This document shows positions 1 to 60,898 of a DNA stretch of 60,898 nucleotides, in pieces. The stretch covers positions 1 to 60,898 of IMG/VR virus record IMGVR_UViG_3300027821_000008. One strand, given 5' to 3'. Positions within the stretch are counted from its first letter, which is position 1. Each line of letters starts with the position of its first letter. This DNA comes from a virus. Its lineage: Duplodnaviria > Caudoviricetes. The position numbers were made by a program, and so were the translations under genes. The notes under the pieces were generated by a model, which had not been told where the DNA came from, searched no databases, and worked only from the letters and a program-made list of their open reading frames with translations.

Positions 1-25
1 CACCCCCAAACCCTCACCTCAACAC

Positions 26-51
26 AGACTCCTTATATGGGGTCTTTTTTT
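26..51 (+). terminator. Rho-independent terminator
   Basis: AGACTCC-TTATAT-GGGGTCT hairpin followed by a T run. Confidence 0.6.
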
Positions 52-157
52 GTGTACAAATTTGGCTTAATTTGGTTATGGTGAGATGAGATAATTTGTT
101 AATTTAGACTATTTTTGGGTTTGTTGCTCCGAAGAGACATATTTGGTAAATAAACGC

Positions 158-186
158 TTGACAGACATTTGCGATGAGAGTATAAT
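158..186 (+). promoter_or_regulatory. sigma70 consensus promoter
   Basis: TTGACA-17 nt-TATAAT, perfect consensus. Confidence 0.8.
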
Positions 187-189
187 GTA

Positions 190-880
190 CTTACTCACGT
201 AAGTGAGGCTACCTGACATCCAAGCAATTACATCGGGTTTGATTGAGGGGTACCCGAGATCAATGCTCATGATTGCAATATGACCTATTGACCGAGTGTG
301 AGTGGATGATAATGATTGTTGACCAGATGAATGTGATGGGTTGAGACACACTTACGCTTCGTCGGTAAATGATTGTACTCAAGTTGATATGAGATGTGAT
401 TGAGTTGTCAGCGACCGCAACTGGGCTGCAAGCGATACAGAAGAAAGTCAAAACACTGAATGCCTTGTTAGGCTCCCTGCGGTCGCTATATAGTGTATGC
501 AAGTTTGCAAATGACATCAATTGTCAATTAAGCGTGAGTGGGTTTGTCAATGATCTGGGCGAGCGCGATCACCGAGCAACATGTTACCCAATCCCCAAAC
601 CCAACAGACTTATCCAAGGCTCGCTGCGCTCGCCCACATATACACAACAAAATCAAATAGGAGGCCTTCAGAGGCCCTACAGAGCGATATTAATTGCAGC
701 CCCATACTACCCCATACCCAATAATTTAAACCCCTCTATGACCCTGTGAGAGGCCATAGGGAGGGTGTATGGATTCCCTCAAGAACCCTGGAAGAATGCA
801 TAGGAGGATGGGGGGGGGCACCTCCAATTAGCTCGAGATTATCTGCAGATTTTCCAATTCACGATTTTGGTCACAGCGCC
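190..880. other. Non-coding structured control region (origin, packaging site or ncRNA candidate)
   Basis: No credible ORF. Complementary pairs AGCGACCGCA (410)/TGCGGTCGCT (478) and TGGGCGAGCGC (556)/GCGCTCGCCCA (626), GA/GNA hairpins, and a G9 run at 810-818. Confidence 0.45.
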
Positions 881-892
881 ATAAAATAGCAC

Positions 893-920
893 TTGACATT
901 TGATTTTGTCCTGCTACAAT
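893..920 (+). promoter_or_regulatory. early sigma70 promoter
   Basis: TTGACA-16 nt-TACAAT with TGn extended -10. Confidence 0.65.
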
Positions 921-952
921 ACAGTTAAGAAATAAGCGAACCGGAGAATATC

Positions 953-1126
953 ATGACCATCCGCACAAACCTCAACGATTTCAAAGAATTGAAAATTGTC
1001 AATGTGTGGCCCACCAGCGATCGGCCTGAAATTGAAATGAGAATGACGGCATGGTTCGTTCCGGTCGTAGAGGTATATGTGAATGTCCATCCAGTGAATT
1101 GGGCGAAATCGATCCCCGTGATGTAA
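953..1126 (+). CDS. small early hypothetical protein (57 aa)
   Basis: Read directly: GGAG RBS, MTIRTNLNDFKELK...IPVM*; below the ORF-track cutoff. Confidence 0.6.
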   Translation: MTIRTNLNDFKELKIVNVWPTSDRPEIEMRMTAWFVPVVEVYVNVHPVNWAKSIPVM

Positions 1127-1488
1127 TAGGAGCGCAAAATGACCGCAAGACTAGTTGAGATTGGGTTGGTAATGGGAGTAATTGTTATCCCCGTGATAGT
1201 GGGTGTTTTGGCACACAGAAAACTGGTAAAGTGAATAAGCTAAAGTTATTGTTGGTGATTGGGTTTGTCGTCCACACATTGTTCGATGTGGTGGCGTATG
1301 GGCATTTGTTGATTGATATTGTTAGGGGTTTGTTGTGAGATTAATACAGAAGATTAGACGCCATCGTGTTGCCGTGGTTGGGGCGGGCGCTGCTTTGGTC
1401 GCTTCATTTGTGTTTCCGCAAGATACAGAGATTCGGGCTATCATTGTGGTTGTCCTTGTTGCGATTGCGATATATTGGGATTAATGAT

Positions 1489-2025
1489 ATGAAGGCTAAC
1501 TTCGAGACGGGACTCAAGATATGCTCCAAGTGTAGGGCAGAGAAGGGGATGGATGGGTTTTATAAGAATAAGTCGACTGCGGATGGGCTAAACTGGCATT
1601 GCAAGCAATGCACTAACGCGGAAAGCTCCATGTGGTATTATAAAAACAAATATAAAAGAGACGCATCAAAAAAAGCTTGGGTGCAAAATAACAAAGATAA
1701 GGTATCCGCAAACAGGCGGCGCAGCAATGAAAAATATGCTGGCGCGCCCTTCGTCGTGTATTGCCACGAAGACAAATTCGGCAGTGTTGTATATATAGGC
1801 AACGGATCGGCCGGCAGAGAAAGGGAAATGAGCGGGTCGCCCGGCAATAGAAGAAATAATTACGCAAATAGAAATTTATTGTGGCGCCTGTATTTTGCTG
1901 AATACAACCCCACTGTACATATCATCGGTCGCTACAACAACAAAAAAGACGCTGAGCTTATCGAATTATTGCTTTTGAGACATCTAGAACAACAGGGAAG
2001 ATACCCGCTATTAAATATAGCCTGA
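1489..2025 (+). CDS. Zn-finger plus GIY-YIG-like homing endonuclease
   Basis: CSKC...CKQC N-terminus and VVYCHEDKFGSVVYIGNG GIY-YIG-like motif. Confidence 0.65.
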   Translation: MKANFETGLKICSKCRAEKGMDGFYKNKSTADGLNWHCKQCTNAESSMWYYKNKYKRDASKKAWVQNNKDKVSANRRRSNEKYAGAPFVVYCHEDKFGSVVYIGNGSAGREREMSGSPGNRRNNYANRNLLWRLYFAEYNPTVHIIGRYNNKKDAELIELLLLRHLEQQGRYPLLNIA

Positions 2026-2219
2026 CGATAGTTTTATTTTCCAAAATATCTCTTGACCGGCCCATATTCTGTGCTATTATGAAGGTAAGAAGAGAACAAA
2101 AAGAAGAAACCGAAGAAAAAGAAGCCGCCCCACCGCACAGTAGCGACGGAGAGAGTCTCAGGAAGACCGGGCCAGCAACAAAGAGAGCAGCAGAGGATAA
2201 CCGGACAGGAGCAGAGATC

Positions 2220-2693
2220 ATGGCAAAGAGATTAACTACCACAGCAAAGGTTGGCAAGCTGATTAGCCTAGCCCCATGCCCCGTCTACTCCAATACCGAA
2301 GATCATGGCAACTGGTATGCAGTGGATATGGACTTTGTGGCAATCGACGAAAGAGCAAGCTTCAGGGCGCCAATGACATTTCGCAAAATAGCTCACGAGC
2401 TGGTTCACTCCACTGGAGCAGAAAGCAGATTGAATAGGAAAATGAGCGCAGAATTCGCAGATGCAGAATATAGCCTGGAAGAGTGTGTGGCTGAGGTAGG
2501 CGCGATGATTTTGATGAATCGATTCGGCGTCGACGCACCCAGCGTCATCAAAGAAAGCGAAAGATATCTGGCAGGCTGGATGGCGCACGCAGCAAAAATA
2601 AACAACATGAAAGATGAAGATGTGGTTAGATTTGCGATGGACAAAGCCAAAGAAGCAGTGGAATACCTGTTTGATAACGTTAAAGGTGAATGA
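2220..2693 (+). CDS. ArdC-like zincin metallopeptidase domain (stand-alone)
   Basis: HELVHSTG..SRLNR, YSLEECVAE and YLAGW match the ArdC C-terminal metallopeptidase pattern; GGAG RBS. Confidence 0.7.
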   Translation: MAKRLTTTAKVGKLISLAPCPVYSNTEDHGNWYAVDMDFVAIDERASFRAPMTFRKIAHELVHSTGAESRLNRKMSAEFADAEYSLEECVAEVGAMILMNRFGVDAPSVIKESERYLAGWMAHAAKINNMKDEDVVRFAMDKAKEAVEYLFDNVKGE

Positions 2694-2694
2694 A

Positions 2695-2841
2695 ATGTCT
2701 CTCGGAAAATTGTTGCTGACCATCCTATTGGTCGTCATGGCCCTGCCAATTATTGGCGCCGTAGCAGCCACCTTCTGGTTTATGTGGCCCGTCACCATAC
2801 CGCTTGCGGCCTTCTACCTGATTTATCGCAGCATAAAGTGA
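2695..2841 (+). CDS. small membrane protein
   Basis: Hydrophobic 48 aa ORF directly after the previous stop. Confidence 0.5.
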   Translation: MSLGKLLLTILLVVMALPIIGAVAATFWFMWPVTIPLAAFYLIYRSIK

Positions 2842-2910
2842 TAGCCCAATAAGCATGGCAGTATCAATTGAGTTGTTTGTCGCAGCAAGGACAATTTCCG
2901 TGGAGGTAAA

Positions 2911-3099
2911 ATGATAACAGAAGAAGAGCGATCAGTAATGACGCAGATCAAAGACCGGCTTATAGCAATACCGGAGGCGTCAAGAACGGTCTCCAGCGAG
3001 CTTGTTTTGCAAGCAATTTGCACAGCGCTTCACAACGCCGATATATTTTTCGATTCCGAGTTCGGCGACTTTATTGACGAAATAACTAAGGATAGATAA
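2911..3099 (+). CDS. hypothetical protein
   Basis: GGAGG RBS; tandem early gene array. Confidence 0.65.
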   Translation: MITEEERSVMTQIKDRLIAIPEASRTVSSELVLQAICTALHNADIFFDSEFGDFIDEITKDR

Positions 3100-3101
3100 T
3101 T

Positions 3102-3470
3102 ATGACTGCATTAACGGAACTTACAGAAGAGGTTATTGCGGGTTTGTCCGACATCGCTCTGCACACAGATGGCGCTCTTGGCATGCTTGCTACATCGCTT
3201 GCCGATGATTTATACGGGTTGCTTCTGCATGTCGAACAGAACTTTGACAGCACAGGATTTTTGTATTTTGACCCAATGGCAGGCGAGTCTTCCGCATTCC
3301 TGGCAATAGAAAATAACAGCGCGCTGTCCTTATTCGCCCACAAATTTGGCATTGCTACCAGGGTGGCAACTATGTATCAAAACGAGACTCTGTACTATCT
3401 GGCGCACGCAGCAAGGAAGGAAATTGCGCGCAGAGTTGATGAGGCATTCCAAAATCATGTTGGCGGATGA
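3102..3470 (+). CDS. hypothetical protein
   Basis: Tightly packed ORF in the early array. Confidence 0.65.
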   Translation: MTALTELTEEVIAGLSDIALHTDGALGMLATSLADDLYGLLLHVEQNFDSTGFLYFDPMAGESSAFLAIENNSALSLFAHKFGIATRVATMYQNETLYYLAHAARKEIARRVDEAFQNHVGG

Positions 3471-3474
3471 TATC

Positions 3475-3681
3475 ATGAATCACTATATCATATCAATGAA
3501 CAATGAATCTGGCGAGACTGTATTCAGCGTTACAACAAAAGCACAGGACCCACTTGTCGCCATGGATGTGGGGATACGCATGATGCGAGATGCGGGCGCG
3601 GACGCATCCCAAACCCACCTCATAAAAGTTCACAGAGTCAATCCAGTTAATGCATACGTTTTCCCTGACTGGTACGAGTGA
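3475..3681 (+). CDS. hypothetical protein
   Basis: Packed ORF; resembles 4162..4413. Confidence 0.55.
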   Translation: MNHYIISMNNESGETVFSVTTKAQDPLVAMDVGIRMMRDAGADASQTHLIKVHRVNPVNAYVFPDWYE

Positions 3682-3772
3682 CTGTTACAATATATTACAA
3701 TTTAATTGTGGAACTATGTGGGTTTGTGTGACATCATACACTCATGGACGCACAACTTAAGAGGCAAGCAAA

Positions 3773-3961
3773 ATGTTGATGACTTTGATATTCCTACTTG
3801 TAAATGGCACGGATGTATCGATTGCAGAGGTTAAGCGCTTCGAAAGTGCAGTCGCATGCACTGCGGCAGCAGACAAATATCAACAAGAGCTTGCTAAGAT
3901 TGGCAAACCCGGATCGTTTGAGTGTCAAATCAGCGAAGCACCAAAAACCACCACAAAGTAA
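3773..3961 (+). CDS. small exported Cys-pair protein
   Basis: Hydrophobic N-terminus, two Cys, GAGG RBS. Confidence 0.6.
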   Translation: MLMTLIFLLVNGTDVSIAEVKRFESAVACTAAADKYQQELAKIGKPGSFECQISEAPKTTTK

Positions 3962-3973
3962 TTGGAGAATATC

Positions 3974-4150
3974 ATGCTTGAGTTCATTGTTGTTCTGTTT
4001 CTTATGACAGGTAATGGAATTCAAACCACACAGACTGCATTTGTAGACGCTGGGTCGTGCCTTGAAAATGCAACGCTTCAAAATATCAACATGGGTCACG
4101 ATGGAGTTAAAGGCTCTGCAATTTGCATAGTAAGGTCTGCTTCCGCCTAA
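3974..4150 (+). CDS. small exported Cys-pair protein
   Basis: GGAG RBS; same architecture as 3773..3961. Confidence 0.6.
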   Translation: MLEFIVVLFLMTGNGIQTTQTAFVDAGSCLENATLQNINMGHDGVKGSAICIVRSASA

Positions 4151-4161
4151 ATTACAAAGCC

Positions 4162-4413
4162 ATGACAATGTACAACTATACAGAATGGAGAGTTGCGCTT
4201 AGAGACAGAGGCGATAATATCGTGTTTGAAGGCCAATACAAGGCCTACAGCTCGTTTTACGCAATTCAGGCGGTGGTAGAGCGCGCCGTTAATAGCGGAG
4301 CCAATATGAGCGCCGTGCGCTCGATCACAACCCATTATAGCGGACCAATGAGCATTGAGCCAGAACAACAAACCCAAGTTTCACCACACATATTTGAAAA
4401 GCCATACTATTGA
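4162..4413 (+). CDS. hypothetical protein
   Basis: Packed ORF in the early array. Confidence 0.55.
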   Translation: MTMYNYTEWRVALRDRGDNIVFEGQYKAYSSFYAIQAVVERAVNSGANMSAVRSITTHYSGPMSIEPEQQTQVSPHIFEKPYY

Positions 4414-4691
4414 TCATGAAATTTCTTAATGATGTCAGGTTTATTGTGGGTTTATTCATATTCGCCATTACCGTGTCTACGGTAATCACATTTCCGTTAT
4501 TTTTATTGGCTGCAAATCATGTATAAATTATCTGATCGAGAAAAGGTGTTGGGTTTGTTGGAGAGATTGCAATTTGTCGACACTTATGTTGATGACATGT
4601 CGATTGGGTTTGCCATAGACGCCCTCATAAGCGCTGTAGTTTCTGCTGAGCTTGCATACAGGCTTGACAAAGAAAATGACAGGAGGGCGCC

Positions 4692-5084
4692 ATGATGCTT
4701 GAGCATGAAGTATATTTTGCGTCTCTGCGGTCTCTGGCTGTAGAGTTCGCCTCAAATACCACAAACCCACGCGCAGCAACATCTGAAATTATCGAGAGGG
4801 TTGATCTTTGCCGCTCTGCATCTGACAGCCTTGTTGAGTTCCTTGATGGGCCAGTAGATCGCATTAGCCTGAACAGGCGTATGGACTTCATGGATGTGAT
4901 AAGCATACTGTCAGACCATCCGTCATACATGGCCGTCTATGATGAATTCTGTCAGCTTCTGCTTTGCATTGAGGATTATGATGGCGATGACTATGAGCTG
5001 ATTCAGGCCGCCAGCACGGCGTATAAGTTCGTTGCCGGCAAGGTTATTTTGAAGGTTCTGGATATGGGCTTCATTCAGGAGTAG
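4692..5084 (+). CDS. hypothetical protein
   Basis: AGGAGG RBS, 130 aa. Confidence 0.65.
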   Translation: MMLEHEVYFASLRSLAVEFASNTTNPRAATSEIIERVDLCRSASDSLVEFLDGPVDRISLNRRMDFMDVISILSDHPSYMAVYDEFCQLLLCIEDYDGDDYELIQAASTAYKFVAGKVILKVLDMGFIQE

Positions 5085-5091
5085 CAAGCAA

Positions 5092-5448
5092 ATGCTTTAT
5101 TTATATTTAGCACTCAGCACGTTCGCAATCAATATTCTTGCCGTATTTCAGATATATATTATCAAGGGAAATAGGGTTTGGCTTGTTGCGATCAACTCCG
5201 CGATGCTGAACCTTGCATATCTCCTATCAATAAAAATATCGGTGTCTGGCGGGTATCTGGCTGGGGCATTTTATATTGCCGGAGGTGTTGCGGGCTGCAT
5301 TTTGTCAATGAAAATATCACAGGCCCTGTCGGCAAAAACCAATAAAAAAGACAGACAAACCCAAACAATAAATGACATAAAAAAACCCAATAAAACAATC
5401 ATACAAAATGATCACAAGGATTCATATTTGTCAACTGATACATGGTGA
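5092..5448 (+). CDS. membrane protein
   Basis: Three hydrophobic segments; AGGAG RBS. Confidence 0.6.
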   Translation: MLYLYLALSTFAINILAVFQIYIIKGNRVWLVAINSAMLNLAYLLSIKISVSGGYLAGAFYIAGGVAGCILSMKISQALSAKTNKKDRQTQTINDIKKPNKTIIQNDHKDSYLSTDTW

Positions 5449-5534
5449 TATAATTGAGAATTATTGTTAATTGGCGATGGGTTTGATGTTTTGGGTTGTG
5501 TTATTGACTGATGTTGTGAATATTCGATATAGTG

Positions 5535-5579
5535 AACCTCCGCCCACCACTACACCCAAAATTTTATGGGTTTGGGGGG
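5535..5579. repeat. 45 bp inverted repeat, copy 1
   Basis: Exact reverse complement of 60854..60898. Confidence 0.95.
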
Positions 5580-5581
5580 GG

Positions 5582-5611
5582 TTGACAGAAGACAAAATGG
5601 TAGTGTATAAT
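5582..5611 (+). promoter_or_regulatory. sigma70 promoter for the replication operon
   Basis: TTGACA-18 nt-TATAAT upstream of dnaB. Confidence 0.65.
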
Positions 5612-5643
5612 GCCATTACGCAAAATATTATGGAATTTTTAAT

Positions 5644-6984
5644 ATGACACAAGACCAATTTAATTCAGCTGGAACCGCCGAAAAAAGCGTGATTGCAGCA
5701 GTGCTTGCGGACAACGATAATATCGACAAGCTATCTCGCGTTCAACCCAAGCATTTTATCGACCCTATAAATCGCGCAGTGTACGCAGAAATTATTAGAC
5801 AGATAACGGTAAATGGTCAATGCGATCACGTATCCATAAAAGACCGCCTTGGCGCAACAATACCACCCGAATATTTGCCAGAAGTTCTTGCGCTATCGGA
5901 CAAGGCGCACGCAGTTAATCAATACGCTCGAATCGTGCTTGATCGATTTGTTAAATTCAACCTTGCAAATATATGCGACAAATCTCTCGATGTAATTAGG
6001 TCTGGTCGCGAAGATGGTCTTTCAATTGCTGACAGAATTGTAGGCGAGATAGAGTTCATTTCTGCCAATGACAATAATGCCGGGGCATCCAAGGTGTCGT
6101 CTGAGCTTGAGTCTCATATACACAATCTGAGAGAGGCTACGATAGACGACAAAGAGGCCGCGCAGACAACTGGCTTTTCTGAGCTTGATTCAAGATTGGC
6201 TGGTGGGTTTAGGCCGGGCCAGTTGATTATTCTTGCGGCAAGACCAAAGATGGGCAAATCTGCGCTTGCGTTGTCGCTTGCCCTGAATATAGCCAAAGAC
6301 AAGCCAGTAGCTATGTTTAGTCTAGAGATGACTAAACAAGAGATCATAAATAGGGCGCTATCATCTGTTGGCAGCGTAGAGCTAGCCAAAATTCTTCAGC
6401 CGAAGAAAATGAGCGAAACTGACTGGTCTGGACTAAGCGCTGCGCAGTCGTCGCTTTCTAAGTCCAATTTGTTTATTGATGATCACGCCGGCATCGGTAT
6501 TATGGATATCCGCGCAGAGGCAAGAAAGATCAAGCGAACGCAGGGCCTTGGCATGATTGTAATTGATTATTTGCAATTATGTAGGATGGGTGCAGGCGAT
6601 ACCGAGACAGAAAGAATTACTCAATTTACGATTGGGCTTAAGAACTTGGCAAAGGAGCTGCAAGTCCCGATTTTGTGTCTCAGCCAGTTGAATCGCGGAG
6701 TTGAGTCTCGTGCAGATAAGCGCCCAATGCCGTCAGACCTTCGCTCATCTGGATCAATTGAGCAGGATGCAGACATTGTTATGCTTATGTACAGGGATGT
6801 TGTGTATGACCAATACACCAATCACCCGGACCTTACAGAGCTTAACGTTGCCCTGAGCCGATCTGGCGAGCCTGGTGTTGTTGGGTTGAATTTCGTGTCA
6901 AAATATACAAGGTTTGAGGATTATATTGGTCTTATTCCAAAATCAACAAAGAAATCTGTTGACAATAATTCCAATTCATGGTAA
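5644..6984 (+). CDS. dnaB: replicative DNA helicase
   Basis: AARPKMGKS Walker A, IDYLQL, LSQLNR and DLRSSGSIEQDAD motifs. Confidence 0.95.
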   Translation: MTQDQFNSAGTAEKSVIAAVLADNDNIDKLSRVQPKHFIDPINRAVYAEIIRQITVNGQCDHVSIKDRLGATIPPEYLPEVLALSDKAHAVNQYARIVLDRFVKFNLANICDKSLDVIRSGREDGLSIADRIVGEIEFISANDNNAGASKVSSELESHIHNLREATIDDKEAAQTTGFSELDSRLAGGFRPGQLIILAARPKMGKSALALSLALNIAKDKPVAMFSLEMTKQEIINRALSSVGSVELAKILQPKKMSETDWSGLSAAQSSLSKSNLFIDDHAGIGIMDIRAEARKIKRTQGLGMIVIDYLQLCRMGAGDTETERITQFTIGLKNLAKELQVPILCLSQLNRGVESRADKRPMPSDLRSSGSIEQDADIVMLMYRDVVYDQYTNHPDLTELNVALSRSGEPGVVGLNFVSKYTRFEDYIGLIPKSTKKSVDNNSNSW

Positions 6985-7175
6985 AATTTGATATTGACGA
7001 TATTTTATGTGAGATTATCATGATACCAGAAGATGAGACCCTAGTTGTCATATCCAGAATGGCAGATGATGCCCTTTTGAATGTAAGGGTGAATATTCCA
7101 GACACAACAATGGCTCTTGAGTATTTAATTGGTGTCGTTCGTGATATATACGATGTTGCTCGAGACTGCCTATAA
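6978..7175 (+). CDS. hypothetical protein
   Basis: Overlaps the dnaB stop, 65 aa. Confidence 0.5.
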   Translation: MVKFDIDDILCEIIMIPEDETLVVISRMADDALLNVRVNIPDTTMALEYLIGVVRDIYDVARDCL

Positions 7176-7208
7176 AGGGTAGGCGAGTATATATTATATG
7201 GCGTTTAT

Positions 7209-7703
7209 ATGAGAGTGTTCGATGAAAGTGAGGATGATTCAGTGAGCTATGCCGACTGGTATGTGCGGGCATGTAGAGGGTCATCGATGAGGGATGACGC
7301 CGACGGCATGTCTGGCGCAGATGCATTAAAGCTGATGGCCTGGACTCGAGGAATCGGCTCTACTTTATTCAGGGCAAAGTATTTGCTTGATGCGGCAGAG
7401 GTTCGCAAGCTAGAAGAGCATCTAGCGGAATTTCTGTCAAGACGAAGACCAAAGCTTAGCCACGCACAAGTTTCGTCAAGCGTACGCGAGGCAGTTATAG
7501 ATAATTTCGCAGACTTTTGCATGTCATGCAACGGTACGGGGTGGATTTACAAGGGTGACGGAGAAGAGAGAGACGCGTGCGGCAACTGCGGCGGTTACGG
7601 CGTTAGAGATGTGTCTGGAATGTCTGATCCGGCCAAGCTGGTATTTAACTACATGATGGAAATCGAGAGAGAAACATCCAAACAAGCAATGAGGAGGCTT
7701 TAA
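7209..7703 (+). CDS. antitermination protein Q-like, Zn finger
   Basis: CMSCNGTG...CGNCGGYG zinc finger in a helical protein of Q-like size. Confidence 0.5.
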   Translation: MRVFDESEDDSVSYADWYVRACRGSSMRDDADGMSGADALKLMAWTRGIGSTLFRAKYLLDAAEVRKLEEHLAEFLSRRRPKLSHAQVSSSVREAVIDNFADFCMSCNGTGWIYKGDGEERDACGNCGGYGVRDVSGMSDPAKLVFNYMMEIERETSKQAMRRL

Positions 7704-7704
7704 T

Positions 7705-8346
7705 ATGGCAGCAGTAACCTTTATCATCGGCGAGTCGGGCACAGGCAAATCCAGGTCCCTGAAGTCGCTTGATCCCAAAAACACGCTTCTGATCCAGGCC
7801 ATTCCAAAGCCGCTCCCGTTTCAGACCGGAGAATGGAAGAGGCTGAACAAGGATAATCCGACCGGCAATGTGCTTGTAAGTGACAATGCCCAACAAATCG
7901 TGAAATGGCTGAGCCAGACAAAGCGAGACATCATTGTTATTGATGATCTACAATTTGTCATGGCTAATGAGTTTATGAGGAGGAGCGGGGAGGTTGGGTT
8001 CCAGAAATTCAATGAGCTGGCACGCAACCTGTTCGATATTATGCAGGCCTGTGTCAATTTGCCAGAAAACAAGCGAGTGTATCTTTTATCCCACAGTGAA
8101 GTAGATGAGGATGGTCGGATTCGTGCCAAGACGCTTGGCAAGATGATCAATAATGTACTCACCTTAGAGGCGCTCGTCACAATCGTCCTCCGCACAGAAG
8201 TTGTAAATGGAAATTACCAATTTAGAACCCAAAATAATGGGCACGACACGGTCAAATCGCCCGAGGGACTCTTTTCAGGGGAGTCAGTAGACAATGACCT
8301 TTCAGCAGTAGATGCAGCAATCAAGGCTTACTATCAAATTACCTAA
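7705..8346 (+). CDS. Sak4-like AAA recombination ATPase
   Basis: IGESGTGKS Walker A and IVIDD Walker B; directly upstream of an SSB-like gene. Confidence 0.8.
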   Translation: MAAVTFIIGESGTGKSRSLKSLDPKNTLLIQAIPKPLPFQTGEWKRLNKDNPTGNVLVSDNAQQIVKWLSQTKRDIIVIDDLQFVMANEFMRRSGEVGFQKFNELARNLFDIMQACVNLPENKRVYLLSHSEVDEDGRIRAKTLGKMINNVLTLEALVTIVLRTEVVNGNYQFRTQNNGHDTVKSPEGLFSGESVDNDLSAVDAAIKAYYQIT

Positions 8347-8359
8347 AGGAAACCACACC

Positions 8360-9007
8360 ATGTACTCCCTAAATACAGAATTGGCTCGCGCCGCATCTTC
8401 GCTGCCCAAGTTTAGCCGCTTCATCGACGCATCTGGCAAATACTTCGGTCAAATTCAATACGCCAGGCAGATCGTGTCAAGCTTGAAGAAGACAGAGGGC
8501 ATAGAAATTATGTTCGTCTCGGATTCCGGAGAGAAAGCACGTCACACTATTTGGACCCGCAAGGCAGATGGCACATCGTTGCAGGGTGAGGGCTTGATCA
8601 TGGCTCTGATGACCGTCCTGCGTGTGCGCAACATGAAGCCGGCCAAGGGCACCATCGTGACCTATGACTACGATGCCAAGCAAGAAGTGGAAAAAACTGT
8701 GGACCTGTTTCCGGAGCTGGCAAACAAGAAATTGCATGTTGGTATCCGTATGGCAGAATACGTCAAACAAAATGGAGGTATTGGGCAGAGTGCGGAACTC
8801 ACATTTTTTGCCGATGAGCATGGCTTCACCGCAGAAGAAATCCTGGACAAGGCCAAGGCTCCTGTCGCATTTGAGCAACAAGTAGCCCATCTGACCACAA
8901 AGAAATTGAAGGGTCATGCAGCTGAAACTCAGGTAGCAGAAGCATCGGTAACCTTTGCGCCAACAGTCGGCACATCGGATGTTGACCTGTCAGATATACC
9001 ATTTTGA
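8360..9007 (+). CDS. single-stranded DNA-binding-like protein
   Basis: Acidic C-terminal DLSDIPF tail; follows Sak4; AAGGA RBS. Confidence 0.65.
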   Translation: MYSLNTELARAASSLPKFSRFIDASGKYFGQIQYARQIVSSLKKTEGIEIMFVSDSGEKARHTIWTRKADGTSLQGEGLIMALMTVLRVRNMKPAKGTIVTYDYDAKQEVEKTVDLFPELANKKLHVGIRMAEYVKQNGGIGQSAELTFFADEHGFTAEEILDKAKAPVAFEQQVAHLTTKKLKGHAAETQVAEASVTFAPTVGTSDVDLSDIPF

Positions 9008-9027
9008 AGCTAAAATAAATTGAATGG

Positions 9028-9058
9028 AGACCCATCGGACGCGGTGGGTTCTTTTTTT
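9028..9058 (+). terminator. Rho-independent terminator
   Basis: GACCCATC...GGTGGGTT stem followed by a T run. Confidence 0.6.
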
Positions 9059-9733
9059 ATGATAATTGTCCCCGGCAAATATTATGTTTATGCTCACTAT
9101 ACATTGGATGGCGAGCTATTTTACATTGGGAGTGGCAAGTCGCATCGGCCATCCACATCTGAGGGGCGCAATGATCTGTGGACCATTGTGGCAAAAAATG
9201 GCTTTATCGTTCGTGTGCTAAATGAATTTGATACCAAGGCGGAGGCTCTCTGGTGGGAAAACATTTTAATAAGAAAAAACCAAAAAGCGCTAGTAAATAA
9301 ACGAGAGGCAACAGGAGAAGATCACTTTAATTGGGCGACCAAGTGGTCAGAAGAGCATAAAGAAAAATTATCGAAAGCAAAGCTTGGAAAAAAACAATCC
9401 GAAGAACATAAAAGAGCGATAGCCAAGGCCTTAACCGGAAGAAAAAGGTCGGACGCAGAAAAGGCGGCGATATCTCGAGGGCACACCGGAAAAATTCTAA
9501 AAGAGGAAACAAAAAGATTGCTTAGCGAAATAAATTCTGGAGAGCGCAACCCAAGATATGGCGTTCCGATGTCTGATGACGCAAAAAGAAAATCGTCCGA
9601 ATCGCAGAGAGGCAAACCAAAATCAAAAGAAACCCGCCTCAAAATGTCCAATTCAGCCAAATTACGATGTGCCAAAAAGAAGTTGGAAATGGAACAAGCC
9701 CGCCCAAATATAGACGATCACAAGGATTCCTAA
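9059..9733 (+). CDS. GIY-YIG homing endonuclease with NUMOD3 repeats
   Basis: YVYAHY..GELFYIGSG; repeated SEEHK/SKETR-type motifs. Confidence 0.8.
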   Translation: MIIVPGKYYVYAHYTLDGELFYIGSGKSHRPSTSEGRNDLWTIVAKNGFIVRVLNEFDTKAEALWWENILIRKNQKALVNKREATGEDHFNWATKWSEEHKEKLSKAKLGKKQSEEHKRAIAKALTGRKRSDAEKAAISRGHTGKILKEETKRLLSEINSGERNPRYGVPMSDDAKRKSSESQRGKPKSKETRLKMSNSAKLRCAKKKLEMEQARPNIDDHKDS

Positions 9734-10687
9734 ATGTCACATCCACTAAACTATGACTCGGCAATGAATGAACTCATTGAGGCCGGTTTGGACGTGTCTG
9801 ATGGATTGCGATTGAATGAGGTCAAGCCGCATCGAGTTCGTCAGGTTGGCGACCCATCAAAGAAATTCCGCGCGTGGACGGCATTGCGCACCTCGAAAGG
9901 CAATGGCGGCACATATATCGTTGGCACGTATGGCGTATTTAGCGGCGCAGAGACAAGCAGGCATATCTTGCACGCCCCCGTGGGCGCTGGCATCATGGTT
10001 GATCGCGATGTAATGGCTGATCTTGAGACGCTTCGCATTCTTGAATTGCAGGACCAGCAGATGGCCGCCAAGGATGCCGTAGATGCGTGGTCAGAGCTGG
10101 TAGAGCCGAAAGAGAGGCATCCATACGCAATCAAAAAGAAGATTGGCATGCCAGGGGCAATGGTGCCCGAGTCCGGAACCAGCATGATCATTGCGCTTAG
10201 GGATATTCGCGGCAATATCAAGGCGCTACAGGGCATATCTCCGGACGGAGAGAAGATGTTGTGGCCGCGCGGCGCAGCCAAGCGTGGGGCATTCCATATG
10301 ATTGGAGACCCGGCGGAACACTCGATAATACTGATTGCCGAAGGATATGCAACCGCCGCAACGGTCAGCATGTGTTGTAATTTACCAACAGCATTTGCCG
10401 TGGATGCTGGAAATTTGGCTCCGGTTGCAATTTCATTAAGACAAAAATATCCGTGGCATGAGATAATAATCTGCGCAGATGACGACTATCAGTCTCCAGG
10501 GTCTCCTGGAGAGAAGGCTGCCATCAAGGCTGCGCTTGCATGTTATGGCGAGTATGTTTTGCCAGACTTCTCAGGATTTGAGCGCAATGGAGAGACGGAC
10601 TTTAACGACCTTATGATTCTTGCAAACAGCAAGAAAATTGTTGAGCGGCAAATACTTGGGATACACAATGAAAATTCAAAGGCGTAA
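9734..10687 (+). CDS. Toprim-domain DNA primase
   Basis: IAEGYATAAT, ICADDD and DFND Toprim motifs. Confidence 0.85.
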   Translation: MSHPLNYDSAMNELIEAGLDVSDGLRLNEVKPHRVRQVGDPSKKFRAWTALRTSKGNGGTYIVGTYGVFSGAETSRHILHAPVGAGIMVDRDVMADLETLRILELQDQQMAAKDAVDAWSELVEPKERHPYAIKKKIGMPGAMVPESGTSMIIALRDIRGNIKALQGISPDGEKMLWPRGAAKRGAFHMIGDPAEHSIILIAEGYATAATVSMCCNLPTAFAVDAGNLAPVAISLRQKYPWHEIIICADDDYQSPGSPGEKAAIKAALACYGEYVLPDFSGFERNGETDFNDLMILANSKKIVERQILGIHNENSKA

Positions 10688-12356
10688 ATTTGATCAGTCT
10701 ATTGCCGACGCTCTGGTTGCTCAGGGCGCAACTCCGCTTGCCTCCAGAATATTGGCGGCTCGCGGCATACAGTCCATTGCAGATGTCTCGCCAAAAATGA
10801 ACGAGCTTCTGCCGGTGTCTTCGATGAGGCATTGCGTTGAGGCGGCCAGACATATTGCTCAGACAATTAAAGATGGCAAAAAGATATTGGTCGTGGGCGA
10901 CTACGACTGCGACGGGGCCACATCCACGGCAATCATGATGCGTGGCCTGAAGCTATTTGGCGCTCAGGTTGAATATTTCGTGCCGAACAGGTTCGTGGAT
11001 GGATATGGACTGCAACGCAAAATGATCTACAAGGCCGTAGAGAGGCTTGGCTACACTCCTGCATTGATTATCACTGTAGATAACGGAATTCTCTCATTTG
11101 ATGGCATAGATTGTGCCAACGAAATGGGCATTGACGTAATTGTAACGGACCACCATTTGGGTGGCGACACTCTTCCGGACGCCAAATTTATCGTCAATCC
11201 AAATTCCGGAGTCTGTAATTTCCAATCCAAGAATATTGCCGGCTGTGGTGTGGCGTACTACGTCATATCTGCGCTGTTCCATGTATCGAAAGATTTCGAT
11301 ATTCAGCGCCCACAAGCGTCTGACGTCACCAGGCTTCTGTCGATCGCTGCCATAGGCACCGTGGCTGACGTTGTGAAGTTGGATAAAAACAACAGGACAA
11401 TCGTCTCTGCCGGCATTAATTTCATCAAGCAAAACAAATCATTCGTTGGTGTGTATGCGTTGCTGGGTGTGTGTGAAGTCTTTACAAAGAATGTCGTCAG
11501 CACAGTATTTGGCTTCCAGATGGCCCCGCGGATCAATGCTGCTGGCCGGATGGATGACGCCGGAATTGGCATTGAGCTACTGACAACAGACAAGCCCGAC
11601 CTAGCTGACTGGCTCTCTATCAAATTACAAAATAAGAATCTTGAAAGACGCGCCAAAGAGGCAGAAATGAGGGAGGCGTTCGATGTAGCCTACCCACAAG
11701 ACTCATTTAATGATCGCTCATCCATCACATTGTGTGACAAGTCATTTCACGGTGGCGTAATTGGCATTCTGGCTGGACGCGTGAAGGAGCAATTCCACAA
11801 GCCCACCATTATTCTTGCTCAATCATCTGACGGGTCATACAAGGGGTCGGGAAGGTCAATTCAGTCACTCCACATGAAGCACGCGTTGGATGCAGTTGCG
11901 GCCAAAGCACCAGGTGTTCTTCAAAAGTTTGGCGGACATGCGATGGCCGTTGGCATGTCTATTGCCCCGGGAATGCTTGAGAGATTCACCGAGGTATTCG
12001 AGGAAATTTGCGCCAAGTTCGTCCCAAAGGATAGCGAAAAGACAATAGAGCATGATGGTGGAGTTGGGTCTGTTGCCGAAATCATACAGGCAGCCAACAT
12101 GAAATTTGATGTCCCGTTCGGACAGGGAGTTCCGGAGCCGCTGTTCCTGCAAAATGTAAAAATCAAAGACCAAAAAATACTCAAAGAAAAACACTCAAAG
12201 TTCATTGTAGAGATTGCTGGCACAGAGATCAATGCAATTCAATTTGGCAGCGTTACGCCAAGGTCAGGCGAGCTTGAGGCATACTTTACATGCTCTATGA
12301 ATGAATGGAATGGCAATATTACGCCGCAGATTATGATAGGTGGGTTTGTGGAGTGA
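10668..12356 (+). CDS. recJ: single-stranded-DNA exonuclease RecJ
   Basis: GDYDCDG, PNRF.DGYG, TDHH, GTVADV, PRINAAGR and GGH motifs. Confidence 0.95.
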   Translation: MKIQRRKFDQSIADALVAQGATPLASRILAARGIQSIADVSPKMNELLPVSSMRHCVEAARHIAQTIKDGKKILVVGDYDCDGATSTAIMMRGLKLFGAQVEYFVPNRFVDGYGLQRKMIYKAVERLGYTPALIITVDNGILSFDGIDCANEMGIDVIVTDHHLGGDTLPDAKFIVNPNSGVCNFQSKNIAGCGVAYYVISALFHVSKDFDIQRPQASDVTRLLSIAAIGTVADVVKLDKNNRTIVSAGINFIKQNKSFVGVYALLGVCEVFTKNVVSTVFGFQMAPRINAAGRMDDAGIGIELLTTDKPDLADWLSIKLQNKNLERRAKEAEMREAFDVAYPQDSFNDRSSITLCDKSFHGGVIGILAGRVKEQFHKPTIILAQSSDGSYKGSGRSIQSLHMKHALDAVAAKAPGVLQKFGGHAMAVGMSIAPGMLERFTEVFEEICAKFVPKDSEKTIEHDGGVGSVAEIIQAANMKFDVPFGQGVPEPLFLQNVKIKDQKILKEKHSKFIVEIAGTEINAIQFGSVTPRSGELEAYFTCSMNEWNGNITPQIMIGGFVE

Positions 12357-12364
12357 ATATTTTG

Positions 12365-12393
12365 TTGACATCGGGTTCGTCTTTTGATATAAT
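12365..12393 (+). promoter_or_regulatory. sigma70 promoter
   Basis: TTGACA-17 nt-TATAAT. Confidence 0.75.
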
Positions 12394-12399
12394 ACACAC

Positions 12400-12600
12400 A
12401 TGACCACACACAAAGACAATCGAGCGACATACAGCCTTGCCTACTCGCAGGGCAGGGGCGCTGCTTTGATGGATTATCAGGACGGAGTAGTTGATTATGC
12501 GCTACTAAATCACGTTCCAACGAATGTGTTTGAACTTGGATTAAGAGATGGAGTGTTGGATTTTCTTCGATCAATGAAAATTTGCCTGCATCTTTTTTAA
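12400..12600 (+). CDS. hypothetical protein (possibly leaderless)
   Basis: ATG 6 nt after the -10 box. Confidence 0.45.
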   Translation: MTTHKDNRATYSLAYSQGRGAALMDYQDGVVDYALLNHVPTNVFELGLRDGVLDFLRSMKICLHLF

Positions 12601-12666
12601 AAAATCCTTGCGCCGAATGCGCCCATCATGTAAGATGTACCCAATATCATTTGAATTGGACAAATA

Positions 12667-14964
12667 ATGACTCACGCTAAACTGACCAAAAACGCTAACG
12701 ACGCACTTGATCGTGCAGAGGTTCACGCTAAGCAACTTGGTCATTACTTTGTTGGGGCAGACGTTCTAGCCAGAACTCTGATAGATGACGAAGACGTTAA
12801 GGCCGCCATAGAGGGCGCCGGGGCGTCGTTTCAATTAATTGAAATTGGCCTGACAAAAATCGTTGACAGCATGCCAGAAAGCACAAACATCGTTGGGCGC
12901 CCTGCGCTGTCCGCGGTTGTAAAGAATATTGTAATGAATGCAACCATGCATTCCAGTCTTAATCCACGTCAGGCGCTTGCCACGTCCGTTGACATGCTGT
13001 ACCTCGTCATAAGGGCGTCCAATACGGCATCGTCCTCATTCCTTGTTCAAAACGGAGTTACTCTAGACTCACTGCGCCCAAAATGCAGCGTTATGGGCGA
13101 TATCGAGTCCATGCATTCCGAGCCAAAGTCTGGCCCAACTATGGTTAGTGGCGGATTTGACCCATTCTCCGGTCTCGGCAACTCGTCGCAAAGTGCAACA
13201 CGCAGAGCAATTGACGACCCTCTCGCAGGATGCCCGTCGCTCCGCAGGCACGGCATCAATTTGAATGCTCTTGCCCTGGACGGAAAGCTTGATGCATTGG
13301 TTGGCCGCGCAGACGAGATGGATGAGATTATCATGACATTGTCGCGCCGCCGCAAAAACAACCCAATCCTTGTTGGCGATGCAGGAACTGGTAAAACAGC
13401 GATTGTTGAGGGATTGGCGCAACTCCTGACAAGCGAAAATTGCCCGCCAAAGCTGGCCGGACATACCATTGTGAGTGTATCGATCAGCGGACTTGTCGCA
13501 GGAACAAGCACGGTTGGCGTGTTCGAGGACAAGGTAAAAGACATTGTTGAAGAGGCAAAAAGAAGCGGAAAGATTATCCTGTTTTTTGATGAGATTCATA
13601 CGATGAAGGGCGCCGGAACTCATAGTAAGTCGAGTACGGATATGGCTGATATGATCAAGCCAGCACTTGCACGCGGCGAGATCAAAGTCATCGGCGCAAC
13701 CACATACGCAGAATACAAGTCCACATTCGAAAAGGACAAGGCAATCGCTCGTCGATTCCAACTGATCACCATCAATCCTCCTGGAGAGTCCGACTCTGTC
13801 AAGATTCTGGCATCCAATGCACTTGACCTGGAAAAATTCCACGGAGTTTCGTTCGAGGATGGCGCAATTGAGGCAGCAGTATCGTTGGCAAAACGCTACA
13901 TCCTGTTCAAGAATCTGCCTGACAGTGCCCTGGACGCACTGGATGAAGCGGCAACCCGCGCTGCAACCAAGGATGGCATTGTAACAAAGAGTATCATTGA
14001 GGACGTAATCAGCAAGATGGGTAACGTTCCAGTGGATAGCGTTCGCTCGTCCGAGCTGGACAAGCTTGCGTCCCTCGAGGCGTCTATTAAGAAGCGCGTC
14101 TTTGAGCAAGATCATGCGGTTGAGACCGTCTCCAGGGCAATTATTGCCAACAGGGCAGGACTGACCAGAGATAACAAGCCAATTTTGTCGGCCCTCTTCG
14201 GCGGCCCGACTGGCGTTGGTAAGACTGAACTCGCCAAGCAAATCGCCGAACATATGGGCATCAAGTTGATTCGCTTCGACATGTCCGAATACAGCGGAGA
14301 GCATTCTGCCAGCAAATTGGTAGGCTCCCCGGCAGGATATGTGGGATATGAGGATGGCGGCCTGCTCACAAGCGCAGTCATCAAGAATCCGCACTCTGTG
14401 ATCCTGCTTGATGAAATTGAAAAGGCCAGCGACTCCGTATTCAACACATTGCTGCAAGTGCTTGATGATGGTACGCTAACCGACAACCAAGGCAACAAGG
14501 CTGACTTCAGAAGTGTAATTCTGATCATGACAACTAACGCCGGAGCCAAGCATGACGAGAAGGTTCGGTCCATTGGATTCGGATCGCAAAAAAGGGGAAC
14601 AGGCAAAGCAGAGGAGCGGGCGCACTTGGTGGACACGTTCAGCCCTGAATTCCTGAACCGCATTGACAGTATTGTAAAGTTCAACAAGCTTACGGACACT
14701 TCGATCCGCAAAGTGGCAGAGAAGATGTTGGGCGACCTGGTCAAGAAGGCGGCAGAGCGCGGATTCAAGGTAACGCACGGCGATGACGTAACAGACTTGA
14801 TCGCAAAGGATGGACATGATATTGAAATGGGGGCTCGTCCGATTGCACGATCGATCCAAACATTGATCCTCCCTGCCCTTAGCCAAGCGATGATCTTCAA
14901 CGCAGATGCGAAAGAGATCAATCTGGTTGTGGTGGATGGCAAGATTGTGGTTGAAGGGGTATAG
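12667..14964 (+). CDS. clpA: ATP-dependent Clp protease ATPase subunit, ClpA-like
   Basis: Clp N domain, two AAA+ modules (GDAGTGKT, GPTGVGKT), GYVG pore loop and SIGF ClpP-docking loop; no ClpB middle domain. Confidence 0.9.
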   Translation: MTHAKLTKNANDALDRAEVHAKQLGHYFVGADVLARTLIDDEDVKAAIEGAGASFQLIEIGLTKIVDSMPESTNIVGRPALSAVVKNIVMNATMHSSLNPRQALATSVDMLYLVIRASNTASSSFLVQNGVTLDSLRPKCSVMGDIESMHSEPKSGPTMVSGGFDPFSGLGNSSQSATRRAIDDPLAGCPSLRRHGINLNALALDGKLDALVGRADEMDEIIMTLSRRRKNNPILVGDAGTGKTAIVEGLAQLLTSENCPPKLAGHTIVSVSISGLVAGTSTVGVFEDKVKDIVEEAKRSGKIILFFDEIHTMKGAGTHSKSSTDMADMIKPALARGEIKVIGATTYAEYKSTFEKDKAIARRFQLITINPPGESDSVKILASNALDLEKFHGVSFEDGAIEAAVSLAKRYILFKNLPDSALDALDEAATRAATKDGIVTKSIIEDVISKMGNVPVDSVRSSELDKLASLEASIKKRVFEQDHAVETVSRAIIANRAGLTRDNKPILSALFGGPTGVGKTELAKQIAEHMGIKLIRFDMSEYSGEHSASKLVGSPAGYVGYEDGGLLTSAVIKNPHSVILLDEIEKASDSVFNTLLQVLDDGTLTDNQGNKADFRSVILIMTTNAGAKHDEKVRSIGFGSQKRGTGKAEERAHLVDTFSPEFLNRIDSIVKFNKLTDTSIRKVAEKMLGDLVKKAAERGFKVTHGDDVTDLIAKDGHDIEMGARPIARSIQTLILPALSQAMIFNADAKEINLVVVDGKIVVEGV

Positions 14965-14966
14965 TC

Positions 14967-15224
14967 ATGGAATTCTTGGCCTCAATGTATAGGCGGTGGA
15001 TTGTCTGGTTCAATTATGGTGGCAAGACAGTTAGCAAGTATCCGTATTACGAGGGGGCCAAGATGATCGTTGTGGTCAATGATGGAGTGTTCACGGCATA
15101 CCTGGACAAGTTTCCAGAGATAGTCGGGCATGGAGAGACAGAGTTTGATGCGAGCCTAGAGATGCAGTATGCATACAATGGCAAGCTGATGAGGGAGATT
15201 AGGCGTGGCAAAGAAAACTCTTGA
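14967..15224 (+). CDS. HicB-like fold protein
   Basis: DGVFTAYLDKFPEIVGHGETEFDA resembles the HicB N-terminal consensus. Confidence 0.5.
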   Translation: MEFLASMYRRWIVWFNYGGKTVSKYPYYEGAKMIVVVNDGVFTAYLDKFPEIVGHGETEFDASLEMQYAYNGKLMREIRRGKENS

Positions 15225-15690
15225 AGAGCGCTTCTGGGAGAAGGTGGATGTGCGTGGTCCGGGTGATTGCTGGGAGTGGCTTTGCTGTAAAAGTGAAAAT
15301 GGTTATGGGCAAATTGCGATTAATGGAAAAACTATTAGGGCGCACAGAGTGTCTTTTGAAATAAATTTTGAAAAAAAGATTGATGTCGGACTTTATATTT
15401 TGCATTCCTGCGATAACCGCTCTTGCGTGAACCCATACCATCTCAGACAGGGAACTCATAAAGAAAATATGGGGGACCGACTGATGGGCGGCCCGTGGGC
15501 GAACGGTAGCAAAAAAAAGGCCGTCACTTATGCTGGCGCAGAGAAAATATGGGTAGGCGCCGAAGATGCCCATAGAGAAACGGGCGTTGGGCCTGAAAGC
15601 ATTTCTCGGTGCTGCAACGGTAAGCGCAAGTCAGCAGGAGGATTCAAATGGTACTTTGTAGACGAACAGAAAAAGGACAAACCCACATGA
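15205..15690 (+). CDS. HNH homing endonuclease with NUMOD1
   Basis: RFWEKV, CWEW, AHRVS and HSCDNRSCVNPYHL. Confidence 0.9.
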   Translation: MAKKTLEERFWEKVDVRGPGDCWEWLCCKSENGYGQIAINGKTIRAHRVSFEINFEKKIDVGLYILHSCDNRSCVNPYHLRQGTHKENMGDRLMGGPWANGSKKKAVTYAGAEKIWVGAEDAHRETGVGPESISRCCNGKRKSAGGFKWYFVDEQKKDKPT

Positions 15691-15908
15691 CTAAATCTTC
15701 TAAGTCAAACGACATTAAATACTACAAGTATCAGGCCGTATTTGAATTTGGGGATGACTTCCAAATAATTGAATATGGCAGCGTATATTTTTTAAATGAA
15801 AAAAGCGTCCGAAAATATGTTGAAAATACATACTCGGAACTAATTGACGAGGCATCTTCATACTATGTTGTTGTTGAGGAAATTTATGATGGCGATCTGC
15901 CATTCTGA
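15687..15908 (+). CDS. hypothetical protein
   Basis: ATGA overlap with the HNH stop. Confidence 0.5.
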   Translation: MTKSSKSNDIKYYKYQAVFEFGDDFQIIEYGSVYFLNEKSVRKYVENTYSELIDEASSYYVVVEEIYDGDLPF

Positions 15909-15916
15909 GAGAGAAT

Positions 15917-16150
15917 ATGGCAACCCCATACATTAAGGTCACCCCACTAAATAGAATATCAAGTGCCCAATTTTATATCTCTAATATGAATGAATTAGAG
16001 ATTAGGAAATCTGCCGATAAGTGCCTGAGCTTATTTGGGTTTGGTGATTACTTGATACTTCATTCTGGGGATGGAAGAATTGAGGCTGAGCGGTGCATTG
16101 CCGTGGCAAGCCATACGACTGATGGCGTTTTGTACAGAAAGCCAATATGA
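15917..16150 (+). CDS. hypothetical protein
   Basis: Packed ORF overlapping the dnaQ start. Confidence 0.5.
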   Translation: MATPYIKVTPLNRISSAQFYISNMNELEIRKSADKCLSLFGFGDYLILHSGDGRIEAERCIAVASHTTDGVLYRKPI

Positions 16151-16788
16151 CAAAGAAAAGGCAAATAGTATTTGATACAGAAACTACAGGACTGTCCCCA
16201 AAATTCGGGCACCGTGTCGTTGATCTTGGCGCGGTTGAATTGATCGATGGAAAAAGGACCGGCAGGACTCTGCAATTCTATCTTAATCCACGTCGCGATT
16301 CCGACCCGAAGGCATTTGAGGTTCATGGATTAACCCGCGAGTTTCTGAGTGATAAGCCCGACTTCTCGCAGATTGCAGATGAGTTCATTCAATTTGTGAG
16401 TGGCGCAGAGGTGATTGCCCACAATGCCAAATTTGACGTGAGCTTTCTGGATGCAGAGCTAGAGAGCTGTCACAAAGAGCCGCTATGGAAACACGTTGAA
16501 AAGATTACAGACACGGTTGCCATGGCCCGCACAATAATTAAAGGGTCAGTCAGTCTTGATGTGCTGTGCGAAAGATATGGAATTGTTGTTGACCGAGAGA
16601 AGCACGGAGCGCTACTGGACAGCGAGATACTTGTTGATGTGCTTGGAAAATTAATTGAAGAGGCCGACAATGGCAAGGTGACGGCGGACGAACCCAAGAT
16701 TGAGTGGACCGCAAAAACGAAGGTTGTTTATGCCACAGATAGTGACAAGGATGAACATCTTAGGATATTGAAGAGCATTAGGGAGTGA
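16147..16788 (+). CDS. dnaQ: DNA polymerase III epsilon (3'-5' exonuclease)
   Basis: DTETTG, HNAKFD and HGALLD Exo motifs; epsilon-like C-terminal tail. Confidence 0.92.
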   Translation: MTKKRQIVFDTETTGLSPKFGHRVVDLGAVELIDGKRTGRTLQFYLNPRRDSDPKAFEVHGLTREFLSDKPDFSQIADEFIQFVSGAEVIAHNAKFDVSFLDAELESCHKEPLWKHVEKITDTVAMARTIIKGSVSLDVLCERYGIVVDREKHGALLDSEILVDVLGKLIEEADNGKVTADEPKIEWTAKTKVVYATDSDKDEHLRILKSIRE

Positions 16789-16804
16789 GACGAAAGCAGT
16801 AGGC

Positions 16805-16852
16805 AAAAAAATAGACCCGCCACCGAATGGTGAGCGGGTCTTTGTGCTTTTT
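16805..16852. terminator. bidirectional terminator between the convergent arms
   Basis: A run, AGACCCGC/GCGGGTCT stem, T-rich tail. Confidence 0.75.
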
Positions 16853-17225
16853 ACGGCTTGAAATGTGATGATCCAAATGCTCGGACCGCCAGGTACATCG
16901 CCTGAGCCTTCCACTCCTCAACGCCACAAGTAATCAGGGCTTCTTTGAGTATTGAGTCGCAATGCAGGCGATCAAACATTTGTCTTGAGTACAAAAAGTC
17001 ATGCACTGTGCCGGCCCTGTTTCCAAGATCGCCAACAGCATCAAACACTATAGGAATCCTTGGGACGGAGCAGAAATCAGTCTTAAATCCAGCAGGAACA
17101 CTAATTACCATATTTACAATGTCGCTTGAGTAAATCAGCGGAGATTGAAGTTCCCACACTTGAGGCCCTGACCAGCTGTCGTCTTTTACTTCTTTGACAA
17201 CTAGGTCGCTTAGAAATGCCGACAT
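16851..17225 (-). CDS. DUF1353-like protein
   Basis: VPAGFKTDFCSVPR, HDFLY and MYLAVRAFG. Confidence 0.75.
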   Translation of the reverse strand: MSAFLSDLVVKEVKDDSWSGPQVWELQSPLIYSSDIVNMVISVPAGFKTDFCSVPRIPIVFDAVGDLGNRAGTVHDFLYSRQMFDRLHCDSILKEALITCGVEEWKAQAMYLAVRAFGSSHFKP

Positions 17226-17244
17226 ATCGACCTCCAGTTTTTTA

Positions 17245-17694
17245 TTATTGTGCTACCGGGGCGACTGCGCCAGGTATGGTTGCAGGGGCGCCAGATTGGG
17301 CAGCTTGAACCGCGCCAAGCAATGCCATGCCCAAAGTGAACTGAGCCTTAACTTCCGGTGATATAACCGTGGTGGCTGCCAGGATATTCTTCACGAGCGG
17401 CAACAGGGCTGCTGCATCGGCCGGGGTTGCTGTACCGGCTTCGGCTGCCACTTTGGCATACAGGGCGTTTGCCTTGTCCAGATCAGCTTGTTGATCGTGG
17501 GTCAGAAGGTCGCGTTGTGCGGTCAATGCGGTCAGAACAGGGGCGATTGCTGCCAGACCCTTGTTAACCTGAGTCTTGATGTCGGAAGTTTGACCAAGAA
17601 CGGTGTTGGCTGCGGTGTTAAGTGGAGCTACAGCGGCGCATCCGCTAAGGCCAGCGATGGAGGCGATTAGAGCGATTATGAGCAGTTTTTTCAT
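17245..17694 (-). CDS. lipoprotein (possible spanin or lysis accessory)
   Basis: Signal peptide with LSGC lipobox; Ala-rich helical. Confidence 0.65.
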   Translation of the reverse strand: MKKLLIIALIASIAGLSGCAAVAPLNTAANTVLGQTSDIKTQVNKGLAAIAPVLTALTAQRDLLTHDQQADLDKANALYAKVAAEAGTATPADAAALLPLVKNILAATTVISPEVKAQFTLGMALLGAVQAAQSGAPATIPGAVAPVAQ

Positions 17695-17725
17695 GTTGTT
17701 GTGCCTTGGGTATTAGTACAAATAG

Positions 17726-17748
17726 AAAACGCCCCAGAGGGGCGTTTA
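17726..17748. terminator. hairpin terminator
   Basis: AAACGCCCC-AGA-GGGGCGTTT. Confidence 0.6.
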
Positions 17749-17881
17749 AATGCGTTCAAATTGATTTAGAAGCGGGACCGAGCATCCCATCCAATATGGG
17801 GATCAGGATCATTGACTTCCGGGGTGACATCCGGGGCACTTCCCGGGTCTACTTCCGGGGTAGCCACGACATCACCCTCAA

Positions 17882-18097
17882 TTACTGGGGGAGTGTATCA
17901 TCCTTTTGTGTGGTGGTGTCGGTGGGGGCCGATGGTGCATTGACGTGTGATATTACGCCAACTGCACCCAAACAAACTAAAATTTCTTTCAGTACGTCAA
18001 CAAATGCAGCCACGGGAGTTAGATTAGCCAGGGCCAATCCAAGCCAGATCAGAACAACAAGTCCTGCCGCCCACATCTTGATGGGTATCGATTTCAT
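17882..18097 (-). CDS. holin-like membrane protein (possible frameshift extension to 17766)
   Basis: Two hydrophobic segments, AGGAG RBS, lysis-region context. Confidence 0.55.
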   Translation of the reverse strand: MKSIPIKMWAAGLVVLIWLGLALANLTPVAAFVDVLKEILVCLGAVGVISHVNAPSAPTDTTTQKDDTLPQ

Positions 18098-18615
18098 TCA
18101 ATTTCTCCTGATGAGTTAGGTTGGGTTTGTGTATCTACGAAATACCATTTAAATCCGCCTGCTGATTTGCGTTTACCGTTGCAGCACATGTGTATGCCGT
18201 TACGATTAACCCCGGTGTCTTGGGACGCCTGGTAAATTGAGTTAAAAATAATCTCTGAGCCAACATATGTAACTCTAATTGCCCTGGTTCCGCACGGGTG
18301 CGTCCTGTGCGACCCAATTCCGCTAAAAAAGCCTTTGTAGTTGCTTGGGTTTTTTGAAATATTAACTAACTGAGATTGATTTTCAACAATAACCCTTCTT
18401 TCTAGATCAAGTGCGTGTGATTTTTTATCAAATGAATCAAGCATTCTAACCGTATAGCCATGCGATGCCATCTGCCACCACTCATTGCTGCGCTCTTTTT
18501 CTGAGCAAATGCGAGATGAATTGCCCATGCCCACATAGAACAATACGCCATCTAACGTGTAATGCCCATACACGTAGTATTTGCCTGGAATGATCAGAAT
18601 GCCGTCACTCACCAT
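18094..18615 (-). CDS. GIY-YIG homing endonuclease with NUMOD1
   Basis: YVYGHY..GVLFYVGMG; C-terminal CCNGKRKSAGGFKW. Confidence 0.8.
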   Translation of the reverse strand: MVSDGILIIPGKYYVYGHYTLDGVLFYVGMGNSSRICSEKERSNEWWQMASHGYTVRMLDSFDKKSHALDLERRVIVENQSQLVNISKNPSNYKGFFSGIGSHRTHPCGTRAIRVTYVGSEIIFNSIYQASQDTGVNRNGIHMCCNGKRKSAGGFKWYFVDTQTQPNSSGEIE

Positions 18616-18775
18616 ATATCCTTTTGCGGGCCTTCTCGGCTACAGCCAATGCTTTCTTCCATGCGGCGGCGTCGTTAAGCTCCCACGCTGCATCAAGATA
18701 CATCTCAATGTCACGCTCGGTAACGAGGTACTTCCAGCCCTCAAATAATGTCTGATCAGTCGCCGCATTCATCAT
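18605..18775 (-). CDS. 56 aa protein resembling the N-terminal domain of HI1420-family addiction-module antitoxins
   Basis: Read directly: MMNAATDQTLFEGWKYLVTERDIEMYLDAAWELNDAAAWKKALAVAEKARKRIYGE; F..xxYL..E.DI..YL.AA.E..D......AL....AR pattern; no HTH. Confidence 0.55.
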   Translation of the reverse strand: MMNAATDQTLFEGWKYLVTERDIEMYLDAAWELNDAAAWKKALAVAEKARKRIYGE

Positions 18776-18932
18776 CGAATATATCCCTCACCCTTCCACG
18801 TATCCCATGCATTGCCATTTCCATAGCAACGGATCGGTAATACAGCATTGGGAATTCTTTGCACATCCCAATATAATGCCCGTGCTCGTCATCCCTTACT
18901 ACGGAAAAAGTATATAGGCTCAAATCAATCAT
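18756..18932 (-). CDS. 58 aa HicB-like N-terminal domain protein
   Basis: AGGAGG RBS; MIDLSLYTFSVVRDDEHGHYIGMCKEFPMLYYRSVAMEMAMHGIRGRVRDIFDDECGD. Confidence 0.6.
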   Translation of the reverse strand: MIDLSLYTFSVVRDDEHGHYIGMCKEFPMLYYRSVAMEMAMHGIRGRVRDIFDDECGD

Positions 18933-18947
18933 ACTTCCTCCTAAAAT

Positions 18948-19021
18948 TGGTGTCAGTTTTTTGGTTGTGCGGAAACTAACTAAAACCGCACCGGCTCATG
19001 TTGTTGAGGCCAAGGAGCCGG
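18948..19021 (-). ncRNA. hairpin plus H-type pseudoknot (candidate)
   Basis: CCGGCUC/GAGCCGG; S1 UGCGG/CCGCA; S2 GUUAGUUU/AAACUGAC. Confidence 0.4.
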
Positions 19022-19041
19022 AAGAACTCAGCCGTGATTCA

Positions 19042-19266
19042 TTATGAGTCAGGATTCTTTTTCCACTTTGATTGTGGCGTCCCTGCATTCTTATGGTCAG
19101 TCACATACCAGCCATTGCCTTTTAGCGCAAACCCACTGGATGTTAATTGTTTCTGAAGCTCTGGCTTGGCGCATGTGGGGCAGATTACCAGCGCATCTTC
19201 TGACATTTTCTGCAACTTTTCAATCACATCACCGCAAGCTGCGCACTTGTAGACATAGATGGGCAT
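19042..19266 (-). CDS. FmdB-family zinc-ribbon protein
   Basis: MPIYVYKCAACG...CPTC...FALKGNGWYVTD. Confidence 0.9.
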   Translation of the reverse strand: MPIYVYKCAACGDVIEKLQKMSEDALVICPTCAKPELQKQLTSSGFALKGNGWYVTDHKNAGTPQSKWKKNPDS

Positions 19267-19285
19267 AATTGCATCCTAAAAGTAT

Positions 19286-19362
19286 TGGCGGTCACCTACG
19301 GCATCGAACCGCAATCCTGACAGCTTTGGAGGCTGGCGCTTTTCCGATTAAGCTAAATGACC
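19286..19362 (-). tRNA. tRNA-Trp (CCA)
   Basis: GGTCATT/GGTGACC acceptor stem, CTCCAAA anticodon loop, GTTCGAT T loop, G discriminator and encoded CCA end. Confidence 0.85.
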
Positions 19363-19371
19363 TATGAGGCG

Positions 19372-19400
19372 ATTATGCCATAACAAAATGCTCGTGTCAA
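19372..19400 (-). promoter_or_regulatory. sigma70 promoter for the tRNA cassette
   Basis: TTGACA-17 nt-CATAAT. Confidence 0.7.
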
Positions 19401-19413
19401 GCGATTTGTTGCA

Positions 19414-19890
19414 TTATAGTGAGTCGAATTGCTGGAAGTTGTTACTGCGAATGATTGCCATTAGGAGATCGGCGTAGCCAGGATTCGTGCTATAACCTGC
19501 CGCTTGGATGGCTGCCGCGAATTGGGCCGCATCGCCCTTGACTGCAAGAGCCTTGGCGTAGCGCGGATTGACGACGAAGAAATTGGCGTGATCAGCAAGC
19601 GAGGCAGCATACGAATCATAGCATCTCCAGTTGGCGTCCACCGTAACAATGTGACCATTCACGTACTCTTTGGTTGGCATTGCAAGAATCTTGCCGGTCC
19701 ATGACGACGTAGCCTTGATTCCGAACACGTTCTTAGCCTGTATTGCCAATTGACTTGTGAGCCATGAGCTTTCAACGGCTGCCTGGGCCAGGGTAATTGA
19801 TGCCTTGATTCCGCTGTCATGCATTGACTGGATTGCACCATCCTTCAGCGCATTCATGAAATTAAGTTTCTTTGTGTCGACGATTGACAT
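19414..19890 (-). CDS. endolysin, GH73 glucosaminidase (FlgJ-like)
   Basis: AQAAVESSW, NVFGIKA and GYSTNPGYA. Confidence 0.88.
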   Translation of the reverse strand: MSIVDTKKLNFMNALKDGAIQSMHDSGIKASITLAQAAVESSWLTSQLAIQAKNVFGIKATSSWTGKILAMPTKEYVNGHIVTVDANWRCYDSYAASLADHANFFVVNPRYAKALAVKGDAAQFAAAIQAAGYSTNPGYADLLMAIIRSNNFQQFDSL

Positions 19891-19941
19891 ATATTCCCCA
19901 GATATGATACGATTGACAGATGACTAAACAAGGAGCCACAA

Positions 19942-20154
19942 ATGAGCACAGTAATTGCAGTTAATGTTGCAGGCGAGCCACAAAAGCGCACAAAAATTAG
20001 CTTCGAGCACCCGCTATCCAAATCGGAAGTTGCGGAGATTCTTGGCGTTCTTGCTAAAAACTATGGATCGGATCAGGCAATTGCAACAGTATCAATTGAT
20101 GACGGCACGAGCCACTCAACAAAATACTATGGGCTAAATGGAGCTTCCAGGTAA
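19942..20154 (+). CDS. hypothetical protein (isolated opposite-strand gene)
   Basis: AAGGAG RBS. Confidence 0.55.
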   Translation: MSTVIAVNVAGEPQKRTKISFEHPLSKSEVAEILGVLAKNYGSDQAIATVSIDDGTSHSTKYYGLNGASR

Positions 20155-20439
20155 TTATTTGTGCGAGAAGTAGCCGATTACGAAGTGATTGATTGCTATG
20201 GCAACACCAACCACTGGGGCTATGTATTTTACGATGACGTTGATTGTCTTCGCCATTACGTGCAATGTCTGTACCCCAACCTTATACTGATCAACAATTA
20301 ACTCGATCTCGGTAAAGTTTTTCTCGATTTTCTCAAGCACAATCATCTGATGAGCAGCCCTGTCCTCAAGCGACTTGATTCGCTCATCTCTTTCTTGCGA
20401 CCGCGTTGTGCGGCGTTGCTTATTTTCTTGGGTTGACAT
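20155..20439 (-). CDS. coiled-coil protein with C-terminal TM (holin/antiholin-like)
   Basis: Upstream of the endolysin; C-terminal hydrophobic helix. Confidence 0.5.
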   Translation of the reverse strand: MSTQENKQRRTTRSQERDERIKSLEDRAAHQMIVLEKIEKNFTEIELIVDQYKVGVQTLHVMAKTINVIVKYIAPVVGVAIAINHFVIGYFSHK

Positions 20440-20494
20440 GGTGGGTGAGTGGGTTTGGTGGCGCGCATTTCTGCGCGCCGTAACTCATTGATTA

Positions 20495-22615
20495 TCAGGT
20501 ATATTCAGTGATCGTGTTAAGCGACATGGTACCGGCTGTGACCTGGATATAGTATGCGCCGCCTGGCATAACTGGGAATGTCGGGTAGAATGTCATGCCA
20601 GCCGCAACAGTGATGCGGCTTGCAACCGCTACGTATCCAGACGTGGTGTTGCCTGTAGACAAAAATACAGAGAATGTTGTGTTGGCTGCCGCAGCGCTCA
20701 TTTCAATCTGAACAATTATTGGCGCGCCAGTCGTGTTATAGTACCACGTATTTACGGCCCTCGATCCTGTCACTGTATTTGGATTTGCTCCAGCCATACC
20801 CACCACAGCGAGATTGCTTGCCCCAAACCCAGCACTAGAAACGCTTGTTGGGGAGTCAAATGTTCCTGCTGTTGTTTGAGTAACTGCAATCGCGCCAACA
20901 ACGGCAACCGGAGTGTTTGCTGCACTCGATGACCCGTAAATTGAGTTATTGCTGTTAGATGATCCAGAGACGGCCGTGACAGTCTGTGTGTTTATTTCTG
21001 CAACACCGGTAAGCGAATTCATTACGCAAAGAATTGGCGAGCCAGCATTATACGCCACCAAAACCGATATATTTGAAGTTCTGCCCGATCCGGACTGCAT
21101 CCCAAGCGTTGCTCCAGATGGAACAGTTATGGTTAGATTGCTTGGAATATAAACAGGAACAATTGCGCCAGACGTCTGCGTTGCGCTTCTGAAATTGATC
21201 GTGCATCCTGCCAATAAAGTTACAACAAGCGATCCAGAGGATGCAACTGCTGTAATTTGCGCGCCAGAATATCCAGCAAACGATGGAGAGTTAATCGCAG
21301 ACTGACTTGAGTTCTGCAAAATAAATGCAGCATAATTCGACGAGTACACGGCAGAACACATTGAGTTTGCGGATATCATACCGGCAGCCAATGCCTGGCC
21401 GTTTTCCTGAATAATGTTTGTTGCCGTCAATCCATTTACAGAAAGTGTTGCTGCGCCAGTATTGGCATTTGCTGCCCTGAAATTAACTGTAATTCCATCG
21501 GTGTATGCAGTAATTGCCGGGGCAAGCGTAGCGGTTATTGCATTTGCCGTGCCTGCTGCAACAACGTAGTTTGCCGCTCCGCGCTGAATTTGACCGACGG
21601 TTGCCACGTGAGACGACTGCGTGCCGTCTGTGGTCTGAACCCTGCCGCCAAATGCAAGCAAAAGCACGACTTTGTCAATGGATTGAACATATTGAAGTAT
21701 ACAAAAGCAACCGGCGGTGATGCTGCCGGCCTTGAGCGCAAGCGTGTCTGATCCAACAAGTGCCTTTGCGCCGAGGCCGGCCATATTGATGGTTGATGCG
21801 CCAGTATTGGCGTTGGTGGCAATCATGTTGTAGCGAGCGCCATCCACGTATGCAGTTGGCGCGATTGCCTGCGTAAATACATACGCGTTAGCAGTGCCGG
21901 TATCAGTTGCAAAGCCGCCACCCAAAGACTGAACTTGGCCGAATGTAACAGCCTGTGTCTGTGACGTTGCCGCAGCAATATTCAGCGGTCCGCCGGCACA
22001 ATTCACAACGATAAACTTATTGATTGATGCTGCGTAAATAGCCTCAACGTAACCATTGACCGCGATAATTTGACCTGCAACAGATGGCGTTGATAGGTCA
22101 TTGCCAACCAGTGGCGTGGCCGCAGTTGTGCCAACAGTCAATGTTGGCGATGCAGCGCTGGTGTGCGCAGCCTTAAAGAATACGCGGAAACCATCCAGAA
22201 GGGACGTGATCTGTGGGAGCGGGTTAATTACGTATGAGGCTCCGCTTGCGCCGGTATCCAAGGCGTAATTCAATTGACCCTGTTGCGCTGCCGGAGTCTG
22301 AATGAGCGAGTTAAGATACCCTGCGGTTGCAGCGTTAAACGCATTATCTCCGACAAGCCATGCGACTGCTGTTGTGCCTTCTTGGCCGCGAATAATTGTT
22401 ATAACATCTCCAGCGACTGCCGTTACCTGAACTTGCTCAACGACAAGCCCGGTAGCCGCGTCTGTAAGCGTTAGCGGAAACATGTATCCTGATGGAATTG
22501 CAGGGATTGCCGCACCGGTGCCAGCGCTGATGGTGGCAGTGGTAGCCACTGCGCTTAGCGGGGCAGCCAGCTTGGTTGTATAACGGTTGTTATATAGTGC
22601 GATTAGTGCGGCCAT
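20495..22615 (-). CDS. tail fibre protein 2
   Basis: Ala/Thr/Gly-rich with repeated ~110 aa modules; N-terminus paralogous to 23001..24593. Confidence 0.8.
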   Translation of the reverse strand: MAALIALYNNRYTTKLAAPLSAVATTATISAGTGAAIPAIPSGYMFPLTLTDAATGLVVEQVQVTAVAGDVITIIRGQEGTTAVAWLVGDNAFNAATAGYLNSLIQTPAAQQGQLNYALDTGASGASYVINPLPQITSLLDGFRVFFKAAHTSAASPTLTVGTTAATPLVGNDLSTPSVAGQIIAVNGYVEAIYAASINKFIVVNCAGGPLNIAAATSQTQAVTFGQVQSLGGGFATDTGTANAYVFTQAIAPTAYVDGARYNMIATNANTGASTINMAGLGAKALVGSDTLALKAGSITAGCFCILQYVQSIDKVVLLLAFGGRVQTTDGTQSSHVATVGQIQRGAANYVVAAGTANAITATLAPAITAYTDGITVNFRAANANTGAATLSVNGLTATNIIQENGQALAAGMISANSMCSAVYSSNYAAFILQNSSQSAINSPSFAGYSGAQITAVASSGSLVVTLLAGCTINFRSATQTSGAIVPVYIPSNLTITVPSGATLGMQSGSGRTSNISVLVAYNAGSPILCVMNSLTGVAEINTQTVTAVSGSSNSNNSIYGSSSAANTPVAVVGAIAVTQTTAGTFDSPTSVSSAGFGASNLAVVGMAGANPNTVTGSRAVNTWYYNTTGAPIIVQIEMSAAAANTTFSVFLSTGNTTSGYVAVASRITVAAGMTFYPTFPVMPGGAYYIQVTAGTMSLNTITEYT

Positions 22616-22629
22616 GTTGTTTTCCTAAA

Positions 22630-22983
22630 TTAACTTTTGACTGGCTTTGCCGGGAGGGCAAGCGCATCTGTCCATACCATGGTATTTACAATAACTCTAA
22701 GGGCAGCCCTGTATTCTTTGATTGCAGGATCAAGTGCAGCGCCATCTTCCATGGCTTTGACAACGTGAAAGTCGGTGTCAGACAGGGCCAGCCTGGCTTT
22801 TGCTATAAGATCAGCGAGCCTAAGCTCTGATGGCACAGGCGGATTCTGATGTGCGGCAACCTCTTCATCAGTCATCTCCACTACGCCATCAGGCAAAAAC
22901 CTCTTCCCGCCATCGTCGATTTGCTTTTGGCTTAGCGCATATACATTGCCACCAACACCTTTAAAGTGAATCATAGTTTCCAT
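22630..22983 (-). CDS. tail fibre assembly chaperone
   Basis: LSDTDF...YRAALR..P.KP pattern; lies between the fibres. Confidence 0.65.
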   Translation of the reverse strand: METMIHFKGVGGNVYALSQKQIDDGGKRFLPDGVVEMTDEEVAAHQNPPVPSELRLADLIAKARLALSDTDFHVVKAMEDGAALDPAIKEYRAALRVIVNTMVWTDALALPAKPVKS

Positions 22984-23000
22984 TTTTTACCTCAAAAAAG

Positions 23001-24593
23001 TTAATAGCACTCGAGCCAGCCAGTCAAACCGCTAACGACTACCTTGTAAAAGTTTCTAGCCGGAACGGTGAATAGGTAAGACGGGCCTGGAATGGTAACG
23101 CTAACAGCCGTCGGCGGAGTATTCAAATCCATGTTGATTTGGGCGTTTCCAGAGCCGGATATTGCAACCTGAATTGCTCTGTGGTTTGAGTTGTAGTAGA
23201 CCGTTCCAGACGAGCGAGAGACCGTTGTCCACACTCCGCCAGCAGATGCCTCTCCGCCGGAAGACTCTATTACCCAATATGTCGCGCTTGCTGCTGTGGT
23301 TTTTACTAGCGTATATGTGCAATACTGAATAAGTTGATATGACTGAACAAACGTACCATCGTAGTTTGCAATTGGAAGCGCAGCTCCGCCATTAACTGAT
23401 ACCGTTGCCCCAGCATTAACGTTTGTTGATGCAACAAATGTGACACGCATCCCATTTGGCTGAGATGTTGGCGCAGGCGATAGAGTTAGAGTTACTGCGC
23501 CAGCAGTTCCGCCACACACAGCGTAGTTAGGTGCGCCAGACTGCATGCTCGCTATATCAAGCACGCTTTGAGCGTTAATCTGCGCAAGCGTTGCATTTTG
23601 CGTGCTTAGCGTTGCTGGTATGCCATAGGATGGCATGCCAGTAGCAGACTGTAAAATAAATTTATTAATTGCGGCAGAATAAATCACAGTTACATAGCTG
23701 CCAACCGCGATCGCTTGACCAGATGCAAGCGCAACTCCATCCGTTGATACGATTGGCAGCGCGGCAGCAGACCCAACTTGCAATGTTGGCGATGCGCCGT
23801 TTGCATTAACAGACTTAAATCTGAAGACTGCGCCATCGGCGTATGACGTCACCGCCGGCACAGGGCTAAGAGTGTACGCGGTTGACGAGCCAGATGCCAC
23901 TGCATAGTTTGTGGCGCCGCCCTGAACCGCACCAAGAGATGCCGCATACGTTGCAGACGTGCCGCTCGGGGCTATGATTGGCGAATTCTCTGCCCACAAA
24001 ACAACAAACCTAGAGAATGATTGGCTATATGCCACGCGAACGCGAGACCCGGCAACTATCATGCCAGCAACAAGCGGATTTCCGCCAAGATCATAGACTG
24101 GCTTCGACGCGGCAGACCCGACCGTAATTGTTGGCGATGCCGCGTTTGTATTTGCAGCTATAAAGTCAAACGACATCCCATTGGATATCGCGGTAATTGT
24201 TGGTTGCGGATTGATAATGTAGTTCGACGCAGTGCCAGTGTCAACGGCATAACTGAATTGCATTGACTGAATTTGACTTCCTTGGGCGACGCCAGCAGCC
24301 ATTGCCGCGGTCCACGACTGGTAAATTTTGTCGCCAGCCAGCCATGACTTGCCAGTGCTGCCCTCTTGTGCGCGAATTACCGTCAGGTTGTCGCCAGAAA
24401 CGGCAGTAACGACAACCTCTTCGAATAGGGTTTGCGACGCAGCATCGGTGATAATTACCGTAAATACGGCTCCGCCGGTAAGCGCAGGTATCAACGACCC
24501 GGTGCCAGCGGCAACAGGTATTGTTGTGGCAGACGAGGATACGCCAGATGCCAATGTTGTACTGAACTGATTTTTAAATGTCTGAATGCTCAT
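23001..24593 (-). CDS. tail fibre protein 1
   Basis: Follows the baseplate genes; repeated modules. Confidence 0.8.
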   Translation of the reverse strand: MSIQTFKNQFSTTLASGVSSSATTIPVAAGTGSLIPALTGGAVFTVIITDAASQTLFEEVVVTAVSGDNLTVIRAQEGSTGKSWLAGDKIYQSWTAAMAAGVAQGSQIQSMQFSYAVDTGTASNYIINPQPTITAISNGMSFDFIAANTNAASPTITVGSAASKPVYDLGGNPLVAGMIVAGSRVRVAYSQSFSRFVVLWAENSPIIAPSGTSATYAASLGAVQGGATNYAVASGSSTAYTLSPVPAVTSYADGAVFRFKSVNANGASPTLQVGSAAALPIVSTDGVALASGQAIAVGSYVTVIYSAAINKFILQSATGMPSYGIPATLSTQNATLAQINAQSVLDIASMQSGAPNYAVCGGTAGAVTLTLSPAPTSQPNGMRVTFVASTNVNAGATVSVNGGAALPIANYDGTFVQSYQLIQYCTYTLVKTTAASATYWVIESSGGEASAGGVWTTVSRSSGTVYYNSNHRAIQVAISGSGNAQINMDLNTPPTAVSVTIPGPSYLFTVPARNFYKVVVSGLTGWLECY

Positions 24594-24604
24594 GTTTTAC
24601 CCAG

Positions 24605-25327
24605 TTATCTAATCACAACATTATACACAAACCCGCTCGGCATGTCAAGTATTCCCTGATCAATTGCAGCTTTTAATGCAACGCCGAATGTGGTTAGCAA
24701 ATTACCCGACCCACCAACGCTTTGTCCCATCACAAGGTTTGTATTGACAGGCTGATACCCAAGTAGCATTGGATTGAATGTTTGGTGTGGAGATGTTACA
24801 TTTAATACAATTTGAACTGTTGTTGAATTAACAAACCCAACAGACACCACATATCCAGCCCAAGAATTCAGCGCAACGCCATTTTGTCCAAATAAAAATT
24901 GCAGACATTTTCTTTTTAGATTGGCAATTGTATAGACTGGGCCATCTTGTCTGAGGGTTTGCCATGTCAGTACGCGCTTATACTCGTCATCCGTGAATGC
25001 ACGAGAAAATGCAGGCTGTGATATTGGCGAGCCGATACCAGATGTTATGCCGAGTGGGGAGTTGCCGCCTATGCCCTGCGTCTGAAATCCGCCATCAACT
25101 GATCCAGCCAAAAACAAATTTGGCCTTGCTATATTATACAGTCCATTTCCGACTAAGTCAAGCAGAGACCCGGAGATAATTGTGCCGGGATGATATGGAA
25201 GATTTATTGCATTAAAGAAATCCAAGTAATCCTGCTGCGTCAGATTTATTGACGCGAACAGGGCTTGAATATCGGCATCATCTGCATACTGATTATATGC
25301 CCTAGAGGGTATAACTTTGGAAAGCAT
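24605..25327 (-). CDS. baseplate wedge protein (DUF2612-like)
   Basis: LLDLVG..LYNIARP and TDDEYKRVL; follows baseplate J. Confidence 0.7.
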   Translation of the reverse strand: MLSKVIPSRAYNQYADDADIQALFASINLTQQDYLDFFNAINLPYHPGTIISGSLLDLVGNGLYNIARPNLFLAGSVDGGFQTQGIGGNSPLGITSGIGSPISQPAFSRAFTDDEYKRVLTWQTLRQDGPVYTIANLKRKCLQFLFGQNGVALNSWAGYVVSVGFVNSTTVQIVLNVTSPHQTFNPMLLGYQPVNTNLVMGQSVGGSGNLLTTFGVALKAAIDQGILDMPSGFVYNVVIR

Positions 25328-25328
25328 A

Positions 25329-26771
25329 TTAGCCTCTCAGAACAGTTATGTTCGAGCCTGTTGTCGATGTGTACAAATAGCCCTGACTATCTGCCAGATA
25401 GGTTATTGGCGCGGACGGATTAAATGGCGCCGTGATGCCATCAAAGCTAACCGCAATGCTCATGTTCGAGAACTGCGTTGGGCTAAGCAAGCTTGGGCTT
25501 GCGTTCAGCGCCGCATTGGCTATATCGTTTGTTGTGAACGAATTGCCGGCAGGTATTGAATTTATAAAGCTTGCGATTGCAGTTTGAATATTTTGTTGCA
25601 ATTGGCTGGCGCTGGCGAATGCAGGAACCAGCGTATTCCATGTCACGGTTGCAGACACAAGCTGCGGGATCGGCTGAATATAATTAACAGAATATGTATC
25701 TGGGTAGTCAACAACGCCAACCGTTGTATTGCGCGGATTGCTCTGTAAAAATGCGTTGCCCGATACGTTGCCAGAATAAGATGAAAGCGTTGCGTTTGTA
25801 ATAACGGTAAATTGATCAACAACTGACAGAACAGTGTATGTAACGCCGTCAAGAGATGTGAATGGCGACAGGGTCTCTCCGGTCACCACCAGAGTCGATC
25901 CGGGCGAGAAGTGATGCGCCAGGGAAAACTTCATTTGAACGTTTGTGGTGCCAGTAACCTGAACAAGATTATTTACGCTAATACCGAGCAGTGGCGCAAA
26001 GAATCCAGAGTTGTATATTGCGCCAGCAATCAGTGCCGGATCGCCACCGGCCACCATTATTCCTGCGCCGGCAGGCAATTGCAATACGCGAATTGTTCTA
26101 TTTACAACGCCAGGAATTGACGCTATTTGCGACCTTATGACAGATGGGGCGCTTCCAACAGGAGCTGCATTTGCAGTTACGATGCGATTGCGATAGTCGT
26201 TTGGCAACTCTGTGCCAGTGCCAGCTGCGCCGGGCAGCGGATTGTTGACCGTGATAGTATATAGCGGGGGCTGTGCGCTTACAACCGTGGTGACGGTATT
26301 GGCCGCAACCGTTATTCCCGTGGCAGACGATGCTATGCAATAAACGGGCGTCGTGACACCGCCAGACGATGTGACGGAAGCGTGCTGCGTAACGAATTGA
26401 TTTGTGCCATCAGACACAATAAATCCAGCCGGTATTACCGAGTTAGCTGGAGCAGAAAAAACAACGTTGACAGATGAGTTTGCCGCCGCGCCCACGACGC
26501 CAAGCGGCCCAAGCACAACCTGGCCTATTTGATTAAGAACGGCCATGTTTGCAGTTCTTGGGCTAATTGAGTTAATTAGCTCAGTTGCAGCAGAATCAGA
26601 TACCAGGCATTGCGCAACGCCAGTTTCAACCACGTCGGCAATCAGAGAGCCGGGAAGGTTTGTTGTCAGGCCAGGCGATAGCGCTGTCGCATTTGTGATA
26701 ACCGTGTTGTACATATCTGACGGCTGAGCGCTAACCCTGCCTTGATTCGAGATAACGACGGAGACTGTCAT
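25329..26771 (-). CDS. baseplate J-like protein
   Basis: LPGSLIAD, VIPAGFIVSDG and E..NDYRNRI. Confidence 0.85.
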   Translation of the reverse strand: MTVSVVISNQGRVSAQPSDMYNTVITNATALSPGLTTNLPGSLIADVVETGVAQCLVSDSAATELINSISPRTANMAVLNQIGQVVLGPLGVVGAAANSSVNVVFSAPANSVIPAGFIVSDGTNQFVTQHASVTSSGGVTTPVYCIASSATGITVAANTVTTVVSAQPPLYTITVNNPLPGAAGTGTELPNDYRNRIVTANAAPVGSAPSVIRSQIASIPGVVNRTIRVLQLPAGAGIMVAGGDPALIAGAIYNSGFFAPLLGISVNNLVQVTGTTNVQMKFSLAHHFSPGSTLVVTGETLSPFTSLDGVTYTVLSVVDQFTVITNATLSSYSGNVSGNAFLQSNPRNTTVGVVDYPDTYSVNYIQPIPQLVSATVTWNTLVPAFASASQLQQNIQTAIASFINSIPAGNSFTTNDIANAALNASPSLLSPTQFSNMSIAVSFDGITAPFNPSAPITYLADSQGYLYTSTTGSNITVLRG

Positions 26772-26792
26772 GTTATATGTCCTGTGCGATTA

Positions 26793-27137
26793 TTAGGCAG
26801 CGATACTCAATACTATGGTCGATCCATTATTCTTTACAATGGAGACAGAGTACACTGGATTGTTAGGATCGGTGCGCTGAATTGAAAGCGCCGCGAATTT
26901 TCCTGCAAATTGCTTCTGTAGCTGCGCAACGTAGAAGTCGGGGAAGAACTGATGAACCAGCGCGGCCCTGGCCGGGATGCCGGTTTTTGCAAAAAATGGA
27001 GACTCGCCAAGCTCCAACTTAAGGCACTGTATGAGGGTCGTTACCCACACGTTACTGTTGTCCCCGTTGACGTCAGTGTCAACCTCAATCCACTTTACGG
27101 AGCCATCTGGCTGAATTGCTCTGCCGTATGTTCTCAT
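26793..27137 (-). CDS. baseplate protein (sheath initiator-like)
   Basis: LKLELGESPFF..GIP; between spike and J. Confidence 0.65.
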   Translation of the reverse strand: MRTYGRAIQPDGSVKWIEVDTDVNGDNSNVWVTTLIQCLKLELGESPFFAKTGIPARAALVHQFFPDFYVAQLQKQFAGKFAALSIQRTDPNNPVYSVSIVKNNGSTIVLSIAA

Positions 27138-27147
27138 TTAAAATTCC

Positions 27148-27861
27148 TTATGGGGCAATATTCGAGCCAGAGAAGGGAGATGTCGGTGCGCCAGTATTGC
27201 CGCCCTGCGGGTCCACGTGAACGTGAGTATTTAGCCATGTCACAAGTGCGCTCCAGGCCGCGTTCATTCCAGAAACAGACGTGCTATGAGCGCCATCAGA
27301 GAATGAGCTGTTTGCCCCTGATATTGACCACCCAGAAGGGGTCAATGACATTGTTGTTCCGCCGCAAGTTGCCTGTATTGTAGACGGGCCTGTCATGACG
27401 ATTGAAGTTGGCGTAAGCGTAAACACGGAACCGCTTCCGCTGTCTCGAAGCACAACGCCACCAGGGCCATACACAGTAACAGATGTTGGGTCAACCGCAC
27501 TCCATGCCGTGTTTGCTATTGGCAAGAATACAAGAGATGATAGGTTGGTGATGCCAGAGTCGGTTGGCACATCGGTGCCAAGTCCGGACTGCTTTGCAAT
27601 GCTTACATCCATTGGAACGACCACGCCCAAATCACCATGTTTGATTGGGTAGCGAATATATTCTGGGCCGAATAGGGGGATTGTTACGTTGGGCAAATTG
27701 TAACTTGTTGTTACATCGAATGCAACGGTAATTATTGCGCCAGAAACGGACACTACGTGACATGGAAGGGCGCGTGACTGCTTTGCAATTGCGTCGGTCG
27801 CCCTTGCGATTGCCACGTCATTTAGGCTGGTGCCCAAATTCCTTTTTAATGCAGTTGACAT
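27148..27861 (-). CDS. baseplate central spike
   Basis: OB-like N-terminus, beta repeats and C-terminal HxH (THVH). Confidence 0.8.
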   Translation of the reverse strand: MSTALKRNLGTSLNDVAIARATDAIAKQSRALPCHVVSVSGAIITVAFDVTTSYNLPNVTIPLFGPEYIRYPIKHGDLGVVVPMDVSIAKQSGLGTDVPTDSGITNLSSLVFLPIANTAWSAVDPTSVTVYGPGGVVLRDSGSGSVFTLTPTSIVMTGPSTIQATCGGTTMSLTPSGWSISGANSSFSDGAHSTSVSGMNAAWSALVTWLNTHVHVDPQGGNTGAPTSPFSGSNIAP

Positions 27862-27877
27862 GCCTTCTCCGGGATTA

Positions 27878-28912
27878 TTATGCTGGAATGCAATTAATTA
27901 TGGTGACCCACGCGCTTCCGTCTGGCGACTTTGAGTTGCCAACGTGGCGCACGGAAATTACCCTATAATTTCCTGTAAATGTCAGCGCGCTTGACTTGCC
28001 AATAAAGCCAGACTGATCGCCAGATCGGGTTAGTGAGTTTTGCGTTACCTGCGTTGATGGGAGGGACACTATGTCGCCAACACCTATATCACTACGCATT
28101 ATCAATTGTAATTGAGCCTCAGAGTTATTAACCCAAGTTGGCTGACCAACAAGGTCGACAAATGATATCGCCTTTGGCGCGGTTGCAGTTAGCGCATCAA
28201 AAACGCTAAAGCCACCACTTGGCGTTCTTATAATCTTAACTCCGTCGTAAATTGGCGCGGCCTGGCTGGCTGGGGCATTTGCAGACTTCGGTATAATAAC
28301 CTTTCCTGCGGTTAATTGAGTGATTGTTAGCGCCAGCTGGTCTAGCGACTTATATATGCCGTAGTGATCCTCTGTTGCTGTGATGCTCTGAATGCTGATG
28401 TTTATTATTTTTTTCGGATATGATAAAGACAGGCAGGATTTAATTGCGTCAGAAATCAAAGTGCCCTTTTTCCAAGAGAATACTATGCCGCCAGTTGGGT
28501 TGGCCGACAGGTCTACTGGAATTGACGATGCCAAAAGAATATCAAGAAATTGATTTGTTCCCTGCCAGTTGCCGAATGATTGCGCAACAATTCCGAATGT
28601 AATTGGCCCGTACTGCGATGCGCTCGCAAGCGGAAGGCCTGACGCCATTCCAGCGCTTACGGAAATATTGGCCGAGGGGCTTGCGTTTGGTTTTGGGAAT
28701 AGCTGTCTCGCGTACGATATATCCTGAATTGGGATTCCCCAAATCCTGATAAAATCATTGCCCGCGCCGGCATCGCCATACTGATTAACTGTGATGTCAA
28801 ATTCCACAAGTGGCGCGCCAGGGTTAAATATGCCGGCATCGCTATGGCTATTCCATCTGCGCAGAACATTGCCGCTTGTTGCGTCGGTCAATACAATATC
28901 AAATCTGCGCAT
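27878..28912 (-). CDS. baseplate hub protein
   Basis: Position; LVGQPTW and G.Y.V.SVRHVGN. Confidence 0.7.
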   Translation of the reverse strand: MRRFDIVLTDATSGNVLRRWNSHSDAGIFNPGAPLVEFDITVNQYGDAGAGNDFIRIWGIPIQDISYARQLFPKPNASPSANISVSAGMASGLPLASASQYGPITFGIVAQSFGNWQGTNQFLDILLASSIPVDLSANPTGGIVFSWKKGTLISDAIKSCLSLSYPKKIINISIQSITATEDHYGIYKSLDQLALTITQLTAGKVIIPKSANAPASQAAPIYDGVKIIRTPSGGFSVFDALTATAPKAISFVDLVGQPTWVNNSEAQLQLIMRSDIGVGDIVSLPSTQVTQNSLTRSGDQSGFIGKSSALTFTGNYRVISVRHVGNSKSPDGSAWVTIINCIPA

Positions 28913-28923
28913 CTGTCGGCCTT

Positions 28924-29196
28924 TTAATTGGTAACCTCAAAGGATTGTGACGACCCACGAAATACCATGGGCGTTTTAAAATATCCTGCATTTAGATTAA
29001 TGTCGGCAGAGTCAGAAGACTCCACAAGCGGCATAGTATATATGATATTTTGTCCGCTGTCAACAACCTGAACATAAAATCTTTGACCAAACAACGACCA
29101 CTTTGTTGTGATCGTGTATGTGGCCCCATCAAAAGAGGCCTGAAAACCAAAATTCCCAGCCGACTGTGATGTGAATGGTGTAATGGTTTTTGTCAT
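28924..29196 (-). CDS. small baseplate protein
   Basis: Synteny upstream of the hub; 90 aa. Confidence 0.6.
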   Translation of the reverse strand: MTKTITPFTSQSAGNFGFQASFDGATYTITTKWSLFGQRFYVQVVDSGQNIIYTMPLVESSDSADINLNAGYFKTPMVFRGSSQSFEVTN

Positions 29197-29204
29197 AATG
29201 TCTA

Positions 29205-29891
29205 TTAAAATAGGCCAGAAATATCTTGGATTGCGCCAGATGCGAAGTTGGATATTGATGCACCAATACCAGACCATGTTGGCTGAGTCAGAAATTGACC
29301 GCCAGCACTGATTTTTGACATTAGATTGTCTTGGGCCTGCTGAGCATCTTCAAGAGTGAGGAGGGGGCGCAAAAAGTCAAACTGGTATGCTGTTTGGACT
29401 TGCAGGTCATCAGGCACTGTAACGTCACGTATCGACGTCAATATGCAATTATCATAAATGCATGCTGGAGTCATTACCGTGTATGTGCCACCAAGATCGC
29501 GATGCTTATCAAGAGTCGCCTTCAGCAGAGTCATGGTTGCCGTCTTCAGAAAGAAGCCACCATCGCCACTTGCCGGGCAAAACATGATCATTGATATTGC
29601 GTTCGGATGAGTGATTACAGCGTTTGCAGCAACTGACTGATTGGCGAATGGATACAATCCAATCTGATTGTTTTGAAGCGTGGAGCCTGGCATCGGCTTG
29701 AACTTGGCGAAATAATCATCAAGATCAAGAATTCCGTCCAGGCTGCCATTAAGCAGGGACTCAACCGCGCCACCTGCCTGCAATAACGCAGCGATTGGCA
29801 TCGCCCCAAGGGTGAGGGATGCCACGCCGCCAGTAAGTACTATCGGGCTAATCTCATAGCCAAGCGAATATGCAGTTCTTAATACGCTCAT
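29205..29891 (-). CDS. tail tube initiator / baseplate protein
   Basis: Directly downstream of the tape measure gene. Confidence 0.6.
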   Translation of the reverse strand: MSVLRTAYSLGYEISPIVLTGGVASLTLGAMPIAALLQAGGAVESLLNGSLDGILDLDDYFAKFKPMPGSTLQNNQIGLYPFANQSVAANAVITHPNAISMIMFCPASGDGGFFLKTATMTLLKATLDKHRDLGGTYTVMTPACIYDNCILTSIRDVTVPDDLQVQTAYQFDFLRPLLTLEDAQQAQDNLMSKISAGGQFLTQPTWSGIGASISNFASGAIQDISGLF

Positions 29892-29894
29892 CGA

Positions 29895-31607
29895 TTAACT
29901 CCCAGATGCCTTTTGTGAGACGACTGATATATTGCCGCCGGTTTGGTCATTTATTGTTACGTTGCTATTTACGGACACATTGACATTCTGCGTTCTGGCT
30001 GCGTGCTTCATAATTGAGCCGTAGTATCCCTGGCCCTCTTTAGTTAGTCCGCTGCGCCAATTATTTCCAAGCTGCTTGATATCTTTGTCAACTGCGCCTT
30101 CGCCATCATGATATGCGGCAAATGCCTTCTCTTGATCTCCACCGTATCTCTTCATGAGATACTTCATGTACATGGCCTGAGCTTTGGCCGCCTTCTTTGG
30201 GTCAAGCATATCTTTTTGAGAATAGCCGAACCTATTTGCTGTGCCCTTGATAAACTGCGTAAGCCCGGTTGCAGACGAAGTCTTTGCCATGGCATTAGGG
30301 TCGCCGCCAGACTCTGTCAGCATTTGTGCTGCAAGCATTTGCGGAGACACGCCAGAAGATATTCCAGTGGATGCCGCCAGATCAACTAATTGCTGCGGGG
30401 ACAGCCTCCCGTTTTTTCCGAGAGACATTGCCTTGCCAGCCCCTGCGGTATTCGCGCCGCCAGAGTATTTCCATCCGGCATTTGGATTTTTCATCCATGT
30501 TGCGTTGGCGTTTTGATCTCCGCCCTCAACTGTCTTTTGCGCCTCTATTGTGGCTGCATTTTCTCCGTTTTGGTCGCTTTCGTTTGCGCCGAAGAAGTTA
30601 GTTCTAGACCAGAAAGACACCATCTTTTCTATGCCACCAGCCATTGTTAAAATCAGCGGGGTAAGCGTAGAGAATGCCTTCTGAATGCCAACGAAGGCCT
30701 CTGCCTTGATATTGGCAAATTGACGCATCACATCTTGAAACTTTTCCTGATCCTTGTCGGAGATTGCAAGCTTCTTGGCTTGCGCCTCTGTTGCCGAAAC
30801 AAGCTTGTCAACCTCTGCTGCCTTCATCTTGCTTAGACGCTGTAACTCGTCGGCAGACATAAACTGGTCATAGCCATACGTGCGTGCATTTTGGGCGCTA
30901 TATCCGCCCTGAGCGTCCATATCCTTTTTGATTTTTCTGATTACCTCAGCTGACAACTGAAAATTGTCTTTTTTGTCGTAATCATTTATGCCGAGTCTTG
31001 CAAAATTTATGTGCTTGTTGATATCGGTTTTGTTGGCCTGAATATTGCCAAGAAATGATTCAGCGTCAACAATTGGCGACAGGTTATTCTTTGCTGCGTT
31101 GAGCTGCGCAGATGTAACGCCAAGACCCTGTGATGCGCGGCGATCAGCGCCAGCGCCAGCAGCAGTGCCAGTATATATGCCGATTGCGCCGCCGATTACC
31201 GACTTGATGTCTCTTAGGGCAAATCCAGCAACAGCAACGTTCTTTGCGAAGTTAAACAGGCCAGAGTTTGCTTCATTCTCAGCAGCCTTGCGCTTCTTCA
31301 TGAATTCTTTGTCTTGGTCAAACTTATCCTTGCCAAGCTTGATTTCGTCTTTCGTGCTCTTGGCCCTGGCCTTGGCCGTATTGAGCGCATCAAGCGACGC
31401 AGAGCCACCGCCAGACGATCCGGACGATCCGCCAATACCTGAGCCGCCACCGCCAATCTTAACGCCACCAAGAGCGTCTACGAGTCTTTTGGCAGCCTCT
31501 GGGGACGTCTCTAATTGTTGGCGAAACTTATCAAAGCGGGAAATGAATGCGTCAAATTTGGAGGTCTCGACGTCGATCTGAACGACAACCTTTTTGTTAT
31601 CAGCCAT
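29895..31607 (-). CDS. tape measure protein with lytic transglycosylase domain
   Basis: Helical N-terminal region; TESGGDPNA..SSATGLTQF and AAYH.G SLT motifs. Confidence 0.85.
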   Translation of the reverse strand: MADNKKVVVQIDVETSKFDAFISRFDKFRQQLETSPEAAKRLVDALGGVKIGGGGSGIGGSSGSSGGGSASLDALNTAKARAKSTKDEIKLGKDKFDQDKEFMKKRKAAENEANSGLFNFAKNVAVAGFALRDIKSVIGGAIGIYTGTAAGAGADRRASQGLGVTSAQLNAAKNNLSPIVDAESFLGNIQANKTDINKHINFARLGINDYDKKDNFQLSAEVIRKIKKDMDAQGGYSAQNARTYGYDQFMSADELQRLSKMKAAEVDKLVSATEAQAKKLAISDKDQEKFQDVMRQFANIKAEAFVGIQKAFSTLTPLILTMAGGIEKMVSFWSRTNFFGANESDQNGENAATIEAQKTVEGGDQNANATWMKNPNAGWKYSGGANTAGAGKAMSLGKNGRLSPQQLVDLAASTGISSGVSPQMLAAQMLTESGGDPNAMAKTSSATGLTQFIKGTANRFGYSQKDMLDPKKAAKAQAMYMKYLMKRYGGDQEKAFAAYHDGEGAVDKDIKQLGNNWRSGLTKEGQGYYGSIMKHAARTQNVNVSVNSNVTINDQTGGNISVVSQKASGS

Positions 31608-31769
31608 GTACGCCCCAAAAAAATAACGCCCAGAGCAATTACTTTGCTCTGAGCGCCTGTGTTAAATATCTATCTCGAAACTCTTGCGCATCCTTGAATG
31701 CAAACTTGTGCTTCTTCACGAAGAATTCTTCCCATCCCCTGCCAGATAGCCATTGAAGGTAATCTGCAA

Positions 31770-32315
31770 TTAAGTGGTCGGCGTCTCGGAAGAACTCTCG
31801 TCTGTGGTCGATGTCGGCAAGGAATTCTTGTAATCCGTAATGCTCAAGTAGGTTCCCGCAAATGCCCACATTGTACCCATTTGTGACAGAACTATCTCCC
31901 TGTCCACTTTGCGGTTGAGCAAGGCTAAGGTAAAAAAAGCAAGGACGTTTTCCACCTCCTCCGCCTCGTCCTCCGATAGGAGTCCTTTTTGAACACAATC
32001 AAAGAATGGGCGGGTTTGCCATCCAGCATCAGTCAGTGTCATGACATTTGCTGAGCGCTTGATTTCATTCAAGAGTCCCTGCTCCACGTCATCGATAGTT
32101 CCAAGCTCTGTTGCCAGGCTGCGAATCAACTTTGCCGCGATGCGCGGACCGACGATGACTTGACCGTTTGTGTAGATGTCAGAGAATACACGCGACAATA
32201 CGATGATGTAACGATCAAATACTGTCTTGTGGATTGGTGTGGCGTGGATGTGAATCTCAGACCCATCATCAGCCGTGACCTTCATGACCAAATTCAGCTT
32301 CTTGTCAATCTTCAT
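31770..32315 (-). CDS. tail assembly chaperone
   Basis: Between tube and tape measure; overlapping -1 frame ORF runs to 31639. Confidence 0.65.
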   Translation of the reverse strand: MKIDKKLNLVMKVTADDGSEIHIHATPIHKTVFDRYIIVLSRVFSDIYTNGQVIVGPRIAAKLIRSLATELGTIDDVEQGLLNEIKRSANVMTLTDAGWQTRPFFDCVQKGLLSEDEAEEVENVLAFFTLALLNRKVDREIVLSQMGTMWAFAGTYLSITDYKNSLPTSTTDESSSETPTT

Positions 32316-32794
32316 TGGATGGCTCCGTGGGAGTGGGTTTGGATTGTTCTAGTTTGCGTCGGGCGTGGAGGGCCTTTCCAGCATCAGACATTTTTTTTCT
32401 TGTTTCTTCTGAGGCTCTTTTTCCTATTTTTGCGTCAGACAGTTTCTTTCTATGCTCTGTCGATAGCGCCCTGCCGACCTTAATGGATCGCATTTTTTTC
32501 TTTATGCTCTTCTGTGTGAAAAGCCCTTCCGGTTCCAGTAACATTACATGTCGGGCGATAAAGACGAAGAAGCTCAAGCTCCGCGTCCCGAGCCTGTCTG
32601 TCTTGCGCTTCTGTGAAAAATCCCAAAATCTCAATGGAATACCCGCGAACTGCCTCAAGCTTCCAGTCATCTGTCCTTGCCCTTTGGTCGAACGCACGCT
32701 CGAACCACCCATATCCAATATAGAATATCTCGCCAGTATCTTTCCGGCGATGGGCATACACGACAATTTTGTTGTATGGCACTTCAATTAACAT
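32305..32794 (-). pseudogene. GIY-YIG/NUMOD3 homing endonuclease split by a frameshift
   Basis: VVYAHRRKDTGEIFYIG in one frame and NUMOD3 repeats in the +1 frame, joined at an A7 run near 32493-32499. Confidence 0.7.
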
Positions 32795-32838
32795 ATTGTA
32801 ACTCCCTGCATGTAAGAAATAGTAACGCTATCTCAAAC

Positions 32839-32867
32839 ATTATAACACAAGGAGTTACGTTTGTCAA
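32839..32867 (-). promoter_or_regulatory. sigma70 promoter
   Basis: TTGACA-17 nt-TATAAT. Confidence 0.75.
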
Positions 32868-32876
32868 CTGTTATTT

Positions 32877-33317
32877 TTACACATTCCAAAGCGATTCATT
32901 GATAACGTCGTAACCGCGGATAGTCACGTCGAAGGATACGTTGCCGCCATCCATCGAGATCGAACCAAGGTTAGTGATGACGCAATTATGAAGTACTTTC
33001 TCAGGAACCGTTGCCGAATCAAATGTCAGGATAACTTGACCAATCCGGGTATCGCTACGATATTGTTGCGACCAGATGGTGGACAGGGCCTGCGCCCTGT
33101 TGATATGCAATGTCAAGTTGACGATTTGATAAGGGGAGGGGCTGTTCACCGTGGAAGTCATGGCGGGGATAATCTTTGCCATTTCGCCTTCGAATGTTGC
33201 GGTGATGCCGCCTTCTGCCAGGTTGTAGTTCAGAACGTTGAGTGCCGGATTGTTGGTAACGATAACGTTGGCACGCAGACGATTCAGGTTGCCTAACTGG
33301 ATCAGAGGTGTAGTCAT
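32877..33317 (-). CDS. tail tube protein
   Basis: 146 aa, immediately after the sheath. Confidence 0.75.
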   Translation of the reverse strand: MTTPLIQLGNLNRLRANVIVTNNPALNVLNYNLAEGGITATFEGEMAKIIPAMTSTVNSPSPYQIVNLTLHINRAQALSTIWSQQYRSDTRIGQVILTFDSATVPEKVLHNCVITNLGSISMDGGNVSFDVTIRGYDVINESLWNV

Positions 33318-33338
33318 TTTTAATTATCTCCAGATGGA

Positions 33339-34712
33339 TTAGGCGAACGACGAAACGTTCAGGTTAAACACGATCGACAGGAAGCCACGTTGCGGCGTAT
33401 AAACAGCACTCAGGCCAGCGTACTTGCCGGCTGCGTAGTCACTCGGGGACAGCGTGGTGTAGGTTGCAAACGGGACTGCGTTCATAACGCTGAAGCCCTT
33501 GTAGACGCCTTGCGACAGATTCGTCGAGAAGGTTGTCGGGTCCAGTTGAGTCTTTTGAACGGCGCCAGTTGCCAGGCCGAATGTGGATGCAGATTGCAGA
33601 ACCTGAGCCGCCTTAGCTGCCAAAACGTTGATGCCGTTCTGGTTGTAAAGCAAAGGAGCCAGCGGGTTGTTCGAGCCATTGATAACTGCATTTGCGAGTG
33701 CAAGATGCAAATTACTTTGAACCCAATCCACGGAGTACCAATATGTGAACGGTTGCGTGTCACCCATCGTGCCCCAGAATATAGCAACGTTTGTCAGGCC
33801 ACCTTCAGCAGTGTTGCCGATATAGTTGACGTTTGCAGCTTTGATTGCGGAGATGGTTGCTTGCGGAACGTTCAGGGCTGTGACGCCATATACGTATGCA
33901 AATGACAGCGGTGTAACTTGTGCGCTTGGGCTAGGATTGTAGCTCAGCGAAACGGCGAACGGTGCAGCGCAGGAGAATTCAGTCGTCGGGGCAGTTACAT
34001 CTTCAACCAGAGTGAACATCGATTTTGCCAGTTTGGCGGAGATCGAAGCATAGGTTGCCAGAGTTGCGGTAACGAAGAAGTACTGCATTGCGTTCGTTGC
34101 GGTGAACGTCGATGCCAGATTCAGGAAGGCTGCATTCGCGCCAAACACCTTCGGAACCAACAGCGAGTATGCAACGTTGACGTTTGCTGTCAGCCATGTA
34201 CCAAGATTGGTAACTGCGGTCGGGGTGTCGCTTGCGCCGAGTTCCAGAACGGTTACGGTATTTTGTGTGCCTTGTGCGAAGAACGTGCTAACTGCGGCAG
34301 CAACTTCGGCCACAGATTGCAGAATCCACGTGCCGGCAACAGTTTGTGCGCCAGGGTTGGATGCCAGCGCGTATGTGAATGTGCTTGCGCCGGTGATGGT
34401 AGCAAGATACGTGCCGTTATAGCCAGCAGGAGTAACGCCAGCGATAGTGATCAGGATTTGTGCGCCGTTGGTCAGTCCGTGAGCAACTGCCGTGGTTACT
34501 GTAACAACCGAGCCAGCCCAAGCTAATGATGCGTTAGACAGCGCGACCGGCTGTGAGCCAGTCAGATCGGCTACTTGAGTCAGCAGTTTTGTGCCGTTTG
34601 CGGCCAGCGTAGTTCCGCCGACAGAAACGATATAACCTGTGCGTTGCAGTGTCAGCAGCGCAGGTGCCAATGTTTGCGATACATTGACAGTTACGATTTG
34701 ATTAGCCGCCAT
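33339..34712 (-). CDS. tail sheath protein (DUF3383-like)
   Basis: YWYSVDWVQ and PLLYNQNGIN.L; 457 aa. Confidence 0.8.
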   Translation of the reverse strand: MAANQIVTVNVSQTLAPALLTLQRTGYIVSVGGTTLAANGTKLLTQVADLTGSQPVALSNASLAWAGSVVTVTTAVAHGLTNGAQILITIAGVTPAGYNGTYLATITGASTFTYALASNPGAQTVAGTWILQSVAEVAAAVSTFFAQGTQNTVTVLELGASDTPTAVTNLGTWLTANVNVAYSLLVPKVFGANAAFLNLASTFTATNAMQYFFVTATLATYASISAKLAKSMFTLVEDVTAPTTEFSCAAPFAVSLSYNPSPSAQVTPLSFAYVYGVTALNVPQATISAIKAANVNYIGNTAEGGLTNVAIFWGTMGDTQPFTYWYSVDWVQSNLHLALANAVINGSNNPLAPLLYNQNGINVLAAKAAQVLQSASTFGLATGAVQKTQLDPTTFSTNLSQGVYKGFSVMNAVPFATYTTLSPSDYAAGKYAGLSAVYTPQRGFLSIVFNLNVSSFA

Positions 34713-34724
34713 GGTATTCCTATG

Positions 34725-35657
34725 TTATTGAATGTAGAAGGATGAAAGTGCAGATGTGATGTAGCGTATTGCTTGCGCTCTCACCGCAGCTTGGTAATAA
34801 TTGATTGTAATACTGATGCTTTTCTTATTGGCAAGCGAATCAAACTCTGTGCTTGCCTTCTTGATATCTTTAATTACAGGCGAATTCATCAGGCCAATGT
34901 AATTTGATTCATTGCGTATGTAATCCGTGATGGACTTGTAGAAGTCCATTATCTGAGCATTGCGCAGTCCGTATGTTATGAATTCAACAGTCTCGCTAAC
35001 AAGCTGGTATTGCGATCCAGTTGCCGGGTCTATAATTGGCTCCGCCTGAAGCGCCTTCTGCGTGTTATCAAGAACATTTGCAGTGATGAACGGCAGCGGC
35101 CTGTTCTCTGGAGAAAGGAAGGCGGGATATACGGGCGCTACGCTTGTCATCGTCAGCCAGGCTGGTAGGCTGTTTGAAACAACAACAGACGATGCGTCAA
35201 ACGATCCAGGAGTGCTGACAACCTGGGCGGCGAATGCCGGAGAGAGCGATTTTCCTATGTAGTGAAATAGATTGGCTTGCTTGTATAAGCTATCTCTTCC
35301 GCCAAATGCGAATTGAAATCCGTCGATTGTGCCAATCCATAACTGAGAGCTGTCAATCGCCTCAAAGTCATCAATCTGAGACTCTGCTGTAAATACACAA
35401 TATCTACTCGTGTACACCTCGTCAGCGGCTCTTTCTTGCGAGTCAGAATAGTGAACCGAACCGCGAATTGTTTTTGTAACTGGATTGTTATTTATGTCCA
35501 GCGTGGCAACCCAATAAACATATCCGTCAATTGGAATTATATGCCTGTCGTAATGCGTAAATGTTACAGTCTGTCCGCCGCTAAGTGTCTCAACGCCAGC
35601 AGCCAAAGCAGATGCTAGCGCGCTATTTGCGCCTGACAGCTCAGACAGTTGAGCCAT
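34725..35657 (-). CDS. head-tail joining / tail completion protein
   Basis: Synteny upstream of the sheath. Confidence 0.55.
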   Translation of the reverse strand: MAQLSELSGANSALASALAAGVETLSGGQTVTFTHYDRHIIPIDGYVYWVATLDINNNPVTKTIRGSVHYSDSQERAADEVYTSRYCVFTAESQIDDFEAIDSSQLWIGTIDGFQFAFGGRDSLYKQANLFHYIGKSLSPAFAAQVVSTPGSFDASSVVVSNSLPAWLTMTSVAPVYPAFLSPENRPLPFITANVLDNTQKALQAEPIIDPATGSQYQLVSETVEFITYGLRNAQIMDFYKSITDYIRNESNYIGLMNSPVIKDIKKASTEFDSLANKKSISITINYYQAAVRAQAIRYITSALSSFYIQ

Positions 35658-35658
35658 A

Positions 35659-36117
35659 TCAGTCTTCCTTAAATAGAGCGAGCCTTAAAATTGCCAGCGC
35701 ATCGGCCTCGTTATCGTCGGCAGGATCAAATCCCAAATCCCGCGCAACCTGAATTATTTCTTCTTTCTTTGCATTTCCCTTGCCAGTCATTGCGCGCTTT
35801 ATTTCTGTAACGCCAAGCCCGACGCATATTATTCCGCTATGCGAACACACCATCTGAGTAATTCCAAGGTATGCTCCGTATGCGTGTGCTGCCATATATC
35901 CGGCATGACGACACACCTGCTCAAAATAAACCACAGATGGTTTAAGTTGTGATATTTTTTCTTGGTAGAAGTTGGCGAATGCGATGTACTTCTGCCCGTG
36001 ATTGACGGATGATGATGGCTTGCAGTTATATGATCCGCTGGATATAGCCCCAGTCTTGTCTCTGGCTGCCCATCCGGATTTTGTTCCAAGGTCAATTGCC
36101 AGAACAGACTTCTTCAT
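35659..36117 (-). CDS. ruvC: RuvC-like Holliday junction resolvase
   Basis: LAIDLGT, VYFEQV, TGKGNAKK and DNEADALA. Confidence 0.85.
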   Translation of the reverse strand: MKKSVLAIDLGTKSGWAARDKTGAISSGSYNCKPSSSVNHGQKYIAFANFYQEKISQLKPSVVYFEQVCRHAGYMAAHAYGAYLGITQMVCSHSGIICVGLGVTEIKRAMTGKGNAKKEEIIQVARDLGFDPADDNEADALAILRLALFKED

Positions 36118-36119
36118 AA

Positions 36120-36554
36120 TTATTCTCCGTCTTCGGAGACCCACGCATCAAAGCTTGATCTGTATAGCCCAGTATCAATAAATGATGGTCGACGCGGGCC
36201 GAATCCCTTTTTTAGTCTTGAGTTTGATCCAGAAAGTGCGGCTCTTGTTGGGACTCCAGGAACTCCCATCGACTCTATTTCTGAGTTAGAAAGAAATTCT
36301 TTGAACGCAGAAGATATTATTGATGTTGCAGCGCCGAGATTTATATTGCGTGACGATCCGGAGATAATTGCATCCATGGAGTCCTCAACGCCAATGGCTA
36401 TTGCATCTGCTATTGTCTCTTCGTGCTTTTGAATAAACGCGCCGACGATGCCGTAATCAAGCTCTAGCTGCCCTGCAACCTGTCCCGTTGTTTTAGTTTC
36501 TCCATCCTCAGACGGATACGGAACATCGTTCACACCGAGATTGATGGTTGTCAT
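36120..36554 (-). CDS. neck / tail completion protein
   Basis: RPSFIDTGLY motif; synteny. Confidence 0.6.
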   Translation of the reverse strand: MTTINLGVNDVPYPSEDGETKTTGQVAGQLELDYGIVGAFIQKHEETIADAIAIGVEDSMDAIISGSSRNINLGAATSIISSAFKEFLSNSEIESMGVPGVPTRAALSGSNSRLKKGFGPRRPSFIDTGLYRSSFDAWVSEDGE

Positions 36555-36563
36555 AATTTGCTA

Positions 36564-37004
36564 TCAGGAAATGTCCCAGAATGTACCGATTCTCTGACAT
36601 GCGGCCAAGAATGCCCTTCCGAATGGGTCTTTAAGAAGCTGCAATGAACCCATGTTTAGATTTTTAATAAAATCCGCCATGTCCATGTGCATGTTTGTCC
36701 CCTGATCTCCAGAAGAGTCAACGACGCCACCAGTAAAGCTATTTATGCCAAGAGTCTGGCGCAGATTCGTAAAGTACGTCTGGCCCGTCTGGTCATTTTG
36801 CCAGTTAATCAAATACGACACGCCGTAGTTATATACAGCAGTTGTGTATTGTAAATCACTAATATCCAGAAGCACGTCAGGCGTCAAATCTATCGCCATG
36901 TTATATGCAGCAAGAATGCCCGGATCATTCGCGGGCAAAACAGTGGTATTCATGCCAGCTACGTTGCGAACGTATGTGGTGAAATCCGTGATATTTACCG
37001 TCAT
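36564..37004 (-). CDS. head-tail adaptor (DUF4054-like)
   Basis: Synteny; LKDPFGRAFL C-terminal motif. Confidence 0.6.
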   Translation of the reverse strand: MTVNITDFTTYVRNVAGMNTTVLPANDPGILAAYNMAIDLTPDVLLDISDLQYTTAVYNYGVSYLINWQNDQTGQTYFTNLRQTLGINSFTGGVVDSSGDQGTNMHMDMADFIKNLNMGSLQLLKDPFGRAFLAACQRIGTFWDIS

Positions 37005-37016
37005 TGGAATGTCCAG

Positions 37017-37053
37017 AAAGAAAAATCCCAGAACCACTTCTGGCCTGGGATTT
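37017..37053 (-). terminator. Rho-independent terminator
   Basis: AAATCCCAG...CTGGGATTT stem followed by a T run. Confidence 0.6.
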
Positions 37054-37240
37054 GTGTTGGCACGGGAAAGTGTGCATGCAAGCAGAGGCGTCCCGCATCT
37101 TTGAATAAGTAGCCCGGCGTTGCACACGGGCGAGCTGTCATCGTTTAATTTTTATTATAGGGCGGATAACTTCCACAGGAGGGTACTCTTTTTAACTATT
37201 ATTGGTCGTCCCGGTGGTGGTCATTATTATTATTGGCAAA

Positions 37241-37705
37241 TCAGTCAACAGAGATGCGTTCCTTAATTTTAACTTCCTTGCCTGGCTTAGAGTCTTCAAC
37301 GATCTCAACTGCCAGGTTGCCGACGCCAACGCCTGCCTCTTGACCAAATTTCTTCAAATTCAAATCCATTGCTGCCGCTGCCGCTTTGCGCAACTCAAGA
37401 GCGCCTGCATTCAGGGCGTCGTCATTACCAACCATGACGTTGTCCATTGCATCGCGAGTGAATGGTACATCAAATTTTGCGACCAGACCGATGTAGTCTT
37501 TGTTGCCCTTGATTTCATCGCTCATTCGAAGTCCGTATGCCTTAAGCTGACCAATGATGATCAGGTGATCTTCTCGCGAGCCAACCTTGTAGATTTCAGC
37601 CTGCGAGCCAGCGCGGATTGTTTCAACAAAGTGGCGAGTTGCTTCCGGAAGGCGGTATGCAATTTCAACGTTTTGCTTGGTGGTATTTGCAATAAACAAA
37701 CTCAT
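37241..37705 (-). CDS. virion-associated hypothetical protein
   Basis: GGAG RBS; follows the capsid gene; own promoter near 37820-37848. Confidence 0.6.
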   Translation of the reverse strand: MSLFIANTTKQNVEIAYRLPEATRHFVETIRAGSQAEIYKVGSREDHLIIIGQLKAYGLRMSDEIKGNKDYIGLVAKFDVPFTRDAMDNVMVGNDDALNAGALELRKAAAAAMDLNLKKFGQEAGVGVGNLAVEIVEDSKPGKEVKIKERISVD

Positions 37706-37907
37706 AATCAAACTCCGATGGATATTAAATATCGTGTAACGTGGATTATCCGAAGATAATGTGGGTTTGGGTGTTTCAATTCACAAAACAACATAATGCA
37801 TTAATCACCGCAATGCACAAGTATATCACCTTGCGTCTTACGTGTCAAGAGATTAATTATGAATGGGGCCACGCTGTGGCCCCATACAAACAACATTTCA
37901 ACTAAGA

Positions 37908-38924
37908 TCAGAAACCAGCCGAGATCAAAGTCAGAGCCTCAGGACGCAGAACCCAACCAGCGGTCGCGCGCAATTCGCTCAGAACGTGAGTAGCACCACC
38001 CGGAACCGGAGTCGGGAATTCAACAGGCGCAGCAGCGTTCATCAACATGGCGATGTTAGCCGACATACCAGGAGTCAGTTTTGCAAACTCGTTGGTCGAC
38101 AGGGTTGCCATTGGCTTCTTAACTTCAGGCATAGCGATGATGATCAGATCAGTTGCGCCAGCGCCCTTGCCGATCAGCGTATCATCAACGGTAAACGTGA
38201 TGGTGTCGCCATTCATGCCAAGGATGTTTTGCAATTGACCGGTAACAGTCGCAGTACCGCCACCAGGAATCTGGTACGATGCCAACTGAACGATGTTTTG
38301 GTACGACAGAGCACCCAAAATGCGTTGAGTCGTCAGAACGCGGATACCGGCAGGCATGCCGATTTGCATGGTGCGCGTTTTGATTGCATTGATTTGCGAC
38401 AGCAGGTACACGGCCAACTGATCCGACGCGTAGGTCGAAATCGTGGTGTGCGAATTGCTATCAGGCGGCAGAACAGTAGCGGTTGCGCCAGCAACGTTCA
38501 ACAGACCTTCGCCGTTGGCGGGATTGACGCCGTACAGCAGGTTGTTGCGCAGTTGTTGGTGGATCGATTGACGCATTGCCAGACGTTGGGCTTCAACGAT
38601 ATTGATGCCCCATGCGCCCATATTTGCGGCGTCATGATGGTCGTAACGGCATTCCGTGCGGATCAGGTAGGTTGCGGCGCTGATTTGACGCGGAACGATC
38701 GACGATGTAGGCAGAGCGTTGAATGCAGATTGACCCAGAGCGGCTTCGGTGTCGATTTGCAGTGCGTTGATATAGACGGCTTTGTCGATGTCGCTCAGGC
38801 GAACGCTAGGAGCGCCTTCCGGCAACAGGGAAAAAGCGCCAGAAGCTTGCGTGTACGGCAGCAGAACTTCAGGCAGTACGAGCGAAGGATTAACGCGTAC
38901 TTGAGTAGGTGCGAAACTTGCCAT
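37908..38924 (-). CDS. major capsid protein
   Basis: 338 aa, AGGAG RBS, strongly biased codons, LLYG...EGLLN, followed by a hairpin at 37864-37885. Confidence 0.85.
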   Translation of the reverse strand: MASFAPTQVRVNPSLVLPEVLLPYTQASGAFSLLPEGAPSVRLSDIDKAVYINALQIDTEAALGQSAFNALPTSSIVPRQISAATYLIRTECRYDHHDAANMGAWGINIVEAQRLAMRQSIHQQLRNNLLYGVNPANGEGLLNVAGATATVLPPDSNSHTTISTYASDQLAVYLLSQINAIKTRTMQIGMPAGIRVLTTQRILGALSYQNIVQLASYQIPGGGTATVTGQLQNILGMNGDTITFTVDDTLIGKGAGATDLIIIAMPEVKKPMATLSTNEFAKLTPGMSANIAMLMNAAAPVEFPTPVPGGATHVLSELRATAGWVLRPEALTLISAGF

Positions 38925-38940
38925 ATTATATAGCTCCTAA

Positions 38941-39819
38941 TTAGATCAAGATTACGGCAGCGGAGCCGTTCGGATTGAACGTGCTGAAGCCAGTAACCGG
39001 ATCGGTCACGACTACGCGGCTGTTGCCAACGTTAGTTTGCAGAACGCGAACATTCAGCAGGCCAACCGAGTTCACCAGGGTGATCGTGCCAGCCAGAGCG
39101 CCGGTAGCGATTGCGCCAGAAGCGGCGGTGATTTGGAAGCTGAAATGCGATGCGTCGGTGAACGAAGTGATAACTTGCGTGCCATTAACCAGCGAAGCGC
39201 CAGTGCCAGTAACGCCAGCAACTGTGATTGCATCGCCAACTGCGCCAACCAGCGACGGGACAGTGGTAACAACAGCGAAAGTGTAAACACCGTTCGAGAA
39301 CGACGAAGTGATGCTGGTAACAGCGGTAGTTGCTGTCGATGCATCATAAGCGATCAAACGTTGAGCAGCGAAATCCCAAGACAATTGTTGGGTGATCAAG
39401 CCACCGTCAGTCGAAACCAGCGACGGGTTCATTGCAACGGCCAGGCGGACGTTGGAGCCAAGACGCACGAAATGAACGCCACCACCCGAACCAACGCTAG
39501 GAGCGGTCGATTGGGGAGTAGAAATCATGTGGTGAGCTTGATTGAACACCGAGAAGCCAGTGATGTTAGCAACTGCGGTTGCGCGAGCGATATTGCCGCC
39601 AGCAGCTTTTGCCAGAGCAACGGAAGGTGTGTACTCGGAAATTGCAACGCCGCCAGTCATCGGCAGGGTTTCTGTAGCAGCCAGAACACCACCAGCAAGG
39701 CGCGGAGCCAGATCAAAGTCATCCATCGTAGTACCAGCCAGGAAGCCTTCGGTTGTTGCGCGGAAGGAACCAGCAAACGTGGTTTGTACGAACGGATTGA
39801 AAGGTACGGAAGCAGCCAT
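38941..39819 (-). CDS. capsid decoration / cement protein
   Basis: Between scaffold and capsid; beta-rich insertion. Confidence 0.65.
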   Translation of the reverse strand: MAASVPFNPFVQTTFAGSFRATTEGFLAGTTMDDFDLAPRLAGGVLAATETLPMTGGVAISEYTPSVALAKAAGGNIARATAVANITGFSVFNQAHHMISTPQSTAPSVGSGGGVHFVRLGSNVRLAVAMNPSLVSTDGGLITQQLSWDFAAQRLIAYDASTATTAVTSITSSFSNGVYTFAVVTTVPSLVGAVGDAITVAGVTGTGASLVNGTQVITSFTDASHFSFQITAASGAIATGALAGTITLVNSVGLLNVRVLQTNVGNSRVVVTDPVTGFSTFNPNGSAAVILI

Positions 39820-39847
39820 TATATATTCCTTTTATATGACGCTAAGA

Positions 39848-41389
39848 TTAACGTTGTGTGTTGAAGGCCGTAACAACTTGCGGTTCCAGCGAGAATGCCG
39901 ACATCCATGCCTTCGGGCTACCAACGAACGAATTGCAACGACGACCCGACGAGTCAGTAGTAACAACGGTGCGCAGGCCAGCTTCGACGCCAACAGGAGC
40001 AGTCTTTGCAGCAACAACAGCATCAGCATAGATGATTTCTTCTGCGATTGCGAACATATCGCTGTCAAGCTTCGACATTTCGATAGCAGCAAATTTTTCG
40101 CTGTAACGCTTCAGTTTTGCGGCAACGCGTTGACGGTATTGCAGAACGGTTTCACCAGCCATTGCGCGGGGAGCGGACTCACCATGCATCGACAGAGCAG
40201 CAGCAGCCTTTTCTTGTGCGTCGGCCATTGCAGCGTATTCTTCGTCAGACAGGGCCTTCGGCATTGCAGCTTCCAGAGCGGCGATCTTAGCGGCAAAGGC
40301 TTCGGCGATTGCTTTGGACTCGTCTTTCTTAGCTTCTTCTTCTTTGGCTTCGATTTCGAGTTCGGCGTCTTCTTTTGCCTTAGCTTCGATTTCGAGTTCT
40401 TCTTCAGCGTCTTTCTTATCTTCTTCTTTTTTGGCTTCTTCAACTGCGTCCAGACGTGCAGTCAAACGGGCCAGAGCATCGGCGATGGAGGCAAGCATTT
40501 CTACTTGAGCATCGTTTTTGACTTCTGTAGTCATTGGTTCATCCTCAATGGGTTGATTATCATTAAATGCAGACACGCCTTGTGGAGCGGCGTACTTGTC
40601 CCAAACTCCCTGAGCACATATTGCTAGGTGATCAAGAAAGGTGGGCTTTCCTTCTACTAGAATAGGCGTGCCGCCTATTTCGATCATCCGATTTTCGTCG
40701 GAATCTGTGAAGACAACTGCGGGGGAGGTGGACAATTGCGTTTCCGCCATCATCTCAACCGTCGCTTCGTCATAAATCTTTGCTACCGACCATACTTCAT
40801 TTGAGTCGGGTTTGAGGTATGTGTAGAACAGAGAGCCTACGTTCCTCAACTTGTATTCTTCGTCTGCCAGGAATCCGCCTTCAGTGTGATCAAGAAGCAC
40901 CGGCAAGCCAGCACAACGATCCACAAACTCCTGATTCATATACAGGGCGGGGTCTCTAAAGCAGTATTCGTCTATTGCAGACCTGTAAGCAACTCCAGTG
41001 CCAGTGACGCGCATATTCACCAGGGTCATTCCGCCAAACTTCTGGGGGGAAGAGATGGTGCCATCTGCTATTTGCTTTGCAACGGAAAGCTCAGTGATTT
41101 GCTCTGATGCGTCCGCAGCAACATGAACAACCTCCGCCGTTTCTGGATCATCTTCGCTAGCCAGCTCTGGTTGGTCAGATTCAATCTGCGTTTCAGGTTC
41201 TGGGGTTACTGTGTAGTTGGATATTGCCGAGACAGAGTCCAGTGGAGACGCAAGCCCCTCTTGCGGGAACTCTTCGCGAGTCAATTGGGTTTCTTTTTCC
41301 GGAAGCTGCTCTGTTGGGGCAGCTTCTCTCATCTCGTGCAACTTGGCAAACGCCTCGGCCAACTCTTTAAACAAATTGCGTTGGTCCAT
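39848..41389 (-). CDS. prohead protease-scaffold (DUF2213-like), with nested scaffold start at 40534
   Basis: TGTGVAYRS, PVLLDH, LSTSPAV and DHLAIC..GVWDK; internal GAGGA-7 nt-ATG before the Glu/Ala-rich C-terminus. Confidence 0.8.
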   Translation of the reverse strand: MDQRNLFKELAEAFAKLHEMREAAPTEQLPEKETQLTREEFPQEGLASPLDSVSAISNYTVTPEPETQIESDQPELASEDDPETAEVVHVAADASEQITELSVAKQIADGTISSPQKFGGMTLVNMRVTGTGVAYRSAIDEYCFRDPALYMNQEFVDRCAGLPVLLDHTEGGFLADEEYKLRNVGSLFYTYLKPDSNEVWSVAKIYDEATVEMMAETQLSTSPAVVFTDSDENRMIEIGGTPILVEGKPTFLDHLAICAQGVWDKYAAPQGVSAFNDNQPIEDEPMTTEVKNDAQVEMLASIADALARLTARLDAVEEAKKEEDKKDAEEELEIEAKAKEDAELEIEAKEEEAKKDESKAIAEAFAAKIAALEAAMPKALSDEEYAAMADAQEKAAAALSMHGESAPRAMAGETVLQYRQRVAAKLKRYSEKFAAIEMSKLDSDMFAIAEEIIYADAVVAAKTAPVGVEAGLRTVVTTDSSGRRCNSFVGSPKAWMSAFSLEPQVVTAFNTQR

Positions 41390-41727
41390 AGAAAACCTTT
41401 AAAATCAATGGTTTGGCGGGCGGATACCGTGATTAGGTGGTATTTGCGGTGGAGTGCGGTCCAGTGGGTGGGTTTGGTTGACAGGCTGGCCCTGACCCGG
41501 AGGGAACGATTGACCGACTCCGCGATTTTGATTGGATGCTGGCATTGTGCTCAGTCTCTTTCTTGGGAGGATAAAACGGAAAAGAGCAGCTATCGCCGCC
41601 CTTTTTATGGTATATGGGATGCATGAGCAAACGCATATTACTCGATGCATATATACATTATATCATGGCAAATCACCAATACCGTGGTGGACAATTATTG
41701 TCATTGCAATAATTAAAACTATCAATT

Positions 41728-42258
41728 TCAATTAATCAATAGCTTTATTATTTCTTCAGTTATGCCATAATCCTCAGCCAATTCTTTAATTGTTGACTTT
41801 TTGGAATAATATCTTGCGTAGATTTCGCAAATCTGAGCCTGCTTTAGATTGCCTAATTTTTGTGCAGATAAGAGCCTCTTTGTCTCTGTTGTGTCACAGC
41901 TTGCCGAAGTTCTTTTTTTTGCTAATTTTCTATCGGCATAGCTTTTGCTGCGACCAACATTGGCATTAACCAGGTGCTGCCAGTGCGTTGCGATCAAAGA
42001 TGCCTCAAGCTCAAATGCCTCTTTTTCTTGTGAATCCGAGAAAACCGCAATAATTGACACCATGTATCCATCAGCAGCCGCGGCCTTCCATGAGTTTAGG
42101 CGACCTATGTTGGAATATGCCCTAGATAGCCTCCCTTTACCAATATAGAATGGCACGTCTTCGTTGTGTTTAAAATGAGCGTAAACACAAAAAGAATCGC
42201 TATCAGCCGTAAAGCAAAAATCATTAATTTTATTTTCCATGATTTCAACTATTTGCAA
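41728..42258 (-). CDS. GIY-YIG homing endonuclease with C-terminal HTH
   Basis: CVYAHF...PFYIGKG; IKELAEDYGIT. Confidence 0.75.
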   Translation of the reverse strand: MQIVEIMENKINDFCFTADSDSFCVYAHFKHNEDVPFYIGKGRLSRAYSNIGRLNSWKAAAADGYMVSIIAVFSDSQEKEAFELEASLIATHWQHLVNANVGRSKSYADRKLAKKRTSASCDTTETKRLLSAQKLGNLKQAQICEIYARYYSKKSTIKELAEDYGITEEIIKLLIN

Positions 42259-42739
42259 ATGGAATGATTGACTTGAGGGCTTGTTTGAATTCTTCGTCAG
42301 ACATGGACAGCTTGGCCGAATTTACCCAATGGCATACCCATCTGCAATTATTCTTTGTATATCCTTTTGACGGATCAATTCGATCGATTGATGGGGAGAG
42401 TGGGTTTGGACCAGTCCACGATCTGATTGATGGTCCGGACACAAGCTCTGCGCCAGTTATTGCGCATACGCCGGAATATGTCATCTCTGCCCAGTCGTCG
42501 TCTAAATTAAACTGTTGAGATGATTTATCGGACCTAGTCTTTGCGCCTCTGATTATGTGCGACCACGGCCTGGCCGAGTATGATTTTTTGTGTCTTTCTG
42601 AGTCGCAAATAACGCAGCAACCATTACTTGTATAGCGGCTATTTCCGTGCCCGAATTTACATTCCATTCCGTCGTAAAATTTCAGACCCTGAGCAATTGC
42701 CTCTTTGCGACTAATGATTTTTTTATCACTCACCGCCAA
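42245..42739 (-). CDS. HNH-like endonuclease
   Basis: SRKEA..GLKFY.G.ECKFGH; SPSIDRIDPSKGYTKNNCRWV. Confidence 0.75.
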   Translation of the reverse strand: MAVSDKKIISRKEAIAQGLKFYDGMECKFGHGNSRYTSNGCCVICDSERHKKSYSARPWSHIIRGAKTRSDKSSQQFNLDDDWAEMTYSGVCAITGAELVSGPSIRSWTGPNPLSPSIDRIDPSKGYTKNNCRWVCHWVNSAKLSMSDEEFKQALKSIIPFANS

Positions 42740-43538
42740 CCACCCTCTTTCCAGCAGAGGTCAACATATCCTCTGGCAGTCTCTTGATGTTATAAATAAA
42801 AATAACGTGACACTGACAGTTTGGCTCTTCTGCTGCTTCTGTAATATCCTTGCCATATACGCCATTCGCACCAGGCTTAACCAGTCCCTCTTTCACTGCC
42901 CATGTATTGGGGAGCATATAGACCTTGCGATCACGAGCCTTGTGGGACGGCCTGTAGTTGTACCCGGCCCTTTGCCAGTCAGAGTGCCATTCAACTGCTA
43001 TGGCGCCACCGTCGTCCGCCACAACACGATTAATTGCTGCGGTTAGCTTGGTTGACTGGTCAATCTGCACATTGCGAACGGACATGCCATACTGTTTTAC
43101 TGGTGCCTTGATTGTAAGCTCGATGTCACGCCTTTCTGCGGCTGAGATCACAGACTCATTCGGGATGGAGCTAATCCAGCCAGAGAATGATGCCAGCATC
43201 TTGGCCTTGAGTTCCAGGCGACGATTAGAGATTACTTCGTTAGCAACAAAAATTCGCTTGTTCAGCTCAAGCCTTGCTCGGCCAGACAGACGCTCAACTG
43301 TACCCTTTTTGATGCCCTCGTGATATTTGATTGCACCGCCACGCGTAACCATCTTTTCATACACGCCAGATAGGGCAATGCGCATCTTTTGATTTGCAAC
43401 GTGAGTTGGCTCAAGAGCCTCATCCATTGCAGATGTTAGCCTTGCTATCCAAATCTTAAGGTCAGAGTCAGACGTATATCCCTTATCAGAGAAATGCGCC
43501 ACAGCCTCTTTCAGTACTTCATCGAATTTATTTGGCAT
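42726..43538 (-). CDS. head morphogenesis protein (MuF/SPP1 gp7-like)
   Basis: WHS...RPSH and EEPNCQC; follows the portal. Confidence 0.75.
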   Translation of the reverse strand: MPNKFDEVLKEAVAHFSDKGYTSDSDLKIWIARLTSAMDEALEPTHVANQKMRIALSGVYEKMVTRGGAIKYHEGIKKGTVERLSGRARLELNKRIFVANEVISNRRLELKAKMLASFSGWISSIPNESVISAAERRDIELTIKAPVKQYGMSVRNVQIDQSTKLTAAINRVVADDGGAIAVEWHSDWQRAGYNYRPSHKARDRKVYMLPNTWAVKEGLVKPGANGVYGKDITEAAEEPNCQCHVIFIYNIKRLPEDMLTSAGKRVVGGE

Positions 43539-43574
43539 GTAAATACCCCCAGCTACGGGGGTCCAGGTTACTTG

Positions 43575-44999
43575 TTACACGTATGATGGGGCAGGGCCTT
43601 CAAGCGGCTTGTTATCTTCGACTGGAGGTTCATATGCTGCGATGGCATCAAAGTCAAGATCAAGCGGATACTTGAACAGGTGAGCGGACTCGTTGATATT
43701 GCTTGTTGCCCACTCCAGCAGCTTTGCATACTCTTCCTGTGGCATCTTGTTTTGCATGACCGTAATTGCAGACATAACCGAGCGAAGCTTCAACTCTTGT
43801 GTCTCAATTTTCTTCGAATCTGGTTCAACAATCAGGTTAGGCCAGCGAGCATCAAACGAATCCCTCCACTGGAAGAATGCTTGCTCAAACGTCATATCGG
43901 CATACTCTGGGTTGGTAACCTGAACAGACTTGAAGAACTCAGGAGTCCATGCAACGTACTGAACAATGTTGGTCATGAAGTCATAAAGCAGATTCAGGCG
44001 ACTTCTTTCCAGCTCGATGAACAGTGCGATTGCCTTGCTGTCCTCTGAGCCATCACTGAACCCTTGAGCGAATGCCTGGGAGGTCAGCAGTCGGCCTGGC
44101 ATGCTTGCTGCGGCCGCGATTGTTTCCAGAATGTTCATGCGAGCAACCTCAAGGGCCGTGGACATGTTAGCCAGATCAACGGATTCGATTGACTCATCCA
44201 CGTCGATTGAGATTACATTGCCGGATTTAGCCTCTTTGACGACTTCGCGCTTGCGGGCGAACATTGCCATAATTCCGCGGTCAACATTGGAGCCAGATGT
44301 CTGTTTTGTCTTCGCAACCAGGACACCAGCTTTGACGGTGGCAATTTGGTCGGCAACCATGCTATACAGGAACGACTTCAGGGGATACAATGCGCGCTGA
44401 TAGACCGAGCGACCAGAGTAACCGAAAGATGAAGTGCTCCAATTTATAAAGAGCGGATCTTCGTTCATGAGCGAAAATGCCCTGCTTGGATGGAATTGTC
44501 GACCAGCAGCCACAATAACTGTCGGTTTCTGGAAGTTTTCATCCAATGGGTCTTGGCTTGTGGTATAGCTGCCAGACGTATTCATCGGGTCCAAGACGCT
44601 GAAATAGATTTCGTCAGCCCTAACCTTGCGAAGATCAACCGGCGCATTTGTTTCTTTTGCTCCACGAGCACCATACACCAGAGTGGATGTTCCGTAGATT
44701 CTGGATATACGCCACAGATTGGCAATCTGACGGTCAATGGACATTTCCTTCCACACCGAACAGAACTGCTCACGAACTCGCTCTTCAGCGGAGCACTGAA
44801 CGTGAATTTCCCTATTTTGCGACATTGCGATCTGGATTGGAGCTTCAACAAGCTTTGCGCCAAGCGGATGCAACGTGTAAATATCTTTGCACAACTGATA
44901 AGAGACCGGGTCGCCAGGGTTGATGTCCCTGGCGCCGATCATCATATTAAAGAAATCAGATGTGTTCCCAACCGAAAAGCTGGAGAAGTCATCACTCAT
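43575..44999 (-). CDS. portal protein (DUF1073-like)
   Basis: 474 aa; FHPSR, GRSVYQ and IAAAASMP. Confidence 0.85.
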   Translation of the reverse strand: MSDDFSSFSVGNTSDFFNMMIGARDINPGDPVSYQLCKDIYTLHPLGAKLVEAPIQIAMSQNREIHVQCSAEERVREQFCSVWKEMSIDRQIANLWRISRIYGTSTLVYGARGAKETNAPVDLRKVRADEIYFSVLDPMNTSGSYTTSQDPLDENFQKPTVIVAAGRQFHPSRAFSLMNEDPLFINWSTSSFGYSGRSVYQRALYPLKSFLYSMVADQIATVKAGVLVAKTKQTSGSNVDRGIMAMFARKREVVKEAKSGNVISIDVDESIESVDLANMSTALEVARMNILETIAAAASMPGRLLTSQAFAQGFSDGSEDSKAIALFIELERSRLNLLYDFMTNIVQYVAWTPEFFKSVQVTNPEYADMTFEQAFFQWRDSFDARWPNLIVEPDSKKIETQELKLRSVMSAITVMQNKMPQEEYAKLLEWATSNINESAHLFKYPLDLDFDAIAAYEPPVEDNKPLEGPAPSYV

Positions 45000-45028
45000 T
45001 ATTTACTCCGATTTAAGTTACAGTGCGA

Positions 45029-45820
45029 TTACTTCGCCCTGGTTAATCCCTTGATTCCGGCCGAACTCCATGAATGACAGTCATTGCACTGGAATCTTGC
45101 AAATGACTGACTCAATGTATGTCGCTCTCCACGACGCTGCAAATTCTTAGAGCCGCATGATGGGCAAGAATGATGCAGGTCTCTTTCCGCTTTGTGCAGA
45201 TTAATATTCGGGTGATTCTTGTACCACGGCCTAAACAACAAGTAAAGCTCCTCTGTTGATAGAACGTCAAATTCATTGTATACGCGCATCTCTCTTTGAG
45301 CCTCCGGATTGCGCGCCAGAAACTCAGTCCAAAGCGACATGCCAGGAAACTTTTTGTGCGAGTATTTCTTGTACTTTGTGCAAAGCTTATCGCTCATATA
45401 TTCAAGTTTATTGCTTGTGAATCTGAACGCACTCTTTGCCATCTTCTTTGTGTCGATGGTAATATATGGCCTTGGTGGCGGCAATCCATGCTGAAGAAAT
45501 CTTGCGTTGGCAATCTTAATATCGAAAGAGTCGGAATTCTGCCCAAGAATAATATCTGCCTCGTCAAACAATTTCCAAAGCTTTTGAATTATAGCCTTGT
45601 CGTCTCTTTGGTTTTTTTGAAGGAATGTGTCTGCATACACCATCTCAGACTTTTTATCTCCAACCCATTTTGCAGCAAATGAAAGAACAGAGGAGTCAAC
45701 CTTTATCTGATTGAGTCCAATGTTCTGATCCCACAGAGACCATACATACGCCTCAATAGGGCATAATTCGATATCAAAGCACAGAATCTTGATGCCGCTG
45801 GAGTTTTTTGCTATTGCCAT
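45029..45820 (-). CDS. RNase H-fold / DnaQ-like exonuclease with C-terminal Zn ribbon
   Basis: FDIE, GQNSDSFD, YNEFDV and CPSCGS...CNDC. Confidence 0.8.
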   Translation of the reverse strand: MAIAKNSSGIKILCFDIELCPIEAYVWSLWDQNIGLNQIKVDSSVLSFAAKWVGDKKSEMVYADTFLQKNQRDDKAIIQKLWKLFDEADIILGQNSDSFDIKIANARFLQHGLPPPRPYITIDTKKMAKSAFRFTSNKLEYMSDKLCTKYKKYSHKKFPGMSLWTEFLARNPEAQREMRVYNEFDVLSTEELYLLFRPWYKNHPNINLHKAERDLHHSCPSCGSKNLQRRGERHTLSQSFARFQCNDCHSWSSAGIKGLTRAK

Positions 45821-45861
45821 TTGATATTCCTGTTAGTTTGCGATAGCCGCGTGATAATAAC

Positions 45862-45890
45862 ATTATACCACACGACTATCGATTTGTCAA
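45862..45890 (-). promoter_or_regulatory. sigma70 promoter
   Basis: TTGACA-17 nt-TATAAT. Confidence 0.75.
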
Positions 45891-45893
45891 GCC

Positions 45894-46394
45894 TTATTGG
45901 TCTGCTTCAGAAAATTCTCTGTCAATAAACAAAGAGGCCAGCCCGCTAAGTTGCTTTAATCGCAATAACTCATCCTTATCCATACCAATATTCTTGCGAA
46001 TCCATCCGTCTGACGCCCCGGACGCAACAAGCTCAGCAACGATATTGGTCATAAGGTCGATCGAGTGACTTCCGCGTGCGCGATTGTGGCGAATCGTAGA
46101 TGCCATGCGACCCTCAATCGGCTTATCAATAACAACCACCGGCAATAGACCACCTTCTCGCTCAAATATACGCTTGCTGGTCTTCAGCGTTGTGTACCTG
46201 TGAAATCCGTCAACAATTTCGTACATATCCTCGTCAGGATAGTAATAGCACACAACTGGCATCGTATAGCCGTCTTCCCATATGCTGGTTTCCAGAAGTT
46301 TCATTTCTGGCGCAGCAACCGAGTTTGGGTTATACGCGTTTGCCCTAATTTTTGCCAGGGGGACTGCGCGAACATTATAAACTGGAGACGTCAT
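45894..46394 (-). CDS. ibrB: ParB/Srx-fold protein, IbrB/YbdM-like
   Basis: NAYNPNSVAAPEMKLL, IVDGFHR and STIRHNRARGSH. Confidence 0.85.
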   Translation of the reverse strand: MTSPVYNVRAVPLAKIRANAYNPNSVAAPEMKLLETSIWEDGYTMPVVCYYYPDEDMYEIVDGFHRYTTLKTSKRIFEREGGLLPVVVIDKPIEGRMASTIRHNRARGSHSIDLMTNIVAELVASGASDGWIRKNIGMDKDELLRLKQLSGLASLFIDREFSEADQ

Positions 46395-47695
46395 TTCGAT
46401 ATTTCCTTTTTGCGAGCGTATTTCTTTAGGGCCTCTTTGCGAAGATCGCGTTGATGCTTGGTAATTGCGAATCCCAATCTCTTACAGGTGATGTCGTTTG
46501 CAAGAATCACGGAGCAGAATTTCTTCCACGTAGGAACATCGCACTTTGTGTAAATTGCAGGAAGGTCGTCAAGAATCTTGTTGAACTTCACTACGTGCTT
46601 TTCTCCGCGACCTCTCTTGCTAAACTTCTCTGTATTTACAGCGGCTCCAGCAGGTATTTCTTTGATGTGCTGCGGCAGCATTGGAGAGCCGGTGTAATGC
46701 CAATACTTAATGTACTTTACGAACCGAGACATATAATTGTCTCTTGTGGCGGTCGGAAGCGTCTTCATCAAGAACTTGCAGTACGACTTCCACGTGTGTC
46801 CAGCAGGTAGCGTCATGTCGGCCGAACCAATTGCCTTGGTTCCACAGTAGATATTGCCGAAATTAACGCCACTAACCCTGTCAAGAAGCCTGCCCCAAGT
46901 CTCTGGTTCAATGATTCTGAACATATTCAGGCCGGCTTTTTGTTCATCTCCGAACGGCTCGCAGATGCGCATCTTTCCAAGCGCAACGCCAGCCTTGTAA
47001 AACTGATCGTATGTCTCGTTGTATGGCGCCGCAGTTTTTGCGTGATATGTCCAAATATCCTCTACAGTCCAATCGTAAATTGGGTAGAAGTTGACAGTCA
47101 GATCGGTTTTTACTACCGAATACTTTACATTCTCGAAGCGAGAAACGTCATCCCTATTCAGGGCGCGCCAACGATTCAAGCTCTCCTGCGTTCTGATGCC
47201 AACCAGTCCGGCGCACTTGCCGCCATTTTCTTTTGCGAACCAGTCGCCGAATTCAGTAATGAAGTCCTCGAATGTGATTCCTTCGTGCCAGAATCTGCCG
47301 AATGGGTTGTTATCGCTGTTGATAACATATTCAGACTCAGGCATTGGGCGAACCCATTTATCCTTCTTTTCTGGGTCCCAGAACTTCCACCAGGTTTCAT
47401 GCATGCTAACCGTATTCCAGGAGCGCATAGGAAGGCATATCCACATCGGCGTCGCAAGATGTGCATTATCCATCATAAGCTTCCAGGAGAAGTCATGAGT
47501 GCGCTTGTAGTGACCCTCAAGATCAATGAACAACGTTGTGCATTTTTTGCCAGCGCCGGCCGGGCTGCGTAGAAAGTCGTACACCAGATTAACAAGTGTT
47601 CCGCTATCCTTGCCGCCACTAAATGCAATATAGACATTGTCAAATTTAGAGAATATATACTCTATTCTCTGTTTGGCCGCGTCATAAACATTCAT
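46391..47695 (-). CDS. ibrA: PAPS-reductase-like PP-loop protein with DUF3440, IbrA/YbdN-like
   Basis: FSGGKDS, GIRTQESLNR, YPIYDW and MRICEPFG. Confidence 0.85.
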   Translation of the reverse strand: MNVYDAAKQRIEYIFSKFDNVYIAFSGGKDSGTLVNLVYDFLRSPAGAGKKCTTLFIDLEGHYKRTHDFSWKLMMDNAHLATPMWICLPMRSWNTVSMHETWWKFWDPEKKDKWVRPMPESEYVINSDNNPFGRFWHEGITFEDFITEFGDWFAKENGGKCAGLVGIRTQESLNRWRALNRDDVSRFENVKYSVVKTDLTVNFYPIYDWTVEDIWTYHAKTAAPYNETYDQFYKAGVALGKMRICEPFGDEQKAGLNMFRIIEPETWGRLLDRVSGVNFGNIYCGTKAIGSADMTLPAGHTWKSYCKFLMKTLPTATRDNYMSRFVKYIKYWHYTGSPMLPQHIKEIPAGAAVNTEKFSKRGRGEKHVVKFNKILDDLPAIYTKCDVPTWKKFCSVILANDITCKRLGFAITKHQRDLRKEALKKYARKKEISK

Positions 47696-49206
47696 TACAT
47701 GCCCTCCATATTTCCGAGTCCAATTGACACTCCATATGCAAATGCATCCACAAGATCATCAACTTGATTGTTTCTGCCAAGCTGATATTGAAATACCTGA
47801 GACATGAAATGATTTCTTGTTGAGTTCTTGAATTTCACTTGCTTGTTGTATGCGTGATCTGACAGCATTACATTTCGCAGACCCATATATCCTGTGATGG
47901 ATATTGCCCTGGTGTCCTTGCCAAGCGATGTGAACTTGGAAGAGATTGCGTTTAGCTGCCAGCCCTTCTTGGCGGCAAAAGACAGCATGGCGGTGCCAGC
48001 GGCCTTATCCTCAACCCAAATCCCAGCGCTCCCATATCTCGCCCTGCACGCAACGCTTAACTCCTCTAGGCGTGTAAGCTGCTGCGGAATCCAGTCCGTC
48101 ATCATCTCAGAGTCAAGCTGAACAACATCCCAGTCTAGAACGATCAGCGGTGTGCCGAAGTGCATTGATCTGGCAAAGAACACGATTGCGGTTCCGTCAT
48201 TCTTGTCTCCGGCCTTAAATGCTGTATCAAGGCATGCATAAACCGTATCACATGTAACTGGATATTGGCACGGAAGACCCTCGTAGCTAAGAACATCTGC
48301 TGAATTAAATAGAACGCCACCCTCTATCTCTGGTCTCTGCTGATACAGCGATGCCCATGTCCGTTTGTCGCCAAGTCTATATTGATCCCAGTGCTGAGAG
48401 TCGAACCACTCAGGCCAAAGAGATTCGCCAATCTCGCGACCCATTGGATCATTTGGCTTTTCGCAGATAGCAGGAACGCACAAAACGTCCCACATTGTGC
48501 CATCTCGACACAAAATCTCTCCAGACTCGCCCTTCCAGTCTTCTGGAAGCAGTCTGCCGGCGATATCATTTATCGACCATCTCGTCATAATCAGAACCTG
48601 AGACCCGCCAGGAATCAGACGAGACTTAATGGAGTCTGAATATTCTGCCCAAACAGAATCTTGTACAGACATAGAGTCTGCCTCTTCGCGATTCTTGACC
48701 GGGTCATCAATTATAACCATATCGGCGCGCTTACCGGTAATGCCGGTCTTGATACCTGCCGGTGTAAAGCTGCTTCCATTTTCAAGCTCAAGTCCGAGAT
48801 CAGACGAGAATGAACCCATCTGCGGCTTTGTCCCGGTCAATGTCTGATATCTCGGCGATTCAAAGATTTTCATCAGCTTCTTGGCATTATAGTCCGCATG
48901 ATCCTTGTTATAGGTTGCGAAGATAACGCGATAGCCAGGATTCATCCCCATAAAGTATGCCGGGGCAACCCATGACGCATAAGTTGATTTGGCAGAACCT
49001 GGGGGGAAGAAGATCATCAAGCGCCCGTACGGCTTTTCCATCGCATCTTTAAGCTTGTTCAGTATAAGCTCGTGGTGCGTGGCAACGCCTGCGCCATCCG
49101 GCCTGCCTGGCACGTATATCTGTCTTGCGAACTCGCAGATATCCTGTCTCGCCTTGCGACGAGAAAGAACCTCTTGAGCTGCCTTTTGTTTTGCGCTTAA
49201 AGTCAT
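47695..49206 (-). CDS. terL: terminase large subunit
   Basis: PPGSAKS, ITGKRAD..IIDDP, MTRW, DTAFK and DDLVDAF. Confidence 0.92.
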   Translation of the reverse strand: MTLSAKQKAAQEVLSRRKARQDICEFARQIYVPGRPDGAGVATHHELILNKLKDAMEKPYGRLMIFFPPGSAKSTYASWVAPAYFMGMNPGYRVIFATYNKDHADYNAKKLMKIFESPRYQTLTGTKPQMGSFSSDLGLELENGSSFTPAGIKTGITGKRADMVIIDDPVKNREEADSMSVQDSVWAEYSDSIKSRLIPGGSQVLIMTRWSINDIAGRLLPEDWKGESGEILCRDGTMWDVLCVPAICEKPNDPMGREIGESLWPEWFDSQHWDQYRLGDKRTWASLYQQRPEIEGGVLFNSADVLSYEGLPCQYPVTCDTVYACLDTAFKAGDKNDGTAIVFFARSMHFGTPLIVLDWDVVQLDSEMMTDWIPQQLTRLEELSVACRARYGSAGIWVEDKAAGTAMLSFAAKKGWQLNAISSKFTSLGKDTRAISITGYMGLRNVMLSDHAYNKQVKFKNSTRNHFMSQVFQYQLGRNNQVDDLVDAFAYGVSIGLGNMEGM

Positions 49207-50801
49207 TCGCAGCAATCTATAAAATATTTGCCATCAATTTTTCGGACGCCATGCACTGGCAATATATCTCTTCCGAGTTTATCATTTAGAGCCAAACAGG
49301 CAGAAATGTATTTAATTACAACCTCTGAGAATACTTCTCCTGGCATGATAACAGGAATTCCCGGTGGGTATGGCGCGACAATTACGCACGATATTTGTCC
49401 GTGTAATTCAGCCAAAGGCACGGGGATGCTTTTGCCAGATATCAGCGCATTATGCGCCCTGCGAGGAATCATCTCTTGGTCCGGCAAAATCGTATACGCC
49501 CAATTGCAGATGTTGATTATATCATACTCTGCAAGAGTCGTGTTAATTTCTTTTGCCGCTTGTTGCATTCCGCCAACATCACGATTGTATACAGAACAAA
49601 ACTCTGACAATGAATTAATCAACATGTCAACATAAGGACGAGGCGTTCCGACGGTAATTAATGCCAAAAACGAGTATAGGCCAACCTTTTCAACGTTAAT
49701 TCCTCGAAACACAAGGTGATCGCTAACGATGGCAGCTGGAACATTTCCGCATGTTATTGTGACCTTGGTAACGTCGTGAATTTGGAGTCCCCTCTCAAAT
49801 TGCGGAAAAGACACTCTAAAAAAGAAGTCGCTATCTTTTTCTGCGAGAAAGCCAATCTTATCTCGAATCATCATGGCAACCTTCCTTGCCTCTGCCACCA
49901 GATCACGACCAGACTCTTCCATTGCCCTGGCATTCATATCACATGAGGCGATCAGCGGATAGCTTGGTGAGGTGGTCGAGTGCATAAGATATGACTGATC
50001 AAGCGAAGGCCCATTATGTTTTCTTACGCCATCCTTAACTAAAATTTGCGATGACTGAGTGAGCGCCAACGATGTTTTATGTATTGACTGCGAAGAAAAG
50101 ATGGGGCACACATTATCAACGACATCCATTGCCCTGTATCCCCTATACCATCCAGAGAAATACGTATGAGAAGACCACGCCTCATCAAAATGAATCGCGT
50201 GCATCATAGAAGATAGCTCGTCAGATATTCTTTGGCAATTATACATAATTCCGTCGTATGTTGCCTGTGTTAATACCAAGACGGTCCGCCTATCTCCGCC
50301 CCATCCGATAAGTCGCGATTTTCCGATAGCGCTACATATATTTTCTTTTGTGAGCTGACTAGAGTCGACGCCAAGAATCTCTCCATTATTCCCGCGAGAT
50401 GGAACTAGGTACACCGGGATTGCGCCAGACTCTATTATGGCGTGCATAACAGACTTGTGACAATTTCTGTCAACAATAGCAATATCACCTTCAGACAAAA
50501 CTGAAGACACGATTATTCTGTTTGACGCAGAGGTGCCACCAACAGAGAAGTATAGCTTATCTGCTCCATACACAGAAGCGGCATAACCCTCTGATTCGGC
50601 AATGCCTCCTGAGTGTGTAAGAAGCTGCCCAAGCTGATCTACGGAATTGCATGCATCGGCAAGAAATAGATTCTTTCCAAAGAAGGACAAAAAATCAGCT
50701 GAGGCCTGACTATGAGAAAGCGCATTGCCAGAGTTATGACCAGGGCAATGAAGTGATGTTGGCGATCCGTCAGCGTATTTTTTAAGCTCTTTGAAAAACA
50801 T
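49203..50801 (-). CDS. PLP-dependent Orn/Lys/Arg decarboxylase lacking the N-terminal wing domain
   Basis: HCPGH, GTSASN, DRNCHKS, HFDEAW, QSIHK (PLP Lys), STTSPSY and PYPPGIPVIMPGE. Confidence 0.9.
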   Translation of the reverse strand: MFFKELKKYADGSPTSLHCPGHNSGNALSHSQASADFLSFFGKNLFLADACNSVDQLGQLLTHSGGIAESEGYAASVYGADKLYFSVGGTSASNRIIVSSVLSEGDIAIVDRNCHKSVMHAIIESGAIPVYLVPSRGNNGEILGVDSSQLTKENICSAIGKSRLIGWGGDRRTVLVLTQATYDGIMYNCQRISDELSSMMHAIHFDEAWSSHTYFSGWYRGYRAMDVVDNVCPIFSSQSIHKTSLALTQSSQILVKDGVRKHNGPSLDQSYLMHSTTSPSYPLIASCDMNARAMEESGRDLVAEARKVAMMIRDKIGFLAEKDSDFFFRVSFPQFERGLQIHDVTKVTITCGNVPAAIVSDHLVFRGINVEKVGLYSFLALITVGTPRPYVDMLINSLSEFCSVYNRDVGGMQQAAKEINTTLAEYDIINICNWAYTILPDQEMIPRRAHNALISGKSIPVPLAELHGQISCVIVAPYPPGIPVIMPGEVFSEVVIKYISACLALNDKLGRDILPVHGVRKIDGKYFIDCCE

Positions 50802-51358
50802 TAGATTGCTCCGGTGATTTCCTGAAACCTTTTCATGAACATGTATGCTGCCTCTCTTCTAGAAATAGGTTCTATCGTATCACGGAATGGCTCAAAATTA
50901 CCATACTTGTCAAAATATTTTTTCTGGCCCTCAGAGAGAACGTCTCGCACTTCCGTAACAAGCGCACGCATATCCGAAGTCACTATTTCGCTATGGTTTG
51001 CGGCAATGCCTATTCCATATTTTGCGAATATTGCATCAGTTACACTGCCCTCAATATCAGAATACTGAGAAAGGCGTCTTTTTAGCGGAGATGGCACATC
51101 GCAAATAAAGGCTTCTGAGGAATCATGCATTAATGCGGCAAGAGCAAATTCGCGTGGCACGTTCTGCGAAACAATAACAGAGTGCTGGGCCACGGAATAA
51201 TGCATGTAGTTTTTAACGTGACCATTAAATCTACATACGCCAGACAATCCATAGGCAATATCCTCTATTGAGAAATTGTTTGCCGATATATCGGATAGAC
51301 TAAAAAAGTCACCTGAGTGTAGACTCATTCCGTCATATGTAAGCGTTTTGTCGGTCAT
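50801..51358 (-). CDS. HD-domain deoxynucleotide phosphohydrolase (YfdR-like)
   Basis: IEDIA..LS..CRFNGH, YSVAQHS and LMHDSSEA. Confidence 0.85.
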   Translation of the reverse strand: MTDKTLTYDGMSLHSGDFFSLSDISANNFSIEDIAYGLSGVCRFNGHVKNYMHYSVAQHSVIVSQNVPREFALAALMHDSSEAFICDVPSPLKRRLSQYSDIEGSVTDAIFAKYGIGIAANHSEIVTSDMRALVTEVRDVLSEGQKKYFDKYGNFEPFRDTIEPISRREAAYMFMKRFQEITGAI

Positions 51359-51359
51359 T

Positions 51360-52223
51360 TTACTCTCCGCTGGGCGATGGCCCTAAAATCCTCATAAGTT
51401 CTTCGTCACTCATTTCATCAACATTGGATATTGCAATTGACTCACCAACAAGTCTCTCTTCGTTTTTATCGAACACTCCGTAGGCATTCCTTTCCAAGGA
51501 AATCATGGTTTTGAGCGTGTCTGATAATTGTCTAAACGAATTAACTCTGCTTGGAGTATCAATTACCTTTTTGAAAATCTGAGACATCTTATCTCTTGCA
51601 TCTTCTGAATTTTCTTCCATCAGCTCAGCAAGTTGTTGAAGCTCTTCTTTCATTACCGTCTGTCCTTCAAGCTCCTCCAGAAGCTGATCAGACAATGCAC
51701 GATACCTTGAAATTGTTTGTCTGTGAGACAGCTTCATTGCCGCAACCGCCCTTGCAGAAAACTCAAGCATTTCATCGTCAATCAGAATTCCGCCTGGCGT
51801 TGCCCTGGACTGATCTCTTAGCGCAATTGCCTCAGATTTTGCAGACTCCGTTTGCTCTGCCCTATCTCTTGCAGCCTGCTCCCTTTCACGTATAATCTGA
51901 TCGGCTCGTTCGTCAACTCTTTTTTTCAGGTCTCTTTTCCATCCAAGAGTCTTGGCTTTTTTGTTTATCGAAGTTTCGCTTACCCCGTGCTTTTTTGCAA
52001 TCTCTCTTACCGTAAGAGTAGCCATTCTGTAGTCTGACTCAACTGCATGCCAGAACTCTGGCCCCCTACCAACCCCTTCACGATATCCCCCGCGACCAGA
52101 TGATCCCACTTTTTTAACTATCTTTCCGCGTATGTCAGACGCATCAACCGCCTTCTTGAGGCGGTCTGTATCTGCATCATCAAATACAACGTCTGTTATG
52201 TCGTCATTATTTTTGTTTGGCAT
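51360..52223 (-). CDS. terS: terminase small subunit
   Basis: W.AVESDYR...TVREIAKKHGVS...AK..GWKRDL HTH; LERNAYG. Confidence 0.75.
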   Translation of the reverse strand: MPNKNNDDITDVVFDDADTDRLKKAVDASDIRGKIVKKVGSSGRGGYREGVGRGPEFWHAVESDYRMATLTVREIAKKHGVSETSINKKAKTLGWKRDLKKRVDERADQIIREREQAARDRAEQTESAKSEAIALRDQSRATPGGILIDDEMLEFSARAVAAMKLSHRQTISRYRALSDQLLEELEGQTVMKEELQQLAELMEENSEDARDKMSQIFKKVIDTPSRVNSFRQLSDTLKTMISLERNAYGVFDKNEERLVGESIAISNVDEMSDEELMRILGPSPSGE

Positions 52224-52449
52224 TTATCTCACCATGAAACAGGATTTTTCCAGACTTCTCAACAAGGATTGTGCGCGGCAAATAGTCTGCGAAATAATAC
52301 GCACCGAAATCAATAATGTCGTCTAAATTAGAAAACATATGATCCTCTCTCTCGACAATGCCAATTGTATCGCCGTTGCGATCAAATGTGGTTATTGTAA
52401 CTTCCACCTCTTTGTGGCGTTGTTTAAAAAACGGGTCGAGAAATTTCAT
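52207..52449 (-). CDS. hypothetical protein
   Basis: GAGG RBS; packed in the operon. Confidence 0.55.
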   Translation of the reverse strand: MKFLDPFFKQRHKEVEVTITTFDRNGDTIGIVEREDHMFSNLDDIIDFGAYYFADYLPRTILVEKSGKILFHGEINAKQK

Positions 52450-52467
52450 ATTGTCCTCTGGATAGAT

Positions 52468-52818
52468 TTATTGAGACTTCAGTTTCGCAATATATTCGTC
52501 GTATGTCAAGTTATTTTTTTCGGCCTCGATCTCAGTTTGCAACAAAGCAAGAATTCTCCATGCTGCTTTTGCTGTGTGCCTTAATCCGTCAGAGTCCAGC
52601 TTTCCGTGATCCATGAAGTGACGTATTGCGCTATCTGCGTGCTGAGTGCTTTTTCCCTTTGACCAATGAAGTGGCTGTCCGGGATTATGCTGATCGTTGC
52701 CTACCTGGGAAACTCTAGACACAGCCGCTAAAGCGTCAGGAAAATATGCAAGAACTCCAGTTGCAATCGGAGTCGCTTTTCTTTCTGAGTCATCGCTGGA
52801 AATTGTCAAATTAGACAT
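52468..52818 (-). CDS. DUF5664-like dATP/dGTP diphosphohydrolase domain protein
   Basis: FPDALAAVSRVS..GN..H...LHW, RH...D.DGL.H.AKAAWR.LALL. Confidence 0.7.
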   Translation of the reverse strand: MSNLTISSDDSERKATPIATGVLAYFPDALAAVSRVSQVGNDQHNPGQPLHWSKGKSTQHADSAIRHFMDHGKLDSDGLRHTAKAAWRILALLQTEIEAEKNNLTYDEYIAKLKSQ

Positions 52819-53429
52819 TATTCATCCTCGCCATTGTTAATGTCTGACAGATTGTAAATAACCCTATCAAGGAATCCATATTCAACGGCCTCTTGCGGAG
52901 ATAAGAATAGGTCCCTGTCGCAGTCCTTCACTATTTGTTTGAGCGTCTTACCTGTGTTTGCAGACATAATTTCAAACAATCTCTTGTTCAGGTATTCTGT
53001 TTCCTTTAGATCAACTCTCATGTCAACAATTGTTCCACGCGTTCCACTGCTAACTTGGTGAGCCATAATCCTGCTGTTTGGCAATGAGAAGCGCTTTCCT
53101 TTGGCTCCACCTGATGCCAAGAAGCAACCCATACTCATGGCGATTCCAGAGACAACCGTTACAACGTCATTGCTGATCGCTTGCATCATGTCGTATATTG
53201 CAAGACCAGAATAAACGCTGCCACCTGGGCTATTGATAATGAGCGTGATATCCTCTTCCGGGTCTGATGCATTCAGGTACATGAGCTGCATGATAATTGC
53301 GTGCGCGCTATCGTCGTCAACGTCTCCGTTAAGAAAAACTATCCTCTCCTTAAGCATTCGAGAGTGCATGTCATAACTTTTCTCTCCGCGACCAGATTTT
53401 TCAATAACTACAGGAACGATAGTTGACAT
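52818..53429 (-). CDS. clpP: ATP-dependent Clp protease proteolytic subunit
   Basis: VPVVIE..GRGE.SYD..SRMLKERI, INSPGG, AMSMG (Ser), IMAHQ (His) and DRD (Asp). Confidence 0.93.
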   Translation of the reverse strand: MSTIVPVVIEKSGRGEKSYDMHSRMLKERIVFLNGDVDDDSAHAIIMQLMYLNASDPEEDITLIINSPGGSVYSGLAIYDMMQAISNDVVTVVSGIAMSMGCFLASGGAKGKRFSLPNSRIMAHQVSSGTRGTIVDMRVDLKETEYLNKRLFEIMSANTGKTLKQIVKDCDRDLFLSPQEAVEYGFLDRVIYNLSDINNGEDE

Positions 53430-53485
53430 GCTTATTTCCTTTTTGGTGGGCTTGTTCATTTCAAATATGCCTAGAACGCATCAGA

Positions 53486-53767
53486 TCAACGCACAGGGCG
53501 TTTAAATTGTGGGGGTAGTACCTGTACATACCCAGATAATACAAACGCCTCTATGGCCGTTTTAACGTCTTCTTCGCTGAATTGTGCAATTACCTCTGGC
53601 TTGCACCTTGACACTGGGCCAATATGGATATCAAGCATTTCGCCCCTAATTGCCGCGTGTACATCTTCAATATCTACAGAGAATTGATCGGCTATATCCC
53701 TTACAGATAGGTGAGATGTTCTGTAGAGTTCCCTGATTGAAGTGTATTTGTCAAAGAATGATGTCAT
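53486..53767 (-). CDS. small HTH protein
   Basis: LSVRDIADQFSV HTH-like segment. Confidence 0.5.
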   Translation of the reverse strand: MTSFFDKYTSIRELYRTSHLSVRDIADQFSVDIEDVHAAIRGEMLDIHIGPVSRCKPEVIAQFSEEDVKTAIEAFVLSGYVQVLPPQFKRPVR

Positions 53768-54110
53768 GGCATGTACGTGTGGGTTTTATATATAAAAATG
53801 CGCTCTTTGCATTTTTCATTATAGTCCTTGCATTTACTTTAATATAAGCTGCTTAGCCGGCGAATGAACAAGTTCATTCAAAAGCGTAAGTTAATTTACT
53901 TTTACAAAATTTCATTAAATTGAATCATATATGAATTCATTAAAAATTACAAGTTATTTTTTTTATTATACTTATGTCTATAAAACCTTTTGTGATTCAT
54001 TCGGCCTTCGCCTCATTCATCACCAGCTTCGCTGATCGTTAAAAACATTGTGCTTTGCACTTAAAGTCAAAAACAAAACACAAACTACCTAATCAGCCAG
54101 AACCTTTATA

Positions 54111-54146
54111 TAGGGAAATAATGCCAACCTTCCCGCCCATCTTCAA
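54111..54146. repeat. 36 bp direct repeat, copy 1
   Basis: TAGGGAAATAATGCCAACCTTCCCGCCCATCTTCAA, identical to 54510..54545. Confidence 0.95.
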
Positions 54147-54152
54147 ACTATA

Positions 54153-54181
54153 ATTATATCATGCGTTTATCGATTTGTCAA
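54153..54181 (-). promoter_or_regulatory. sigma70 promoter
   Basis: TTGACA-17 nt-TATAAT. Confidence 0.8.
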
Positions 54182-54509
54182 TAGATAAACACACAAAATA
54201 CAATAAATATTACAATTTGTTACAATTTAATTGCATTTTACTCATTAAGATGATATCTATTCTTATTTGCCAGGGTGATTGGGTAACATGTAACCCACTT
54301 GTGATTCAGTGCAGCTTCGCAGCCCTTCATCACCGTCTTCGACGCTCGCAAGACTAATTTTGTATGACCTGATGACCTTCTCGGCCCATGTTTGCTTTAT
54401 GATGCAAATTGAATATAATTGGATTAAAGTGGAATTCACATTGATACTCGGCTGCGCCTCAATCAACCAAATTGTAAAATCCTGGAAGAGTGAACCCAAA
54501 CTTCGTTTG

Positions 54510-54545
54510 TAGGGAAATAATGCCAACCTTCCCGCCCATCTTCAA
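54510..54545. repeat. 36 bp direct repeat, copy 2
   Basis: Identical to 54111..54146. Confidence 0.95.
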
Positions 54546-54548
54546 CAC

Positions 54549-54577
54549 ATTATATACGAAAAAAACAACTCTGTCAA
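54549..54577 (-). promoter_or_regulatory. sigma70 promoter
   Basis: TTGACA-17 nt-TATAAT. Confidence 0.8.
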
Positions 54578-54722
54578 GTTTTATTTTTTAAAAGTGTGGT
54601 ATGAGCGCAACAAAACAACAAAAATACGAAATATTTTGAAGAAAGTATTGACTTTGGGGAAAAGTGTGGTACAATGGGTGTATGTGGCGGATACACCTGG
54701 CAATATTACGAGGAATATACAA

Positions 54723-54884
54723 ATGGACAAAAATGAGCTTATCGAAGCAATCTATGCAGAGCTTGACCATATCATTGATGCAGCTGAATGTCTGGATGGA
54801 TTCTACTCCGAATCGCGCGAATTCATACTTGATAGGTCGACAACAATAGCGCTATTGCTGCAAAGCCTCGCACACGCAGACTAA
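54723..54884 (+). CDS. hypothetical protein
   Basis: GAGGA RBS after a divergent promoter near 54648-54675. Confidence 0.55.
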   Translation: MDKNELIEAIYAELDHIIDAAECLDGFYSESREFILDRSTTIALLLQSLAHAD

Positions 54885-54951
54885 ATAATGCTTGACATGG
54901 ATTAACTGTCTGTGCTATATTCTCTTATCTGAATTATCTTTGGAGTATTAA

Positions 54952-55152
54952 ATGGATCACAAAGTAGAAAAGAAGTCAACCCTTGAAGTTGTTGCCATAG
55001 TACTGACCACTGCAATCCTGGCGACAATACTTGCTGCCGTTGTTGCCCCTACGCCTGCGCACGCAGTTGCTCGCGTTAAGAGTCACAGCAACCAAAACAA
55101 CAATCGCACCGAGGCCGTAACGCCGAAAAAGGCAGCCACGCCAACAAAATAA
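54952..55152 (+). CDS. small membrane or exported protein
   Basis: GGAG RBS; signal-like segment ending PAHA. Confidence 0.55.
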   Translation: MDHKVEKKSTLEVVAIVLTTAILATILAAVVAPTPAHAVARVKSHSNQNNNRTEAVTPKKAATPTK

Positions 55153-55371
55153 TTCAATGAGATCGATTCTCATCGACAAATTCTTAACTTGGCCGGAATG
55201 TTTTCGCGGCACCAACCAAACGGAGCTTAAAATGTGTAATTCACTCAAAGTATTGTTGATTGGCCTGGCACCCTTGGCCGTCTTGCTGGTTCTGTTTCAG
55301 CTGACCACATTGCTGTAATTGGTGAGGGCGGCAAGGCAGTACCGCCTAGCCGCTTTTACTGGAGAAAAAAC

Positions 55372-55683
55372 ATGGACGCAATAAATAACGGTAAGCAGAT
55401 GGATGAGGCATATAGGCTTTATGCCGGCTCGCTGCATACCAAATTGGATTCTCTGGTTGACTTCAGAGAAAAAAATCCGAACTATGATCTGTTTGATGCG
55501 CACGACTTCTCGAATGTTCTTCGCACAAAGCACAGAGGGCAGCACGACATTCCGGCAATTCTTGAACGCATTTCAAAAAGCGTTAATTCGTATGGCGCAA
55601 GCCGCCCGATTACGGACTTGGAATTGCATTTCATTTATTATATTGATCTCGATCTAATCACGCTCATGGAGCTTTCAAAATGA
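55372..55683 (+). CDS. hypothetical protein
   Basis: GGAG RBS. Confidence 0.6.
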   Translation: MDAINNGKQMDEAYRLYAGSLHTKLDSLVDFREKNPNYDLFDAHDFSNVLRTKHRGQHDIPAILERISKSVNSYGASRPITDLELHFIYYIDLDLITLMELSK

Positions 55684-56042
55684 CGACTAAGCAACAGTTG
55701 GTTTTTTCCGATCAATTAATCCTTGCCAAGATTACCGCTCAGGAGATTATGGTAAATCGGCTAATTGCGATGCTTGAGCTTTTGCCGGATGTAATGACAG
55801 GCCCCGATAGACGCTTCCGTCGATCCCTTGCAACAGAGGCGATTGACTATCTGGAAATCGTTGCCATGTCAAATCCAGGGTCGTATGCAAGCGAAAGATT
55901 CCTCGGTCTTGCTGCATGCGTAATTCTTGATTATTCATTTCAGACTGAGCACTCTAGCGAAGCTGAGATAGAAGTTGTTAGGCAGATCATCAATGGAATC
56001 AAAACAACAATCAACATTCCTCACGTATCCGGGGTTGAGTAA
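55680..56042 (+). CDS. hypothetical protein
   Basis: ATGA overlap with the previous gene. Confidence 0.6.
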   Translation: MTTKQQLVFSDQLILAKITAQEIMVNRLIAMLELLPDVMTGPDRRFRRSLATEAIDYLEIVAMSNPGSYASERFLGLAACVILDYSFQTEHSSEAEIEVVRQIINGIKTTINIPHVSGVE

Positions 56043-56053
56043 CAGGGGGCAAA

Positions 56054-59000
56054 ATGTCGTTCGTTAATCTTGCTGTATTCTCTAACTTATCTGCCCCTAT
56101 CGGCGGGGTGGATATTTTGCGCGCTATCGCATTCGCAAAGAATGACGGACAGGAGTCGATTGCGATCATAGAAAATATGTCAATGTTCGGCCTGCTACAG
56201 TTCCACAAATTGGCACTGCGCGAAGGTGTCAAGCCAATTACCGGAGCAAGATTGACATTTGGCGATCACCGAGCAATCTTCATTGCCAAGAATCATAGCG
56301 GATTCCAATACATATCTCAGGCAATATCAGCCGGCAGGCTGTCAGAGTCAGGCCATTGCTATTTGGCAGACATGAGTCAGTCAAATGACGTTGTCGTTAT
56401 TGCAGAGGCCGCTGACGCAGACTTCATCGCTGCTCTCGCAGGAAAATTCCATCACACATACCTGTCATCTGAATTCGTAACATCTTCTGGTCACGCATCG
56501 CTGGCGCCAGTTGCTGCTGTTCGTTCGGCATACTTTGTGCAGGCAGGGGAGCACGAAATGTCCGTGGCGCTTGCAAGCATACGCACGGCACAAGACATCC
56601 TAAAGCCAAACGATTCTATCTCTGTATCTGCGGCAATGACGAGTTCATCTTTCGCGCATAGCTCGCTTAAGCACATCGACGGAGCAATTGAAAACGCCAG
56701 GCAAATCGAACTGATGAGCAATTTCGTCCTGGAGCAAAGAAAGCCAGAGCTTCCGGAGTTTGGAGGACTTGACGAGAAATCCCAATTTGCACTTCTGGCA
56801 AACAATGTAAAAGAAGGATTGCAGTCTATCGGCAAGATAGATGACGAAGAATACAAGTCGAGGGCAAGATTTGAACTCAAAGTAATTCGCGAGATGGGGT
56901 TTGTTGGCTATCACTTAATCGTCGCAGATTATATCAAGTTTGCAAGAGACTGCGGAATTGGCGTTGGGCCTGCGCGTGGATCGTCTGCTGGTTCGCTCGT
57001 TTGTTACTTGATCGGTATCACACAAGTTGACCCAATAAAACACAGCCTCCTGTTCGAGCGCTATCTCAATCCTGATCGCGTCAGCTATCCTGATATCGAC
57101 ACCGACTTCGCATCTGCTGGCCGTGATCGCGTAATCGACTATCTTCTGGAAGAATATGGCGATGGTCACGTTTCCAAAATATCAACGATCGGCACATTCG
57201 GCGCAAAGTCTGCAATCAGGGCCGCATGCAGGTATCTTGGCATTGATTTTGCTCAGTCTGGCAAGATTGCTGACCTGGTGCCAAATTCACCGAACAAGAC
57301 AGTGTTGCTTGGTCGCAAAGACACAACCGAGAAATTTTGGAATGAAGTTTCTGTTGTCCCAGCACTGAGGCCAGTTGCCGAAATCGCATCTTTCATCGAA
57401 GGGCAGTGCGCCTCCATCGGTACACACGCCGCAGGCATAATTATCTCTGGCTCTCACATCAGCTCAATCGCCCCGCTAATCCCTGTCGAAGGCAGTATAG
57501 TCCCAGCAGTCGGACTGGATAAAGACGATGCGGAGAAGCTTGGTCTGGTTAAGATGGACTTGCTTGGCCTGTCAACACTTGACCTTCTTGCTCAGGCAGA
57601 AAGCGATATCAAGGCAAAGGTTGACGAAGAATTCTCTCTGAGAGAGATTGACATCAATGATGATCTTGCGCTGAGCATGTTGCGCCGCGGAATTACGAAG
57701 AGTATATTTCAGTTTGAAAGCCAAGGGATCACCAACCTGATCGCACGCGTAGAGCCAAAGCAATTTGAGGACATCGTTGCTGTGACATCCCTGTACCGCC
57801 CAGGGCCAATGGAACTATCCGAAGACTTCGTGGCAAATACGGGCGTCGCCCCACATCCACTATTACAAAATATTACAAGTGAGACGAGGGGGATTATCAT
57901 CTATCAGGAGCAGGTCATGAAGGCCGCACAGATTGTTGGCGGATTCACACTGGCAGAAGCAGACTTGATGCGTCGCGCTATGGGCAAGAAGGATGTCGAG
58001 CAGATGGGGGCCATGCGGTCTAAATTTGTTAGCGGGGCAAAGAAAAATAACGTATCGGAAGAAGATGCAAATCACGTATTCGATTTGTTGGATCGATTCA
58101 GTGGATACGGCTTTAACAAAAGTCACGCTGTTGCGTATTCGATTATCACAATGCAAACCGCCTACGTCAAGGCGCATTACCCTGAAATATTCTACGCGGC
58201 TGCAATGCAGACCAATATCGGCGACGGAGAGAAGATCGCTGCGCTTGCAAAAGAGGCCAGGGACAGCTTCGGCATCGAGGTGCTTTCGCCATGCATCAAC
58301 TCATCTGACTATCTATTCACGGCATCAAAGGGAAAAATTAGATATGGATTGAGTGGTGTATTCGGTATCGGCTCAGAGGTCATTGAGAATATATGCTTTG
58401 ATCGTGAGATTCGCGGCGAGTACAGAGACCTCAAGGAATTCATTGATAGGCTTCCAAAGATCGCCGTTCTGAAGAAGGTTGCTACCGGCCTGGCTATGAG
58501 CGGAGCATTGGATGCGTTCGGTGTGTCGCGGTCTGCAATTATCGCAACGCTGGATGAAATCGGCAAGCCAAAAAAGAAAAAGGCGAAGAAGGATTTGTTT
58601 GGGGCTGACGAAGAGGAATCATTCTCATATGTCGAGGCGGAGCAGCTGACACCAAAAGAGATATACGCTGGAGAGGTGAAGTACACTGGGATCGCATTCA
58701 GCGCGTCACCGCTTGGTATGCTCACGCGCAAGTTCAGGAAATTCGCTCCACTGACCATAGATAAGGTTGTCCCATCGGATAGGGCCATCCAGTCGGTATG
58801 CGGCGAGATCAAATCGGTGCGCAAGATCAAGACGAAGAATGGTGATGATATGTGCTTTCTGACCATTGAAGACGAAAGTGGCAGCCTGGATGCTGTTGTT
58901 TTTCCTCGCACATACGCAACAATGCCGCAAGTGAAGAAGGGCGACTTCGTGCTTGCTAAGGGCAAGGTAGATCGCGGACAAAACAAGGATGGCGCGAAAC

Positions 59001-59062
59001 AATTGATCATAGATAAATTACTTGATCAAAAGGGTGCGTTGCAGCTGATTGGAGGAGCGTGA
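56054..59062 (+). CDS. dnaE: DNA polymerase III alpha subunit (family C)
   Basis: RGSSAGSLV, FERYLNPDR..YPDIDTDF, KMDLLGL, LYRPGP, YQEQVM, FNKSHA and an OB fold. Confidence 0.95.
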   Translation: MSFVNLAVFSNLSAPIGGVDILRAIAFAKNDGQESIAIIENMSMFGLLQFHKLALREGVKPITGARLTFGDHRAIFIAKNHSGFQYISQAISAGRLSESGHCYLADMSQSNDVVVIAEAADADFIAALAGKFHHTYLSSEFVTSSGHASLAPVAAVRSAYFVQAGEHEMSVALASIRTAQDILKPNDSISVSAAMTSSSFAHSSLKHIDGAIENARQIELMSNFVLEQRKPELPEFGGLDEKSQFALLANNVKEGLQSIGKIDDEEYKSRARFELKVIREMGFVGYHLIVADYIKFARDCGIGVGPARGSSAGSLVCYLIGITQVDPIKHSLLFERYLNPDRVSYPDIDTDFASAGRDRVIDYLLEEYGDGHVSKISTIGTFGAKSAIRAACRYLGIDFAQSGKIADLVPNSPNKTVLLGRKDTTEKFWNEVSVVPALRPVAEIASFIEGQCASIGTHAAGIIISGSHISSIAPLIPVEGSIVPAVGLDKDDAEKLGLVKMDLLGLSTLDLLAQAESDIKAKVDEEFSLREIDINDDLALSMLRRGITKSIFQFESQGITNLIARVEPKQFEDIVAVTSLYRPGPMELSEDFVANTGVAPHPLLQNITSETRGIIIYQEQVMKAAQIVGGFTLAEADLMRRAMGKKDVEQMGAMRSKFVSGAKKNNVSEEDANHVFDLLDRFSGYGFNKSHAVAYSIITMQTAYVKAHYPEIFYAAAMQTNIGDGEKIAALAKEARDSFGIEVLSPCINSSDYLFTASKGKIRYGLSGVFGIGSEVIENICFDREIRGEYRDLKEFIDRLPKIAVLKKVATGLAMSGALDAFGVSRSAIIATLDEIGKPKKKKAKKDLFGADEEESFSYVEAEQLTPKEIYAGEVKYTGIAFSASPLGMLTRKFRKFAPLTIDKVVPSDRAIQSVCGEIKSVRKIKTKNGDDMCFLTIEDESGSLDAVVFPRTYATMPQVKKGDFVLAKGKVDRGQNKDGAKQLIIDKLLDQKGALQLIGGA

Positions 59063-59571
59063 TGGCTAAGCCTAACAATGACAAATATCTAGACTTTATT
59101 TCAAGATATAAAGTGAGTGAAGATGGGACGTGTGTGAGTCCTAGTGGGAAAATTCTATCTTATGGCGATAGAGGGCACGGGTATATCAGTGTCGGACATT
59201 ATAGCCCCAACGACAAAAAGGCCACGCAAGTCTTGCTTCATAGGGTGCTTGCCACTAAATTCCTGTCAAACCCACTCAGCCTTCCATTTGTAAATCATAT
59301 TGATGGAAACAAACTAAATAATTCGCTAGATAATTTGGAGTGGTGTACAAGCTCGCAAAACCAAAAACATGCGTATAGCTCCGGTCTAAAGACCCCGGCA
59401 AAGAATTGTGGAGGATACGGGAAAAAATGCATCAGGGAAACTGTATCTGGGTTTGTATATGAGTCTATCGCGTCAGCGTCCAGAAGTCTTGGCATCGATG
59501 TATCCTCTATCTCAAAATACATGAGATGCAAAGGATACCGCTTCGAATTTGTCAACGAGTCTGACAAATAA
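59059..59571 (+). CDS. HNH homing endonuclease with NUMOD1
   Basis: HRVLA..F...VNHIDGNKLNN..NLEW. Confidence 0.9.
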   Translation: MMAKPNNDKYLDFISRYKVSEDGTCVSPSGKILSYGDRGHGYISVGHYSPNDKKATQVLLHRVLATKFLSNPLSLPFVNHIDGNKLNNSLDNLEWCTSSQNQKHAYSSGLKTPAKNCGGYGKKCIRETVSGFVYESIASASRSLGIDVSSISKYMRCKGYRFEFVNESDK

Positions 59572-59629
59572 CACTTGACACTCAACTTATCCTCTGGCAT
59601 ACTCACTAGATCGAATTAGGAGAAATATC

Positions 59630-59767
59630 ATGGCTGTGCGAGAAATCATGTCTGGCAAGGTGTATGCCTCTATGGCCGAAGCAAGGATTGCGATTGGCAT
59701 CAAATCAACTGGCCCAATCACCGGCCTTCATTTTCGCGGATACTTTTTTGAGCGAGTTGCATCATGA
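59630..59767 (+). CDS. stand-alone NUMOD1-like protein (45 aa)
   Basis: Promoter TTGACA-17 nt-CATACT (59575-59603), AGGAG RBS, MAVREIMSGKVYASMAEARIAIGI...RGYFFERV. Confidence 0.6.
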   Translation: MAVREIMSGKVYASMAEARIAIGIKSTGPITGLHFRGYFFERVAS

Positions 59768-59946
59768 CATCCAAAGAACTCACTTCCCCGCTCTCGTCAA
59801 GAGAGAAGCTTGATTTTCTTGTTGTTTGGGCACATGATGCACACGGCGCAAGAGTTGAGTTTTCCTCAATTCATCCAGACAAGCGAATAGCCAACGCAAT
59901 CCCACACAAACCCGGGACATGGCTGGTTCTATTCTATTCCAATTAA
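59764..59946 (+). CDS. hypothetical protein
   Basis: ATGA overlap with the previous gene. Confidence 0.45.
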   Translation: MTSKELTSPLSSREKLDFLVVWAHDAHGARVEFSSIHPDKRIANAIPHKPGTWLVLFYSN

Positions 59947-59974
59947 TAACTATTGTCATTTAAGAAAGATTGTC

Positions 59975-60307
59975 ATGGACACCCTAACTCTCGATCAAAC
60001 CCTTGAGCTGGCAATGCAGGAGTTTTCCATTCTTTGCGAAGAGGTTCATGAGGTTTCTGAATCCGACACTGTTCAGGAGATTCTTGACAGACTTGGCGAG
60101 GTCGGCGACGATATGGCTCAAGAAAGCGACGCATTCGAAATTCACGAACTGCTGGTTCGGTTCGAGGACGGTCTTTTTGAACTCCAAGATGCCCTGAGAG
60201 ATGAGAATAATTATCATCTTGACGTAGATGCAACGATTGACATTATGGGAATCTTCGCCGAGTGCCAGGCTCTGTTTTTTATGCCAGCACATCCAGCAGT
60301 CCATTAA
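59975..60307 (+). CDS. highly acidic helical protein
   Basis: Many Asp/Glu, three Arg and no Lys. Confidence 0.65.
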   Translation: MDTLTLDQTLELAMQEFSILCEEVHEVSESDTVQEILDRLGEVGDDMAQESDAFEIHELLVRFEDGLFELQDALRDENNYHLDVDATIDIMGIFAECQALFFMPAHPAVH

Positions 60308-60342
60308 TTGATAACTATTCTCATTTAAATTAGGAGAAGATC

Positions 60343-60567
60343 ATGATGGCGGAAATCAAGCAATTTGACAAGAAAAACGCAATTCTTGCTACAACTTTGA
60401 TAAACATTGAAGATGAGAATGATTTGCATCTTAAGGTAATTGTCATGCAGATGGAGATGAGAACAAAAACCATTCGCACGCAAATAGACCGACCTGGCCT
60501 TGGCATCAAAACCAAGATTTACTCAGCAAACAATGGTCGCGTAATCGTCGATAAGCCACTCGGCTAA
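60343..60567 (+). CDS. hypothetical protein
   Basis: AGGAG RBS. Confidence 0.55.
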   Translation: MMAEIKQFDKKNAILATTLINIEDENDLHLKVIVMQMEMRTKTIRTQIDRPGLGIKTKIYSANNGRVIVDKPLG

Positions 60568-60853
60568 TCACCAAAAAGTCACTGTCCGCGGCCAATGAAT
60601 TTTATTATAATAAAGGCCACATTCAACATAACAAATCAATATAACATTTGATAAATAATTATCAGATTATCAATTGAGCATTGTATAAAAATTAATCAAT
60701 TGATGGTTACATGTTACCACTCATGTTTGCTATTTGTAACAAATTGTAACAATTGTAAATATTTGTTGCAAAAAATACCAAACAATATCAATGACTTAGC
60801 TCACACAACCCCTATAACCCGCACAGTTATAACGTTATTACAAATTATCATCA

Positions 60854-60898
60854 CCCCCCAAACCCATAAAATTTTGGGTGTAGTGGTGGGCGGAGGTT
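60854..60898. repeat. 45 bp inverted repeat, copy 2 (extends into bases 1-3 if circular)
   Basis: Exact reverse complement of 5535..5579. Confidence 0.95.

Follow-up and report, generated by a model that had tools for sequence, protein, structure and literature searches.

A short island between the endolysin gene and a weakly holin-like gene of a virulent-looking soil myovirus (60.9 kb) encodes two overlapping small proteins, of 58 and 56 amino acids, which are related to the N-terminal parts of two different antitoxin families and both lack a DNA-binding domain. Our main reading, to which we assign a probability of roughly 45%, is that both small proteins act as toxin decoys. The window, that is, the whole stretch of DNA analysed, is 60,898 nucleotides long, and all coordinates refer to it. 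Along the minus strand the island runs from a promoter-like site through a tRNA-Trp (CCA) gene, an FmdB gene, a 109-nt spacer and the 58-aa and 56-aa ORFs to a homing-endonuclease gene, with the endolysin gene on its upstream side and the holin-like gene on its downstream side:

19414..19890, minus strand: endolysin (glucosaminidase), upstream flank (PF01832, E 5.7e-34; phrog_3513, E 2.1e-51)
19372..19400, minus strand: sigma-70-type promoter-like site, TTGACA-17 nt-TG-n-CATAAT, just upstream of the tRNA (pattern match only)
19286..19362, minus strand: tRNA-Trp, anticodon CCA, 3' CCA encoded (ARAGORN; Rfam RF00005, 44.9 bits, E 4.6e-8)
19042..19266, minus strand: FmdB-family CxxC...CxxC zinc ribbon, 74 aa (PF09723, TIGR02605; phrog_1076, E 3.4e-6)
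18933..19041, minus strand: 109-nt spacer with two hairpins (7 bp, CCGGCUC/GAGCCGG; 6 bp, GUGCGG/CCGCAC)
18756..18932, minus strand: 58-aa protein homologous to the N-terminal domain of HicB and lacking a DNA-binding domain (AGGAGG 5 nt upstream of the ATG)
18605..18775, minus strand: 56-aa protein matching the part of an HI1420-type (TIGR02684/PF21716) antitoxin that precedes the helix-turn-helix, HTH (TIGR02684, E 1.6e-4)
18094..18615, minus strand: homing-endonuclease-like gene, 173 aa (PF22083 I-HmuI NUMOD-like, E 3.5e-7)
17882..18097, minus strand: 71-aa membrane protein, weakly holin-like, downstream flank (phrog_13404 holin at E 0.0013 only; hydrophobic sequence)

The 56-aa ORF shares 20 nt with the 58-aa ORF and 11 nt with the endonuclease gene. 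The latter also matches the endonuclease families phrog_20162, phrog_314 and phrog_16880, and a GIY-YIG-like motif can be read by eye in its N-terminal part. No integrase or repressor family was found among 40 large ORFs of the genome (PHROGs) or 52 further ORFs (Pfam), and there is no compositional break at the island, where the GC content is 0.42-0.48 against 0.47 genome-wide. Among GenBank phage records, neither positions 17800-20200 (megablast) nor either of the two peptides (tblastn, E <= 1) gave a match, and scans of viral contigs with single-protein queries returned no relatives of the 58-aa protein, the 56-aa protein or the large terminase. No close relative of the phage came out of these scans. 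Relatives of the endolysin occur at four distant loci in viral contigs, of which L061 (50% identity) is the nearest. Downstream of its endolysin lie a 73-aa ORF rich in Cys and an HNH endonuclease; we dropped this locus as synteny support, its neighbours not being homologous to those in the window.

The 58-aa protein is a true homologue of the HicB N-terminal domain, as judged from its sequence relatives, a confident structural model and the HicB structures that head its fold matches. A phmmer search of 1.84 billion representative proteins found eight short relatives (E 1.9e-7 to 9.1e-4); their alignment (A1) leaves out P0003 (1611 aa) and P0005 (646 aa), because these are long many-domain or repetitive proteins matched over only 27-32 residues. 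The AF2 model (pLDDT 88.7) has a strand-strand-strand-helix topology, with strands at residues 9-14, 19-24 and 27-34 and a helix at 37-56, and the protein ends cleanly at the domain border. HicB/UPF0150 structures occupy ranks 1-5 and 7 of the Foldseek matches, led by 6g1c (probability 0.98, E 0.096), and VIA gave Z 6.6 for 2dsy and Z 6.3 for 6g1c, the latter with an rmsd of 1.5 over 53 residues. All these fold matches have weak E-values, none at or below 0.001, and dsRBD folds follow closely (Z 5-5.8). The nearest Atlas clusters are HicB-named, with a top score of 0.91. Profile libraries, in turn, gave no match to this protein in Pfam (E <= 1), NCBIfam (E <= 10) or PHROG, none of the curated HicB N-domain models PF15919, PF21748 and PF15970 was matched above its cut-off, and a six-frame search of the genome with PF15919 and PF21748 was empty at E <= 10. 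A PDB sequence search with the protein found no match, and one with its family profile found only chance haemagglutinin helices.

The 56-aa protein corresponds to the N-terminal part of HI1420-family antidotes. It aligns to positions 5-44 of the 89 in TIGR02684, at 21.8 bits against a cut-off of 53.7, and when the genome was scanned in six frames with this profile the ORF was the sole match (E 6e-5), with no second match that would represent an HTH half. In agreement with this, residues 9-50 align by BLASTP to the N-terminal 45 residues of full-length members, at 33% and 38% identity over 45 aa (E 1e-4 and 5e-6), and the alignment shows that the ORF stops where the HTH starts. PF21716 itself did not match the protein; it is present in 25 of the 30 nearest Atlas clusters. 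The structural evidence is of less help: the model is a helical hairpin (pLDDT 83.4) with no meaningful match in the PDB (best Foldseek E 5.3), hhalign gave a weak result (probability 2.9, E 0.015), a PDB sequence search returned only chance MerR matches, and no solved structure was found for the HI1420 profile by sequence search. An earlier note on this DNA, made from the sequence by eye, had assigned the two peptides to these same two antitoxin regions, had described both as lacking the DNA-binding domain, and had proposed profile and fold searches as the check. The assignments and the missing domain are borne out.

Both ORFs are present at the positions proposed, the first with its AGGAGG ribosome-binding site, and each lies in the frame with the best phage-like codon score of the six (0.012 for the 58-aa ORF and 0.316 for the 56-aa ORF; the 29 long genes of the window range from -0.05 to 0.44 with a mean of 0.266, so that the 56-aa ORF scores above the mean). 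The earlier note described them as absent from the ORF track. This was true of the track that it used, but the ORFs had not been overlooked, as both peptides are called genes in a public protein collection, on 2 contigs; word-index protein searches with either peptide returned only the peptides themselves. That one or both might be chance open frames and not genes is hardly to be credited. The ORFs are short, and the stretch was found in a single DNA sequencing run, from a soil metagenome that is probably its source, with no RNA runs listed as containing it. Against this stand the homologues of the 58-aa ORF, significant across the whole library searched, the family and pairwise matches of the 56-aa ORF, the codon scores, best of six for both, and the confident models (pLDDT 88.7 and 83.4). 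The homology has by now largely refuted this reading.

As had been proposed, a near-consensus putative promoter precedes the tRNA: the site at 19400..19372 agrees with the consensus at 11 of 12 positions, has an extended -10 TG, and is the best of 7 such sites between 17800 and 20200, a count that is unremarkable against 4.4 +/- 1.9 in shuffled sequences. ARAGORN and Rfam RF00005 agree on the tRNA-Trp, which is the only tRNA of the genome, and the FmdB zinc ribbon scores above the cut-off with both TIGR02605 (E 6.2e-20, 71 bits, cut-off 31.3) and PF09723 (E 8.7e-16, 58.1 bits, cut-off 34.4). Across 64 ORFs with 16,782 residues the share of tryptophan is 1.07%, which does not point to any special demand for the tRNA. 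HicA and RelE-type toxins cleave mRNA and are not known to cut tRNA-Trp, and the anticodon loop of the tRNA is ordinary in appearance; we therefore dropped the idea that the tRNA is tied to these toxins. More generally, the tRNA and FmdB had been presented as working parts of an anti-toxin cassette, and we found no link between them and the two peptides beyond the shared promoter. They belong to the same putative transcript as the two peptides.

Nor did the pseudoknot claimed for the spacer hold up. Its folding energy is ordinary (z -1.52, with 13 of 200 shuffles as stable), a custom crossing-stem score was equalled by 25 of 300 shuffles, and Rfam returned no family besides the tRNA in 18400-19600 at E <= 1. 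Folding of the spacer together with its flanks gave z -1.95 (4 of 200 shuffles). The ribosome-binding site of the 58-aa ORF has a possible pairing partner in the spacer, the stretch UUCUUCC.

The statement that the genome holds no cognate toxin stands for the families tested. Searches of the whole genome in six frames at E <= 10 with HicA (PF07927), Gp49 (PF05973), TIGR02683 and a HicA-like profile (A2) gave no match with any of the four, and no toxin family was matched at E <= 0.001 by the 52 further ORFs. We then compared this with viral relatives of the HicB-like family. Of 94 hits in viral contigs to a pattern for the 58-aa family, 59 encode relatives, mostly of 104-109 aa and with a PF05534 HicB C-terminus; the PF05534 domain was found in five of six full-length viral relatives tested, and a custom RHH-like motif in 48 of the 59 loci. 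A conserved family of upstream ORFs, of 77-92 aa, is present at 39 of these loci. One of eight of the upstream ORFs tested matched PF07927 HicA, weakly and under the cut-off (E 3.5e-4), and on this single match the family may, weakly, be called HicA-like; its profile found no solved structure at E <= 1. The eleven loci whose HicB relatives are RHH-less never have a HicA-like ORF nearby (0/11), whereas 39 of the 48 RHH-bearing loci do, and a HicA-like ORF was found anywhere in the record in none of six RHH-less records as compared with all three controls. Nine of 30 viral records with the HicB family also carry an HI1420 module, and both toxin types can therefore meet a phage in one lysogen. 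Full-length HI1420-type members in proviruses lie directly after a PF05973 Gp49 toxin gene.

Under the decoy reading, the island's promoter would drive early synthesis of the 58-aa and 56-aa proteins, with translation of the 56-aa protein coupled to that of the 58-aa protein, and both would serve as toxin-binding decoys free of DNA binding. Through its HicB-like domain the 58-aa protein would bind an RNase of the HicA type and block it, and the helical HI1420-like N-terminus would bind a Gp49/HigB-type RNase of the RelE superfamily. The target toxins would come from toxin-antitoxin modules carried by the host or by its prophages, and would be set free once infection shuts off host expression and the labile antitoxins decay. 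Signs of expression are the strong AGGAGG, the overlap of the ORFs and the best codon scores in both. As for binding, the 56-aa protein was folded in complex with a stand-in toxin of the Gp49 family from another provirus, and the score of 0.36, against 0.03 for the best of three controls, lends weak support; the runs share at least 89% of contacts and the partner pLDDT is at least 76. The mark used for such folds is reached by 116 of 157 solved complexes and by 2 of 215 mismatched pairs, and those reaching it at a score of 0.60 or less comprise 18 of the 157 solved complexes and both of the mismatches. Neutralisation of host HicA and RelE/HigB-type toxins by the cassette, as claimed earlier, goes further than this fold, and we put it as what the two proteins might do. 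According to PMC11257639, type II antitoxins are highly specific to their own toxin, so a decoy would require a matching toxin in the host, and the one prophage HicAB pair tested in PMC12894663 gave no phage resistance. It is doubtful, in our view, that this is an anti-toxin operon put together for the purpose by a virulent phage, in which bare toxin-binding modules of HicB and HI1420/HigA-like type, coupled in translation and stripped of their DNA-binding domains, are driven along with a tRNA by a promoter of their own. Were it the case, antitoxin domains of minimal size would be portable parts for counter-defence, and HicA- and Gp49/HigB-type modules, which co-occur in proviruses, would be active barriers that one phage must beat together.

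The junction with the endonuclease gene bears most directly on the alternatives. The homology of the 56-aa protein ends at 18626, about 10-11 nt short of the ATG of the endonuclease (18615), and for this reason an insertion that truncated the gene is a serious rival, one that the earlier note did not raise. The island DNA would then derive from a bacterial or prophage toxin-antitoxin cluster and have been moved, or kept, with the endonuclease; the 56-aa ORF would be a stump whose HTH half was replaced by the endonuclease, the 58-aa ORF a solitary leftover, and neither of any use to the phage. In some 12 short database proteins from a sister subfamily the break falls at this same position and is followed by unrelated tails, so this breakpoint recurs as plain damage or as a junction. 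Consistent with such an origin, no HTH half or RHH remnant exists anywhere in the genome, at least seven endonuclease-like genes do, an HNH endonuclease likewise follows the endolysin in the distant relative L061, and broken copies of the HicB family occur in three proviruses (L034, L059 and L060). However, both ORFs have stayed intact although their nearest relatives are only 30-47% identical, both have ribosome-binding sites and coupled overlaps, the codon score of the 56-aa ORF (0.316) exceeds the mean of the phage's long genes (0.266), and the 58-aa protein folds confidently and finishes at a domain border. The leftover of a toxin-first operon should also retain a piece of toxin, but here a second antitoxin domain stands in the place of the toxin gene. 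A useless remnant of this kind is the leading alternative to the decoy reading, and we consider it the less likely of the two.

Two other accounts grant the peptides a function and place it elsewhere. They could act on a phage-encoded partner of an unrecognised family, such as a toxic small protein, the endonuclease or the lysis proteins, and so form a phage-internal toxin-antitoxin or timing device. The island does lie within the lysis region, 41 of the 52 small ORFs scanned have no Pfam match at E <= 0.001, and HicB proteins without a DNA-binding domain are normally true toxin partners, in the commonest hicBA operons (10.1101/2023.12.08.570793). We nevertheless judge this improbable: HicA, Gp49, HI1419 and the HicA-like profile are all without a match in six frames at E <= 10, and the flanking FmdB and endonuclease are not known toxin partners of these families. 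Quite improbable, too, is that the 58-aa protein is a small RNA-binding or other dsRBD-like/UPF0150-fold protein unrelated to toxins and the 56-aa hairpin an unrelated small protein. The dsRBD domains, at Z 5-5.8, come near the HicB values, many small uncharacterised phage proteins in BFVD have the same fold (probability up to 1.0, E 0.02 or weaker), and the 58-aa gene is putatively co-transcribed with a tRNA. Its sequence homology is nonetheless specific to HicB proteins bearing PF05534, beyond the fold itself, and the 56-aa protein is separately matched, by sequence, to an antitoxin family.

An anti-phage role is widely proposed for toxin-antitoxin modules, and proven countermeasures by stolen antitoxins are few. 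The toxin-binding parts of type II antitoxins are short and diverge fast, which makes these antitoxins hard to recognise as orphans. If the two peptides do neutralise toxins, as the decoy reading holds, then phages can use bare type II binding modules and combine them against several toxin families, and unannotated small ORFs beside lysis genes and homing endonucleases are worth searching. If the 56-aa ORF is instead an insertion stump, the locus shows homing endonucleases remodelling phage accessory regions and advises caution in assigning function to antitoxin-like fragments.

Among known systems, the 58-aa protein shares its strand-strand-strand-helix fold with the N-terminal domain of HicB antitoxins (6g1c/6g1n from Burkholderia pseudomallei, 6hpb from E. 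coli HicAB, 5yrz from Streptococcus pneumoniae HicBA, and UPF0150 2dsy/2yzt). Unlike those modules, it has no hicA in its genome, falls under every curated HicB model, is only 58 aa long, and sits in the lysis region of a lytic-looking phage, where a piece of an antitoxin from another family comes after it. The absence of a DNA-binding domain is not special in itself, a point missed by the earlier note, because HicB proteins without one and solitary hicB genes are common; the former are described as the commonest form of hicBA operon, and the latter exist (10.1101/2023.12.08.570793). The 56-aa protein has in common with HI1420-type antidotes (TIGR02684/PF21716), whose partners are Gp49/HI1419 toxins of the RelE superfamily, the N-terminal region at 33-38% identity, whereas it lacks the HTH half and an upstream toxin gene and scores far under the cut-off. 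As a working model, this N-terminus is a candidate toxin-binding part by analogy with HigA2 of the toxin-first higBA2 module of Vibrio cholerae. In that antitoxin an N-terminal segment neutralises the toxin, a 20-residue peptide being enough, and the HTH is C-terminal (PMC5416850), which suggests how the 56-aa protein could act. The two have no detectable sequence relation, the HI1420 profile misses HigA2, and the free HigA2 segment is disordered, in contrast to the helical hairpin predicted for the 56-aa protein.

Two phage examples also resemble the situation proposed here. AdfN, a DarG1-like enzyme of T4-like phages, is described as an orphan antitoxin that serves as counter-defence against a toxin-antitoxin system (PMC11257639). 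There a lytic phage encodes a homologue of a host antitoxin in the absence of the toxin; the window likewise encodes antitoxin homologues and none of the toxin families tested. The experimentally shown example of a stolen antitoxin given there, AdfN, is enzymatic and reverses the product of the toxin, a type IV logic, whereas in the present case type II antitoxin binding domains are the candidates. The lytic Vibrio phage vB_VpaM_R16F carries a HicB-family gene without hicA, noted as unexplained (PMC10152775); the account of that gene is at the level of annotation and concerns a single gene, and describes no second antitoxin fragment, tRNA or promoter context. As tblastn of the 58-aa protein matched no phage GenBank record at E <= 1, the two HicB-like proteins are not close relatives. 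An orphan HicB in a lytic phage has thus already been published, and it is the tandem of two antitoxin families that would be new.

The island between the endolysin and a holin-like gene contains the parts that the earlier note had listed: a promoter-like site, a tRNA-Trp, an FmdB gene and two overlapping small ORFs could all be located, on the minus strand like the flanking genes. The two ORFs had been described as missing from the ORF track; both are nevertheless present as called genes in a public protein collection, and for each the named frame has the highest phage-like codon score of the six.

Features of the island and its flanks
19414-19890, minus strand: endolysin (PF01832, E 5.7e-34)
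19400..19372, minus strand: promoter-like site, TTGACA-17-CATAAT with TG (11/12 matches)
19286-19362, minus strand: tRNA-Trp(CCA), the only tRNA of the genome, CCA end encoded
19042-19266, minus strand: FmdB zinc ribbon (PF09723, E 8.7e-16)
18933-19041, minus strand: spacer of 109 nt
18756-18932, minus strand: 58-aa ORF, AGGAGG 5 nt ahead of the ATG
18605-18775, minus strand: 56-aa ORF, starting 20 nt inside the 58-aa ORF
18094-18615, minus strand: homing-endonuclease-like gene, 173 aa, which starts with an ATG 11 nt into the 56-aa ORF (NUMOD-like domain, E 3.5e-7; endonuclease PHROGs)
17882-18097, minus strand: membrane protein, 71 aa, weakly holin-like
17245-17694, minus strand: lipoprotein-like ORF
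16851-17225, minus strand: DUF1353 protein

Divergent from the endolysin lies a 70-aa ORF without a family (19942-20154, plus strand; good codon score, 0.361), with a promoter-like site ahead of it (TTGACA-18-TACGAT with TG, 19884-19913). At the locus of a distant endolysin relative (L061, 5462-6157; 50% identical to that of the window), a Cys-rich 73-aa ORF and then an HNH endonuclease come after the endolysin, an order that echoes the zinc ribbon and endonuclease found here, with no detectable homology between the neighbours.

The 58-aa protein had no match in Pfam, NCBIfam, PHROGs or PDB sequences, and six-frame searches with PF15919 and PF21748 gave none for its ORF. Searching all 1.84 billion representatives with phmmer returned 11 proteins at E <= 0.001, namely the query itself, two long repetitive proteins, which were dropped, and eight short relatives (55-118 aa, 33-47% identity). 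With the alignment of these relatives (A1), AlphaFold confidently predicted a strand-strand-strand-helix fold (pLDDT 88.7). HicB structures topped the Foldseek list, the best PDB match being the N-terminal domain of Burkholderia pseudomallei HicB (6g1c, probability 0.98, E 0.096), and further top matches included 2yzt, 6g1n, 2dsy, 6u0i (E. coli HicB3) and 6hpb (E. coli HicAB). An independent aligner ranked 2dsy (Z 6.6) and 6g1c (Z 6.3, rmsd 1.5 over 53 residues) first, with dsRBD domains close behind (Z 5-5.8); since neither the E-values nor the Z-scores are more than modest, as a length of 58 residues would predict, the fold alone is not decisive. Its identity is settled by sequence evidence: the A1 profile found 59 viral loci encoding relatives, most of 104-109 aa, which share the N-terminus of the 58-aa protein and add a C-terminal domain that matched PF05534 ('HicB') in five of the six tested and was of the Aca2/YdiL type in the sixth (L036). 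We therefore consider the 58-aa protein very probably a homologue of the HicB N-terminal domain, as the earlier note had read by eye. Clusters near it in a language-model Atlas were likewise HicB-named (top score 0.91). In solved HicAB complexes, this N-terminal domain is the HicA-binding part. A conserved family of 77-92-aa ORFs was present in 39 of the 59 loci, usually directly upstream, and one of eight tested members matched HicA (PF07927), weakly and below the cut-off (E 3.5e-4). Two loci were unusual in their composition. In the provirus locus L036 (2992-3570), the HicB-type domain is joined to an Aca2/YdiL-like PF08965 domain (E 9e-22) in place of the usual RHH, and in L012 (2418-3321) a HigB-like toxin (PF05015, E 6.9e-18) and an HTH antitoxin, instead of a HicA-like ORF, precede the HicB-family gene, so that HicB-type and HigB-type modules adjoin in one viral contig.

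In the case of the 56-aa protein, TIGR02684 (dnstrm_HI1420, NCBIfam) aligned residues 11-50 with model positions 5-44 of 89 (E 1.6e-4; 21.8 bits against a cut-off of 53.7), and its sole match in a six-frame genome search was at 18626-18745 (E 6e-5). A weak match to phrog_4268 was also found (E 0.0064). Pfam PF21716 did not match the protein itself, and occurs on 25 of the 30 Atlas clusters nearest to it. Full-length HI1420-type members came from proviruses (9 of 30 records, 7 above the cut-off), each with a PF05973 Gp49-family toxin gene directly ahead. Two of them were 33% and 38% identical to the 56-aa protein over 45 residues (BLASTP, E 1e-4 and 5e-6), whereas hhalign against a five-sequence profile was weak (E 0.015, probability 2.9). 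Of 65 candidates, 57 matched a profile built from the N-terminal region; most of these were 'addiction module antidote' proteins of 90-98 aa. The ORF ends where the helix-turn-helix of the full-length members begins, and the protein is thus probably, as had been proposed, the N-terminal, pre-HTH part of an HI1420-type antitoxin. The earlier observation is largely real, and both domain assignments are right.

No cognate toxin and no DNA-binding domain had been seen, and our searches agree. Six-frame genome searches for HicA (PF07927), Gp49 (PF05973), HI1419 (TIGR02683) and the HicA-like ORF family (profile A2) gave no match even at E <= 10, no toxin family was found among the 52 further ORFs of the window, and the genome contains no RHH or HTH remnant.

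Two other proposals did not hold up. The pseudoknot is unsupported: the two hairpins of the spacer have an ordinary folding energy (z -1.52, 13 of 200 shuffles equally good; z -1.95 with flanks), no Rfam family matches, and although crossing stems can be drawn, for instance between the second hairpin's loop and 8 nt further downstream, their score is equalled in 25 of 300 dinucleotide shuffles. A UUCUUCC stretch of the spacer could base-pair with the ribosome-binding site ahead of the 58-aa ORF, and this pairing may possibly be relevant. A replacement role for the tRNA is unsupported speculation at this locus; its anticodon loop is ordinary and Trp usage of the phage is 1.07%. The tRNA-Trp and FmdB share the promoter with the small ORFs, and we found no link to toxins; we know of no established function for FmdB-family proteins.

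What remains is a coupled pair of antitoxin-derived, binding-type domains with a strong ribosome-binding site and a near-consensus promoter upstream. That the island is an anti-toxin cassette is a reasonable hypothesis, to which we assign a probability of about 0.45; both small proteins would then act as toxin decoys. For the 56-aa protein the model would be Vibrio cholerae HigA2, in which the segment N-terminal of the HTH is reported to neutralise a RelE-type toxin, with 20 residues of it sufficing as a peptide (PMC5416850); Gp49-domain toxins are placed in the RelE superfamily, with toxin-first operons (PMC5906591). Complex folding with a stand-in Gp49-family toxin from another provirus gave a score of 0.36 in each of three runs (at least 89% of contacts agreeing, partner pLDDT at least 76; best of three controls, 0.03). 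Of the solved complexes, 116 of 157 reached the mark, as did 2 of 215 mismatches; at <=0.60, just 18 of the 157 and both mismatches did so. This lends weak support to predicted binding and nudges the odds of decoy action without settling them. Viral HicB-family forms without the RHH motif (as we defined it) and with no HicA-like neighbour recur, which fits such a role: the motif was absent in 11 of 59 loci, none of which had a HicA-like ORF nearby, against 39 of the 48 with RHH, and such an ORF was found anywhere in the record in 0 of 6 RHH-less records against 3 of 3 controls. Not all 11 are clean cases: L054 is truncated at the edge of its locus, L034, L059 and L060 seem to be broken, and the C-terminal domain of L036 is a different one. 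The frequent presence of HicB-type and HI1420-type modules in the same proviruses (30 records, strongly redundant) would also fit.

A strong rival, which we consider less likely, is that the pair is a remnant hitch-hiking with the endonuclease, which on insertion replaced the 3' half of an HI1420-type gene. The homology of the 56-aa ORF stops 11 nt short of the endonuclease ATG, exactly as such a replacement would give. About 12 sister-subfamily database proteins (P0040-P0045, P0048, P0050, P0051, P0055, P0058, P0060) start with the N-terminal ~45 residues of HI1420-type antitoxins, break at the same place just before the HTH and continue into unrelated tails, so this junction recurs as damage; the shared break is a junction where recombination or insertion recurs, or else a domain border under selection. 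At least seven homing-endonuclease-like genes (HNH, NUMOD3, GIY-YIG-like; 1366-2025, 9020-9733, 15205-15690, 18094-18615, 32305-32787, 41728-42258, 59059-59571) are spread over the 61-kb genome, a high load that makes insertion-driven truncation plausible. However, both ORFs are intact despite only 30-47% identity to their closest relatives, the codon score of the 56-aa ORF (0.316) exceeds the average for long genes of the phage (0.266), and the position that a toxin gene would take in an HI1420-type operon is occupied by another antitoxin domain instead of a toxin stump. Decoy action is nonetheless not secure, because of where the homology ends and the recurrent break, and because high specificity has been ascribed to type II antitoxins (PMC11257639), one tested prophage HicAB pair gave no phage resistance (PMC12894663), and no sister phage for assessing conservation was found among phage records and viral contigs with the region, both peptides or the large terminase.

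The window is a complete IMG/VR virus record (60,898 bp, 47% G+C). Its genes include those for a tail sheath, baseplate hub, portal, large terminase, DnaB-like helicase, family-A-type DNA polymerase and RecJ-like exonuclease. We infer a virulent-looking phage, since no integrase or repressor family was found among 40 large ORFs (PHROGs) or 52 further ORFs (Pfam). The sole public sequencing run containing the stretch, a soil metagenome, is probably its source. The phage-borne ClpA/ClpB-type unfoldase could affect antitoxin turnover, the metallopeptidase is a further candidate counter-defence gene, and a run of modification-like genes amid packaging genes (45894-53459, minus strand) suggests a modified-base or nucleotide-pool pathway.

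Other genes of the phage
12667-14964, plus strand: double-AAA+ protein of ClpA/ClpB type, 765 aa (AAA_2, E 4.4e-55; ClpB_D2-small; AAA_lid_9; phrog_4871 'ATP-dependent protease', E 6.7e-218)
2079-2693, plus strand: zincin-like metallopeptidase, MPTase-PolyVal type (E 4.7e-19; PHROGs class anti-restriction protein, E 8.9e-24)
45894-46394, minus strand: ParB_N-like, in the run
46391-47695, minus strand: PAPS reductase and DUF3440, in the run
49203-50801, minus strand: Orn/Lys/Arg decarboxylase (E 6.5e-93), in the run
50801-51358, minus strand: YfbR-like HD phosphohydrolase, in the run
52468-52818, minus strand: dATP/dGTP diphosphohydrolase N-domain, in the run

Literature searches for HI1420, orphan HicB and counter-defence by HicB yielded neither a tested phage-borne type II binding-domain decoy nor a tandem of two antitoxin families. 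The fold of the 58-aa protein is common to many small phage proteins. According to a preprint, the commonest hicBA operons encode a HicB that lacks a DNA-binding domain, and solitary hicB genes are known (10.1101/2023.12.08.570793). A lytic Vibrio phage has been reported to carry an orphan HicB, left unexplained (PMC10152775). Counter-defence by an orphan antitoxin has been shown for AdfN, presented by its authors as, to their knowledge, the first lytic-phage case (PMC11257639), and a DarG2-like case is reported for chimalliviruses (PMC13309987). AdfN is a DarG-like enzyme, whereas the candidates here are binding-type domains of type II antitoxins; orphan antitoxin counter-defence itself is thus already known, and the island, if functional, would be new in its tandem of two antitoxin families.

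Follow-up and report, generated by a model that had tools for sequence, protein, structure and literature searches.

On balance, we favor the reading that three independent inserts, namely a decarboxylase, the IbrAB pair and an HD-domain protein, lie in the late packaging operon of this uncultured myovirus, whose complete genome spans ~61 kb, and that they are not the components of one pathway. The inserts would be co-transcribed and translationally coupled with the terminase genes terS and terL. Judged from its relatives, the decarboxylase is the unusual part of the operon, being of a type that is almost never seen in viruses.

Organization of the terminase operon

The DNA analyzed, called the window here, is the whole of IMG/VR record IMGVR_UViG_3300027821_000008 (Caudoviricetes; 60,898 nt), which has a completeness rating of 100%. 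The phage originates from soil and is uncultured. On the minus strand the gene order is terS - HD phosphohydrolase - Orn/Lys/Arg decarboxylase - terL - IbrA - IbrB, and all six ORFs are present. ORF translation together with Pfam and PHROG profile matches bore out the order, identities and coordinates that had been assigned in a preliminary description of the sequence. The features are as follows.

54549..54577, minus strand: second perfect consensus promoter upstream (12/12 matches)
54153..54181, minus strand: perfect consensus promoter upstream of the block (12/12 matches)
52818..53459, minus strand: ClpP-like prohead protease (PF00574 226 bits; phrog_94 head maturation protease E 6.6e-54)
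52468..52818, minus strand: 116-aa protein, N-terminal domain of dATP/dGTP diphosphohydrolases (PF18909 46.8 bits; phrog_27780 E 1.6e-37)
51360..52223, minus strand: terS, terminase small subunit, 287 aa (phrog_1206 E 5.6e-41)
50801..51358, minus strand: HD-domain phosphohydrolase, 185 aa (phrog_318 E 1.4e-54; HD motif at residue 78)
49203..50801, minus strand: wingless PLP-dependent Orn/Lys/Arg decarboxylase, 532 aa (PF01276 312 bits, PF03711 69 bits)
47695..49206, minus strand: terL, terminase large subunit, 503 aa from ATG (phrog_38 E 1.4e-75)
46391..47695, minus strand: IbrA-like protein, PAPS-reductase-like PP-loop domain plus DUF3440, 434 aa (PF11922 187 bits, PF01507 46 bits)
45894..46394, minus strand: IbrB-like ParB/Srx-fold protein, 166 aa (phrog_2159 E 8e-76)
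45862..45890, minus strand: perfect sigma-70 consensus promoter (TTGACA-17-TATAAT, 12/12 matches)
45029..45820, minus strand: 3'-5' exonuclease, 263 aa, family annotated 'DNA polymerase exonuclease subunit' (phrog_403 E 9.1e-91; PF13482 32 bits)
43575..44999, minus strand: portal protein (PF06381 63 bits; phrog_146 E 5.5e-48)

Five tight junctions had been described within the block, and each reads as claimed. They are TAA-A-ATG between terS and the HD gene (a 1-nt gap at 51359), TAATG at 50801 between the HD and decarboxylase genes, ATGA at 49203-49206 between the decarboxylase gene and terL, TAATG at 47695 between terL and IbrA, and ATGA at 46391-46394 between IbrA and IbrB. By a crude ORF call for the whole genome, a spacing of 1 nt or less occurs in 21 of 59 same-strand neighbor pairs. 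With such spacing this frequent across the genome, five in succession are notable, but not extraordinary. From their sequences, they are evidence of translational coupling and not of common function.

No promoter or terminator was predicted between the genes of the terS-to-IbrB block, and the ClpP-like protease is predicted to lie within the same transcription unit. The 36-nt leader that follows the promoter at 54153..54181 is identical to that following the promoter at 54549-54577. The promoter at 45862..45890 is directly 3' of the IbrB stop codon, and likely provides a new transcription start ahead of the genes for the exonuclease, which sits between IbrB and portal, and the portal protein itself.

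A tblastn search with terS matched 36 phage records, and the majority of the 20 listed carry a terS annotation (e.g. HK639 and SEN34). The longest terL ORF begins at a TTG at 49215, with an ATG start at 49206; its best phage match is the terL of Microcystis phage Mwe-JY13 (35.7% identity). The HD protein has relatives in 316 phage records, and by profile matching falls in a family frequent in phages, whose annotation is deoxyribonucleoside 5'-monophosphate (dNMP) phosphatase; its score for the Pfam YfbR-like domain is 23.9 bits, under the cut-off of 25.9. In a second assembly, a single contig of 48,591 nt covers 44000-54140 with 0 differences. The sequencing run used is the only one that holds this stretch and may be the source sample, so the second assembly provides no independent support.

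A wingless decarboxylase

The decarboxylase retains the SIHK motif with the PLP lysine K242, the GTSASN and HFDEAW motifs, and ~150 further columns that are invariant across nine cellular homologues. It is a PLP enzyme of the aspartate-aminotransferase fold with an intact active site, and is predicted to be active. Its best solved relative is PDB 6q6i (E 8.1e-89, the alignment starting from 6q6i residue 151), which we take to be the Pseudomonas lysine decarboxylase LdcA. On that assumption cadaverine, made from lysine, would be the likeliest product. Six NCBIfam models match, all far under their cut-offs; these include LdcC-type (308 bits), arginine decarboxylase (287), lysine decarboxylase (262) and ornithine decarboxylase (259).

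The phage protein shares its PLP-binding major and C-terminal domains, its catalytic lysine and the surrounding motifs with the winged Orn/Lys/Arg decarboxylases of Proteobacteria (6q6i, then LdcI/LdcC and AdiA), with 35-38% identity over the shared length. Yet it lacks their ~130-residue wing. A Pfam scan found no wing domain PF03709 in the phage enzyme, whereas this is present in 118 of the 119 non-self homologues listed. Residues 490-545 of 6q6i (~55) are represented by just ~18 in the phage enzyme, and its gene, unlike theirs, is flanked by phage terminase genes. The cellular relatives are subject to decamer-linked regulation, from which loss of the wing would probably release the phage enzyme.

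The decarboxylase matched no PHROG family, and no close relative was found among viral contigs. A scan of these contigs for two family motifs returned 56 matching stretches of which one, on a contig of 12 kb, encodes a decarboxylase relative, which is winged and 756 aa long; because the seeds are exact peptide motifs, divergent decarboxylases can escape such scans. The phage collection gave 23 matches with identities of 30.7% or lower, which are contigs of bacterial origin or short fragments without annotation. Enzymes expected to yield polyamine precursors are also described in a survey of polyamine biosynthesis encoded by viruses but, in the part drawn on here, the decarboxylases are of the alanine-racemase fold or pyruvoyl-dependent, and phages and viruses yielded no arginine decarboxylase of the aspartate-aminotransferase fold (PMC9992855). 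Lysine decarboxylase K01582 is among the automatically annotated viral genes of a gut-virome survey, with no characterization (PMC13205691).

The IbrAB cassette

IbrA has relatives in 223 phage records. In all six of those inspected a ParB-like gene is adjacent, and there is no decarboxylase in view. Among viral contigs 583 of 591 candidate stretches encode an IbrA relative. Eighty loci were kept, in which IbrB is present in 78, the terL of this phage in one, and the decarboxylase, HD protein and this terS in none; many of these loci are short (4,177 to 21,275 nt), and absence from the flanks does not equate to absence from the genome. Among the two nearest ORFs on either side, DNA-metabolism (replication or recombination) genes occur in 42 of 60 non-redundant loci, helicases phrog_62 or phrog_16 in 17 and a terminase in two. 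Reciprocally, none of 38 decarboxylase-bearing loci has IbrAB or a similar terminase nearby; the decarboxylase lacks phage relatives, and co-variation therefore cannot gauge its independence from IbrAB.

The same IbrA-then-IbrB order with overlapping codons is found in phage and prophage cassettes such as those of Streptococcus phage CHPC1230, Mycobacterium phage Gaia and Escherichia phage PhiR5_2, and IbrA is 34-47% identical to its counterparts in other phage cassettes. Those cassettes are mostly located in replication/recombination modules or moron positions, whereas here IbrAB lies between terL and portal. In the homologous structural module of Klebsiella phage Chronis, terL is directly followed by portal, gp3 and a homologue of the phrog_6216 protein of the window. 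Because terL abuts portal in Chronis, IbrAB looks to be an insertion between the two. Taken from these comparisons, IbrAB is a self-contained, widespread and uncharacterized two-gene cassette.

The SGGKDS motif of IbrA is invariant in 57 sequences. The predicted structure of its N-terminal half resembles the PAPS domain of FAD synthase (Z 15.1), CysD (Z 14.0) and APS/PAPS reductases (Z ~13). IbrB carries DGFHR and RMASTIRHNRARGSH motifs and is 61-76% identical to 33 viral homologues. Its score for Pfam ParB_N (20.7 bits) is under the 26.3-bit cut-off, and its predicted fold matches the N-terminal and helix-turn-helix domains of Noc, ParB and KorB (E 7e-7 to 1e-5). The two proteins are predicted by structural modeling to bind each other. 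The model confidence for the complex was 0.72, compared with 0.00 for the best control. Among solved complexes 58 of 80 attained that mark, as did 2 of 110 mismatched pairs, although these counts apply only approximately because the alignments were ones made for this analysis. The runs gave contact agreement of at least 68% and partner pLDDT of at least 67. Predicted contacts fall on invariant columns in IbrA (D208, D213, W215, N226, Y229 and G236) and in IbrB (D141, E142, R145, Q148, G151 and F156).

That IbrAB lacks an established biochemistry, as had been remarked previously, still holds; we found none in the literature, and a PDB sequence search gave 0 matches at E <= 0.1. The pairing of an enzyme with a ParB/Srx-fold partner follows the same logic as DndB/DndC and DpdB/DpdA, and DndC, like IbrA, is PAPS-reductase-like (PMC12839542, PMC10853773). 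IbrA scores only 33 bits with the DndC model, however (cut-off 290), and Pfam and PHROG searches revealed no DndA, DndD, DndE or DpdA-like genes among the ORFs of the window. IbrB would have a ParB/Noc/KorB-like nucleotide-binding fold with a helix-turn-helix, and its conserved C-terminal tail may hold IbrA, bringing the PP-loop enzyme to DNA. IbrAB probably acts on DNA, a target that we infer.

Possible roles of the inserted genes

The diamine might serve a purpose other than packaging, such as late translation or replication, host physiology (amino-acid depletion, pH or porin block) or counter-defense. We consider this possible but unlikely. Polyamine enzymes encoded by viruses occur widely, and the parts of two sources used here connect them with translation and replication (PMC9992855, PMC7226272); the operon also carries further non-packaging cargo, namely the exonuclease and the HD and PF18909 proteins. 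Yet the dosage of the decarboxylase is tied to that of terminase by the placement of its gene between the two terminase genes and by the stop/start codon overlaps, although position alone is a weak argument where inserts are common in the genome.

A second alternative concerns IbrAB, which could be a transcriptional co-activator of phage genes rather than a DNA-acting enzyme. Sandt et al. in 2002 reportedly found that IbrAB of E. coli ECOR-9 activates prophage eib genes; this is the only functional report on IbrAB known to us, and the name implies activation. In its predicted fold IbrB resembles Noc and KorB, the latter a transcriptional regulator, and a consensus promoter directly follows ibrB. 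Nevertheless the PP-loop and many other residues of IbrA are invariant across the 57 sequences, which points to catalysis, and the neighbors of IbrAB are usually helicases, nucleases and recombinases. The co-activator role is therefore rather improbable.

The preliminary description had proposed that IbrA and IbrB activate a base or the backbone and attach to it the diamine made by the phage, giving cationic DNA that packs more easily or resists nucleases. Spelled out, IbrA would be the adenylating enzyme, IbrB would direct it to DNA, and the diamine would become covalently bound. Diamine can be linked to phage DNA, as alpha-putrescinylthymine in phage phiW-14. All the genes are in one translationally coupled block here, the PP-loop of IbrA is intact in a fold group that includes the amine-ligating TilS (Z 12.8), IbrB has a predicted ParB-like, DNA-binding fold, the chemistry of IbrAB has yet to be established, and in other phages IbrAB could use host polyamines. 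But the survey of co-occurrence found no support for the proposal (0/80 IbrA loci and 0/38 decarboxylase loci). IbrAB is kept in hundreds of phages without the decarboxylase, its context is usually replication or recombination and rarely packaging, and terL lies between the decarboxylase and IbrAB. The 5-hydroxymethyl-dUMP route required in phiW-14 has no recognizable genes in the window. There is strong avoidance of six-base restriction-site palindromes (CTGCAG 1 seen vs 18.8 expected; TGGCCA 0 vs 16.6), a weak indication that restriction enzymes have access to the DNA. Covalent attachment of the diamine is thus very unlikely.

PLP-dependent decarboxylases reportedly take part in the thymidine hypermodification pathways of phages ViI and M6, where an amino acid already appended to the base would be trimmed. 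It is highly improbable that the present enzyme does so, as it retains the full architecture and conserved residues of decarboxylases of free amino acids, and no thymidylate-synthase-like hydroxymethylase, nucleotide kinase or amino-acid transferase was found among the ORFs scanned (Pfam and PHROGs). Equally improbable is an origin of the decarboxylase as a chimera of the assembly or as a host-derived fragment in decay; in the collections searched no other phage has it, but it overlaps phage genes by stop and start codons on either side, its composition is phage-like (GC 0.442 and codon-usage divergence 0.083, both inside the span of values for 19 other genes tested), its frame is intact with catalytic residues conserved, and a second assembler gave an identical sequence, though possibly from the same run.

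We return to the operon with three separate inserts. Free diamine for DNA condensation had been offered previously as a weaker alternative; for the decarboxylase its position between terS and terL makes this the favored reading, with IbrAB set apart from it. According to the part of a review cited here, polyamines are packaged by phages and are believed to bind the nucleic acid and help to compact it, and T4 growing anaerobically takes up cadaverine (PMC7226272). The chemistry of IbrAB, whichever it is, would be independent of the diamine made by the phage. As the genome is packaged, the decarboxylase probably provides free diamine, a role in packaging that we infer from position and timing only. 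Made in step with the terminase, it would add to the small cations available for condensing DNA as the head is filled.

Organization and predicted transcription of the terminase operon

The viral record is linear, with 60,898 bases and a completeness rating of 100%. By Pfam and PHROG scans its gene content (sheath, baseplate J, portal and both terminase subunits, small and large) is that of a contractile-tailed phage, and it has replication genes of its own for DnaB, RecJ, the alpha subunit of Pol III and, as a separate protein, an exonuclease. The terminase region and the portal gene are arranged as follows.

52223-51360, minus strand: small terminase subunit, terS (phrog_1206; annotated terS matches)
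51358-50801, minus strand: HD phosphohydrolase (Pfam/PHROG scan)
50801-49203, minus strand: Orn/Lys/Arg decarboxylase (PF01276)
49206-47695, minus strand: large terminase subunit, terL (phrog_38; annotated terL matches)
47695-46391, minus strand: IbrA (PF11922 and PF01507)
46394-45894, minus strand: IbrB (phrog_2159)
44999-43575, minus strand: portal (Pfam and PHROG)

ORF coordinates, Pfam and PHROG bear out the order terS, HD phosphohydrolase, decarboxylase, terL, IbrA, IbrB put forward in the preliminary description, and the five tight junctions are exactly as it gave them (a 1-nt gap, TAATG, ATGA, TAATG and ATGA). The terminase subunits are identified by phrog_1206 and phrog_38 and by their position before the portal; Pfam Terminase_6N was marginal, with 21.5 bits against a cut-off of 22. 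A 48,591-nt contig from a second assembler, possibly built from the same reads, spans 44000-54140 with no differences. A crude ORF call over the whole genome gives 59 pairs of same-strand neighbours, and in 21 of them the spacing does not exceed 1 nt. Since tight junctions are common here, five in a row indicate translational coupling, and not shared function.

The window contains eight perfect TTGACA-N16-18-TATAAT promoters, compared with 0.03 expected by shuffling.

158-186, 5582-5611 and 12365-12393, plus strand: perfect consensus promoters
24620-24648, 32839-32867, 45862-45890, 54153-54181 and 54549-54577, minus strand: perfect consensus promoters

By their positions the eight promoters seem to divide the genome into transcription units, and they suggest heavy dependence on the primary sigma factor of the host. 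Two on the minus strand lie upstream of the block, at 54577 and 54181, and that at 45890 directly follows the IbrB stop codon, ahead of the exonuclease and portal genes. No minus-strand terminator-like site falls at a gene boundary within the block. Promoter placement and the lack of an internal boundary terminator thus predict a unit comprising a 93-aa ORF, a ClpP-like prohead protease, a PF18909-domain protein, an 80-aa ORF, terS, the HD phosphohydrolase, the decarboxylase, terL, IbrA and IbrB. Both upstream promoters are followed by an identical 36-nt sequence (54111-54146 and 54510-54545), and the two copies belong to a duplication of about 400 nt, now diverged, in the region 53768-54600. 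About 490 nt without an ORF separate the promoter at 54181 from the first gene at 53767. It may correspond to a leader or to a small RNA; it has no match in Rfam, and Rfam found nothing but the tRNA in the whole window.

Megablast of the 6.3-kb block against the phage reference collection gave no DNA-level match, and scans of viral contigs with the decarboxylase and terL as queries confirmed no close relative. The nearest terL, that of Microcystis phage Mwe-JY13, is 35.7% identical, and the structural module resembles those of myoviruses of about 45 kb that infect Klebsiella, Yersinia, Pantoea and E. coli. Only one sequencing run contains the stretch; it carries the label soil metagenome and is possibly where the record came from. 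Among the runs checked, no RNA run contains it. At 37908-38924 the crude ORF call picked a 356-aa plus-strand ORF. The alternative, a 338-aa minus-strand ORF, corresponds in synteny to gp6 of Klebsiella phage Chronis and is a candidate for the major capsid protein.

A wingless decarboxylase rarely found in viruses

The decarboxylase belongs to the Orn/Lys/Arg decarboxylase family (Pfam OKR_DC_1). Its major PLP-binding domain scores 312 bits with PF01276 (cut-off 27), and the C-terminal domain of the family scores 69 bits. The motifs SIHK (with the PLP lysine K242), GTSASN and HFDEAW all lie in columns that are invariant across 10 sequences and align to 6q6i, and about 150 columns invariant across nine cellular homologues are kept in the phage protein. 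Its GC content of 0.442 and its codon usage are inside the range of the other phage genes tested.

The N-terminal wing domain, PF03709, has no Pfam match in the phage decarboxylase, and the open frame upstream of its ATG extends for 19 codons only. The best solved relative is 6q6i (E 8.1e-89), with an alignment that begins at residue 151 of that structure; about 55 residues of 6q6i (490-545) are represented by about 18 in the phage enzyme. The PDB entry gives its name as 'biodegradative arginine decarboxylase'. We presume this protein to be the Pseudomonas lysine decarboxylase LdcA. Among 8000 scored candidates there were 4475 homologues at E <= 0.001, of which the best 119 excluding self are 35-38% identical to the phage decarboxylase. 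Unlike the phage enzyme, all but one of these 119 are winged and 741-816 aa in length, the single exception being a 617-aa protein labelled partial. The curated models leave the substrate unassigned, with scores far under their cut-offs: 308 bits for the LdcC type (NF011928, cut-off 968), 287 for arginine, 262 for lysine (NF011929, cut-off 1056) and 259 for ornithine. On these scores the enzyme is not assigned specifically as a lysine decarboxylase of the LdcA, LdcC or LdcI kind.

Relatives of this enzyme in viral sequence are few and distant. No PHROG family matches it. With tblastn against 50,697 phage records we found 23 with matches, none above 30.7% identity; four of these are contigs from draft genomes of bacteria, 290-690 kb in length, and the remainder are short unannotated records plus one unannotated record of 38.7 kb. 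A motif-seeded scan of 2.9 million viral contigs returned a single relative; it is winged, 756 aa long and encoded on a contig of 12 kb that looks like host DNA. In metagenomes there were 37 loci, all at 36% identity or less over full length, and one 1.3-kb fragment with 46% identity over 188 residues. None of the 37 encodes another protein of the window, and the group at 25-26% identity, as inspected in one metagenome locus (L120), is a region of bacterial chromosome with tmk, holB and metG. A survey of virus-encoded polyamine enzymes reports that no arginine decarboxylase of the aspartate-aminotransferase fold was detected in the phages and viruses that it covers (PMC9992855), and in a gut-virome paper K01582, lysine decarboxylase, is one of the viral genes listed from automatic annotation (PMC13205691). 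The novelty of the operon lies mainly in the decarboxylase, as a new fold class among virus-encoded polyamine enzymes.

IbrA and IbrB as a two-protein unit

IbrA scores 187 bits with PF11922 (cut-off 25) and 46 bits with PF01507 (cut-off 22.5). Its PP-loop is SGGKDS in the window, and S26, G28, K29, D30 and S31 are invariant across 57 sequences. These have 45 invariant columns in all, including the sole invariant cysteine, C404. The predicted model of IbrA has a mean pLDDT of 85.8. Structures that align with its N-terminal half (residues 1-262) are the FAD synthase PAPS-like domain at Z 15.1, CysD at Z 14.0, the APS/PAPS reductases at Z 12.7-13.8 and TilS at Z 12.8, together with tRNA thiolases. 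On these model-based alignments the fold group spans adenylyl transferases, reductases and adenylating enzymes, and the matches favour no one activity. The C-terminal DUF3440 half gave no structural match when searched within the whole-protein model, a result with no bearing on the novelty of its fold, and a PDB sequence search with IbrA gave no matches at E <= 0.1.

Two named activities were rejected for IbrA. It is not DndC of DNA phosphorothioation, scoring 33.4 bits with TIGR03183 against a cut-off of 290.4, and the PADLOC DndC model matches residues 164-231 only. It is not a PAPS/APS reductase (CysH), with 25.5 bits against 165 for TIGR00434 and 21.3 against 254 for TIGR02057; the two have only the fold in common. 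Among the PADLOC defence models IbrA has only weak partial matches to DndC and BrxP, and the other five block proteins scanned have none.

IbrB matches phrog_2159 (E 8e-76), contains DGFHR and adjoins IbrA, although Pfam ParB_N alone is under its cut-off (20.7 against 26.3 bits). Its identity to the 33 viral homologues aligned is 61-76%, whereas for IbrA and its 56 the range is 36-48%. In Foldseek comparisons the predicted IbrB model (pLDDT 81.7) resembles the N-terminal nucleotide-binding and helix-turn-helix part of Noc, ParB and KorB (E 7e-7 to 1e-5) and, more weakly, the serine kinase SerK and sulfiredoxin.

Structure prediction pairs the two proteins in a complex with a score of 0.72, compared with 0.00 for the best control. 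Among 80 solved complexes 58 attain this mark, and so do 2 of 110 mismatched pairs; these counts apply only approximately here, since our own alignments were used. The runs agree in at least 68% of predicted contacts, with a partner pLDDT of at least 67. Contacts are predicted between the IbrB tail (141-165) and residues 208-236 and 1-7 of IbrA, both segments being rich in invariant columns. We found no biochemical study of IbrAB in the literature as indexed in our searches, and the only functional report known to us is that of Sandt et al. 2002.

We found IbrA relatives in 223 phage records. Six were inspected (Streptococcus CHPC1230, Fusobacterium phiFN37, Pseudoalteromonas XCL1123, Microcystis Mwe-JY13, Escherichia PhiR5_2 and Mycobacterium Gaia); all six have an adjacent ParB-like gene and no decarboxylase in view, and the contexts are post-lysis, replication or recombination. 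In phiFN37 (locus L003) we also observed, about 3 kb downstream of IbrAB at 10748-13057, a second ParB-like gene beside a queuine tRNA-ribosyltransferase-like gene and a queuosine-precursor transporter, which by gene content looks like a DpdA/DpdB-type arrangement.

Among viral contigs, 583 of 591 candidate stretches encode an IbrA relative. Eighty loci of 4,177-21,275 nt were retained and compared with the window proteins by tblastn. IbrB was found in 78, DnaB in four, and terL and the exonuclease in one each; the decarboxylase, the HD phosphohydrolase and terS were found in none. Collapse at 90% IbrA identity left 60 loci, for which the two closest ORFs of 70 aa or more on either flank (218 in total) were compared with PHROGs, at a threshold of E <= 1e-5 for 150 ORFs (40 loci) and of E <= 1e-8 for the other 68 (20 loci). 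A neighbour in DNA, RNA and nucleotide metabolism is present in 42 of the 60 (30 + 12), and a phrog_62 or phrog_16 helicase lies beside IbrAB in 17 (13 + 4). A head-and-packaging neighbour, of a terminase family, is present in two, and a decarboxylase in none. IbrA precedes IbrB in 41 loci and follows it in 11; in six the genes are on different strands by our ORF call, and in two no IbrB was found. The gap is 25 nt or less in 19 of the 41. In the other 22 there are 330-990 nt between the genes, with room for an extra small gene. IbrAB is a widespread two-protein unit, and is probably directed at DNA.

Probable independent cargo in a packaging operon

The operon is most likely a packaging operon that carries three independent inserts. 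In the homologous structural module of Klebsiella phage Chronis, terL is directly followed by the portal, gp3 and a homologue of the phrog_6216 protein, gp3 holding the position of the head-morphogenesis gene of the window. In the window, by contrast, IbrA, IbrB and an exonuclease lie between terL and the portal, and two endonuclease-like genes lie further along the structural module. IbrAB thus looks like an insertion here, and the late operon like a frequent landing site for cargo. Genes of note in this operon and elsewhere in the window are as follows.

45029-45820, minus strand: 3'-5' exonuclease (phrog_403), in the late operon between IbrB and portal with its own consensus promoter, 10 kb from the polymerase
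1366-2025, 9020-9733, 15205-15690, 18094-18615, 32305-32787, 41728-42258, 42245-42739 and 59059-59571: homing-endonuclease-like genes, at least eight (HNH, NUMOD or GIY-YIG type), in the replication and structural modules
2079-2693, plus strand: protein with an ArdC-like zincin metallopeptidase domain (PF18818, 69 bits; phrog_7245, E 8.9e-24), of a family annotated 'anti-restriction protein'
52468-52818, minus strand: 116-aa protein with only the N-terminal domain of dATP/dGTP diphosphohydrolases (PF18909, 46.8 bits; phrog_27780)

The replicative polymerase, at 56054-59062 on the plus strand, is a Pol III alpha homologue.

The probable contribution of the decarboxylase to this packaging operon is free diamine, produced in step with the terminase. 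Phages package polyamines, which are thought to aid compaction, and T4 takes up cadaverine, according to a review (PMC7226272).

The preliminary description had favoured a coupled system in which IbrAB attaches the phage-made diamine to DNA in connection with packaging. This finds no comparative support, with the decarboxylase found in none of the 80 IbrA loci and a terminase neighbour in 2 of 60, and we consider it very improbable. A variant has a deregulated phage decarboxylase raising the diamine pool, and IbrA-IbrB attaching the diamine (elsewhere, host polyamines) to DNA in an ATP-dependent manner at replication or packaging; we would give that very little credence either. If true, amine attachment would be the first chemistry for IbrAB and a new class of cationic DNA modification.

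Restriction sites bear on the same question. Six-base palindromes are strongly avoided: CTGCAG occurs once where 18.8 are expected, and TGGCCA (16.6 expected), GAGCTC (8.9) and AGATCT (7.3) do not occur. Poisson probabilities corrected for 64 words are about 9e-6 for CTGCAG and 4e-6 for TGGCCA. This pattern suggests that type II restriction systems exerted selection in the past. Such avoidance is expected of DNA that restriction enzymes can see, and so counts weakly against global hypermodification. In Pfam and PHROG scans the window ORFs gave no match to a thymidylate-synthase-like enzyme, a nucleotide kinase, a glycosyl- or amino-acid transferase, a DpdA/QueC-type gene or PurZ.

The genes of two known routes to a modified genome were not found, and a 2-aminoadenine genome was rejected on that ground. 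General Pfam and PHROG libraries find no dUMP hydroxymethylase, kinase or transferase family for thymidine hypermodification derived from 5-hmdU. Nor do they match a PurZ/adenylosuccinate-synthetase family among the window ORFs, as a 2-aminoadenine (Z) genome would have; the traces of a Z cluster are the PF18909 N-terminal domain, in a 116-aa protein that lacks the MazG part, and a weak match of the HD protein to phrog_7076 (E 1.3e-5).

IbrAB is present in hundreds of phage genomes, where it is often annotated as a sulfur-metabolism gene. The far greater conservation of IbrB relative to IbrA, the predicted binding through the invariant tail of IbrB, and the helicase and recombination neighbours give starting points for its biochemistry. 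If the decarboxylase is active, the aspartate-aminotransferase-fold Orn/Lys/Arg class would join the polyamine enzymes known from viruses. Its placement between terS and terL makes testable the old idea of small polycations as limiting or assisting factors in DNA packaging in vivo.
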